Translations under genes and position numbers: made by a program | NCBI RefSeq assembly: GCF_902713615.1 | Contig: NW_024055461.1 | Span: forward strand, 2,734,345 to 2,798,344 | Length of the DNA stretch: 64,000 bases | Source of the DNA: Scyliorhinus canicula | Lineage: Eukaryota | Direction: 5' to 3' | Part shown: one piece after another, positions 1 to 64,000 of the stretch | How the letters are laid out: each line of letters opens with the position of its first letter | Numbering within the stretch: position 1 is the first letter of the stretch | Notes under the pieces: generated by a model | Database searches by the model: none | Told to the model about the DNA's origin: nothing | The model's input: the letters and a program-made list of their open reading frames with translations, nothing else

Positions 1-1324
1 GTTTTTTGTGTTTTGTGAGGGCTTTGAATCAATTGATTTATCCCTGATCACGGGAGCTGAATTAAAGTTTGCAGTTACTTGGAACATAAAAATGAGTTAT
101 ATATTTCCGTAAATAGCCTGTTCTTAAACATTTGGCAGCTGTTACGGCCACACTATTCCTTCAACACCTTTGCGAATTACGAGCAATTAAATAAGTTTTT
201 AAATTCTGAAAGCTGAACATCGTTATTTCGTCATATTATTTTTTAAATTGTAGAAAGATAAAGGTAGCCTAAGACTAACAAATAAACACCTGCAATTCAG
301 GCAGACTAATATAATTACTCAAGGTTAAACATAATTTTAATTTAATGACAATATCTTGTCTCGCAAAGCTATGCTGCGCATAGGATAGAATTATGGGAGA
401 AGAAATAAATAAAATCAACCTTAACATTTAATTCTTCTGAAATAATAAATTGAATCACAGCATCTCAACTCCATTTGCTCCGAGGTTTCCGTGACACTGA
501 TGATCTGAATGAATTGTCCCCTTTCAGTTCTACCCTGTTCATTTGGACCTGCTTTCAATAAGCCACACAATATATTTACAACTCATTTAGAGCGACTCCG
601 AGAATTAGAGGAGGATTATATAAAAGATTGTTATCACAAAACAGCAGCACCGTTACTGATTACAAACTCTCCAACTGTGCATATTTTGTTATGACTCAGT
701 ATGCAATTTAATCTGGAAAGTCCTAATTTAACAAAACAGACCATTTAAGAAACCATTCTAGGTGCGATATAATTCAGGCCAGATTTCAAAATATGTGCAA
801 TTTTACGCATTTTGTGAAATACTTTCTGATAATGTACTGAATTTATGATATATCAATGTGTTCATAAAATAGGGAGAGTCGGTTTAAAAAAGGCAGGCGA
901 ATGCATTGTTCATTATAAATTATTCAAATCTAATTATATAAAGTAAAAAATAATATTTATTTCTGAACATTACTTGTAATAATGTGATTGTTTTGCTTAA
1001 CACAAATTAATGCTATATTAATTGAACTAGTCACGTTATTTTACTAAGTTCAGGAAGAAATTGGTTTTCAAATGTTATTATTATATAACAAAATTAGTTA
1101 AAAATAGCATTAACTTGCAATGAAATATTAGCGCTGATTACATCAACCCAAGTGACCTCTCAAAATTGAGTACACACTGAGCAGAATTACAGTGAGTGTA
1201 AAATCTCAACTGTTGAAGATAACTTATATCTGTATTTTAAATAAATTTTGATAGCAATGCTTTCTACTCAGCTGTGTTCAGGTCGATAAAGTATTTCGTT
1301 TTATTGATCTTATTGGTTATTTTT

Positions 1325-1625
1325 TAAAATACATTTAGAGTACCCAATTGTTATTTTTTCCAATTAAGGGTCAATTTAGAGTGGCCAATCCACCTAACCT
1401 GCACATCTTTGGGTTGTGGGGCTGAAACCCTCGCAGACATTGTGAGAATGTGCAAACTCCACACGGACATTGACCTAGGTAATGAACTCGAACCCGGGTC
1501 CTCAGCGCCGCAGTTTTACTTTATACAATTAGATTTGAATAATTTATAATGAACAATGCATTCGCTTGCCTTTTTTAACCGACTCTCCCTATTTTATGCT
1601 AACCACTGCGCCACATGCCGTCTTC
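1325..1625 (-). mobile_element. HE1-like tRNA-derived SINE carrying an 85-bp inverted insertion
   Basis: gtggccaatccacctaacctgcacatctttggg...gtgcaaactccacacggac...gaactcgaacccgggtcc...ctaaccactgcgccac. Confidence 0.8.
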
Positions 1626-2167
1626 ATTGGTTATTTTCAATTGCGAAATCATATCAATTGAGCCGGTAATCTGTTGTAAATATGAATATTCCCTGGTTGC
1701 TTCATAGTTGCTATGTTACTGAGTCCCGGTTATGAACATCAGGTTGCCCAGAATCTGTAATAAATAATACTGCACTACAAATAAGAAAAATTAAATTTTA
1801 CAAAGTTTTCAATGTTCCAAAGAGCAGCGTCTGTTCTGATCAGACAAAAGGCTGGGGGTTGTTTTGATAACATGTATGCAGAATGTCCAATAACGTGCTT
1901 CAAATAATCAGCAAGGGAACCTGATATTTGGAACAATTATTTCGATCGATTCTTTGAAGAACGGCCACAGGCAGGAAAAGACTCGAATGAAATGCACTGG
2001 TCCGCTTGGGTCACAACATGGGGCACCAGATCATAGGCCGATATGTGTGTGAAACATTCTAAGTGATGCATTTAATTAATTAGCTTTCAAAACAACCTTC
2101 AAGTTTTAGTATATCTGATTGGTTCAGTTCCTTGAACAGCCACAGGCACCTTCGCTTTACTATCATT

Positions 2168-2372
2168 GGGCGGGATTCTCCAGTCCGCCAGCCGCGTGCT
2201 TCCCAGCCGCGTGTTTCTCGGCCGCGCGTCGATCGCTGGAGGCGGTATACTGACTTCCCGCTGATCGTCAATGGGATTTCCTATTGTAAGCATCCCATGC
2301 CACAATGAAACTCACTAACGTGTGTGCGCTGCCGGTGGGTAAATCGAATTGCAACGGCCAGAGAACTCCGGC
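2168..2372. mobile_element. Possible MITE or palindromic non-autonomous element
   Basis: GC/CpG-rich island in an AT-rich intron with imperfect inverted ends gggcgggattctcc ... gagaactccggc. Confidence 0.4.
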
Positions 2373-2859
2373 AATTATTTCATCATTATTAAATGGAATT
2401 TGATATGGTTTCGGTGATGCACATTATGACCCCTTCTTTCAAAATAATTTGTTAATAACTATTTGTGTTGTGTTTCCTATAATCGAAGCGTTTAATAGCA
2501 CAGAGGACGATATTCACCACTGAATATCCAGGCTTGGGCTGACAAGTGGCTTGCTCCATTCGTGCCACACAATGCCAGGCAATGGCCATCCAGCAGTTCC
2601 ACGTGCCCATTCCTCGAAGGAGAGCAGCTGTGCCTGCGTCTGGTTCCTAGGGAACCACTATTTGCAGTCCATTCATGGCTTTCGAGTAGTGGTTTGTGAC
2701 TGAAAACTCGTAGAAACCAGCTGCAGCGTTGATCTTATTCATACCTTTTACGCTTCAGTGGACTAAGTGGAGAACCTCCAATGTTTGTACACGTTGCCCA
2801 CATCAAAGAGAAGAAAATGCACGATTTCACTATACCTGACTTCCTTTGATGTGGCCAAT

Positions 2860-5800
2860 GATTACATAGAGTCATGGACGTTTACAGCATGGAAACAGTC
2901 CTGTCGGCAAGCTGGTTCATGCCGCACAGTTTCCATCACTAAGTTAGTCCCACTTGCCTGCATTTGGCCCATATCCTTCTGCACTCACCCTGCCCGTGTT
3001 ACTGTCTAACTGCTTTTTAAAGAACAAAATTGTACCCCGCCACCACCACTGCCTCTGGCAGCCCATTCCAGATGCTCACCAAACTCTGTGTGAAGAAATT
3101 TCCCCTCTGGTCTCTTTTGTATCGCTCCCCTCTCACCTTAAACTTACGTCCTTTCGTTCTAGACTCCTCTATCTTTGTGGAAAAGTGTCGACTATTTACC
3201 TTATCGATGCTCCTCATTATTTTATAGACCTCTATAAGATTACCCCTAAGCCACCTACACTCCAGGGAAAAAAGTCCCAATCTATCCAGCCTCTCCTTAG
3301 AACTCAAACTATAAAGTCCAGGTAGCGTCCTCATAAATATCTTCTGCGCTCTTTCTAGTTCAACAATATCCTTCCTATAATAGGGTGAGCAGAACTGAAC
3401 ACAATATTCGAGGTGCCGTCTTACCAATATCTTGTACAACTTTACAAGACGTCCCAACCTGTATACAGTATTCTAATTAATAAAATCTAGCATGCTGAAT
3501 GCCTTCTACACCACCCTGTCCACCTACGATTCCACCTTGAAGAAGCGATGAACCTGTATTCCTAGATTTCTTTGTTCTGTAACACTCCCCAAATCCCTGT
3601 CATTAACTGAATAGGTCCTGCCCAGATTTTATCTACCAAAATGCATCACCTCACATTTATGTCAATTATGTACCCAAATGTCAATCTCGCCCTGGATTCC
3701 GTGAGATTTAACCTTTTGCAACAACCTACCATGCAGTAGCTTGTCAAAAACCTTGCTAATGTCCATGTAGGCAACGTAGACCGCACTGCCCTCATCTACC
3801 TTCTTGTTTACCTCTTCAAAATATCAATCAAATTCGTGAGACATGACTTTCCCCTTACAAAGCCATGTTGACTTTCCCTGATTAGCCCTTGCCTGTCTAA
3901 ATGCCTGTAGATCCTGTCCCTCAGAATACCTTCTAACAACTTACCCACTACAGAAGTAACACTCACCTCTCCTGCGCCTGTTGATGATTTAAATATCTCA
4001 GCTAGGGCCGCGGCAATTTCCTCGCTAGCCTCCCGCAACATCCTGGGATACATTTCGTCAGGTCCCGGAAATTGTCTATCTTTATGCGCTTTAATATCTC
4101 CATCACCTCCTTCTCTGTAGTATGTACACTCCTCAATACACCACTTTTTATTTCTCCAATTTCCCTAATATTCATGCCTTTCTCAACAGTAAATACTGAC
4201 GAGAAATATTCATTCAGGTCCTCTCCCATCCCTTGTGGATCCGCACATAGATGGCCCTGTTTATCCTTAAGAGGCCCTACCCTCTCCCAAGTCACTCTTT
4301 TGACCTTTATGTGGCCGGAAAAGCTCTTTGGATTTATCTTTGCCTTATCTGCCAAGACAATCTCATGTCTCCTTTTTGCCCTCCTGACTTCTCTCTTAAA
4401 TCTAATCCGACAAGCCCTATACTCTTCAAGGGATCCACGCGATTCTACCTGCCTATGCATGTCAAATGCCTCCTTCCTCCTTTTGACCATAACCTCAATA
4501 TTCCGAGTCATCCAGGGTTCCCTACTTCTACCAGCCTTACCCGTCACTCTAAGAGGAATGTGCTTACACTGAACCCTAGTCAACACACTTAAAAAAAATG
4601 TTTTAGAGTACCCAATTATCTTTTTCCCAATTGATGGGCAATTTAGTGTGGCCAATCAACGTAACCTGCCCGTCTTTGGGTTGTGGGGGTGAAACCCATG
4701 CAAACACGGGGAGAGTGGGGCAGCAGGGTAGCATGGTGGTTAGCATAAATGCTTCACAGCTCCAGGGTCCCAGGTTCGATTCCCGGCTGGGTCACTGTCT
4801 GTGTGGAGTCTGCACGTCCTCCCCCTGTGTGCGTGGGTTTCCTCCGGGTGCTCCGGTTTCCTCCCACAGTCCAAAGATGTGCGGGTTAGGTGGATTGGCC
4901 ATGCTAAATTGCCCGTAGTGTCCTAATAAAAGTAAGGATAAGGGGGGGTTGTTGGGTTACGGATATAAGGTGGATTCGTGGGTTTGAGTAGGGTGATCAT
5001 GGCTCGGCACAACATTGAGGGCCGAAGGGCCTGTTCTGTGCTGTGCTGTACTGTTCTATGTTCTATGTTCTATGAATGTGCAAACTCTACACGAACAGTG
5101 AGCCAGGGCCGGGATTTTAACCCCAGTCCTTAGCGCCACAGTCCCGGTAACCACACGCCGCCATGCCAACGCACTTTAGAAAGACTGCCACTTACCAGCT
5201 GCCCCCTTGCCCGTAAACAGGCTCTCCCAATCAACTTTTGAAAGTTCCCGCCTAATATCCTCGAAATTGGCCATGCCTCAATTCAGAATTTTAAGTTTTG
5301 GGCCAGAACTATAATTCTTCATAGCGATCTTAAAACTAATGGAATTATGGTCACTGGTCCCAAAGTCATCCCTCACTAACACGTCCGTCATCTTCCCTTC
5401 CTTATTCCCCAAGAGAAGGTCAAGTTTTGCCCCCTCTCTAGTCGGGTCATCCACATATTGAATGAGAAATTCTTCCTGAATACCCTCGATAAATGTCCCT
5501 CCATCCAATCCCCTAGTGCTACGGCTGTCCCAGTTCATGTTAGGAAAGTTAAAGTCCCCTACTATTGCCACCCTATATTTCCGGCAGCTATCTGTAATCT
5601 CCTTATATATTTGTCTCTCGATTTCCCGCTGACTATTTGGGGGCCTATATCACAGTCCTGCCAAAGTGATCTCACCCTTCCTATTTTTTAGTTCTACCCA
5701 TATAGACTCAGGCGGACCCTTGGATATATCCTCTCTCTGTACTGCTGTGATGTTGTCCTTAATCAAAAACGCAACTCCCCCTCCTCTCCTATCCCCTGGT

Positions 5801-5970
5801 CTATCTTTCCTGCAGAACTGTACCCTGGAACATTGAGCTGCCAGTCCTGCCCATCCTTTAGCCATGTTTCAGTAATAGCTATAATATCCCAATCCCATGT
5901 ACCTATCCATGCACTGAGTTTATCTGCCTTGCCCGTTAGGCCTCTAGCATTGAAATAAATGCAGTTCAAT
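2860..5970 (-). mobile_element. Degenerate CR1-clade LINE ORF2 in the J-C intron, with internal deletions and nested SINEs
   Basis: Fragments CIYFNARGL..IIAITETW, GDFNFP..TSDHN, VTSVVGKLLEG..QHGFVRGKSCLTNL and HLEYCVQF..ERLDRLGLFSLE. Confidence 0.85.
4585..5167. mobile_element. SINE (+, 4716-5075) nested in a SINE (-), nested in the CR1
   Basis: The outer copy acacggggaga|...|atgtgcaaactc is split by gggcagcagggtagc...(ttctatg)n. Confidence 0.8.
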
Positions 5971-7070
5971 CTGTTTCTCTGCCTTCCACTGTTTCGTTAC
6001 TGGCTTTTGTTTCTGTCCCTTCTTTACTACCCTCTGACTTCCTGTAATGTTTCCCATGATGGTTCCCACATGGTTCGCATGATGTGAGCTATATGATTCA
6101 ATTGATATTTTGAAAGATTTTAACATAATTTTTCCATTACAAATTACGATGTGAACAAAAAAGCTTAAGATATGGTTTGGTCCATGTCGTTTTAATCAAG
6201 AACCATTTATTTTACCGACATTCAGAGACCCATTTCCCTAAATCGTTGAAATGGTATGTAATGGCTTTGATTTAACACCAGCATGGAATGAAGGAATAGA
6301 GAGTGTTTGTATCTAATTTTGTACATCACGATTTGTTCGAAGATTGGTTGAATCCGCAGTAGTGAGATATAATGGAACTTTTGAAATGTAGATCGAGAAT
6401 TTGCAGATCAATGGGATTGCTGAAGATCGTGATCCACCGAAAGGCCTTCTTCTCTGACCTCATTTTCTATTGTTCTTTAATTCCGCGTTATGCTTGAAAT
6501 GTCGGCATTTATTTCAAATATTGTATACGCTGTATGTCTGGTATGAGGAGCTCTGTAATAAGGAAAACAATATCCATCAGAATGTAAACGAATACATCAG
6601 ATAGACAGAACACCGACTTACATTATATAGCCGCTGCAATTCAGTAATAAGCTCCAAGATGATTCACAGGGACGTAATAAGAGAATGTCTGACACCAATT
6701 AATCAAAAGCTTGGCCAACAAGATACCATTTAAGGCAACACATTAAAGCAGAAACAGCGCGGGGCAAAACGGTAGCACAAGTGCTGCGTTTCTCTTAATC
6801 TGATGGCACTTACTTCATCCAGACTTCATCAAGATGTTATTTTTAAATTATATTTTCCCAACGTGTTGCGTCCGAGAGAGGCACAGGTGGATTTCAAATC
6901 AGGGGAACAATCAGTGACAATTCAAATCTGATGGAACTGTTGGAAGCTCAAAATGTGGATGTAGATTTTAATCGAACACCACTGAACGGCAGCCAAATTT
7001 CAAGCTGCTTGCTAAATTAATGAGCACGAATAAGGGTACCTAATTTATTGAATTGACAATTCTTTCCCAG

Positions 7071-7370
7071 CGCCACCGACGCCGCCCACCCTCTATGGTC
7101 TGCTCTCCTTCTGTGAGCAAAGAAACACTGCCGGCTCCGTGACCTACGGCTGTTTGGCGACTGACTATTTCCCGGAAATCACCAGCCTTACTTGGAAGAA
7201 AGATCATGAGACAATCACCGCTGGATTGAAAACGTATCCATCAGTGCTAAACAAGAAGGGAACCCATACTCTGAGCAGCCAGTTAACCATAAGCGCGACA
7301 GAGATAGGGAGCAGCAAAATCTACTGCGAGGTTCGACGCAGCGAGTCGGTCTGGAAGAAGGAAATGCCAG
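7071..7370 (+). CDS. IGHM: IgM heavy chain constant exon CH1 (Cmu1)
   Basis: Acceptor tttcccag|7071 and donor 7370|gttagt, phase 1. Translates [17 protein letters not shown]...[19 protein letters not shown]...[28 protein letters not shown]1-set Cys/Trp/Cys pattern plus the extra N-terminal Cys used for light-chain linkage. Confidence 0.95.
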
Positions 7371-7410
7371 GTTAGTGTATGATGCCGGCAACGGTATTGG
7401 CGGTACGGAG

Positions 7411-7441
<31 letters not shown>

Positions 7442-7929
7442 AGATGGAAGTTGGTGCTGGGGCTTGGTGTGGTGACGGGGATGATAGGGAAGTGGATGGA
7501 AGTGTCCACTTCACACGCAGTGTAACGTGTACAGTTCTGGCCCCCACATCACACTCAGTATACAGTTAGAGTCACCAGATTGCACTCAATATACTGTTTA
7601 CAGTTATAGTCTCTACAATACACTCAGTGCTGTGTACACATTTATGAGCTCCAGTTACACTCACTACTATACAAAGTTCTGATTTCCACATTACACTCAG
7701 CGCAAGCCCAGGCCAGATGGTGGGGGTGAATGTGGCCTGGGCTTGCAACAACCTACCAACTGTCCTGCCTTGAGACAATTCACACCTCTTTAACCTGTGG
7801 AGTATAAATTCTAGCATTGACATAATGGGCAAAGTTATCTGCTGTGTCGATGTGATGCAAACCTCTCTACAGTTTTTAATTGTTCATTTGAAACAAGATT
7901 AAATGTCAATTTCATGTATTTTCTTTAAG

Positions 7930-8241
7930 ATCATGTGATCCACCATCCAACTCTTATCCTCACAACGAGTCAACGGGAAGAAATCACAAGCAGCAGGTTT
8001 GCAACCGTCGCCTGTTCAATCGTTGATTTCCGTCCAAGCACAATTAACGTCAAATGGCTGAAGAATGGACAAGCCTTCGACTCGGGCTTCGTCACCTCTC
8101 CCGCCTTTAAAGTGAACGGGAACTTCTCGGCGACTAGTCGGCTGACGGTCCCCGCTGGGGAATGGTTCACCCACACGGTCTATACCTGCCAGGTCACTCA
8201 TCAAGGGGTCACCCAAAATCGAAATATCACCAGATCTCAGG
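7930..8241 (+). CDS. IGHM: IgM constant exon CH2 (Cmu2)
   Basis: Acceptor ttctttaag|7930, donor 8241|gtaaga. Translates ...[23 protein letters not shown]...[14 protein letters not shown]...YTCQVTHQG; sequons NFS and NIT. Confidence 0.95.
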
Positions 8242-8915
8242 GTAAGAGACACAATCCTAGAAATTTGGAGGTAATTCTGGGAGCCGAACTTAGACAAATA
8301 CGAGAAACGTATTGCAATAATGAAAAATCCTGGATTATTTAAATTTATTACAATCGTGTGGTTTATGTTTCCTTCCAATATAAAATCAAATGACGTGCTT
8401 TCCTTTTTTACAGCAGAATATAAGATAGTATCTTGACACCGTGAACTTATATTTTAGTCATGGCCTTCTGGAAACACAAGTGCAGTACAACCATCAGTTC
8501 CCATTTATTCGGGGACTACCAGGAAATGATGTGCTGATGGATCCAGCTGCATTTCCCGCACATAAATCTGTAGAATACTCAGTAGTTTCGTTTTGTGATA
8601 TAATCAGTCGATGATTCTCTAATCCATCATTTCGGCGCCAGCGATATTCAGCCTAAAACACAATTGCTCATGAAAATATTCCACTTGCTACATCGGGTAT
8701 TTGTTTTACTGATATACCAGGAGACCTGGGTGGAATTATAGATGAAATATCAGTCACCCGGTGTCCTGCAATTTGCCATCCTTTAAATAATTACTGCGTT
8801 TATATAATATTGGAACAATGAATATCACAAATGGGTATTCCCATTGAGAGTGAGGTAACTGGATACCAATGTTTTGATTCTTAAGGTCATGTTAATTTTA
8901 ATTTCTGTTCCACAG

Positions 8916-9224
8916 ATGAATCCACATGCACCGATCCCATAATTACTCTGCTGCCACCAGCAATAGAACAGGTCTTGCTGGAGGCGACCGTGACCTTAAC
9001 CTGCATCGTGACGAACGCTCCTTATGGAGTCAGCGTGTCCTGGAGCCACGAAAAGAGGCCTTTGAAAGCAGAGATTACAGCCCAACATGGAGAGGATCGA
9101 GATAACGTGGTCAGCAACTTAAATGTCTCAACACAAGCCTGGCTGAGTGGAGCTGAGTTCGACTGTGTGCTGAGTCATCAGGATCTGCCGACTCCTCTCA
9201 GAAAGTCCATCCGCAAGGAAAGAG
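8916..9224 (+). CDS. IGHM: IgM constant exon CH3 (Cmu3)
   Basis: Acceptor ttccacag|8916, donor 9224|gtgaga. Translates [41 protein letters not shown]...[33 protein letters not shown]. Confidence 0.95.
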
Positions 9225-9254
9225 GTGAGAGGTGCGATTGAAGCAATAAAGCCA

Positions 9255-9545
9255 GTCATTGTGTTTTTAGCACTGTTGTTTCACAGCACCAGGTTCGATT
9301 CCTGCTTGGTCACTGCCTCTGCGGAGCCTGCACGTTCTCCCCTTGTCTGCATGGGTTTCCTCCGGGTGCTCCGGTTTCCTCCCACAGTCCCAAAAGACGG
9401 GCTGTTAGGTAATTTGGTCATTCTGACTTCTCACTCTGTGTACCCGAACAGGCTGCGGAATGTGGCGACTAGGGGATTTTCACAATAACTTAATTGCAGT
9501 GTTAATGTAAGCCTACTTGTGACACTAATAGGAATTATTATTTAT
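9255..9545 (+). mobile_element. HE1-like SINE in the CH3-CH4 intron
   Basis: ggttcgattcc, ctgcacgttctcccc..gggtttcctccgggtgctccggtttcctcccacagtcc core; gtggcgactagggg..gtgacact tail. Confidence 0.8.
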
Positions 9546-9692
9546 TTCCGGGGCCAATAAAATTACAAGTTTTTCTATTCCCTGCTAGAGGCACAAATTT
9601 TATCGGTTAACTTCTTTAACTGAACACACTGCGGCTAAAAGTGAGCAATTAAATGAAAACTGGGGAGGAATATGAGGCAGAAAGGAATAAGA

Positions 9693-10039
9693 TCATAGAA
9701 TTTACAGTGCAGAAGGAGGCCATTCGGCCCATCGAGTCTGCACCGGCTCCTGGAAAGAGCACCCTACCCAAGTTCAACACCTCCACCCTATCCCAATAAC
9801 CCAGTAACCCCACCCAACACTAAGGGCAATTTTGGACACTAAGGGCAATTTATCATGGCCAATCCACCTAACCTGCACATCTTTGCACTGTGGGAGGAAA
9901 CCGGAGCACCCGGAGGAAACCCACGCACACACGGGAAGGATGTGCAGACTCCGCACAGACAGTGACCCGAGCCAGAATCGAACCTGGGACCCTGGAGCTG
10001 TGAAGCCATTGTGCTATCCACAATGCTACCGTGCTGCCC
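9693..10039 (-). mobile_element. HE1-like SINE in the CH3-CH4 intron
   Basis: Reverse complement starts gggcagcacggtagcattgtggatagcac and ends with a CR1-like tail. Confidence 0.85.
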
Positions 10040-10352
10040 AGAATTGTAACATCTGCTAGCAGGGTTGAAAGAATCTGGCGGGTGTGGACAATAAATTCCA
10101 GAACTAAACAGTTGGGCCGAGTGGCGCGTTTCAGTCCCAAAAATACAATGTAAATTTCCAGTTCAAATTGAGAATTTGTCAGGGAGAAGGATTTCACCAG
10201 CGTTTGCTCCGATCTGGACAGCAGGACAGTTCCCGGTGGGGCGGGGGAGTGGCGTGATGGAACGGTTTTACATTTGCTGGAAAGCACATTTCTTTCATCA
10301 TTTGTTTCCGGAATTGTCCAGTCCATAGATATTTATTGTACATTTTCTGCAG

Positions 10353-10744
10353 ATTCCAACCCGCGGGAACCGTCCGTCTCTGTCCTCCTGCCCTCGGCTG
10401 AAGACGTCTCCGCTCAGAGATTCGTCTCCCTCAGCTGCTTAGTGAGAGGTTTCTCCCCCCGAGAGATCTTCGTCAAGTGGACCGTCAACGACAAGCCGGT
10501 GAATCCCGGGAACTACAAGAACACCGAGGTGATGGCGGAGAACGGCAATAGCTCCTTCTTCATGTACAGCCTGTTATCCATTGCAGCGGAGGAGTGGGCC
10601 AGCGGCGCTTCTTACTCCTGTGTGGTGGGACATGAAGCCATCCCCTTGAAGATCATCAACAGAACGGTTGATAAATCCAGCGGTAAACCCAGTTTTGTGA
10701 ACATTTCCCTCGCTCTGATGGACACCGTTAATTCATGTCAATGA
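10353..10744 (+). CDS. IGHM: IgM constant exon CH4 plus secretory tailpiece
   Basis: Acceptor ttttctgcag|10353. Translates [81 protein letters not shown]. Internal donor G|gtaaac at 10682/10683 for the membrane form; tailpiece has sequon NIS and a penultimate Cys. Confidence 0.96.
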
Positions 10745-10778
10745 GAATCTACCAATTGCATTAACACTTAAAAACCAC

Positions 10779-10784
10779 AATAAA
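10779..10784 (+). terminator. Poly(A) signal of secreted IgM mRNA
   Basis: AATAAA 35 nt after the tailpiece stop, followed by a T/GT-rich stretch. Confidence 0.8.
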
Positions 10785-12030
10785 AACCTTTACTTCCACT
10801 TGTGGATTAAAATACATCTTTTAATTAATGTTGTTTCCCATTTAAACCAAGAGGATAACTGTTCATCTGAAATTGAATAATTGTCAGTTTTATTCCCCTG
10901 GCTTAGACAGTCAACGATCCAAATTGAGATACACTGGCAAAGAGAAGCAGATTGATGCTCAGTAATTCCATGATTCCACTGAATAAGATCTGCACCTTTC
11001 CTCCATGTGCTGGTAGATGTGGAAAAAGCAGTTTCAAATATAGATGCCTTCTTTTATCAAGCCCATCGAAGTTTCATACAATCTTGTTATAACATCGAGC
11101 TTACTGAGAACGTACATAACAGTAGGACCTGAACCTATGAACTCCTTCAGCATATATGGAGAAGTGCACTTTTACCCCATTCTACATAAACATCATCAAC
11201 AGAGGGAGTTAAAGGCGGATTTGTGAATTCATTGTAGTCCCAGGCCCACACTCAGCCACCAGAGAGGAGGAGAAATAGAAATTATTGGCCCATTATATTC
11301 ATTCTTCCGCCAGAGAGAGGAATAAGGATAATTGATATCTCATTATACACTTTCTTCCGCCGGAAGAGAAAGGGTCACCCATTATATTAATTCTTGCAGC
11401 AGAGAGAGAACACAGGGTAATTGGTAAACCATTATACTCATTCTTCCAGGAGTGGAAGGATAATGATCATTGGTAAATCATTATACTCATTCTTTCACCA
11501 GAGGGAGGGGGAAGGGATACTTGATAACGCATTATACCCATCAGAGTTAGGATAATGGGCAATTGTTAACCCATTATAGTCATTCTTTCGCAAAAGAGAG
11601 GGGGGAAAGTAAATCCATTATACTCATATTTCTACCAGAGAGAGGAGAAAAAAACGATTAATAACCGATTCTGTTCCTTCTTCCACCAAAGGGAAAAGAA
11701 AGGATAATTGATCACCCATTATACCCATTCTTCCACCAGAGAGAGAGGAAAAGGAGTAATTGACAACGCATTTTACCCATTCTTCCACCAGAGAGAGGAA
11801 AAGGAGTAATTGACAACGCATTATAACCATTCTTCCACTAGAGAGAGGAAAAGGGGTAATTGATAGCCCTTGATGCTCATTCTTCCGCCAGAGAGAGTAG
11901 AAAGAGCAATTGTAAACCCATTGTACTCATTTTTTTCTTAAGAGACTGAAGAAAGGGCAATTGATCAACCATTATACACAATTTTCCACCAGCGAGAGGA
12001 AAAAAGGTAATTGTGAACTCATTGCACTGA

Positions 12031-15000
12031 GAGGGGCTGGTTTAGCACAGGGCTAAATCGCTGGCTTTGAAAGCAGACCAAGGCAGGCCAGCAGCACGGT
12101 TAAATTCCCCTACCAGCCTCCCCAAACAGGCGCCGGAATGTGGCGACTAAGGGCTTTTCACAGTAACTTCATTTGAAGCCTACTTTTTTTAAAATATAAT
12201 TTTTATTGGAATTTTTTACAGAAAATATAAAACATAACGACAAACAATGAAATGCAACAAAATAACCCATAATAACTGTAACACCCCCAGACCGTATCGA
12301 TGCATGTATCACATCCCCCCACCCCCCAACCCTAATGAACAACAAAAGAACTTAAAAATAAATTAAAATTAAATAAATAAACAAACAAACATAGTCATTG
12401 TCTGCCCCCCCCCTTTCCCTCCCCCTTCCCCCTTTCCCTCCCCCTTCCCCCTTTCCCTCCCCCTTCCCCCTTTCCCTCCCCCCCCGGGTTGCTGCTGCTA
12501 CTGTCCCTGTACTCTATCGTTGAGCCAGAAAGTCGAGAAAAGGTTGCCACCGCCTAAAGAACCCTTGTACCGATCCTCTCAGGGCGAATTTGACCTTCTC
12601 TAGCTTAATGAAACCCGCCTGTCATTGATCCAGGTCTCCACGCTTGGGAGCCTCGCATCCTTCCATTGTAGCAAGATCCTTCGCCGGGCTACTAGGGACG
12701 CAAAGGCCAGCACACCGGCCTCTTTCGCCTCCTGCACTCCCGGCTCCACCCCAACCCCAAAAATCGCGAGTCCCCATCCTGGCTTGACCCTGGATCCCAC
12801 CACCCTCGACACCGTCCTCGCCACCCCCTTCCAGAACTCCTCCAGTGCCGGGCATGCCCAGAACATATGGGCATGGTTCGCTGGACTCCCCGAGCACCTG
12901 ACACACCTATCTTCACCCCCAAAGAACCTACTCATCCTCGTCCCAGTCATGTGGGCCCGGTGCAGCACCTTGAATTGGATGAGGCTAAGCCGTGCACACG
13001 AGGAGGAAGAATTAACCCTCTCCAGGGCATCAGCCCATGTCCCGTCTTCGATCTGTTCCCCCTTTTCCCCCTCCCACTTAGCTTTCAGCTCCTCTACCGA
13101 CGCCTCCTCCGCCTCCTGCATAACCTTGTAGATATCAGATATCTTCCCCTCTCCGACCCAGACCCCCGAAAGCACCCTGTCGCTCACCCCCCTCGTGGGA
13201 AGCGAAGGGAATCCCTCCACCTGCCGCCTAGCAAATGCCTTTACCTGCAGATACCTGAACATGTTCCCCGGGGGAGCCCAAATTTCTCCTCCAACTCCCC
13301 CAGGCTCGCAAACCTCCCATCAATAAACAGGTCCCTCAGCTTTCTGATGCCCACTCTATGCCAACCCTGAAATCCCCCATCAATGTTCCCCGGGACGAAC
13401 CTATGGTTCCCCCTTAACGGAGCCTCCATCGAGCCCCCCACTTCTCCCCTATGTCGCCTCCACTGCCCCAAATCTTGAGGGTAGCCGCCACCACTGGACT
13501 CGTGGTATACCTCGTAGGAGGGAGCGGCCATGGCGCCGTTACCAGGCCCCCCAGGCTTGTATCTCCACAGGACGCCCTTTCCATCCGTTTCCATGCTGCC
13601 CCCTCCCCCTCCATTACCCACTTGTGCACCATCGACACATTGGCCGCCCAATAATACCCCGAGAGATTGGGTAACGCCAGCCCCCCCATCTCTACCCCGC
13701 TCCAAGAAGACCCTCTTCACCCTTGGGGTCCCATGCGCCCAAACAAAGCTCATAATGCTGCTAGTCACCCTTCTTAAAAAGGCCCTAGGGATAAAGATGG
13801 GCAAACACTGAAACAGGAACAAGAACCTTGGGAGAACCGTCATTTTGACAGACTGCACTCTACCCAGCAACGATAGCGGCACCATGTCCCACCTTTTAAA
13901 TTCCTCCTCCATCTGCTCCACCAGCCTGGTAAAATTAAGCTTATGGAGAGTCCCCCAACTCCTGGCCACCTGCACCCCCAGGTATCTGAAACTCTTCACT
14001 GCCCTCTTAAATGGGAGTCTCCCAATTCCCTCCTCCTGATCACCCGGGTGTACTACAAATATCTCACTCTTGCCTAAATTTAACTTATAGCCCGAGAAGC
14101 CCCCAAATTCCGCTAACAGCTCCATCACCCCCGGCATTCCCCCTTCTGGATCCGCCACATACAACAGCAGGTCGTCTGCATACAGCGATACATGATGTTC
14201 CTCCCCACCCCGCACCAGACCCCTCCATCTGCCTGACTCCCTCAACGCCATAGCCAAAGGTTCAATCGCCAATGCAAAGAGCAAGGGGGACAGGGGGCAC
14301 CCCTGCCTGGTCCCACGGTAGAGCCTAAAGTACTCCGATCTCCTTCCATTGGTAACTACATTTGCCATCTGAGCCGCGTAGAGCAGCCTCACCCATTTGA
14401 TGAATCCCTCCCTGAATCCGAACCGCTCCAGCACCTCCCACAGGTACCCCCACTCAACTCTATCAAACGCTTGCTCTGCGTCCAGCGCCACCACTATCTC
14501 CGCCTCCCCCTCCACTGCCAGCAGCATAATAACATTTAGCAGTCTCCGCACATTCGTGTTGAGCTGCCGTCCCTTGACAAATCCTGTCTGATCCTCGTGT
14601 ATCACCCCTGGCACACAGTCCTCTATCCTGGTGGCCAGGATCTTCGCCAGCAACTTAGCGTCAACATTGAAGAGCGAGATAGGCCTGTATGATCCACACT
14701 GCAAGGGGTCCTTATCCCACTTCAGGATCAGAGAGATCAGTGCCCGCGACATCGTCGGGGGCAAAGCCCCCCCCCCCCCTCCCATGCCTCATTGAAGGCT
14801 CGCACCAACAAGGGACCCACCAGATCCGCATACTTTTTATAAAATTCCCCCGGGAACCCGTCTGGCCCCGGCGCCTTACCTGACTGCATTTGTCCAAGTC
14901 CCCTGACTAGCTCCTCCAACTCTATCGGCGCCCCCAGCCCCTCTACCAGCTCCTCTTGAACCCTTGGGAAACATAGCCTGTTCATGAAGCTCTCCATCCC

Positions 15001-18000
15001 CCCTCTCCCCATCGGAGGTTCTGACCAGTACAGTTCCTCGTAGAAGTCCCTAAAGACCACATTTACTTCTGTCCCCTTCTGCACTACATTCCCACCCCTA
15101 TCCGTCACTCCACCAATTTCCCGAGCCGCATCTCGCCTGCGGAGCTGATGCGCCAACATCCTGCTCGCCTTCTCCCCATACTCATATACCGCACCCTGCG
15201 ACCTCCTCCACTGTGTCTCCGCCTTTCTGGTGGTCAACAAGTCAAATTTGGCCTGCAAACTGCGCCGTTCCACCAGCAACCCCTCCTCCGGTGCCTCCAC
15301 GTATCTCCTGTCCACATCCAGGAGCTCCCCCACCAGTCTCTCCCTCTCCTTCCTCTCCCGCCTTTCCCTATGGGCCCGGATGGAGATCAGCTCCCCCCGG
15401 ATCACTACTTTCAGAGCCTCCCAGACCATCCCCACCCGGACCTCCCCCGTGTCGTTGGTATCCAGATACCCCTCAATACTTCCCCGGGCCCTCCTACACA
15501 CCTCCTCATCAGCCAGCATCCCCACATCCAGGCGCCAGAGCGGACGCTGGTCCCGCGCCTCCCCCATCTCCAGATCATCCCAGCGCGGAGCATGGTCTGA
15601 AATTGCTATGGCTGAATACTCGGCATCCTGCACCTTCGGGATCAATCCCCTGCTCAGGACGAAAAAATCTATTCGAGAATAGACCCTATGGACATGAGAG
15701 AACAAGGAATACTCCCGCGCTCTTGGCCTCCCAAACCTCCAGGGATCCACCCCTCCCATCTGGTTCATAAACCCCCTCGGCACTTTGGCCGCCGCCGGTC
15801 TCCTACCCGTCCTTGAACTGGACCGGTCCAGTGGGGGATCCAGCACTGTGTTAAAGTCTCCCCCCATGATCAGGCCCCCCGCCTCCAGGTCCGGAATGCG
15901 GCCCAACAAGCACCTCATGAAGCCGGCATCATCCCAATTCAGGGCATATACATTTACCAGCACCACCTTCTCTCCCTGCAGCCTACCCTTCACCATAATA
16001 TATCTGCCCTCCTTGTCCGACACCACCTCGGCCGCCTCGAACGCCACCCTCTTCCCCACCAGAATCGCCACCCCCCCCGGTTCTTCGCGTCCAATCCTGA
16101 GTGAAAAACCTGCCCCACTCACCCCTTCCTCAGACGAACCTGGTCCGCCACCTTCAAGTGGGTCTCCTGGAGCATAGCCACGTCCGCCTTCAGCCCCTTC
16201 AGATGAGAAAACACCCTCGTTCTCTTAACCGGCCCGTTCAGCCCCCTCACACTCCAGGTAATCAGCCGGATCAGAGGGCAACTGCCCCTCTCCCCCGCCA
16301 GCTAGCCATAGCTTATCGACTGCTCGCCCCAGGCCAGCTCGCCCCGCCTGACCCGTTCCCCATGGCGATAACGCCTCTCCTCTACCCCCCCGACCCACAC
16401 CAGCTCCTTCCTGGCCATTCCAGCAGCAACCCGGCATCCCCCCCCCACCCCCCCCCCCCCCCCCCACCCCCCCAGGCTAGGACCCCTCCTAGCCGCGACG
16501 CACCCTCCATGGTACTTCCGTGAGTCAGCTGACTTCTGCTGACCCGGCAGCTCCCGCCAATACCCATCTCCTCCCGGCATGGGGTCATCCCCCTCTTGCC
16601 ACACCTCCTTGGCACCGCTTCAGCGGGGGAAAGAAAACCAGTGAAGGCCACGCCCCCACCTCCAGCTCCGCCCCCACGCCCCGCAGCGCGGACATCCAGA
16701 GGAAAGCCCGCGCTTTCACACTGCCACACCCCACCCTTCTGACGCAGCTCCTCAAAATCCAGTTTCACCCCAACCCCCAGCCCCGTACAGAAGAGAACAT
16801 ATAAAGCACATACCCCCAACGTTCCCCACATACCCCACACCCATACCCAACAGACAAACCCACCCGGAAACAAAGCAAAAAGAAAACCAGCATAAAAATA
16901 ACACCTGTCAAAATTGAAGATCAGCAACAGCGAAAACAGCAACGGCCATAGTGTGTCCCCAGACCCTAGTTCTCCCTGCAGCCTACCCTTCTCCGCCTGT
17001 ACAAAGGCCCACGCCTCCTCCGGGGACTCGAAGTAGTGGTGCCGGTCCTTATATGTCACCCACAGACGCGCAGGCTGCAGCATTCCAAATCTGACCTGCT
17101 TGGCATGAAGCACCGCCTTTGTCCGGTTGAACCCGGCCCGCCGCTTTGCCACCTCCGCACTCCAGTCCTGGTAGATTCGCACCACCGAATTCTCCCACTT
17201 GCTGCTCCTCACTTTCTTGGCCCAGCGCAGCACACACTGCCGGTCACTAAATCGATGGAACCGCACCAGCACCGCCCGCAGGGGTTCATTTGCCTTAGGC
17301 CTCCTGGCCAGCACTCTGTGAGCTCCCTCAAGCTCCAGGGGCAAATGGAAGGACCCCACTCCCATCAACGAGCTCAACATCGTGGTCACGTACGACGGGA
17401 GATCCGACCCCTCCAGCCCCTCCGCCAGGCCCAGGATCCTCAAATTCTTTCGCCTCGTGCGAAGGTCCAGCTCCTCCAAGCGGTCTTGCCACTTTTTGTG
17501 AAGTGCCTCGTGCAACTCCACTTTCCCCACGAGGACCATGGCCTCCTCCTCCCTCTCAGCGGCCTGCTGCTGCAACTCCCGAATAGACGCCTCCTGTGCC
17601 GCCTGGGTCCCAAGCAGCTTGTTTGTAGTTGCATTCAGGGAGTCCAGCAACTCAGCCTTCAGCTCCGCAAAACAGCGCAGAAGAGAGGCCTGCTGCTCCT
17701 GCACCCACTTCCACCAGTCCTCGGGTGTTCCACCGGCCGCTATTTTGTCTTTCTTCCCCTGCTTTTCTTGGGGAGCTGCTGCAGCTTTTTCCTTTGCCCC
17801 ACTCCAGGTGAGCACCATAAATTATGGGGAATGCTCCTCTAGACACCTTCCCCACTGGGATTCGTCGGGACAGCATCGACTGCTGCTAGAATTCAGCTTT
17901 CATAAAGGCCCTCAAGTCAGCTTGAGAAGTCTGAGCTGGCCCTTCCCCCGCCTGCCTGCTTGTCGAGGCTTTTTTCTACTGCTGCTTCAGCCCAATCTTG

Positions 18001-18240
18001 GCCTTTTTCTGAGGGTCTGATAAACAAGAAACATACTATTCCTGGGGGAAAGTACTCCATGAACATTCACCTATGCCTTTTCATCGAAATTCCAACCCAT
18101 GCCACCCAAAAAAGAGCTCTTTTCTGTAACCTTGGACAGGAGCTGCCTCTGTGTGCTCACTCACTCCATGCTGCACACCGGAAGTCCATTTGAAGCCTAC
18201 TTGTGCCAAGAAGAGATTTTCATTCATTTTCATTTTTCAT
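12031..18240 (+). mobile_element. Short tRNA-derived SINE (12031-12185 plus 18187-18240) split by L1 copy 1
   Basis: ggggctggtttagcacagggctaaatcgctggc...gtaacttcatttgaagcctactt|gtgccaag..ttttcattc. The same family occurs at 22790-22958 (-), 24540-24722 and 57617-57795. Confidence 0.85.
12186..18186 (-). mobile_element. Full-length L1-clade LINE (L1 copy 1), antisense in the IgM CH4-TM intron
   Basis: ORF1 from 17818 (NLRILGLAEGLEGSD, L1 ORF1p-like). ORF2 ~16309-12514 with APE (ITWSVRGLN, MGGDFN, SDH) and RT (LDAEQAFDRV, QGCPLSP, YADD), broken by a TGA and by frameshifts. A-tail at 12186; 16-bp TSD CATTTGAAGCCTACTT at 12170-12185 and 18187-18202. Confidence 0.93.
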
Positions 18241-19019
18241 TACACTTGTTCTTCCACTAGGGAGAGGAGACAAGGTAACTGATTAACCATTATACTCATT
18301 CTTCCGCTATAGGGAGGAGAAAGGGCAATTGATAATCCTTTATACTCATTCTTGAACCAGTGGGAGTTGTAGGAATAATTGATCATCCAATATAGTCATT
18401 CTTCCATCAGAGAGAGAAGAAAGGGTGATTGTTAATTCATTGTACTCACACTACCACCAGAGGGATGAGAAAGAGTAATTGATAAACAATTATACTCATT
18501 CTTCCATCAAAGAGAGAAGAAAGGGCGATTGTTAACTCATCATCTTTCCAGCAAAGGGGTGAGAAGGATAAATTTATAATCCATTATACTCATTCTTCCA
18601 TCAGAGAGAGGAAAAGGAATGATGGATAATCCATTGCACTCATTCTTCCACAAGAGAGATGGGAAAAGGGTAATTGATAATCCATTATACTCACTCTTTC
18701 TACAGAGTGGACAAAGGATAGTTGATAATCCATTATACTTAATCTTCCACCAGAGGGAGAAGAAAGGGTAAAATATAATTCATTATGTTCAGTCTTCCGC
18801 CAGAGGAAGGAGAAATGGTAATTGCGAACCAACTAGACTCAACCAGCAGATGGAATGGAAAGCAGGTGCTCACTACTTCCTGAACTCAGTTACCATTGGT
18901 AACACCGTCGGCTTCCACTTGACTACCTGAAGAATGCTACATGAGAATCATATGTAATGTGCATATGTATGCAGCACAATATAAATTATTTCGTGGTACA
19001 TTTGTCTCTGGGAACCTAA

Positions 19020-22000
19020 TGATACCTTTTTTTTTGAGTGCTACAGTGAGAGTTTGGTGACTGAGGGAGTATAAGGGTTCAGTTTTATTTAAAGTCTAGT
19101 ATTTCTTTTATTTAGTTAATTAACTTAAAAGTTGCTGTTTCTAGGATGTGCGTGGTGAGGGATACCACAGGTGTCCCCGCTGACTATACCTGCGGGAAGT
19201 GCACCCAACTCCAGCTCCTCAGAGGCCGTGTTAAGGAACTGGAGCTGGAGCTGGATGAACTTCGGATCATCCGGGAGGCAGAGGGGGTTATCGAGAAGAG
19301 TTACAGGGAGGTAGCCACACCAAAGGTACTGGACAAGAGTAGCTGGGTTACAGTCAGAGGAAAGAACACTAACAGGCAGACAGTGCAGGGATCCCTCGTG
19401 GCCGTTTCCCTTCAAAACAAGTATACCGTTTTGGATGCTGTTGGGGGGGATGACCTACTGGGGGAAGGCCCCAGCGGTCAGGTCTCTGGCACTGAGTCTG
19501 GCTCTGGGGCTCAGAAGGGAAGGGGGGAGCATAGAAAAGCAATAGTAATAGGAGATTTAATGGTTAGGGGAATAGATAGGATATTCTGTGGTCGCGAGCG
19601 AGACTCCCGAAAGGTATGTTGCCTCCCGGGTGCCAGGGCCAGGGATGTCTCGGACCGTGTCTTCAGGATCCTGAAGGGGGAGGGTGAGCAGCCAGAAGTC
19701 GTGGTGCACATTGGTACCAACGATGTAGGTAGGAAAAAGGGTGTGGAGGTAATAAACAAGTTTAGGGAGTTAGGCTGGAAGTTAAAGGCCAGGACAGACA
19801 GAGTTGTCATCTCTGGTTTGTTGCCGGTGCCACGTGATAGTGAGGCTAGGAATAGGGAGAGAGTGCAGTTGAACACGTGGCTGCAGGAATGGTGTAGGAG
19901 GGAGGGCTTCAGGTATTTGGATAATTGGAGCGCATTCTGGGGAAGGTGGGACCTGTACAAGCAGGACGGGTTGCATCTGAACCAGAGGGGCACCAATATC
20001 CTGGGGGGGAGGTTTTATAGTACTCTTTGGGAGGGTTTAAACTAATTTGGCAGGGGAATAGGAACCGGATCTGTAGTCCAGCAACTCAGGAAGCCGATAT
20101 TCAGGACGCCAAAGCACGTAGTGATGCAGTGGGGAAGGTAACACTGACAAAGCAGAGTACTTGCAGGCAAGGAGATGGGTTGAAGTGTGTATACTTTAAT
20201 GAAAGAAGCATCAGGAATAAGGTGGGTGAACTTAAGGCATGGATCGGTACTTGGGACTACGATGTGGTGGCCATCACGGAAACTTGGATAGAAGAGGGGC
20301 AGAAATGTTTGTTGGAGGTCCCTGGTTATAGATGTTTCAACAAGATTAGGGAGGATGGTAAAAGAGGTGTGTGGGGGGGGGGGGGGGTTGGCATTGTTAA
20401 TTACAGATAGTATAACAGCTGCAGAAAGGCAGTTCGAGGGGGATCTGCCTACTGAGGTAATATGGGTTGAAGTCAGAAACAGGAAAGGAGCAGTCACCTT
20501 GTTGGGAGTTTTCTATAGGCCCCCCAATAGCAGCAGAGATGTGGAGGAACAGATTGGGAAACAGATTTTGGAAAGGTGCAGAAGTCACAGGGTAGTAGTC
20601 ATGGGTGACTTCAACTTCCCAAACATTGAGTGGAAACTCTTTAGATCAAATAAATTGGATGGGGTAGTGTTTGTGCAGTGTGTCCAGGAAGCTTTTCTAA
20701 CACAGTATGTAGATTGTCCGACCAGAGGGGAGTCCATATTGGATTTAGTACTTGGTAATGAACCAGGGCAGGTGATAGCTTTGTTAGTGGGGGAGCATTT
20801 TGGAGGTAGTGACTACAATTCTGTGACTTTCACTTTAGTTATGGAGAGGGATAGGTGCGTGCAACAGGGCAAGGTTTATAATTGGGGGAAGGGTAAATAC
20901 AATGCTGTCAGACAAGAATTGAAGTGCAGAAGTTGGGAACAAAGGCTGTCAGGGAAGGACACAAGTGAAATGTGGAACTTGTTCAAGGAACAGGTACTGC
21001 GTGTCTTTGATATGTATGTCCCTGTTAGGCTGGGAAAAGATGGTCGAGTGAGGGAACCATGGTTGACAAGAGAGGTTGAATGTCTTGTTAAGAGGAAGAA
21101 GGAGACTTATGTAAGGCTGAAGAAACAAGGTTCCGACAGGGCGCTGGAGGGATACAAGATAGCCAGGAGGGAACTGAAGAAAGGGATTAGGAGAGCTAAG
21201 AGAGGGCATGAAAAATCTTTGGCAGGTAGGATCAAGGAAAACCCCAAGGCCTTTTACACATATGTGAGAAATATGAGAATGACTAGAGCGAGGGTAGGTC
21301 CGATCAAGGACAGTAGCGGGAGATTGTGTATTGAGTCTGAAGATATAGGAGAGGTCTTGAACAAGTATTTTTCTTCAGCATTTACAAATGAGAGGGGCCA
21401 TATTGTTGGAGAGGACAGTGTGAAACAGACTGATAAGCTTGAGGAGATACTTGTCAGGAAGGAAGATGTGTTGCGCGTTTTGAAAACTTGAGGATAGACA
21501 AGTCCCCCGGGCCTGACGGGATATATCCAAGGATTCTATGGGAAGCAAGAAATGAAATTGCAGAGCCGTTGGCAATGATCTTTTCGTCCTCGCTGTCAAC
21601 AGGGGTGGTACCAGAGGATTGGAGAGTGGCGAATGTCTTGCCCCTGTTCAAAAAAGGGAATCGGGATAACCCTGGGAATTACAGGCCAGTTAGTCTTACT
21701 TCAGTGGTAGGCAAAGTAATGGAAAGGGTACTGAGGGATAGGATTTCTGAGCATCTGGAAAGGCACTGCTTGATTAGGGATAGTCAGCACGGATTTGTGA
21801 GGGGTAGGTCTTGCCTTACAAGTCTTATTGACTTCTTTGAGGAGGTGACCAAGCATGTGGATGAAGGTAAAGCAGTGGATGTAGTGTACATGGATTTTAG
21901 TAAGGCATTTGATAAGTTTCCCCATTGTAGGCTTGTGCAGAAAGTAAGGAGGCATGGGATAGTGGGAAATTTGGCCAGTTGGATAACAAACTGGCTAACC

Positions 22001-23450
22001 GATAGAAGACAGAGAGTGGTGGTGGATGGCAAATATTCAGCCTGGAGCCCAGTTATCAGTGGCGTACCGCAGGGGTCAGTTCTGGGTCCTCTGCTGTTTG
22101 TGATTTTCATTAACGACTTGGATGAGGGAGTTGAAGGGTGGGTCAGTAAATTTGCAGATGATACGAAGATTGGTGGAGTTGTGGATAGTGAGGAGGGCTG
22201 TTGTTGGCTTCAAAGAGACATAGATAGGATGCAGAGCTGGGCTGAGAAGTGGCTGATGGAGTTTAACCCTGACAAGTGTGAGGTTGTCCATTTTGGAAGG
22301 ACAAATATGAATGCGGAATACAGGGTTAACGGTAGGGTTCTTGGCAATGTGGCGGAGCAGAGAGATCTTGGGGTCTATGTTCATAGATCTTTGAAAGTTG
22401 CCACTCAAGTGGATAGAGCTGTGAAGAAGGCCTATGGTGTGCTAACGTTCATTAGCAGAGGGATTGAATTTAAGAGCCGTGAGGTGATGATGCAGCTGTA
22501 CAAAACCTTGGTCAGGCCACATTTGGAGTACTGTGTGCAGTTCTGGTCGCCTCATTTTAGGAAGGATGTGGAAGCTTTGGAAAAGGTGCAAAGGAGATTT
22601 ACCAGGATGTTGCCTGGAATGGAGAGTAGGACATACGAGGAAAGGTTGCGGGTGCTAGGCCTTTTCTCATTAGAACGGAGAAGGATGAGGGGCGACTTGA
22701 TAGAGGTTTATAAGATGATCAGGGGAATAGATAGAGTAGGCAGTCAGAGACTTTTTCCCCGGGTGGAACACACCATTACAAAAATAATAATATAAATAAA
22801 ATCACTTATTGTCACGAGTAGGCTTCAATGAAGTTACTGTGAAAAGCCCCTAGTCGCCACATTCCGGCGCCTGTTCAGGAGGCTGGTATGGGAATTGAAC
22901 CGTGCTGCTGGCCTGCTTTAAAAGCCAGCGATTTAGCCTTGTGAGCTAAACCAGCCCCAAGGGGACATAAATTTAAGATAAATGGTGGAAGATATAGAGG
23001 GGATGTCAGAGGTAGGTTCTTTACCCCAGAGAGTAGTGGGGGCATGGAATGCACTGCCTGTGGAAGTAGTTGAGTCGGAAACGTTAGGGACCTTCAAGCG
23101 GCTATTGGATAGGTACATGGATTAGGGTAGAATAATGGAGTGTAGGTTAACTTCTTCTTAAGGGCAGCACGGTAGCATTGTGGATAGCACAATTGCTTCA
23201 CAGCTCCAGGGTCCCAAGTTCGATTTCGACTTGGGCCACTGTCTGTGTGGAGTCTGCACATCCTCCACTTGTGTGCGTGGGTTTCCTCCGGGTACTCCGG
23301 TTTCCTCCCACAGTCCAAAGATGTGCAGGTTGGGTGGATTGGCCATGAAAAATTGCCCTTAGTGTCCAAAATTCTATGATTAACCTAGGACAAAAGTTCG
23401 GCGCAACATCGTGGGCCGAAGGGCCTGTTCTGTGCTGTATTTCTCTATCT
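19020..23450 (+). mobile_element. CR1-clade LINE with esterase ORF1, disrupted, in the CH4-TM intron
   Basis: ORF1 19146-20045 (GDL replaces GDS). ORF2 fragments 20160-22795 with a G-run frameshift and a stop at 21489. SINEs at 22790-22958 and 23162-23370; tail gggccgaagggcctgttctgtgctg. Confidence 0.9.
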
Positions 23451-23744
23451 ACCTTGATTTCTAATAGCCCAAATCTTAACTGCTGATTGAATCCTACCGT
23501 AGTTTACGGTTTGTTTCCTGATTTTCTGAGGACTGCTGGCTGAATTGTTGTCTCAGCTGAAGTTGCTTTACAGCTGACATTAGAGCATATCCAATACGAG
23601 AAGGAGGCGACTCTACCTTTAATGGACACTTACATTAAATGGCATTTGCTGAAACTTGGAACTTGAATAAAAATGCTCGAAAACAGACAGAAACAAGGGA
23701 AACGGCATCTCCAAAGGCACAGTCAAAGTTGCAGAAGCAAATAC

Positions 23745-24360
23745 AAACAAATATCCATGACACAATACCTACCGCGAATTCCCAAACACGTATATTAATA
23801 CTACCATTAACAGTGACACACGCATGTACATACCTACACGCACATCAGCAAATTCACACCACTATTCATAAACACAACCTAACACATATTAACATATTCA
23901 CAAACGCAAGCATACACACAAATATGAGCATACTCCTATACACAAGAACACGAATACGCATACAAACACTTGCATTTGCACACCTCTGCACATAATCATA
24001 CATAAATACCGACATACACCAACACATAAATATGTACAATACGAAACGCACACATGAAAACACAAGTATTAAAGTATTCACAAACACACCAGTACACAAA
24101 TTGACTCATAACCACATGCACACACACATATATGAACCCACAATAACACGCGCATTGACACGTAATCATGGACAAAATACAAAAACACACCCGCTAAATC
24201 GTATGCACCAACAATGGAAAACAGGTAAACACTTAACAGAGACTTTAGCCCACACGTTCATACATAGTGATAGATAAACACAGAATACATCCAAATGTGC
24301 AGGCAAAGAAACACACATAATAGATCTTATTTGCATATGAACACACACAGTATCACTCAT
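23745..24360. repeat. Degenerate (CA)n/(TG)n low-complexity tract
   Basis: Alternating purine-pyrimidine sequence rich in acac and atac. Confidence 0.75.
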
Positions 24361-27194
24361 CGACCCATTTGGTAACACGTGACTTTGATATCGCATAGAA
24401 AATAGACATGTTGAAACTTTTAATCTTGTAATCGTCCGCGAACTTACACAAATGATAAATATAATGGGAATATTAAATTATGATGGGTGGCACGGTAGCA
24501 CAGTGGTTAGCACTGCTGTCTCACAGCGTCATGGACCTGAGTTTAGCACATGGCTAAATCGCTGTCTTTGAAAGCAGACCAGGGCAGGCCAGCAGGACGG
24601 TTCAATTCCAGTACCAGCCTCCCCGAACAGGCGCCGGAATGTGGCGACTAGGGGCTTTTCACAGTAACTTCATTTGAAGCCTACTTGTGACAATAAGCGA
24701 TTTTCATTTCATTTCATTCATTTCAATTCCAGCATTGGGTGACAGTGCGGAGTCTGCACGTTCTCCCCGTGTTTCTGCAAGCTTCCTCCGGTGCTCTGGT
24801 TTCCTCCCACAGTCCAAAGATGTGCAGGTTATATGTGCATTGGCTGTGCTAAATTTCACCATCGTGTCCAAAAGGTTAGGTGGGGTCTCTGTTTCACAGG
24901 GATAGGGTGTGGCCTATGCTCTTTCAGAGGGTCTGTGCAGGCTCGATGGGCTGAATAGTCTCCTTCTGCACTGTTGAGGTTCTATGGTTCCATGAGAAGA
25001 GAATGGCAATTGTGGCGCACCTATCTGTGCTGCACGCTGCATAGAGTGACTCACAGAGTTCTATTCTTTGCAGACAGAAAGTACACGTATGCCTATTGTG
25101 CCTCTTTCATCTGAAAAATAAGTGACAGCCATGCTCTGACACATTCCCCAGGGCAATTCCTCGACAAATCAGTGTCACGCTATCTGGTTTGAATTCAAAC
25201 AATGATTGGCAGTTTACTATTAATGAACATTTACCCAGTACATTCTCCATGAATCGCCTCCAACAATTAGAGTTGCCAACCAAGCAGCACTCTCTTCTAA
25301 TGATTAATAATTTGTTGCTCCCTTTACATTTTCCATTCCTATGATTGTCCTGTGACCCGTGGATTAAAAGATTTGATATGTATAGTTTTCATGTATTTAT
25401 ATAGACACGTTGGCATGTAACACATCCTCGAACATGAACTCACAAACAGCGAGTAAAGCAGAGCAAGGTGTATCCATACACACGTGCGCAAACGCTAAAG
25501 AACAAACAAAGTCACCAGGCTCAAGGAGAAATTAAAATTAAAATGTATTCTTTAACAGGCATGCAAAATCTGTCCCAACTACGTGTTGTTCTTTCAAAGA
25601 CTGGAACCTAGTTCTCCTTTAGAAACTGATAAGTTAATGACTTGCCAAACACAAATATTTTCTTTTAAAAACTCGTCCGGTCTATTAACCATGATAATGG
25701 ACAATAACCCAGTTAGTAGTAATTTGAACGTACCTCCAAGATCACCATTGTAGAGCAAAAGAGCATAAGACATTCTATCAGAACCAACCCATGGGCCTAA
25801 AACTGCTTCAACATTTAATGCGATCATGTCTGACATTGGGTCTCACTTCAATAACCGACCCATTCCTCATGTCCTTGGATGCCCTGAGAAATTAACAATA
25901 TACTTACCCCAGCCCTCAGAATATTCAATGATGGGGCAGCACGTTGGCACCGTGGTTAGCAATGTTGCCTTAAAGCGCTGGGAACCGGTTCAATTCCGGC
26001 CTTGGGTGGTTGTCTGTGTGAAGTTGGCATTTTCTCGCTGTGTCTGCGTGGGTTTCCTCTGTGTGCTCAAATCGATTCCGACAATCCAAAGATGTGCAGG
26101 TTAGATGGATTGGCCATGTCAAATTGCCCCTCAGTGTCCAAATACCTGCTCTGCAGTTACAGGGATAGAGTGGGTAAGTTGCTGTTTCAGGGGGTCGATT
26201 GTGACTCGATGGACCGATTGGCTGCCTTCTGCACAGGAGGAAATCTGTGTGATGGGACATCCACAGCCATCTGGGATAGGGTATTCCAAAGACCCATAAC
26301 CCGAAATGAAGAAATGTCCACTCATCTGTATGCAAAAGGATAAACTCATTGTCCAAAGGCTGTGTCACCATTTATTTGCACTCCCCGACCAGCGTAAACT
26401 GGGCGGCACCGTAGCACAATGAGTAGCACTAATGCTTCACAGCACCAGAGTCACTGGTTTGATTTGCAGCTTGGGTCACTGTCTGTGTGGAGTCTGCACA
26501 TTCTCCCCGTGAATGCGTGGGTTTCCTCCAGGTGCTCCGGTTTCCTCCCACATGTCCCAAGAGAAGTGTTGTTAGCTAATTTGGGCATTCGGAATTCTCC
26601 CTCTGTGTACCCGAACAGGAGCCGGAAAGTGGCGACTAGGGGTTTTGAACAGTAGCTACATTGCAGTGATAATGTATGCCTACCTGTGACAATAAAGATT
26701 ATTATTAAAACATATAACTTCAACGTTCTCGATGGATCACCTTTACCAAGCAGATTATCTACCTTGTCAAACCCATTCGGATTATTTTGTGTTTCAATGA
26801 GATATGCTCTCATTCAAAACTAGAGATTCTACACCTAATTTACTCATTTCAGATGAGTTAACTTCCTTCGTTTAGTCTTCATGATATTACTTATTGACAG
26901 TTGGTACAAAATTAAACCAGACTAAATGAGCATCTGACACTGAAGTAAAAATATATTTTCGAACGCAGAACACATAAGTAACACAGATGAGCAATTAGTA
27001 GAGATATATTTCTGAGCATGATGAACTTAACAATAGGTGTATATTGAAAATTGCATTAAGTGGGAAAGTTAATATCAGATTTTGAAAATTACATTATTGA
27101 GCAAAATAATATGTGAACAAAGATGAAAGTGAATAACCAATATAACATCCACCTGTAACAAATTAGCTAATGGTATCTTCCTCTAACCTCCCAG

Positions 27195-27322
27195 ATTCCA
27201 TTGGCCACATCTGGATTGAAGGCAATGAGGATGGTCACGGAAACATCTGGACAACTGCTTCCACATTCATCATTCTGTTCATCTTCAGCATGTTCTACAG
27301 CGTTGCCGTCACTCTGGTGAAG
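27195..27322 (+). CDS. IGHM: IgM transmembrane exon TM1
   Basis: Acceptor ctaacctcccag|27195, phase 1, matching the CH4 internal donor. Translates [43 protein letters not shown], carrying the antigen-receptor TM (CART) motif. Donor |gtgaaa at 27323. Confidence 0.93.
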
Positions 27323-27465
27323 GTGAAAAGATTCAATCCATCCACATTGCAATCAGATAGGATCAATTCGAAAAATCTCCAGAAGTCTTAACTGATAAAA
27401 ATCATTTAGATAAAAGCATCCGCCCCATAAAACGTTTGCTTCATTCTTTTATTCCTCTTTTGCAG

Positions 27466-27474
27466 GTCGAGTGA
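27466..27474 (+). CDS. IGHM: IgM TM2 exon (Val-Glu-stop)
   Basis: Strong polypyrimidine tract and CAG (cttttattcctcttttgcag) followed by GTC GAG TGA, 143 nt after TM1, in the expected position and phase. Confidence 0.75.
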   Translation, partial: VE

Positions 27475-27916
27475 TGCACTGAATTTGAGACTTCATGTGG
27501 ATTTTCTCCTAATGTGTATCTATGTATTTCTGCTGCTGACAATTATATACATTACCATAATGAAGCTCAAAGTTAAATTCGTTTCAGTGACAAGATCAGA
27601 ATCTGTAACTGAGATAGCAATATAAACTGGGTTTCTGTTTTGTTCTGTTTAAATTGAATGAGATCATCGCAGTGTTAGCTTGGAGTTTCTCCGTTGTTTG
27701 AAGTTCCTATGTAAATTAGAAGCAATTTCTTGTTATTAATTGTTCATTGCCCTGAATGTCGAAGCCACGTTTTCTCTCTTTGATTTGTTACAGTTTTAGT
27801 CAGTTGTCAGTTTAGACCGTTTGTGTTCTGTTCTCAATGTGACGCTTAGTTGATATATTCACCTGGTGTCAACTATAAATGAAATAATTCTGTTTAATGG
27901 TCTCTGTAAAATTGAT

Positions 27917-27922
27917 AATAAA
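27917..27922 (+). terminator. Candidate poly(A) signal of membrane IgM mRNA
   Basis: First AATAAA I found downstream of TM2, about 440 nt after the stop. Confidence 0.55.
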
Positions 27923-28783
27923 TATTGAATTACAAGTCAAGGAACTTCCACGCTCCAGGCCTCTTTTACATCACACCGTGATTCCAGCCAGAGGTACCCT
28001 CCGGAATAGAACACAAGTCCCTGGCGCTGGTGCTAACCACTGTGCTACCGTGCCACCCACACACACACATACACTCTCACACACACGCGACAACACAGAC
28101 ATACACACACATGCACACATATTCACACCTACAGCCACACCCACACATGTGCCAGAACAACTACAATCTATAATCTACGCTGGCCCATCAAATATTTCCA
28201 AGATAGGAACACCACAGGAATCGGGGTAGCACGGTGGCACATTGGTTAGCACTGCTTCCTCATAGTTCCAGGGATCCGGATTCAATTTGGGCCTCAGGTG
28301 ACAGTATGCGTGGAGATTGCACTTCCTCCCATTGTCTGCGTGGGTTTCCTCTGGATGCTCCAGTTTCATCCCACAGTCAAAGACGTGCAGATTAGGTCGA
28401 TTGGCCAGGTGAAAGTGCTCCTTAGTGTCAAAAAGGTTCGGTGGGGCTGCTGGGCTGCGGGGATATTGTGTCGAGGAGTGGGCTTAAGTATGGTGCTCTT
28501 TCCAAGGGCCGGTGTATACTCTATGGGCCGAATAGCCTCCTTCTGCTCTGTAAATTTTATGATTCTGCAAAAGCTTTTTGCAGTCATGCATGCCCCAACT
28601 GATAGCCTCCATATTTTCTGTTACTTTCATTAGTCCAAGCCCTCTTGCATCTCTTTGAATAATTTACATTTCTGTCTGACTGGACAAATTCCTTCTGATT
28701 TCATCGGCCACTATCAAACCATCTCCCCAAAATGTGAACTTCACATTCTTATCATCTACCCAAATGCACTAAACGTCGGATGA

Positions 28784-29207
28784 GGGATCCTCTCTCCCTG
28801 CTCCATTCCCTCTGATACCATCCCGCTGAACTCACTGACCATCACCCCAGGGATCCTCATTCCCTGCTCCTTTCCCTCGCATACCATCCCCCTGAACTCA
28901 CTGACCATCACCCCAGGGATCCTCATTCCCTGCTCCTTTCCCTCGCATACCATCCCCCTGAACTCACTGACCATCATCCCAGGGATCCTCTCTCCCTGCT
29001 ACATTCCCTCTGATACCATCCCCCTGAACTCACTGACCATCACCCCAGGGATCCTCATTCCCTGCTCCATTCTCTCTGATACCATCCCCCTGAACTCACT
29101 GAACATCACCCCAGGGATCCTCTCTCCCTGCTCCATTCCCTCTGATACCATCCTCCTGAACACACTGATCATCACTCCAGGGATCCTCTCTCCCTGCTCC
29201 ATTCCCT
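28784..29207. repeat. 66-bp minisatellite, about 6.5 copies
   Basis: Unit gggatcctctctccctgctccattccctctgataccatccccctgaactcactgaccatcacccca. Confidence 0.92.
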
Positions 29208-32200
29208 TTCACATGGGTGTTGAGAAAATGGTGTTGAAAAAAATGCAAGATTTGCCATGTAACAGGAAGTTTTTCTCTGCATTTTTATGATTTGGGATTG
29301 TTCAGTGTCTGCATGCGACAAAGTAAGGATGATTGTAGTTTTCACTGAACAGCACTGAAATACACACAGAACAATCATGGCAATGGACACAGCAGAGAAT
29401 GAGTTTGTGAATAGTCCAAACCGATGCGGAGATGCGGTGATGCGGAGCTGAGCCGCACGTTCGGTAGCTCCCGCTGTTTTTGGTCTTTTGGGCTCTTTTA
29501 AGGGCCCGCAGCCAGTGGATGGACTGGACCAGGAGCCTAGTGGTGAAAAAATCTTCTTTGGAGCAGAGAAAGGTACGTGTCAGGAAAAAGAAGATGGTGC
29601 GGGGGCGGGGAAGCAGCAGCGTGGCTGGCCAACATTGAGGGCATTTAAAAGTTTATTGGATAAGCATATGGATGATAATGGCATAGTGTAGGTTAGATGG
29701 ACTTTAGTTTTTTGACTTCCCATGTCGGTGTAACATCGTGGGCCGAAGGGCCTGTACTGCGCTGTATCGTTCTATGTTCTATGTTCTATGGCAGCAGGGG
29801 GCGCGGGAGCAGTAGAAGCTGCTTCAGTGCTGCTTCAGAGAGCTGAAGGCTGAGTTCCTGGAACCGTTTAAGGCCTCCCTGGACAAGCTCATGGCGACTC
29901 AGACGGCTCAGGGTGCAGAGATCCGAGAGCTATGGCAAAAGGCCTCAGAGAGCGAGGACGAACTCCTGGGCCTGGCAGTGAAGGTGGGGTCGCACGAGGC
30001 GCTCCATAAGAAGTGGTCAGCGAGGCTGGAGGAGATGGAGAACCGCTCCTGTCTGAAAAACCTGCGGATTCTGGGCCTCCCGGAGGGGCTGGAAGATTCG
30101 GATTTGGGGGCCTATGTGGCTATGATGCTGAACACGCTAATGGGCGCAGGGTCGTTCCAGGGACCCTTGGAGCTGGAGGCTGCCCATCGGGTGCTGCTGA
30201 GGAAACCCAGGCCAAATGAGCCGCCTCGGGCGGTGCTGATCCGTTTCCACCACTTCGTCGACCGTGAGTGTGTGATGAGATGGGCGAAGAAGGAGAGTAG
30301 TAAGTGGGAGAACGTGGAGATCAGGATCTATCAGGACTGGAGTGCGGAGGTGGTAAAGAGAAGGGCTGGTTTTAGTCGGACGAAGGCAGTGCTTCACAAG
30401 AAGGGGTCAAGTTTGGCCAGTTACAGCCGGAACGCCTCTGGGTCACATATAAAGACCGCCAGCTCTATTTCGATTTTCCGGAGGAGGCCTGGGCTTTTGT
30501 CCATGCAGAGAAAGTGGACTCGAACTGAGTACTGGGGGCTGGGGAATGATGTACATCGTCCGGAGGCTTTGTCCTCCTTGGTATCCTTTTGCTTTTATTG
30601 ATTGTATTTGATGATGGCTTTTTGCTGTTCGGCTTTTTCGATTTTTGGGACTGTTTTTGGTTTACTTGGGTGCTGTTTTGTTCTTGTTTCATGGGTGGAG
30701 GTTTGGGGAGTGGTTTCGCGGTCCTGTTGGGTCATGTGCCCATCTTTTCCCGCATGTTGGGTCGGGGGTGGGGTTTGGGATGGAGGAGCAGTGGGCAGGG
30801 CCGGCACTGGGTGGGCGGGGGGAGTGGTGGTTGTGTTGCATCGGGGGGGATCATTGGAATGGCGGGAGCAGCCAGGCTCAGCAGGAGTCGGCTGACTTAC
30901 AGAAGTATAATAGAACATAGAACATAGAACAGTACAGCACTGAACAGGCCCTTCGGCCCTCGATGTTGTGCCGAGCAATGATCACCCTACTCAAACCCAC
31001 GTATCCACCCTATACCCGTAACCCAACAACCCCCCCGAAATTAATTCTAATTAATGAAGGGAGTTACGCAGCTAGGGGGCCCTAGCTTGGGCTGGCTGGG
31101 GTTTGGGGGGGGGAGGGAATAGGGGGGGGGGGGAATAACGGGTTGCTGCTGCAGGGTCCGAAGGGGAACTGCTGGTGATGGGAGGGTTGGGGGGGTCTGC
31201 CACCATGGGGAACGGGCCTGGGGAGTTCTGCGGGAACGTGGTGAGCCGAGGGAGAGCTATGGCTGACCGGCGCACAGGGAGGGGGAAGACCCCCCCCCCC
31301 CCCCCCCCACAGATTCGGCTGGTTACGTGGAACATCAGGGGTCTGAATGGACCGGTGATGCGGTCCTGGGTCCTGGCGCACCTGAAGGGGCTCGGTGCGG
31401 ACATGGCCATGCTCCAGGAGACGCACCTTAAGGTGGCGGATCAGGTGAGACTGAGACGAGGTTGGGTTGGACAGGTATTTCACTCGGGGCTAGATGCGAA
31501 GAATTGAGCGGTGGCGATTTTAGTTGGCAAGAGCTTGTCGAGTGTGGTGGCGGACAGCGCAGGAAGATACGTAATGGTGAGTTGGAGACTTCAAGGGGAA
31601 CGGGTGGTTCTAATTAATGTGTATGCCCCCAACAGGGATGATGCGGGCTTCATGCGGCGAATGCTGAGCCGAATCCTGGACTTGGAGACGGGGGGCTTGA
31701 TCTTGGGAGGGGATTTTAACACTGTGTTGGACCCAGCCCTGGATCGTTCGATGTCAAGGACGGGTAAGAGGCCAGCGGCGGCCTCAGTGCTGAGGGTGTT
31801 CATTGGACCCCTGGAGGTTTTTGAGGGAGCTTGCCTTTTTCTCCCATGTCCACAAGGCCTATTCCCGGATTGGCTTTTTTGTCCTCAGCAGGGCACTAAT
31901 CTCGAGAGTGGTGGGGGCGGAGTTTTCGGCGATAGTCATATCTGACCACTGTCCGCATTCGGTGGACCTGGAGCTGGGGGAGGGGAAGGATCAGCGCCCG
32001 CTGTGGAGGTTAGATGTGGGGCTACTGGCAGAGGAGGGAGTATGCGGGCGGGTCCCTAGGAGCATACAGGGGTATTTGGAAACCAACGACAATGGGGAGG
32101 TGCAAGGTGGGGTGGTCTGGGAAGCATTGAAGGCGGTGGTCAGAGGGGATCTGATATCTATTTGGGCGCACAGGGAGAGGGCGGAGAGGGCTGAGAGGGA

Positions 32201-34075
32201 GAGGTTGGTGGAGGAAATGGTAAGGGTGGACAGGAGGTATGCGGATGTCCTGGAAGAGGGGCTTTTGAGGAAGCGTCGTTGTCTCCAAGCGGAGTTCGAT
32301 GTACTGACCACCCGGAAGGCGGAGGCGCAGTGGAGGAGGGCGCAGGGGGCGGTATATGAGTACGGGGAGAAGGCAAGCCGGATGCTGGCCCACCAGCTCC
32401 GGAAGCGGGAGGCAGCAAGAGAGATAGGGGGAGCCACAGATGCAGGAGGGAACCTGGTGCGGAGTGGTAGGGATATTAATGGGGTGTTCAGATCCTTTTA
32501 TGAGGGGCTGGACGGGTCGGTGCCCCCTAGGGAGGTGGGCGGGATGGATAGCTTTCTGGATAAGCTGGTGTTCCCAAGAGTGGAGGATGAGCGGGTGGAG
32601 CGCCTGGGGGCCCCAATCGAGGTGGAGGAGCTGATAGAGGCGCTGGGGAGCATGCAGACCGGGAAAGCACCGGGGCCTGATGGGTTCCCATTGGAAGTTT
32701 ACAAGAAATTCTCAGATCTGCTGGGCCCGCGGCTTGTGAGGACTCTGAATGAGGAGGGGGGGGGGGGGGGGGGGGGGAGACTTTACCACCGACGATGTCT
32801 AGAGCAATAATCTCACTAATCCTGAAGCGGGATAAAGACCCCCTCTAATGTGTGTCTTATAGGCCGATCTCACTCCTCAACGTGGATGCAAAGTTGTTGG
32901 CCAAGATACTGTCCAGGAGGGTGGAAGATGTGGTCCCGATGGTTATACACGAGGACCAAACGGGGTTTGTGAAGGGGAGACAGCTGAATGTTAATGTGCG
33001 GCGGCTGCTCAATGTTATGATGATGGCGTCGGCGGATGGGGAGGCAGAAATCGTAGCACCGATGGATGCGGAGAAAGCTTTCGATAGAGTGGAGTGAAGC
33101 TACCTGTGGGTAGTGTTGAGGAGATTTGGGTTTGGTGAGGGATTCATTAGTTGGGTGAGGCTGCTGTACAGTGCCCCGGTAGCAAGTGTGGTGATGAATG
33201 GGAGGAGGTCAGAGGACTTTCGGTTGTCCCAGGGGATGAGGCAAGGGTGCCCCTTGTCTCCCCTGCTCTTCGCATTAGCAATTGAGCCCTTGGCCATGGC
33301 ACTGAGGGATTCGAAGAACTGGAGGGGGATTGTGTGGGGGGATCCGGCGGGAGGGATGCCAGAGGTGCTGAAGATACTTGGGGAGTTTGGGGATTTTTCG
33401 GGCTATAAGCTCAACGTGGGGAAGAGTGAGCTGTTTGTGCTGCACTTGGGGGCCAGGAGAGGGAGATAGGAGAGCTCCCGTTGAAGAGGGCAGTGAGGAG
33501 CTTTAGATATCTTGGGGTCCAGATAGCTAGGAGCTGGGGGGCCCTGCATAGGCTAAGTTTTTAGAGGTTAGTGGAGCAGATGGAGGAGGGGTTTAAGAGG
33601 TGGGAGTGTTGCCGGCGTCATTGGCGGGGAGGGTCCAGTCAGTTAAGATGACGGTGCTCCCGAGGTTCTTGTTTCTCTTCCAGTGCCTCCCCATATTGAT
33701 CCCGACGGCTTTTTTTAGGAGGGTTAACAGGAGTATTCTGGGGTTTGTGTGGGCGCGCAAGACCCCGTGGGTGAGGCAGGTATTCCTGGAACGAGGCAGG
33801 GAGGTAGGTGGGTTGGCGTTGCCTAACTTGTGTGGGTATTGCAAATGTGGCAATGATCCGTAGGTGGGTGATGGAGGGGGAGGGTGCCACATGGAAGAGG
33901 ATGGAGGCGGCGTCCTGTGTGGGCACGACTTTGGCGGCCCTGGTGACGGCCCCGCTCCCACTCCCCCCGGCAAGGTATTCTACGAGTCCAGTAGTGGTGG
34001 CCTCCCTCAAAATTTGGGGACAGTGGAGGCGGCTTAGGGGGAGGTGAAGGCTTCAGTGTGGGCCCCGATACGGGG

Positions 34076-37000
34076 TGTCGTAGTCAACATTTTCCCTGCT
34101 TCTAGACTGTGAATGAAAGATGCAAACATGATTCATGTTTAAGACATGGCAGGAGATCCCAGACCCGTGTCATGCTCCTCGTGTGCGATGTGGGAGCTCA
34201 GGGACACGTCCACTGTCCCTGGCTCCTTCACGTGCAAGAGGTGTGTTCAGTTGCAGCTCTTGTTAGACCGCTTGACGGCTCTGGAGCTGCGGATGTACTC
34301 ACTTTGGAGCATCCGCGATGCTGAGGAGGTCGTGGATAGCACGTTTAGCGAGTTGGTCACACCGCAGGTGAAGGTTACTGAGGGAGATAGAAAATGGGTG
34401 ACCAAAAGAAAGAGCAAGAGTAGGAAGGCAGTGCAGGTGTCCCCTGCGGTCATCTCCCTGCAAAACAGATATACCGCTTTGGATACTGTTGAGGGAGATG
34501 GCTTACCAGGGGAAGGCAGCAGCAGCCAGGTTCATGGCACCGTGGCTGGCTCTGCTGCACAGCAGGGCAGGAAGAAAAATGGCAGGGCTATAGTGATAGG
34601 GGACTCGATCGTAAGGGGAATAGACAGGCGGTTCTGTGGACGCAATCGAGACTCCAGGATGGTATGTTGCCTCCCTGGTGCAAGGGTCAAGGATGTCTCG
34701 GAGCGGCTGCAGGACATTCTGGGGAGGGAGGGTGAACAGCCAGCTGTCGTGGTGCACATAGGCACCAACGATATAGGTAAAAAACGGGATGAGGTCCTAC
34801 AAGCGGAATTCAGGGAGTTAGGAGTTAAACTCAAACGTAGGACCTCAAAGGTAGTAATCTCAGGATTGCTACCAGTGCCACGAGCTAGTCAGAGTAGGAA
34901 TTTCAGGATAGATAGGATGAATGCGTGGCTTGAGAGATGGTGCAAGAGGGAGGGATTCAAATTCCTGGGGCATTGGGACCGGTTCTGGGGGAGGTGGGAC
35001 CAGTACAAACCGGACGGTCTGCACTTGGGCAGGACTGGAACTGATGTCCTAGGGGGGGTGTTTTCTAGAGCTGTTGGGGAGGGTTTAAACTAATGTGGCA
35101 GGGGGATGGGAACCAATGCTGGAAGTTGGAAGGTAGTAAAACAGGGACAGAAACAAAAGGAAGTAAGGGGAAAAGTGCAAGGCAGAGAAGACATAGTCAG
35201 AAATCCATAAGGGCGACAGTACAAGGTACAGTGACTGAGGGGAGCACAGTGAATAGGCCCAGTAATAACAAAAGGAATAAAACTGGAGATGTTAAGATTC
35301 AAAACAGAGGTAAAAAAAACCAACATAAGTGTACTTTACCTGAATGCTTGTAGTATTCGGAATAAAGTAAATGAGTTGGTGGCACAAATCATCGTAAATG
35401 ACTATGATTTAGTGGCCATTACTGAAACATGGTTAAAGGATGGTCACGACTGGGAGTTAAATATCCGAGGGTATCAAACTATTCGGAAGGACAGAGTGGA
35501 TGGTAAGGGAGGTGGTGTTGCTCTGTTATTTAAGGATGACATCCGGGCAATAGTAAGGGATGACATCGGTGCTATGGAGGATAAGGTTGAATCCATTTGG
35601 GTGGAAATCAGGAATAGTAAGGCAAAAAAGTCACTGATAGGAGTAGTCTATCGGCCACCAAATAGTAACGTTATGGTGGGGCAGGCAATAAACAAAGAAA
35701 TAACTGATGCATGTAGAAATGGTACAGCAGTTATCATGGGGGATTTTAATCTACATGTCGATTGGTTTAACCAGGTCGGTCAAGGCAACCGTGAGGAGGA
35801 GTTTATAGAATGTATCCGCGATAGTTTCCTAGAACAGTATGTAATGGAACCTACGAGGGAACAAGCGGTCCTAGATCTTGTCCTGTGTAATGAGACAGGA
35901 TTGATTCATGATCTCATAGTTAGGGATCCTCTCGGAAGGAGCGATCACAATATGGTGGAATTTAAAATACAGATGGAGGGTGAGAAAGTAAAATCAAATA
36001 CTAGTGTTTTGTGTTTAAACAAAGGAGATTACAAGGGGATGAGAGAAGAACTAGCTAAGGTAGACTGGGAGCTAAGACTTTATGGTGGAACAGTTGAGGA
36101 ACAGTGGAGAACCTTCCAAGCGATTTTTCACAGTGCTCAGCAAAGGTTTATACCAATAAAAAGGAAGGCCGGTAGAAAGAGGGAAAATCGACCGTGGATA
36201 TCTAAGGAAATAAGGGAGAGTATCAAATTGAAGGAAAAAGCATATAAAGTGGCAAAGAGTGCTGGGAGATTAGAGGACTGGGAAATCTTTAGGGGGCAAC
36301 AGAAAGCTACTAAAAAAGCTATAAAGAAGAGTAAGATAGAGTATGAGAGTAAACTTGCTCAGAATATAAAAACAGACAGTAAAAGTTTTTACAAATATAT
36401 AAGACAAAAAAGAGTGGCTAAGGTAAATATTGGTCCTTTAGAGGATGAGAAGGGAGTTTTAATAATGGGAAATGAGGAAATGGCTGAGGAACTGAACAGG
36501 TTTTTTGGGTCGGTCTTCACAGTGGAAGACACAAATAACATGCCAGCGACTGATAGAAATGAGGCTATGACAGGTGAGGACCTTGAGAGGATTGTTATCA
36601 CTAAGGAGGGAGTGATGGGCAAGCTAATGGGGCTAAAGGTAGACAAGTCTCCTGGCCCTGATGGAATGCATCCCAGAGTGCTAAAAGAGATGGCTAGGGA
36701 AATTGCAGATGCACTAGTGATAATTTACCGAAATTCACGAGACTCTGGGGTGGTCCCGGTGGATTGGAAATTAGCAAACGTGACGCCACTGTTTAAAAAA
36801 GGAGGTAGGCAGAAAGCAGGAAATTATAGGCCAGTGAGTTTAACTTCGGTAATAGGGAAGATGCTGGAATCTATCATCAAGGAAGAAATTGCGAGGCATC
36901 TGGATAGAAATTGTCCCATTGGGCAGACGCAGCATGGGTTCGTTAAAGGCAGGTCATGCCTAACTAATTTAGTGGAATCTTTTGAGGACATTACCAGTGC

Positions 37001-38699
37001 AGTAGATAACGGGGAGCCGATGGATGTGGTATATCTGGATTTCCAGAAAGCCTTTGACAAGGTGCCACACAAAAGGTTGCTGCATAAGATAAAGATGCAT
37101 GGCATTAAGGGTAAAGTAGTAGCATGGATAGAGGATTGGTTAATTAATAGAAAGCAAAGAGTTGGGATAAATGGGTGTTTCTCTGGTTGGCAATCAGTAG
37201 CTAGTGGTGTCCCTCAGGGATCCGTGTTGGGCCCACAATTGTTCACAATTTACATTGATGATTTGGAGTTGGGGACCAAGGGCAATGTGTCCAAGTTTGC
37301 AGATGACACTAAGATGAGTGGTAAAGCGAAAAGTGCAGAGGATACTGGAAGTCTGCAGAGGGATTTGGATAGGTTAAGTGAATGGGCTCGGGTCTGGCAG
37401 ATGGAATACAATGTTGACAAATGTGAGGTTATCCATTTTGGTAGGAATAACAGCAAACGGGATTATTATTTAAACGATAAAATATTAAAGCATGCCGCTG
37501 TTCAGAGAGACTTGGGTGTGCTAGTGCATGAGTCACAGAAGGTTGGTTTACAAGTGCAACAGGTGATTAAGAAGGCAAATGGAATTTTGTCCTTCATTGC
37601 TAGAGGGATGGAGTTTAAGACTAGGGAGGTTATGTTGCAATTGTATAAGGTGTTAGTGAGGCCACACCTGGAGTATTGTGTTCAGTTTTGGTCTCCTTAC
37701 TTGAGAAAGGACGTACTGGCGCTGGAGGGTGTGCAGAGGAGATTCACTAGGTTAATCCCAGAGCTGAAGGGGTTGGATTATGAGGAGAGGTTGAGTAGTC
37801 TGGGACTGTACTCGTTGGAATTTAGAAGGATGAGGGGGGATCTTATAGAAACATTTAAAATTATGAAGGGAATAGATAGGATAGATGCGGGCAGGTTGTT
37901 TCCACTGGCGGGTGACAGCAGAACTAGGGGGCATAGCCTCAAAATAAGGGGAAGTAGATTTAGGACTGAGTTTAGGAGGAACTTCTTCACCCAAAGGGTT
38001 GTGAATCTATGGAATTCCTTGCCCAGTGAAGCAGTTGAGGCTCCTTCATTACATGTTTTTAAGGTAAAGATAGATAGTTTTTTGAAGAATAAAGGGATTA
38101 AGGGTTATGGTGTTCGGGCCGGAAAGTGGAGCTGAGTCCACAAAAGATCAGCCATGATCTAATTGAATGGCGGAGCAGGCTCGAGGGGCCAGATGGCCTA
38201 CTCCTGCTCCTAGTTCTTATTAGGTAAGCAAAACTAAGCTTTATTTACGAATTAGAACTGCTAGCAGTATGGCTGAGACTTGAAGTCGGAAGGCAGTCAA
38301 GTACAAACTGCTAGGTCCGTCCTAAGTCTGCGATATCACAGAAGAATAAGACAATTTTTATTCATTATAGGATCAAGATAACATGAATACAGCTTGGTCA
38401 GGAATTTGATCAAAAGTAAAACATAAGTAATAATCATTACAATGGCGTCACCTTGCTGACCTTTAGAGGACTCGGGGTCTCATATCATTATCTTGTCTTT
38501 GTTTTAAGAGATGGACAAATTTGTTTAATTACAGGAAGAGACAGTTTTTTAGCTTATCGTATATATTTAGACTGCTCTGGTCGAATGACGAACTTGTATT
38601 TGTGCCTTAGGTTATGCAAAGTCAGTTTAAATTCAATTGTACCAAGAAGACTTGACTAGTTTTCCCATCATGCCATTATTTGCTTCACACAATACCACA
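34076..38699 (-). mobile_element. Solo LTR (~34076-34136 plus ~38222-38699) split by a CR1 insertion
   Basis: TG...CA termini with imperfect inverted ends (TGTCGTAGT versus TGTGGTATT), 4-bp GGGG TSD within L1 ORF2, and AATAAA on the minus strand near 38241. Confidence 0.7.
34137..38221 (+). mobile_element. Near-intact CR1-clade LINE
   Basis: ORF1 34146-35093 (CxxC..CxxC plus SGNH esterase GDS..GTND..DGLH). ORF2 starts at the TAATG overlap at 35093 and continues after a 1-nt slip at the A8 run 35312-35319 to 38135 (APE ITETW/GDFN/SDHN; RT FQKAFDKV, GVPQGSVLGP, FADD). CR1-type 3' tail. Confidence 0.93.
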
Positions 38700-39863
38700 G
38701 GGGTAATCACCAGTTTGCACCAGGGAGAATTGATGGTGGGTTTTTGAGTTGGCATAGGGCAGGCATCAGGTGGATGGGAGACCTTTTCCTCGATGGGAAG
38801 TTTGCGACTTTAGAGGAGTTGGAGGGCAAGTGGGGTCTCCCCCCCTGGGAATAATTTTAGATATATGCAGATTAGGGCGTTTGTCAAGCGGCAGGTGGCG
38901 GAGTTTCCGCTACTGCCGCCGAGGGAGGTACTGGATAGGGTGCACTCGGGGACGTGGGTCGGTGAGGGTAGGATCTCGGCAATTTATCAGGTGGTGCAGG
39001 AGGAGGAGGAGGCCTCGGTGGAACAGCTGAAGAGAAGTGAGAGGTGGAGCTCGGGGAGGAGATCGACGAGGGGACGTGGGCGGACGCACTGGGGAGGGTG
39101 AATTTGTCCTCTTCCTGCGCACGGCTCAGCTTGATTCAGCTGAAAGTGCTGCATAGGGCGCACATGACTGGGGTCAGGATGAGCCGGTTCTTTGGGGGTG
39201 AGGACAGGTGTGGGAGGTGCTCGGGGGGCCCGGGGAACCATACCCACATGTTCTGGGCGTGTCCGGTGTTGGAGGGGTTTTGGAAGGGGGTGGCGGGGAC
39301 CTTGTCCAAGGTGGTCAGCTCCAGGGTGGAACCAGGCTGGGGGCTCGCGATCTTTGGGGTAGCATCGGAGCCGGGAGTGCAGGAGGTGAGAGAGGCCGGT
39401 ATCCTGGCCTTTGCTTCTCTAGTAGCCCGGCGTAGGATTCTTTTACAGTGGAGGGACGCGAAGCCCCCGAGCCCGGAGGCCTGGGTTGACAATATGGCCG
39501 GGTTCATCAGGCTGGAGAAGGTCAAGTTTGCCCTGAGGGGGTCGGTACAAGGGTTCTTCCGGTGGTGCCAGCCCTTTCTCGATTTGCTGGTGGAGGGTTA
39601 GCGAATGGTCTATCTCAGCAGCAACCGGGGGTGGGTTAAGGGGTTAGGGATCTGTTAAGGGGGTTTGTTTTTGCAACTGTTTGTTTGCTACTTTCTTGTC
39701 TTTTTGTATTGTTATTCATTTATTGCTCTGTATTTGGGGGGGGGGGGGGGGGGGGGGAGGGGGGAGGCGTGTTTCTTTCTGTTTATTTTTATACTCTGTT
39801 TATTTTATTATTGGGAGAAAATTTGTAGTTGAAAAATTTGAGTAAAAATTATTTGTTTAAAAA

Positions 39864-42800
39864 AGGCTGCTGGAACAGGGAGAGGATTTGGAGAACATGT
39901 CCCGTAAGCAGAACCTAAGGATTGTCGGCCTCCCGGACGGTACTGATCCCGTGGAGTTTGTGGCTAACATGTTCCAGAAGCTGCTGGGAAATGGGACTTT
40001 CCCCTGACCGTTGGACATGGATCAGGCGTACAGAGTGCTGGTGAGGAAGCCGCGGCAGGGACACTCCCCTCGGGTGATGGTGGTCAGGTTCCACAGGTAC
40101 CTGGATAAGGAGCGCGTTCTCCAGTGGGCCAAGCGCACGGGGAGCTGTAAGCGGGACAACAGCATTTTGCAGGTGTACTAAGATCTAAGCGTGGAGGTGG
40201 CCAAGAGGAGGGAAGGGTATAATCAAGTCAAGTTGATCCTGTCCAAGAAGCAGGTTAAGCTCGGACTGTTGCATCCAGCGCGACTTTGGGTTACGCATGA
40301 GGACCAACATCATTACTTTGAGTCGCCCGAGGACGCTATGGAGTTCGCCAGGAGGAAAGGACTGGTGCCAACGTCAGAACATTCTGCTCTCAGTTTGAGA
40401 AACTGTTTTTCCTGTTCGCTTTAAATGCTGTTTGCACTGATTTACTCGTTCGTTTTTGTTCTTGGCTTTTCTCTTCGATAATTGTGTTTTGTTTAAGAAG
40501 GGGAAAGTAGTTAAAGAATTATTCGATCTCGGTGGGTTTTCTGTGTTGTGAGGGGGATGGTGGTGGGGATTTTTGACTTTGTAATATTTTGAGTAGTATT
40601 ACTTTGATCTGTATTATGGTGAGAGTTGGCTTTGTTTTTCTTTCCTGACTTCGGTTGGCGTCTATTTCTTGGTTTCTTAAAGTGGGTGGTTGTCGGGGCT
40701 GGGTTGGTGAGGGCGATGGTTTTGATGGGCAGGGGGTGGGCAGGTAGGCAACAATAGGTGGGAGACGTGCTGGCGCCAGAGGTGTGGGCCACCAGGCTAG
40801 CTGTGTGAGCTAGTCTGCGGGAGCACAGTGGGGGGTGGGGGTGTATCCAATCAGATTAGGGATGGGGTTAGGTTACAGAGTGTTGTTGCTAGGGGGAGGA
40901 CGGGGCATTGTTCGGCTGACGATAATGTTGCAGGAGACGCACCTGAAGGTAGCGGACCAGATTAGGTTGAGGAAGAGCTGGGTTAGTCAGGTATTCCACT
41001 CAGGGCTAGATACTACTACCGGGGGGAGGGGGTTGCGATTCTGGTGAACAAGCGGGTGCAGTTTGAGGTGGGGTAGTATTGTTTCGGACAGGGTGGTCGC
41101 TACGTTATAGTTAGCGGTAAGCTGGAAGGGAGGAAAGTGGTCCTGGTCAACATATATCCGCCAAACTGGGATGATGCGGATTTCATAAAGAGGGTGCTGG
41201 GGAAGATCCCTGACCTGGGTTCCCACAAGCTGGTTATGGGAGGGAACTTCAATACAGTTATGGATCCAGGCCTGGACCGGTCGTGCTCAAAATCGGGCAG
41301 AGTGTCAGCAATGGGAAAAGAGCTGAGGGAGTTCATGGAGCAGATGGGGGGGGGGGGGGGGGGTCGACCCGTGGAGGTTTGGAAGGCCAACAGGGAAGGA
41401 GTTTTCCTTTTCTCGCACATCCATAGGGTCTACTCCAAGATCGATTTTTTAATACTGAGTAGGGATCTATTGATCGGGGCGGTGGATGTTCAGTATTCGG
41501 CAATCACCATTTCCGACCATGCCCCACATTGGGTCGAGCTACCGGTGAGTGTAGAGAGGTTCCAGCGTGGCAGTGGAGGCTGGATGTGGGACTGCTGGCG
41601 GACGAAGGGGTGTGTGAGAGGGTGAGGAAGTGTATACAAAACTACCTGCAGGTCAACGATACGGGAGAAGTCTCAGCAGCGGTGGTGTGGGAGACACTCA
41701 AGGCAGTGGTGAGAGGGGAGCTGATTTCAATCCGGGCTCACAGGGACAAGACGGACAGGGCAGAGATGGACCGACTGTTAGCGGAGATCCTGCAGATTGA
41801 CAGGAGGTATGCGGGGACCCCGAGTGCGGAGCTCTGGAGGGAACGGAGGAGGTTGCAGGCGGAGTTTGGGGTGGTGTCCACGGGTAAGGCAGGGGAGCAG
41901 CTCAGAAAGGCGAGGGGTGCGGTATATGAACATGGAGAGAAAGCCAGCAGGATGCTGGCCCAGCAGCTCAGAAAGGCGTGGGGTGCGGTATATGAACATG
42001 GAGAGAAAGCCAGCAGGATGCTGGCCCAGCAGCTCAGAAAGGCGAGGGGTGCGGTATATGAACATGGAGAGAAAGGCAGCAGGATGCTGGCCCAGCAGTT
42101 CATAAAGAGGGAGGCGGCTAGGGCAATAGGTATGGTGGTGGATGGAGGCAGTAACTTGGTGGGGGATGCGGCGGGTGTGAACAGGGCTTTCAAGGACTTT
42201 TATAGCAAACTCCATAGCTCGGAGCCCCCCGCGGGGCCGGAGAGGATGAGACGCTTCTTAGACGGCCTGACATTCCCAAAAGTGGGTAAGGAGCGAGCAG
42301 AAGGGCTGAGCGCCCCGATCGGAGCTGAGGAAATATTTGAGGGCATAAAGGCCATGCAGTCAGGTAAGGCCCCGGGGCCGGATGGGTACCCGGTAGAACT
42401 TTATAAAACGTTCTCCGGGATATTGGGGCCACTGCTGGTCAAGGTTTTTAATGAGGCAAGGGACAGGGGGTGCTGTCCCAGACAATGTCGCAGGCCACCA
42501 TCTCCTTGATTTTGAAACGGGACAAGAACCCGGAGTCGTGTGGGTCTTATAAGCCGATCTCCCTTCTTAACGTGAACACTAAACTGCTGGCAAAGCTTTT
42601 GGCCACTAGGATTGAGGATTGTGTGCCGAGTGATATTAGGGAGGATCAAACAGGGTTTGTTAAAGGTAGGCAACTGGTGGTGAATATAAGAAGATTGCTC
42701 AATGTGATCATGATGTCCCCCAGAGGGAAAGGAGGTGGAGGTAGTGGTGGCAATGGACGTGGAGAAGGCGTTTGACCGGGTAGATTGGGACTATTTATGG

Positions 42801-44908
42801 GAGATGCTGGGATGGTTTGGATTTGGGGTGGGTTTCATTGACTGGGTCAGGCTGCTATATCAGGCCCCGGAGGCGGGTGTGAGGCCAACAGGACGATTTC
42901 CGACTATTTTAGACTGCATCGCGGGACGAGACAGGGGTGCCCCCTCTCCCCACTGCTGTTTGTGCTATAGAGCCGCTGGCAATTGCTCTGAGGGCTTCAG
43001 AGGGTTGGAAGGGGCTGGTTCAAGGGGTGGTGGAGCAGAGTTTCATTGTCCGCAGGTGACCTGTTCTTGTACGTTTCGGACCCGATGGTGGGGATGGACG
43101 GAAACATGGCGACCCTGGGGGAATTCGGCCGATTTTCGGGGTACAAATTGAATATGACAAAAAGTGAAATGTTTGTAGTTCAGGAGAGGGGCCAAGGGAA
43201 CCGGCTGAGGGAGTTGCCGTTCCTGTTAGTTGGGGACAGTTTCAGGTACCTGGGAATACAAGTGGCGCGGGATTGGGGTCGACTGCACAAGCTGAACCTG
43301 TCCTGGTTGGTAGATCAAATGCGAGGGGAGTTCTGGAGGTGGGATGCGCTCCCGCTGTCATTAGCTGGGAGAGTGCAGACAGTTAAAATGACGGTCCTCC
43401 CGAGGTTCTTATTCGTGTTCCAGTGTCTCCCCATTTTCATTCCACGTTCCTTTTTTAAGAGAGTAAACAAGATCATTTTGGGCTTTGTGTGGGCGGGCAA
43501 GTCCCCGCGAGTGAAGAGGGTGATGCTCGAGTGGAACCAGGGGGAAGGGGGGCTTGCACTGCCGAATTTCAGCAACTATTATTGGGCGGCTCACGTAGCC
43601 ATGTTGAGGAAGTGGGTGGTGGGGGGAGGGTCGGCTTGAGAGCGGGTGGAGGCAACCTCGTGTAGGGGTACCAGTCTGGGAGCGTTGGTGACGGTGTCTC
43701 TGCCGTTCCCGCCGGCGCGCTTCTCTACCAGCCCTGTAGTGGTGGCGGCCCTTCGGATCTGGGGACAGTGGAGGAGGCAAGTGGGAGCAACGGGAGCATC
43801 GGTCCTGGTCCCCGATATGTGACAACCATCGGTTTGCCCCGGGGAGGTTGGACGGGGGTTCTGGGTATGGCGGAGGGCTGGGATTGAGCGGATGGTGATT
43901 TGTTTTTGGAAGGGAGCTTCCCTAGCTTGAGGGCGCTGGAGGCCAAGTTTGGGTTGACGAGCAGGAATGAATTCCGGTATATTCAGATGCGGGACTTTTT
44001 GCGCAGGCAGGTGCCATCTTTTCCCCTCTTGCCTCTAAAGGGAATCCAAGATAGGGTAGTGTCTAGAGGATGGGTGGGGGAGGGAAATGTCTCGGATATT
44101 TGCAAGGAGTTCATGGGGGCGGAGGAGATGCAGACCGAGGAGCTGAGGCATGGGAGGAGGAGTTGGGAGGGGAGATTGAGGAATGCCTGTGGGTGGACGC
44201 GCTGAGCAGGGTTAATGGGACTGCAACATGTGCCAGGCCAGGCCAGATTCAATTTAAGGTCGTCCACTGGCCCACATGACAGTGTCCTGGATGAGCAGAT
44301 TCTTCGGCGTAGAGGACAGGTGTGTAAAGTGTCTGAGAGGACCGGCAGACCATGTCCACATGTTTTGGACGCGTCCAAAACTGAGGAGATAATGGCAGGG
44401 GTTCGAGGACGTCATGTCCAGAGTATTGAACACGAGGTTGGCAATGGGTCCAGAAGTGGCGATTTATGGGGTTTCAGGGGCCCCGGAAGTCCAGGGGGAG
44501 AAAGAGGTCGATGTCTTGTCCTTTGCTTCCCTGGTAGCCCGGAGACGGATACTTCTATCTTGGAGGGACTCAAAGCCCCCAAAGTCGGAAGCCTGGCTGT
44601 CAGACATGGCGAGTTTCCTGGGCTTAGAGAAAGTCAAGTTCGCCTTGAGAGGGTCGTTGTTAGGATTCGCCCGGAGGTGGCAGCTGTTTATTGACTTCTT
44701 TGGGGAGAATTAATTGTCAGCGGGGCAGGGCGGGGAGCGAGGGTGAGGGTAATGTAGTATAGGGGGTCATTTAGGCAGATCCGGGAGGGGTGGGCTACAG
44801 CAATTGCACTATGTACTTTGTTTACTGTACAACCCTTTTGTTTTCATGTTCTGTAATTCTACTGTTTACAATGTCGGAAAATACCTCATTAAAATTGTTT
44901 ATTAAAAA
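39864..44908 (+). mobile_element. 5'-truncated L1-clade LINE copy 3, degenerate
   Basis: C-terminal half of ORF1 (RKQNLRIVGLP), APE and RT remnants (DVEKAFDRV, MTVLPRFLFVFQCLP), A-rich end at ~44905. Confidence 0.87.
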
Positions 44909-45029
44909 TTTTTTTTAGCCAGAATATTAGCCCCTGTAAATGGGCTGGAGTTTGTTATCAGCAGGAAGAGACCCAAATGAACATGGTTCAGTCCTGAATG
45001 TGAGGAACAGCAAAACCCAATCATTATGG

Positions 45030-45869
45030 TTACTTGTGGCTTCGTTGGTGTCTCCGCAGGGAGGATGACTGAGTGAATCCCTTCCCACACTGAGAGCAGG
45101 CGAATGGCCTCTCCCCAGTGTGACTTCGCTGATGTTCAGTTAGGTCAGATGATCGTCTGAACCCAGTCCCGCAGTGAGAGCACCTGAACGGTTTCTCATC
45201 AGTGTGAACACGTTGATGGTACATTAGTTCCCCAGAACTTTTGTAGCACTTGCCACAGTCTGGACATTGAAACGGTCTCTCATCAGTGTGAACTCGCTGG
45301 TGATTCAGCAGGTGGGATAACTGAGTGAATCTGTTTCCACACTTGGAGCAGGTGAATGGTCTCTCCCCAGTGTGAATTCGCTGATGTACAGTAAGGTGAC
45401 ATGAGTGTCTGAACCCAGTCCCGCAGTGAGAGCACCTAAACGGTTTCACGTCAGTGTGAATACGTTGATGGCACATTAGATTCCCAGAACTTTTGTAGCA
45501 CTTCCCGCAGTCTGGACATTGAAATGGTCTCTCGTCAGTGTGAACTCGCTGGTGTTTCAGCAGGTCAGTTGACTTAGTAAATCCCTTCCCACACTCGGAG
45601 CAGGTGAATGGTCTCTCCCCAGTGTGAACTCGCTGGTGATTCCGCAGGGCCGTTAACTGAGTAAATCCCTTCCCACACTTGGAGCAGGTAAATGGTCTTT
45701 CCCCAGTGTGACTGCGTCGATGAGTTTCCAGCTGGGATGGGTAAGTGAATCCTTTCCCACAGTCCGTACATTTCCACGGTTTCTCCTCCGTGTGACTGCA
45801 TTTCTGTCTCATGGGGCCTGATGTCGTGTACGGTTTCTCCCCACTGTGAACGATGCTTGGTCCTTCCAT
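45030..45869 (-). CDS. C2H2 zinc-finger protein A (9 fingers, no recognisable effector domain)
   Basis: ATG at 45869 ([14 protein letters not shown]...), nine CxxC..H..H fingers with TGERP/TDERP linkers, stop at 45030. Exon acceptor tttcacag|45977; the frame is open back to it. Confidence 0.9.
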
Positions 45870-47526
45870 ATTCAAAATCTGCTGATATTCAGGATATGAT
45901 AAATTGAGGGCTCTGTCAGATCCTGATGTGATGCTTGGTTTGAGTTTTCGGACTTTGAAGCCTCCCTTTGGAACACCCTGTGAAACTGATTAAAAAGAAA
46001 AATTAGAGAGTGAGAGAGAACCCACAAAAACACAAAGGCAGGTTGTGAAATTGAGCTGAATGAATCTGGTCATTTGTGGGGCCGACACTGGGAAGAAGTG
46101 ACCAAGAAAACTGCTGGATTGTCATAAAAACCCAACTGGCCTCTTTGGGAGGAGAGAGAAAGAGATGAAGAGGGATTTTGTATATCTACAAGACATATTA
46201 AGAGAGTAGTTGGCAAAGCAAATTCGATCTGAGCTTCATCAAGAGTAATATTGACAGGAAACTATGCCCCTGGTGGCACGGTGGTTAGCACTGCTGCCTC
46301 ACAGTGCCAGGGACCCGGGTTCAATTCCGGCCTGGATGACTGTGTGGAGTTTGCACTTTCTCCCGTGTCTGCGTGGGTTTCCACCCGGTGCTCAGGTTTC
46401 CTCCAACATCATAAAGAAGGGAAAGTTAGGTGGATTGGCCTTGATAAATTGCCCCTTAGTGTCCAGGGATGTGCAGGTTAGGTGGGGCTATGGGGTTACA
46501 GGGACAGGGTAGGGGTGTGGGCCTGGGCAGGGTGCCCTTTCAGAGAATCAATGCAGACTCGATGGGCCGAATGGCCTCCTTCTGCACTATAGGAATTCTA
46601 TGGTTCTAATTCTATCCTGTGAATCTTTATAAAGCTCGGGTGTAGAAGTCAACTATTTCCTAACACACCTAATAGGTAAAAGATAGCTATTTAGGATAAA
46701 TATTAAGCCCCAGTTTTACCCATTTTAAATGAAGGATTTCAACATTCTCATAACCTCAGGTCAGCTCAAAACATACAGCTTACAAAACAGCATCCTTTTT
46801 ACTGTCCTAATGATTTTCCAGAGACCTACAATTAATATCTTTACTGTCCTAATCATGTCCCAGAGTCACACAAATATATTTTACTGTCCCAATGATTTTC
46901 CAGACACCCAGGTATGAATCTCACCAAGGCAGAAGGTAAAATTTGAATTCGTTGATAGTTTACTGATGACCATGAAACCATTGTTGGTTGTTGCAAATAC
47001 CCATCTGGTTCACTCCTGTCCTTCAGTGAAGGAAATCTTCTATCCTTACCTGGTCTGGCCTACATGTGACTCCAGATCCACAGTCAGCTAGTTGACCCTT
47101 AAAATGCTCTCTGAGATACACTCAGTTCAAGGGTAATTAGGGATGGGCAGTGAATGCTGGCCCAGCCAGCGACACCCACATCCCGTGAATGAATAGAAAA
47201 GAAAATCTGCCATCCTTACCTGGTCTGGCCGACACGATTCCAAACCACAGCAATGTGGTTGACTCTTTAAATGCCCTCCGAGTTGGCCGAGCCAGCCACT
47301 CAGTTTGAGGGAAATTAGGGATGGGTAATAAATGTTGGCCCAGCCAGTGACTCCCACAAATGATTCAAATAAAATCCTGGAGACTCCAGTCAGTCAATCC
47401 GGGAGAGTTGGCATCCGGTCCAGGCTCGCAGTGCATAATAATAATAACCGCTTATTGTCACAAAAAGGCTTTAATGAAGTTACTGTGAAAAGCCCCTAGT
47501 TGCCACATTCCGGCGCCTGTTCGAGG

Positions 47527-47705
47527 ACTCCGCCCCTCATTCACTCCAATTGATTGGAGGACCAGCAGCTCCAGGTCAGTCCTCCAGTCCCACCCCTCCT
47601 CTTCCTATTGGTCATGAGCTGCCATCAATCAGCCTGGGCATTGTGACGGTTCCAGATGGTGAGAGCGGCCACAGGCTCAGGCTGACTCGCTGATTGTCCA
47701 ATAAT
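47527..47705 (-). promoter_or_regulatory. Paralogous CCAAT/GC-box module upstream of ZNF-A
   Basis: Its reverse complement aligns by eye with 59992-60160 (acaatcagcgagtcagcctg...ctctcaccatctg..ccgtcacaatg..ccaataggaagaggagg..gtgaatgaggggcgg). Confidence 0.55.
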
Positions 47706-48719
47706 AACAGTGAGAGTCTCAGTGGGACAATCAGACAATAATAGTGGAGATGGGGCCCAGAGGGGAAATAGCAAAGGATTCACTCACTTTGAGAGTAACA
47801 CACACAGTGTCTGTTCTCTTAATAAGAGTCAGGCTGCAGTGTGTGTGAGTGAACACATCATTGGATCAAATGTAGAATCATGGAATCCCCTCAGTGCAGA
47901 AGGAGGCCATTCAGCCCATCGAGTCTGCAACAACCTTCTGAAAGAGCATCCTACCGTGGCGAATTTCCCACCCTATCCCCACAATCCCCTCCCAGTGACA
48001 ATTTAACACAGTCAGTCCATCTAACCTGCACATCTGTGGACTGCAGGAGGAAACCAGTGCACCTGGAGGAAATCAATGTATACACAGGAAGAATGTACAA
48101 ACTCCAAAAGTGACCCTAGGTCGGAAAATTAGTCACAGAATCTACAGTGCAGAAGGGGACCATTCAGCCCATCGAGTTGGCACCGGTATTACCTGATCTG
48201 GCCAACTCAAATGGTTAATTCTGAATTGCACTCTGAAATTGCCTAGCAAGCCACTCAGTTTAAGGGCAATTAGGAATGGGCAACCAAGCTGGGTTGCCCG
48301 TGACACTCGCATCCCATAAAGAAGAGAGAAAATCAAAGGGCTGTTTCCAGTGCCGGTTTCGAAGGAATCAGTACTGGGCCCTTCACTCCTGGTTACATCA
48401 TTGATTTGAAAGTAAATGTAGAAGCATGAATAACAAGTTTACCTGTGACGGAAAAATGATTAAACACTTGACAGTGAGGAAGAAAGCTGGAGGGGAAACA
48501 AGGCAAAGGATTACATGATAAATGGCAGGACAGGACTAGTTAGGCCAGAGCTAGATTCCTGTGCACAGGAAGATTGCACTAAAGGGAGTACAGAGGAGAT
48601 TTAACGACATCAGCCAGAAATTGACAATGTTTGCTCGGAGGAAAGTTTGGATAAACTGAGGCTGTTTTTTTTGGAACAGAAAAGACTGAGGGGAGACAAA
48701 AATGAAATTATGAAAAACA

Positions 48720-48792
48720 GCCCGGCTAGCTCAGTCGGTCGAGCATGGGACTCTTAATCCCAGGGTCGTGGGTTCAAGACCCACGTTGGGCG
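48720..48792 (+). tRNA. TRK-CTT: tRNA-Lys, anticodon CTT (variant or possible pseudogene)
   Basis: GCCCGGCTAGCTCAGTCGGTCGAGCATGGGACTCTTAATCCCAGGGTCGTGGGTTCAAGACCCACGTTGGGCG, 73 nt; cloverleaf stems pair. Three differences from the usual vertebrate Lys-CTT sequence as I recall it. Confidence 0.88.
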
Positions 48793-50089
48793 CTTCAGCT
48801 TCTTTAATCTGAGAACATTGAGCTGAACTGTTTTATGGGTGGCACAGTAGCACAGTGGTTAGCACTGCTGCATCACAGCGCCAGGGTCCCGGGTTCATTT
48901 CCTACTTGGGACACTGTCTGCGCAGAGTCTTCACGTTCTCCCAGTGTCTTTATGGGTTTCCTCCCACAAGTCCCGAAAGACGTGCTTGTTAGGGGAATTG
49001 GACATTCTGAATTCTCCTTCTGTATACCTGAATAGGTGTTACTACCAGGGGATTTTCACAGTGACTTAATTACAATGTTAAAGTAAGGTAAGCCTACTTG
49101 TGACAATAATGAAGATTATTCTAAATGTATAAAATTCTGGGGGATCATGGTGGCACAGTGGCTGTGTGCCTGCGTGATGGGGATCCGGGTTTCATCCTGG
49201 CCCTGGGTTCACAGTCTGCAAGGAGTTTGCACATTCTCCCATTGTCTGTGTGGGTTTCACCCCTCACACCCAAATACATGCAGGGTAGGTGGCTTGGCCA
49301 AATTAAATTGCCCCTTGATTGGAAAAAAACATAAATTTATATATTTTTTAAATTCTGAGGAATTGAAATAGATTGGATAGGAAGGTCCTATTCCCTTTGA
49401 TTGAGGGATACATATAAAAGGGGGCAGAGATTAAGGGAAGGACTAGGAGGTTTAGAGGGTGGTGAGGATCTGTGATATGCTGCCTGAAATTATGGCAGAA
49501 AGCCTCGTAATATTAAAAAGTAATTTGATAAGACATTTGAATTGATGTAACTTAAAAAGCTACAGACCATAATCTGGAATTTTAATTTTTTTAATATAAA
49601 TTCAGAGTACCCAATTTTTTTTCCAATTAAGTGTCAATTTAGTATGGCCAATCCACCCAGCCTGCACGTCTTTGGGTGGTGGGGGCAAAGCCCACGCAAA
49701 CATGGGTAGAATGTGCAAACTCCATACGAACAGTGACCCAGAGCCAGGATCAAACCTGCGACTTCGGCACCGTGAGGCAGCAGGGCTAACCCACTGCACC
49801 ACCGTGCTGCCCTCACAATCTGGAAATTGAGATTAGGCTGAATACCTACTTTGTAGCCACGATGAGCTGAATCAAATGCGAGCAGGAACAATAAATTTTG
49901 ATAAAATCCGGGATAGTAACTCTCACTACTAACAAGGTCAGCAGTTTGCCCAGTTTAGCTGCCAAGTATGCTAATGTAGCAATTTTAAAATGTACCTGCA
50001 CACATAAGAGTACAACAGCAGATTATTTAACTTCCCCAATGTGATCGGTGTAATTAGTCTCAAATTTAACCTGGAATGGTCATTAAAAG

Positions 50090-50275
50090 TTTCCCAGTCA
50101 CTCTGATATCTGAAATCTTTGTCCTCAGACAGAACAGACAAACCATTTTACCTCCCAATGATATTCAGGTCCTGATGAATCGAGTAACTCAGTCAGATGA
50201 TAATGCGATGTTTGGTTTGAAGTTCCCGTTGGCAAATCCTCCTGTTTCTAAAGGAATTTCACTCAGTCCAGGAGA
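50090..50275 (-). pseudogene. Truncated relic of a ZNF last-exon 5' segment
   Basis: Reverse complement (aaaccaaacatcgcatt..actcgattcatcaggacctgaatatc..tggtttgtctgttctgtc..gtgactgg) matches 51085-51225 and 62860-63005. Confidence 0.55.
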
Positions 50276-50289
50276 GAAATTCACAAGAT

Positions 50290-50750
50290 TCTCTCTTCCG
50301 GCTTCCGGTTCCTGGATGCCCGCGCATGCGCCTTGCTGCACATTTCCGCTGAGAAAGATGGCGGCCGCGCAGGCGCCCTACGGCATATCGCCCCCGAAAC
50401 AGATGACAGCCGTTAACAGGGGCCGATCAGAGAGAAAAACACCGATGCGGCTGGCACATGCGGTACAAACAACGAACGTAATCAAAAGTGCTGGAACCAA
50501 TTTATCACCCTGAGGAACAAAATGGAATAATGGCGGATAACGCTACCCGGAATGCCCGGCGCGACCGAATACACCCTATCTCCATCTCAGGAGTCAGAAC
50601 GCGCAGGCGCCAGTTGCCCCGCCCCCGGAAGTCTCCTCCCTGTGCGGAGCATGCGCGATGCTGCTCCGGCCTGAGCGCAGCCGCAGTGAGAGTGAGTGCG
50701 GCTCCCAGAGGCTGAATGAGAGCCGCCGCGAGCGGGGACAATGGTGAGAA
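50290..50750. promoter_or_regulatory. CpG-island-like, probably bidirectional promoter between ZNF-A and ZNF-B
   Basis: CpG-rich; tandem ETS sites TTCCGGCTTCCGG (~50297) and CCGGAAGT (~50624), NRF1-like GCGCATGCGC (~50322) and GCGCAGGCGC, YY1-like AAGATGGCGGC (~50354). Donors atg|gtgag at 50743 and 50877. Confidence 0.65.
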
Positions 50751-51396
50751 CCCAACCCCCCCCCAATAAGACCCATTCGTTTTATTGTCAGTCTGCAGAC
50801 AGGAGCTGGAGAACTGAACCCAGGCAGAGGAGAGGGAGGGAGAAAACTGGGAGTGGAGGACAGAAATGGTGCAGATGGTGAGATGGGTTTGGATTTCAGC
50901 CCAGGGAGGAGGGAGAGTGTGTGGGACGGGGATTTACAGCTTTGGAGGAACAAGAGAGGAAAAGATGTTCCAGAGAAAACTAGAATTGTCTGTTCAGAAT
51001 TTCTATCCTGGACTGACAGTGATGACTTTTGTAAAGTCCTTTTACAGGATATTGGAAGTGAAGTGGAGGATTGGCCGACAGAACCAAATATCACATCGAG
51101 ATCTGACAGCCATTCGATTCATCAGGAGCTGAATATCATCAGTCTTTGAAACTGGAAGGAGAAATATTTGTCTCTTCCGTTTAAGGAAAAAAATGTCAAA
51201 GATCAGTGTGACTGGAAAAGCACCGAGATACACACACACCCGAATGAGAGTGTTTCATTGCACTGACTATGGAAAGAGCTTGAACTAGTTACACAGCCTA
51301 AAAGAAAATCACACCATTCACAGCAGGGAGAAACTATACTCCTGCTGCGTGTGTCGACAAGGCTTTAAGTGGGAGAGACATAAGGACACCCTCACC

Positions 51397-52461
51397 ATGG
51401 AGAAACCTTGGAAATGTGCGGATTGTGGGATGGGATTCAGTTACCCATCACAACTGGAAATTCATCGTCGCAGTCACACTGGGGAGAGACCGTTCATCTG
51501 TTACATTTGTGGGAAGGGATTCACCCATTCATACAACCTTCTGACACACCAGCGCGTTCACACTGAGGAGAGACCATTCACCTGCCCTGTGTGTGGGAAG
51601 GGATTTACTCGGTCATCCCACATTGTGACTCATCAGCTTGTTCACACTGATAAGAGACCATTTACATGTCCTGACTGTGAGAAGAGTTTTAAATGTAAAA
51701 AGGATCTGCTGACACATCATCGTATTCACACTGGAGAGAGACCATTTACCTGCTCCCTGTGTGGGAAAGGATTCATTCAGTCATCCCACCTGCAGACACA
51801 TCAACTTGTTCATTCTGATAACAAATTTTTTAACTGTCCTGACTGTGAGAAGAGGTTTCAAAACAAAAAGGATTTACTAACACACCAATATGCTCACACT
51901 GGGGAGAGGCCATTCACCTGCTCGGTGTGTGGGAAAGGATTCAGCCGTCCATCTGCCCTACTGAACCACCAGAGAATTCACACTGGGGAGAGGCCATTCA
52001 GCTGCTCTGACTGTGGGAAAGGATTCATTAATTCATCCAAACTTCTGATACACCAGCAACTTCATACAGGTAATAGACCGTTCACCTGCCCTGAATGTGG
52101 GAAGGGATTCACACGTTCATACAATCTTCTGACACATCAGCAGGTTCACAATGAGGGGAGGCCGTTCACTTGCTCAGTGTGTGGGAAGGGATTCAGTCAG
52201 TCATCCAACCTGCTGACACACCAGCGAGTTCACAGTGGGGCGAGGCCGTTCACTTGCTCCAAATGTGGGAAGGAATTTTCTCATTTATCTTATCTTCTGA
52301 AACACCATCACATTCACACTGGGGAGCGGCTATTCACCTGTAATGTCTGTGGGAAGGGATTTACTCAGTCATCCCACCTGCTAACACACCAGCGAGTTCA
52401 CACGAAACCACAAAGTTTAGATTATACCCTTATTGATGCTGTTAATCATGTCCAGCACTGA
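51397..52461 (+). CDS. C2H2 zinc-finger protein B (12 fingers)
   Basis: accATGg start (MEKPWKCADCG...), 12 intact fingers, ends DAVNHVQH*. Acceptor ttttacag|51048; AATAAA near 52512. Confidence 0.92.
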   Translation: MEKPWKCADCGMGFSYPSQLEIHRRSHTGERPFICYICGKGFTHSYNLLTHQRVHTEERPFTCPVCGKGFTRSSHIVTHQLVHTDKRPFTCPDCEKSFKCKKDLLTHHRIHTGERPFTCSLCGKGFIQSSHLQTHQLVHSDNKFFNCPDCEKRFQNKKDLLTHQYAHTGERPFTCSVCGKGFSRPSALLNHQRIHTGERPFSCSDCGKGFINSSKLLIHQQLHTGNRPFTCPECGKGFTRSYNLLTHQQVHNEGRPFTCSVCGKGFSQSSNLLTHQRVHSGARPFTCSKCGKEFSHLSYLLKHHHIHTGERLFTCNVCGKGFTQSSHLLTHQRVHTKPQSLDYTLIDAVNHVQH

Positions 52462-54227
52462 ATAATGTTCACTCTGACAGTCTTGATCTGCTGATGAGGT
52501 TTATTATTCTGAATAAATGTGTTTGAAACATTGTTGCAGATTTTTGTCTTTCCCAACTGAACATCACCTGTCTGGAACTCAGAAAGGACAATCTGGGGGA
52601 GGATCACACGGCAGGAACAGAACTTCAGCCTGGACACAGTCCTTCAGGGTCACACTGAGAGGGACAAACAACACTTGGGTCTTTCTCATCTCTCTTCACT
52701 GACAGCAAAGTCCCCGTGTGGGTTAATCCTGAGGCGTGTAAGAAATTTGGCCCAGCCGCTCTCAACCATATCTCAGAGCTCCTAGACGCGGAACAGAAAC
52801 TCCTTTACAACAAGTCTGCGTTAAAATAGCAGCTGTTAACTGACAATTAGACAACAGTTTCATTCCTGGATAAAGAAGGAGCTCCAGTGTGTGTCCAAGA
52901 ATTCCCAGTTTTATTGATGTGTGCTTCCCACATTCTGTCCTTTTAAATAAACCTAACCCCTACGGGCCTTTAACAATCAGAAAAATAACAGAGAAAAGGG
53001 CGGAGCTGAGTCTGCCCCTTTAACTGGGAGCTGAGCAGTGTCAGAGCCCCGGCTGTCCCTTTAAGACTGAGTGATGTGTTCAGCTGAAGATTCCTATTGG
53101 CCATTTTCTGGGTGATCTCCTTATTCTGATCATTCTCAGTGATCCTCGGGTATGTGAACCTGCTCTCCTGTCTCTCATTCACTGAACATCTCTCTTCTCT
53201 CTCAGGTTCTCACTTCTCTCCACTCTCACACATTCCACAGAGCACCTAAACTCACTTAATTTCTCTCTCTGAAGAAGCACAGAACACACTGAACCTCTCC
53301 TCCAACATCTCATTATGGAGACTCAATCCTTTCTCTCTCACCGATTGGCCCTAACTAACTTTAAATCTCTTTTGAGGAAAATTTAATTTAGTATAATGTC
53401 CCCTTATTTCTCCCAGTGATAATCCTCAGTCCATCTTCCAACTCAGTGAATATGTTAAAAATCTAAATAACCTCATATTTTGATGTTTAAAATGGGAAGT
53501 GAGGTGAATGGAATGCTGAGACCAGAAGCAATCTGTGTGGGAGTTCTTGATGCTGTCAGAGTGAGTTCACCCTCACAGGCAGGAAGACTGTTCACGGTGA
53601 TAACATGAAACTGACGCCTGCTGTTTCATTCTCAGGTAACACAACTTCCTGTTTCTCTGCTGCCGGTTCCAAACCGCACATCTCACTTCTGAGCAGAAAA
53701 TAAATCCAGGGACCGTAATCTAGTGAGAACATCTGTCAGTGCGGCCTATACCTGCCCACAGAGTCAGTGCAGAGTCACACAGATCACATTGTGGTGACAT
53801 TTACAAATGAGCCGGTTATTTCTGTTCAGAGTCTCCATTCCCGGACAGAACCGGCTGTGTCTGTGAATCAGTCACTGAGTTCCCTCTGCTCTCTGTAGCT
53901 GGGAACTGATAACCTGCTCCCTTATATTTTATATCATTCTTTCTGTGTTACTTGTTTCCTCTATTTCTCAGCTTTTATGTCTCACCACCTCGCCTTTCTG
54001 TTTTTTTAAATCTCTCTTCTTTCCTCTGTATTTCTCTTAATCTCTCTGTTCCTATTCAACTGAGGTGTTCAAATCATTAAGTGTGTATGATGGATTGAAG
54101 AAGGAAACAGAGCGAGAAAAACAGAAAATGTTGGAAAACTTTTTTTTTCTTTTTTGTATGTTGGAAAAACTCAGCAGTTCTGGCAGCATTGGTACAGGGA
54201 GAAACAGAGTTAACATTTTGAGTCCTT

Positions 54228-54470
54228 AGAAATCATAGAATTTACAGTGCAGAAGGGGGCCATTCAGCCCAACGAGTCTGCACTGGCTCTTGGAAAGTGC
54301 ACCCTACCCAAGCCCACACCTCCACCCTGTCCCCATAACCCAGTAACCCCACCCAACACTAAGGGCAATTTTGGGACACTAAGGGCAATTTAGCCTGACC
54401 AATCCACCTAACCTGGAGCTCCACCTGGAGCTGTGAAGCAATTATACTAACCACTATGCTACCGTGCTGC
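54228..54470 (-). mobile_element. HE1-like SINE, internally deleted
   Basis: atcatagaatttacagtgcagaagg...taagggcaattt...ccactatgctaccgtgctgcc. Confidence 0.78.
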
Positions 54471-55039
54471 CTTGTGACTCCTCAGAGCAGTGTAAATCGG
54501 GATTGTCCCTCTGAGATCAGGGAGGGTGAGAGGAGATTTAATAGAGGTGTTCAAAATGAGGAAGGATTTGTGATAGTGTCGATGGGGAGAAACTGTTTCC
54601 CAAGAGCAGGAGGGTTTGTAACCAGAGGACACAGAGATTTAAGATATTTGACACCAGAACCCAAGGGGGTGATGAGGAGAATGGTTTTTACACAGTGATG
54701 TGATGTGATCTGGAATTCACACTGACAGGCTGCTGGAAGCAGATTTCACAGTAACTTTCAAAGATAATTGGATAAACACTTGCAGAGGGTAAATTGGCAG
54801 AGTTATGGCGAATGGGGTTAATTGGACAGTTCACTCACCTTTGTGACATGCTGAATTTTCCTCTAACTGATGTTTTAACATTCGATCTTTTCAATCACAA
54901 AGTGTCTCAAAGAGATTAAAACTTTGGTTTTGATGAGCTGTCAGATGCATTTCCTGTGTGACTGTGTAACTCGAGAACTATGAGAAGGATCTGAATATTT
55001 TCAGTTCCTCTAACAGATGTACCTCAGATATCAGAAATC

Positions 55040-58000
55040 TCTGGAGTTCTCCAAGTCCTCATTGCTGTCCCCTTGGGTCTATAAGGCAGCCCAACCCCTG
55101 CGGCTCCCACCGAGCACGGAAGGCCTTGAATGTGCCCGTGGACACCGCACGCTCCAGGGACACCCGGCCCGTGAACAAGGCTGCAAAGAGGGGCAGACAG
55201 TCAGGTCGGATGACCCCCTTGGTCACCCGCTGCTTGGACCTATTAATGGCAAGTTTGGCCAGGCCCAGGAGCAGGTTCACAAGGACGTCCTCCGCCTTTC
55301 CCGTCCCCCCTCTGCACCGGATGTCCGTAGATCAGGAGCGTGGGGCTGAAGTGCAAACAAAATTCCAACAAGGACATTGTCAGGAAAGCAAAAAGGGAGT
55401 GCAGCCTGGGACAGGCAACATACACGTGCTCCACGGTCTCCACCAGGCTGCAAAAGTGGCAGGTCTCTGGGGAGGCCGTGAGGTGGCTTAGCTTTACTTA
55501 GTTTTCACACCGTGTATCTCGCCAGACTAAGTGGAGATACTCCGGTTGAACGGCACTGCCCTGTGCAACAGCCTCCACCCCAAGTCCCCAAGTTTTATGG
55601 GGAGGACGTGTCTGTAGAGGGACCTCCACCGCCCGACGGCAACACGGCACGCCAAGGCGTGTCCGGACGGCGGGCGAGGGCAAGGAGGTGGAAAGTATCT
55701 CCCTGTGTTTGCGTGAGTTTCGCCCACAACCCAAAGATGAGAAAGTTAGGTGGATTGAACACACTAAATTGTCCCTTAATTGGAAAAAAAATGATTTGGG
55801 TATTCTACAATTATTTTTTTTAAAAAGAGGTGGAAAGTGTGCGATTGCAGGCCGTACAGGAAACCCCTTCCCGCGGTGCGAAAAGGAGGGTATTTTCACA
55901 AGGCGGCTGAGGTTGTGGGGCACTGGCACTCAGGGGGGGTCCAAGCTGGCATCCACCCAGACGGGATGGCACTGGACAACTGCACCGTCTCATGTTTAAG
56001 TGTGCCCACGGGGCTGAGCATGACTGACTTGAGGCCTCGGATAGCTTTGGCCGTGCGCTGGACGGACACAGCTCCGCACTCCGCAAGCTCGTAGGGCATT
56101 ATCCAGCCCACTCCTCCACCACCCAGCACGTCACCGATCCTGGTCACCCTGGCATCCACAGCCCTCCGCTCTGCCAGCCACTGGAATGGATATTGGCGGA
56201 GGTGTGGATTCCTGAGCAGCAGCTCCCTTACAATAACCACTACTCCTAACGGGGGAGAGCTGTGGGGCATCGTGACCATGTTCCAGACTTTGAGAAGGTC
56301 ATGGTACAGACGGGCAGTGCCAACAATGAACTCCGAAGACCTTGCTGGTCAACGAACAGGAGCTGCACATCGTAGTTCAGGTCATACACCTGGCAGAAGA
56401 AATACGTCACTAGGGCACAGCATCGTGGAGAAGGCTCAACGTACAGGAAACACTGCAGACTCTGAAGACGGAAAGTCGCTACCTGGGTGCAAAGGCAGAC
56501 CAGCACCTGACCGCCCTCAGCAATCGGGAGATTCAAGACCTCTGCAGCGACCCAGTGCAATCCATTGTCCCAGAAAAACCGAATCAGAGTTCTCTGGATG
56601 CGACAAAGTCAGGGGGAGGAGTCAAAGTGACCAGCGGGTACCACAGCATGGAGGCAACCAGCTGGTTTATGAAAAGAACTCGACCCTGTATTGACAGCAC
56701 TCGGAGCAGTCCTGTCCAGCGTCCCAGGCGAGCGGTGACCTTGGTCTCCAGCTCCTGCCAGTTCGCTGGCCAGGCTTCCTCTGCCGGGTAAAGCTGGACT
56801 CCCAAGTAGAGGATGTTGGTCCGGCTCCAGCTGAAGGGCCTGAGCTCCTCTGGGAGGGGGTCCATTTGCCACGGACCGACCAGGAGTCCAGAACATTTAG
56901 TCCAGTTGATCCGAGCAGAAGACGCGGCGGTGTAGACAGGCACTCTCGCATCCTCCGCAGGTCACCGGGGTCAGTGAACATGAGGAGCACGTCATCAGCG
57001 TCAGCCGAAAGGACCACCGACATGGCCGGTTCCTGCAGAACCAGCCCCAACAACCTCCTCCGCAGGAGGCACAGGAAAGGCTCCACGCAGAGAGAATAAA
57101 GTTGGCCGGACAGGGGGCAGCCCTGACGCGCTCCTCTCCCAAAGCGAAAGGGCGCCGTCAGGGACCCGTTAACCTCAATCAGACACTCCGAGGCGGTGTA
57201 CAGTAATCGGATCCGGGTGACAGAATGCATCCCGAACCCGAAAGCTCGCAGAGTCCCGAGCAAATACTCGAACCCACCCTGTCGAACACCTTCTCTTGGT
57301 CAAGAGACAGGAAGGCACTCGACATACCAGATCTCTGCTTTGGACTTGAGGAGCAGCCCCAGATTTCCCCAGCTGTCCAGGGCCAGCCGCACGCAGTCCC
57401 GGTAACCATGATGCTTTTCAAAAATGCCCGGAGGGGATGAGGGGAGACTTGGTGCCGGGCATGAGGCTGCCCTCTGCCTCACTGCAGAGAGTGTCTAAAT
57501 CCTCCTCCTCGCCCGCCACTGAGCAGCCTACCTCCTCCGAGCAGTCACTGGCTGAGCCCAAGCCTCCGTGGCAGGCGCCGTGGGCCCATCGACAAGCCCT
57601 TAACACGAGTTGATCCGGGGCTGGTTTAGCACAGGGCTAAATAGCTGCTTTTTAAAGCAGACCAAGGCAGGCCACCTGCACGGTTCAATTCCCGTATCAG
57701 CCTCCCCGAACAGGCGCCGGAATGTGGCGACTAGGGGCTTTTGCCAGTAACTTCATTTGAAGCCTACTTGTGACAATAAGCAATTTTCCTTTCATCCCAC
57801 CCCCAGGATCGTCCTGAGGTGGGTTCCCTGCAGGCTCCCCCAACGATTCAGTGTCCGTGGATGGCGGCAGCTCAGACCCCCCTTACACTGTCGATGCCGG
57901 GCCCTCGGAGAGACCACGGAAGACCCCTGGGAACCTGGCATCATCTGCTTGGGTGTTGTGAGCGGGGAGCCTTCCTCGCCGTCGCCCGCCCATGACCCGA

Positions 58001-59500
58001 ATATATCAGACACTGGTGGCTGCCGCCAGCCCCCAGCAATGAACAAAAGGAGGTGACCGGGAGTAAAATTGTACCGGGCGGAACAAGCCCTCGGGGGTCA
58101 CGTCTCCCCCCGGCCCCGGGCCTCCCTGCTCGGGAGACGGCAGAATGGGCACCTCAGTGGCCTTGGAGACCGCCTTGACCTTCTTTTTAACGGGGCTGGG
58201 CATCAGAATGATGGGAATAAACACAGGAGACACCCAACCCCACCCGCCTGGGGAGGGGGTAGCAAAATCCTCCGGCCCGGACAGGCGCCGCTTGTGGGGG
58301 GCAGGGTCAACTCGCTGCAGGGTCTCCACTGCTGGAGGGCCCTCAGCAGCGTTCCCCCCCCCCCCCCTCCCCGCGCGCCCAGCCCCTGGGATTGTGGCGA
58401 GGCTGTAACAGCCTCCAGCCCGGGGCCGTACACAGGGTCCCCACCACCCTCCGGAGCCTGTGTGGAGGTCTCTCCAGGCACCGCAGATTGTTGCGAGGTG
58501 GCAGTGGTGTCCTGTGGTGAGGTTGCGGCCTCCGAGTTGGTTGGGATGGGCACGGGGTCAGTTCCCATGATGGGGCCAAGGTGTGGATGGGCCCGGTCTG
58601 ACCGCGTGCCGTCTTCCATTTGGTCTTTTTATGCTGCCTCTGGTCTAGCGGAGGCTCCCTCTCCCCCCCCCCCCCCCCCCCCCCCCCCCCGCCAGCAGCC
58701 GCGGTGTTGCCAGGGGCCGGCTGCTGGGCAAAGAGGTGGCAGAGGAGAGAGGCGGAAGTGCCAGCTGTGCCACCCTGGAGGTGGTGTTGGTGGCAGCCGT
58801 TAGGGTGGGACAATTCCGGCGAATATGCCCCAGCCCTCTGCAGACATGGCACCGGAGGTCATCCGCAGACCAGAACACTTTACGGTCCTTCCCTTGGTGG
58901 GAGACCACAAAGCCTCCCTCTGTGATCTCCTCCCGAGTCAGGCGGACAAAAACCTGATGCCGGAAGGAGTAGACGAGGCGGAAGGAAGGGTCCCGCAGGC
59001 CAAGCGACAGCGGCGCCACCCCGGACCTGACCTCCCCCAGTAGGTTGAGTTGGGGAGGCAGAGCTCGGTGGGGAGGTAGGGCGGGACGTTTGAAATAACC
59101 ACACATTCGGAGATGGACTCCAGCGGGTTCACCGCCACGTGTGTCCCGCCCACCATGAGCCCCCTTTCCAGGACGTGGTGGACCGTCTGCTCGGCCCGCA
59201 GGAAAAACACGACCTTGCCGTACATCCTGGAGGCGGCTACGATGGTCGAGGGGCCGAAGACCCCGGCCATCGCACGAGTGCCCACCTCGATGGTCATGGT
59301 GGGGTTGGGCATAACATTTGACCCTACGTTGCCGTGTTTGTAGGCGGAAAGGCGAGGGGGCAGCGGAGGGTCGACAGGTTCCCGTCCCCACAAAGGTTCT
59401 TGGCTGCCCTGCATTCGGCAGAGTGGAGGATGCCCCTGGGGTATTGACCATGTCCACCCCTGGTACGGTCCGGCCGTGTATCTAAGACCAGGGTAGTAGG
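55040..59500 (-). mobile_element. Decayed Tx1-clade non-LTR retrotransposon
   Basis: ORF1 remnants (AASRMYGKVVFFL..SNVPPY; zinc knuckle CHVCRGLGHIRRNC) and RT remnants (SLDQEKVFDRV, RQGCPLSGQLY, ADADDVL); SINE insertions at ~55690 and ~57617. Confidence 0.8.
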
Positions 59501-59739
59501 GCAAGATGGGGGGAGGGGTGATGGATGTGGCACCACAACAGCAGGTGCCACAAGGGAAGGTGCTGCAGGGCAACAGCAGAGCGGAGCAGCGTTCTTCAGC
59601 CCTGGAGGGGCCTAAAACAATGTCCCAGGCTGCCCCACACCCACCACAGGCGGTGAAAGGCAGGCGGACGGCGCTCTTCAGCCCTGTGGGGCACAAAACA
59701 AAGCCCTTGGTCTTCACAACAGCCCCAGGTGGTCCCATT

Positions 59740-59960
59740 CCCACCCCGGGCAGAGGGGCAGGAGGACAGAGGGCAGGGTCTGCAGTCCCAGGTGGTCCCA
59801 CTCCCACCTCAGGCAGAGGGGCGGGAGGACAGAGGGCAGGGTCTGCAGTCCCAGGTGGTCCCACTCCCACCTCAGGCAGAGGGTTGGGAGGACAGACGGC
59901 AGGGTCTGCAGTCCCAGGTGGTCCCACCTCAGGCAGAGGGGCGGGAGGACAGAGGACAGC
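59740..59960. repeat. 63-bp GC-rich minisatellite, about 3.5 copies
   Basis: Unit ggcagaggggcaggaggacagagggcagggtctgcagtcccaggtggtcccactcccacctca. Confidence 0.88.
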
Positions 59961-59991
59961 AGGAGTGGGGATTGGGGAGGGGGAGGGACAG

Positions 59992-60430
59992 GAACAATCA
60001 GCGAGTCAGCCTGTGGCCACTCTCACCATCTGTCACCGTCACAATGTCCGAGTGATTGACGGCGGGTGCCGACCAATAGGAAGAGGAGGCGGGACTAGAG
60101 GACCGAGTGACGGCGGCTGGTCCTCCAACCAATCGTAGTGAATGAGGGGCGGGGGTCAGGCTCTGATTGAAGCATGCGCAGTGTAGGTAATGGCGAAGGA
60201 GGAGGAAGTCTATTTGAGATCGGAAATTGGTAAGAGGTGGTTAACAATTTGGAGGGAGCGAGAGATCGAGGGGGTGGGCGGAAAAGTTGTGTAAAGCTGT
60301 TGTGAGCCGCAAACCGCGGAAAAAAGTTTCCGGGACCCAGTTTGTACCGAGCAAAACTGCAACTCTTCATTACAGCTTGCATTAACGGCCGCCATCTTTA
60401 CTGGACGTGCATCAGGGCGCATGCGCGTGT
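59992..60430 (+). promoter_or_regulatory. Promoter module upstream of ZNF-C
   Basis: Two CCAAT boxes, GC boxes (GGCGGG, GGGGCGGGG), NRF1-like GCATGCGCA and GCGCATGCGCG, YY1-like GCCGCCATCTT (~60389). Confidence 0.55.
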
Positions 60431-60604
60431 CAATGAGTGGGAGGAGCTTGTTCCCCATTGTTCAGAATGGAGCCAACTTGTCCATCAAACTGGATTAGTC
60501 TGAGTCCCAATGTCTTATTGATGATGCAAAGCGGTGGCATAGATGGAAACAAAAGGAATCCAATGCTGCTCTCCAGATTTAATTCTCTCATTTCACTGTC
60601 TGCA

Positions 60605-61029
60605 CAGTAAGAAGCCTTATAACACCAGGTTAAAGTCCAACATTGGGGCAGCAGGGTAGCATGGTGGTTAGCATAAATGCTTCACAGCTCCAGGGTCCCA
60701 GGTTCGATTCCCGGCTGGGTCACTGTCTGTGTGGCGTCTGCACGTCCTCCCCCTGTGTGCGTGGGTTTCCTCCGGGTGCTCCGGTTTCCTCCCACAGTCC
60801 AAAGATGTGCGGGTTAGGTGGATTGGCCATGCTAAATTGCCCGTAGTGTCCTAATAAAAGTAAGGTTACGGGTATAGGGTGGATACGTGGGTTTGAGTAG
60901 GGTGATCATGGCTCGGCACAACATTGAGGGCCGAAGGGCCTGTTCTGTGCTGTACTGTTCTATGTTCTATGTTCTCACAGGTTTGTTTCAAACATGAGCT
61001 TTCGGAGCACTGCTCCTTCCTCAGGTAAA
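60605..61029 (-). mobile_element. Penelope-like terminal-repeat remnant with a minimal hammerhead ribozyme motif, split by a SINE (60645-60975)
   Basis: Rejoined sequence aacaccaggttaaagtccaaca+ggtttgtttcaaacatgagctttcggagcactgctccttcctcagg. The minus strand reads CUGAGGA-A-GGAGC-agu-GCUCC-GAAAGCUC. Confidence 0.65.
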
Positions 61030-61965
61030 TGTTTCTTTCCTCCACTCCCAGTTTTCTCCCTCCCTCTCCTCTGCCTGGGTTCAGTTCTCCAGCTCCTGTC
61101 TGCAGACTGACAATAAAATCAATGGGTCTTATTGGGGGTTTAGGGCCTCCAGCGGGTGTTTGTGAATCCGCCCCGCCCACCTACCAGGGTTTCCTTCCTT
61201 GCCAGAGATCAGAGTCCTCATTGATGATTTGAGCCCAAACTGGAACCACATTAATTGGGAAAAGAATATTTTCATGAAGGTTCGCGGCTCCACAAAGTAT
61301 TTCCAACTCCTCCCACCTATCTCCTAACCAGGTTAGAACATAGAACATAGAACAGTACAGCACAGAACAGGCCCTTCGGCCCTCAATGTTGTGCCGAGCC
61401 ATGATCACCCTACTCAAACCCACGTATCCACCCTATACCCGTAACCCAACAACCCCCCCTTAACCTTACTTTTATTAGCACACTACGGGCAATTTAGCAT
61501 GGCCAATCCACCTAACCCGCACATCTTTGGACTGTGGGAGGAAACCGGAGCACCCGGAGGAAACCCACGCACACAGGGGGAGGACGTGCAGACTCCACAC
61601 AGACAGTGACCCAGCCGGGAATCGAACCTGGGACCCTGGAGCTGTGAAGCATTTATGCTAACCACCATGCTACCCTGCTGCCCCAATTTGCTGCCCCAAT
61701 GCCCCAAGGTTGATGCATTTATTTGTCTGACTAAAAGAATGGTCTCTGGTTGCATCACGGTTAGCACTGCTGCTTCCGGCACCAAGGACCCGTGTTTGAT
61801 TCCGGCCCTGGGTCACTGTCCGTGTGGACATTTTCACCATGTCTGCATGAGTAACAGCTCCACAACCCAAAGATGTGCAGGATAGGTGGATTGACCACAC
61901 TAAATTGCCCCTTAATTGGAAAAACCTAATTGGTTACTCAAAAAATTTTTTTTTTTTTAATTGTC
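60645..61965. mobile_element. Young HE1-like SINEs 60645-60975(+) and 61337-61684(-), plus 61752-61965(+)
   Basis: The first two are near-identical reverse complements of each other and match the copy at 4716-5075, including the (ttctatg)n tail. Confidence 0.88.
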
Positions 61966-62169
61966 TCTTTCCTAATGTTCACAATTAAAGGGGTGGGTTC
62001 ACCAGGAGATGGCTGACATTTCAGGGGACATTAAATTAATATTGGATGGAGATATGTCTAGTGTTGTTGCATGGTACACATTAGATGTATTATTTACCGT
62101 TCTGTAATAAAGTAAATGTATTATTATTTATCATCTTGTAATATAAGACTGTGGCTACATTATAGATTT

Positions 62170-62570
62170 CCAGTCATCTCTTCCCTCAGAGGGTTGTTAG
62201 TCTTTGGATTTCTCTTCCACAGGGACCAGTTGTATCTGGGGGTCATTGAATATATTGAAGCACAAGTTTGACAGATATTTTATTGACAATAGAGTTAAGG
62301 GTTATGGGGAACAGGTAGGAAAATAGCTGAGATGAGGACGGATCTCTTCACTCGGGGATGTGGTGAAGCTTTGGAATTCTCTATCCCAGCGAAATGTGGA
62401 GCCTCAGTCATCAGGTATGTTCAAGACAAATATTGATAGGTTTCTAGATATTGAAGATATTGAGGGATATGGGGATTGTGTGGGAAATGGTGCTGAAGTA
62501 GATCGGCCAAGGATCTCATTGAATGGTTAAGCAGACACGGTGGGCCGAATGGCCTACTCTTGCTCCTGTT
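62170..62570 (+). mobile_element. Several decayed CR1 3'-end fragments (also ~48350-48710, 49360-49560, 54480-54800)
   Basis: ttcactcagagggttgt..tggaattctct..attgatag..aagggatatgggg..gggccgaatggcctactc motifs. Confidence 0.6.
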
Positions 62571-63199
62571 ATAATCTCTGTGTCCTGGTCAGGAAGCAGT
62601 GAGCTGAGCTTGGATCTGTCAATCAACATGAATCAGCACCTTCAGGAGAATTGGGAGGGTGAATATTAGATACAGTAGAGTGAGAATAGAGGGAGAGTGT
62701 GTGGGATGGAGATTTACAGCTTTTGGAGAACGAGAGAGGAAATAATATTCCATAGGAACTAGAGTTGTCTGTTCTGAATTTCTATCCTGTACGAACAATG
62801 ATAACTTTTGTAAATTGTTTTTAAAGGATATTGGAAGAGGTGGAATTATAGACAGAAACCTCAAACATCACGTCTCGATGCGACAAACTCACTCGATTCC
62901 TTCTGATCTGAATGTCGTCAGGCTCTGAATATCATCGGCAAGAAGGAGAAATGTTTGTCCGATCTGTCGGCTCCAAAAAATTTTAAACGTGCATGTGACT
63001 GGAAAAGCACAGACCCACACAACACACAACCGAGTGAGAGTGTTCCAGTGAAATGACTATGAAAAGAGCTTCAACTATTACACAGCTGAAAAAACATCAC
63101 ATCATTCACAGTGGGGAGAGACCGTGATCAACATATTCTGTGTGTAGACAAGGCTTCCACTGATTGTCCAATCTGGAGAGACACGAGAAGACCCAAAAC

Positions 63200-64000
63200 A
63201 TGGAGAAACCATGGAAATGTGGGGACTGTGGGAAGGGATACAGATTCCCATCTGAGCTGAAGCTTCATCGACGCAGTCATACTGGGGAAAGGCCGTTTGC
63301 CTGCCCTCAGTGTGGGAAGGGATTCATTGATTCATCCGCCCTGCAGAGACATCAGCGAATTCACACTGGGGAGAGGCCGTTCATCTGCTCTCAGTGTGGG
63401 AAGGGATTCATTTCTTCATCCGCCCTGCGGAAACACCAGCGAGTTCACACTGGGGAGAGGCCGTTCATCTGCTCTCCGTGTGGGAAGGGATTCCGTGATT
63501 TATCCAACCTGCGGAAGCATCAGCGAATTCACACTGGTGAGCGACCGTTCACCTGCTCTCACTGTGGGGAGGGATTCACTCAGTCATCCAGTCTGCAGAC
63601 ACACCAGCGAGTTCACACTGGGGAGAAGCCATTCACCTGCTCTCAGTGTGGGCAGAGATTCAGAGCTTCATCCGCCTTGCTGAAACATCAGCGAATTCAC
63701 ACTGGGGAGAGGCCGTTCATCTGCTCTCAGTGTGGGAAGGGGTTCATTGATTCACCCGCCCTGCAGAAACATCAGCGAGTTCACACTGGGGAAAGGCCAT
63801 TCATTTGTTCTCAATGTGGGAAGGGATTCATTGATTCATCCATCCTGCGGAAACATCAGCGAATTCACACTGGGGAGAGGCCGTTCATCTGCTCTCAGTG
63901 TGGGAAGGGATTCATTGATTCATCCATCCTGCGGAAACATCAGCGAATTCACACTGGGGAGAGGCCGTTCATCTGCTCTCAGTGTGGGAAGGGATTCATT
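63200..64000 (+). CDS. C2H2 zinc-finger protein C (9 complete fingers plus a partial one, runs off the window)
   Basis: ATG GAG AAA CCA TGG AAA TGT at 63200; frame open to 64000 by manual translation. Absent from the ORF track, presumably because no stop lies in the window. Confidence 0.9.

Follow-up and report, generated by a model that had tools for sequence, protein, structure and literature searches.

Organization of the IgM constant region

The window analysed here, a 64-kb stretch of DNA from the catshark Scyliorhinus canicula, holds the constant part of a cartilaginous-fish IgM heavy-chain cluster (Table 1). All four CH exons are open and encode the canonical immunoglobulin cysteine and tryptophan residues; the boundaries of CH1 were set from splice sites and phase. 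The CH4 exon shares 97% amino-acid identity (tblastn) with the Scyliorhinus torazame IgM model GCB76214. In the 7 kb upstream of CH1 (window positions 1–7070), a search for V, D and J segments and RSS returned none, and the same interval holds no tandem array with a TRF score of 100 or more.

Table 1. Coordinates of the IgM features in the window, counted from its first base; a slash marks an exon–intron border.
Feature	Position	Strand	Basis or remark
IgM CH1 exon	7071–7370	+	tblastn to shark IgM C regions; acceptor cccag/, donor CAG/GTTAGT, length divisible by 3
IgM CH2 exon	7930–8241	+	tblastn to shark IgM C regions
IgM CH3 exon	8916–9224	+	donor GTGAGA; tblastn to shark IgM C regions
IgM CH4 exon with secretory tailpiece	10353–10744	+	stop 10742–10744
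CH4 internal donor G/GTAAAC	last exon base 10682	+	seen in sequence
Secretory AATAAA	10779–10784	+	
TM1 exon, phase 1 (acidic spacer and membrane span)	27195–27322	+	phmmer, tblastn, alignment to bamboo-shark clusters
TM1–TM2 intron, 143 bases	27323–27465	+	donor GTGAAA 27323–27328, A at +5; acceptor ends ttgcag
In-frame intron read-through, V-K plus 20 residues	27323–27391	+	stop TAA 27389–27391; ORF 27170–27391
TM2 coding part GTC GAG TGA (Val-Glu-stop)	27466–27474	+	sequence; acceptor ttttgcag just before
Membrane-form 3' UTR (end approximate)	27475–27940	+	AATAAA 27917–27922

Vertebrate mu genes reach their membrane exons by way of a donor inside CH4, and such a donor is seen here. Joining its last exon base (10682) to position 27195 is predicted to restore the frame ...KSS-D-SIGH..., for which the bamboo-shark counterpart reads ...KSSDSID...; at the sequence level, the CH4 internal donor is in phase with TM1, as expected of the 3' end of a mu membrane (mu-m) gene. 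The first immunoglobulin-related sequence after CH4 is TM1, 16.5 kb downstream. The intervening intron is filled by two LINE copies with long open frames, one on the minus strand (14737–17818) and one on the plus strand (19146–22795); the latter carries an ORF1 with a GDSL-esterase domain, followed by endonuclease and reverse-transcriptase ORFs (Pfam). A 50-base tandem repeat of ~15 copies with 65% matches occupies positions 11289–12000, beginning ~500 bases past the secretory poly(A) signal.

Public sequencing runs bear on the expression of CH4. Among the matches listed, RNA-like runs from at least four studies contain 0.20–0.23 of the sampled words of 9230–11800, about the share taken up by the CH4 secretory exon, so that CH4 of the window, or an identical paralog, is transcribed; this share informs on the CH4 secretory exon and not on the membrane form.

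Identity of the membrane end

The TM1 exon, with borders cccag/AT TCC ... GTG AAG, encodes a mu-type membrane span preceded by an acidic spacer. Its 44 residues, searched against 1.8 billion proteins (phmmer), match mu-type membrane segments from sharks to mammals with a best E value of 4e-10, and shark IgM membrane forms in turn match window positions 27194–27328 with E values of ~1e-13 to 1e-14 (tblastn). A two-codon terminal exon lies ~140 bases past TM1. Its acceptor has pyrimidines at 22 of 25 bases and ends in cag/G, and the donor, the acceptor and the 9-base exon align in the same columns with those of four bamboo-shark IgM clusters whose models end in KVK. Judged from sequence, the identity of 27195–27474 as the IgM TM1 and TM2 exons is well beyond chance. 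The AATAAA listed for the membrane form is the sole poly(A) signal after TM2 up to position 29500.

An earlier, sequence-only reading of this locus had described the TM2 exon as GTC GAG TGA, the TM1 donor as GTGAAA with A at +5, and a read-through peptide ending at 27389–27391, and all of these details agree with the sequence when checked. It had also claimed that the germline tail departs from the Lys-Val-Lys expected of a mu-m chain. This is borne out, for TM2 encodes V-E and the tail is K-V-E, and among the database matches whose sequence stops directly behind the span, 14 carry KVK and one carries KVE (phmmer, 1.8 billion proteins). The same reading had allowed for a different downstream exon that would supply the missing Val-Lys. 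The TM2 site is the only acceptor with V-[KE]-stop and a pyrimidine tract within the 64 kb. Elsewhere in the window an AG/GTN AAR stop occurs just once, at 37371; with pyrimidines at 9 of 25 bases and a distance of 10 kb, this site was rejected.

The locus shares most of its architecture with the canonical mu-m C-terminus, as found in Heterodontus francisci (P23088), bamboo shark and the M1/M2 exons of mammalian IGHM. The CH4 donor G/GTAAAC, the acidic spacer, a span of the form TTASTF...FYS...VTL.K, the short intron and the two-codon terminal exon at the orthologous position are all present. It differs from this model in the terminal Glu, in a TM1 donor that lacks the +5 G, and in a divergent TM1 core. 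The exon keeps the TTAST...FYS...VT membrane motif, and is only ~71% identical to the S. torazame and bamboo-shark peptides, although CH4 is 82–97% identical. The hydrophobic core at 27263–27290 reads IILFIFSM and is unusually divergent from the ITLFFLSI of other shark IgM clusters.

Two derived changes in the TM2 exon and the TM1 donor

Related sequences indicate which states at this locus are derived. The four bamboo-shark clusters all have AAG/GTGAGA at the TM1 donor, and their TM2 exons read GTT AAG TGA in three clusters and GTA AAA TAA in the remaining one. A spliced skate-like mRNA contig, whose protein clusters with the little-skate mu chain, reads ...GTG AAG GTC AAG TGA, one base away from the TM2 exon of the window. 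In the window's own species, four RNA reads of similar copies show G at 27327, the canonical +5 G of the donor. These reads come from runs X2 and X4, have 90–95% likeness over window positions 27290–27340, and run ...AGC GCT GCA GTC ACT CTG GTG AAG GTGAGAAG...; their source copies are probably paralogs. The four reads extend 18 bases into the TM1–TM2 intron and then diverge, and represent either unspliced RNA or carried-over DNA. Taken together, the bamboo-shark, skate and similar-copy states argue for two derived single-base changes in this cluster, AAG to GAG in TM2 and G to A at donor position +5. The second change also converts the Arg codon AGA of the read-through frame to the Lys codon AAA, so that the unspliced frame happens to read KVK.

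The sequence-only reading had considered that GAG might be a base-call error for AAG. Support for an error at either site (GAG being truly AAG, or GTGAAA truly GTGAGA) was sought and not found, and the similar copies with GTGAGA did no more than make a mis-assembly worth checking. The check is provided by an independent contig, assembled from a separate public run (X1), that spans 27211–27563 at a mean word depth of 19.4. This contig shares with the window both G27469, from the GAG codon, and A27327, the +5 base of the donor, and differs from it at 7 other positions. Its match at these two sites, despite seven differences elsewhere, argues that GAG and GTGAAA are not errors of the assembly, and we consider an error at either of them extremely improbable.

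The differences listed away from the ends of the X1 contig are T27472A, A27241C and G27434A. The substitution T27472A turns the TM2 stop TGA into AGA (Arg), and the spliced product of that allele or paralog would gain 34 codons. A27241C is silent in TM1 (GGA to GGC), and G27434A lies inside the TM1–TM2 intron. Considered with the weak donor and the Lys-to-Glu change, T27472A would fit either a relaxed constraint on TM2 or the use of a retained form.

Distribution of Glu-ending tails

The survey of tails across species found KVK in Heterodontus (P23088 and AAB20992), in four Chiloscyllium punctatum models, in the skate-like transcript and in S. torazame GCB60865. Two of the three S. torazame gene models (GCB76214 and GCB75424) end in KIE, and a model from the elephant shark Callorhinchus (A0A4W3JEY8) ends in KVE; the S. 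torazame and Callorhinchus tails were read from automatic gene models. A KIE tail is impossible by read-through of a GT donor, and these S. torazame models therefore imply a spliced TM2 exon of the Glu type. As judged from these predicted tails, chondrichthyan IgM ends in Glu in a recurring minority of cases, and at least two Scyliorhinus species have such tails alongside clusters that encode KVK.

With Glu tails present in both a sister catshark and the elephant shark, the KVE of the window is a modest lineage variant, not peculiar to this cluster, and to this extent the interpretation given in the sequence-only reading is not supported. That reading had itself named the case in which both KVE and the GTGAAA donor would already be the norm of the lineage. 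Part of this is upheld: Glu tails do occur elsewhere in the lineage, but the GTGAAA donor is not the norm in the sequences compared.

We place these tails in a K-[VI]-E class, defined by the boundary Lys, the terminal Glu and an otherwise intact mu-m end; the class is a grouping made here and not a described family. The window, with its three-residue tail KVE, fits this class, and shares with GCB76214, GCB75424 and A0A4W3JEY8 a tail in which Glu terminates the chain after the boundary Lys. The likeness to GCB76214 extends to the nearly identical CH4 exon. The S. torazame KIE models differ from the window in their middle residue, which is Ile, and in CH1–CH3, which are only 62–71% identical. 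A maximum-likelihood tree of the C regions is poorly resolved and does not group the window and the S. torazame KIE pair together, and we accordingly make no claim on one or several origins of the Glu tails. A protein search with the S. torazame IgM model P0041 returned no further catshark copies and no protein of the window's own species.

Splicing and retention of the last intron

The arrangement of splice sites suggests how the membrane mRNA would be made. The conserved internal donor of CH4 would be joined to TM1, after which the 143-base intron would be removed and the two-codon TM2 exon added. Since TM2 has GAG in place of the Lys codon AAG, the receptor made by splicing would end in K-V-E and not in K-V-K, and the first Lys, at the membrane boundary, would be retained. 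The computed side-chain charge of the tail drops from +2 to 0. The Lys at the boundary remains in place, and anchoring in the membrane should therefore be preserved.

The donor of TM1 has separately lost its +5 G, and its pairing to U1 is weaker as a result. Donor strength was estimated as the duplex energy with the 5' end of U1, by which the TM1 donor of the window, at -6.9 kcal/mol, falls between the bamboo-shark donor (-9.6) and the internal donor of CH4 (-5.5). The weakness that the sequence-only reading had ascribed to this donor is thus confirmed in comparison with bamboo shark, and G occupies +5 in all four bamboo-shark clusters as well as in the reads of similar copies. The TM1 donor is nonetheless stronger than the site inside CH4 on which all membrane mRNAs depend. 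This strength, with the short intron and the strong acceptor, leads us to expect a splicing ratio in which spliced KVE is likely the main product. Some intron retention is plausible, as the loss of the +5 G weakens U1 pairing, and would yield KVK followed by 20 unconserved residues.

The retained frame itself has little to distinguish it. Its length is reached by 27% of composition-matched shuffles and is thus not beyond chance. An alignment with four bamboo-shark clusters shows no counterpart, a protein search with the 73-residue read-through ORF found no candidate, and the peptide has no Tyr, no tyrosine motif and no W-I-F. A functionally meaningful read-through extension was rejected as unsupported, the frame being of chance length and without conservation. 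The hypothetical product does resemble the long tails of IgG, IgE and IgY (KVKWIF..., with a tail-tyrosine motif) in that it starts with KVK and runs ~20 residues further. Membership among long-tail immunoglobulin receptors was judged by a KVKWIF core and by a conserved tail of ~28 residues that includes a conserved tyrosine of the YxxM type; unlike these tails, the read-through has no WIF, no Tyr and no similarity, and consists of unconserved intron sequence of chance length, and we do not count it as a member. In a Logan contig of another vertebrate (L006 760–790), the mu M1 donor reads AAG/GTAAAG, and read-through there also gives K-V-K, followed by RARV and a stop. A GTAAAG donor elsewhere that likewise spells Val-Lys indicates that Val-Lys at the donor is a by-product of the donor consensus and not particular to this shark.

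Sequencing runs were searched for direct traces of the membrane form. Read mapping of RNA runs found no TM1–TM2 joint for this cluster; spliced reads of the similar copies would match only ~31 bases and may escape such mapping, so that their absence carries no weight. On this region the three raw RNA runs yielded 0, 1 and 3 reads, all with 90–95% likeness, which assigns them to similar copies and not to this cluster; reads with at least 95% likeness to this cluster were absent from the three runs. The only contig across the region is that of X1, a run of guessed type; it is unspliced through the intron and compatible with intron retention. It is the single, ambiguous piece of support for the two tail isoforms suggested by the sequence-only reading, which stay hypothetical. 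X1 contains nothing of 27000–27210 and is absent from the listed holders of 9230–11800, among which the listed shares start at 0.20, whereas for whole-genome DNA runs the share of 9230–11800 is 0.54–0.81. X1 is by these measures more RNA-like than whole-genome DNA, with a patchy DNA library as the other possibility. The last X1 contig extends ~100 bases beyond the only poly(A) signal.

Interpretation of the K-V-E tail

The reading that we prefer, with a probability of roughly 0.6, is that this is the membrane end of one member of a multi-cluster IgM heavy-chain family in which an AAG-to-GAG change has produced a germline K-V-E tail, that the spliced form is likely the main product, and that the cluster belongs to a small class of Glu-ending variants among cartilaginous fishes. 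Two other accounts of the same bases deserve weight. One, which we hold to be doubtful though not negligible, takes the changes as the neutral decay of a redundant cluster, one of dozens of IgM clusters, so that the Lys-to-Glu change, the weakened donor and the missing stop of the sibling copy would mark the beginning of pseudogenisation, without functional meaning. The packing of three derived or variant changes into ~150 bases speaks for it, as does the window, where V-D-J is not seen, and the three raw RNA runs are without any read of at least 95% likeness. Against it, the four CH exons and TM1 remain open with the canonical Cys and Trp residues and the TTAST...FYS...VT motif, and the sibling copy differs in TM1 by a single known change, at 27241, which is silent. 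Glu tails that recur in another catshark and in a chimaera argue that the change is tolerated and possibly maintained, and words of CH4 are present in RNA-like runs.

The other account, somewhat less probable still, makes retention the main outcome. The weak donor would mostly be skipped, the receptor would carry KVK and a Ser/Thr-containing tail of 20 residues, and TM2 would be untranslated and free to drift. Such drift would explain both AAG to GAG in this copy and the stop loss in its sibling, where T27472A abolishes the TM2 stop, and a single base, +5 G to A, both weakens the donor and makes a read-through KVR into KVK. Retention of a last intron would not be expected to trigger nonsense-mediated decay. 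The X1 contig, continuous through the intron from 27211 to 27563 at depth 19.4 and without a spliced companion, comes from a run whose behaviour is closer to RNA than to genomic DNA; its library type is a guess, however, a patchy DNA library would look alike, and the last contig of the run passes the poly(A) signal by ~100 bases. The splice sites themselves point the other way, with a strong acceptor and a TM1 donor whose pairing with U1 exceeds that of the donor inside CH4. So does the frame, which is of a length that 27% of shuffles reach and is not kept in bamboo shark, and, going by the S. torazame KIE models, TM2 exons of the Glu type are spliced in. We favor the spliced K-V-E receptor over both accounts.

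Possible consequences for the receptor

To our knowledge, KVK has been treated as invariant in IgM and IgD receptors. The motif is reported to matter for the membrane localisation of the B-cell receptor (PMC4600742), and to form the core of a HAX1-binding motif that speeds internalisation (PMC4947813). From these reported roles, a Glu tail could alter the surface residence of the receptor, or be neutral. The effect on surface transport, internalisation and signalling may be nil, as the Lys at the boundary persists. Should both kinds of tail be expressed, the B-cell receptors of sharks may differ in their trafficking.

A bolder proposal is that catshark IgM clusters constitute germline receptor classes distinguished by their tails (KVK, K-[VI]-E and possibly a retained-intron KVK with extension) that alter surface residence, internalisation or coupling. 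We regard it as improbable and put it forward as speculation; if true, a tail-based functional diversification of antigen receptors within the IgM genes would predate the evolution of long-tailed, class-switched isotypes. A literature search found no paper that mentions KVE or KIE tails of IgM, and proteins with Glu-ending tails are already in public databases, where they have gone unremarked. Glu-ending IgM genes that lie beside KVK genes in a single genus offer a natural experiment on the role of the last Lys.
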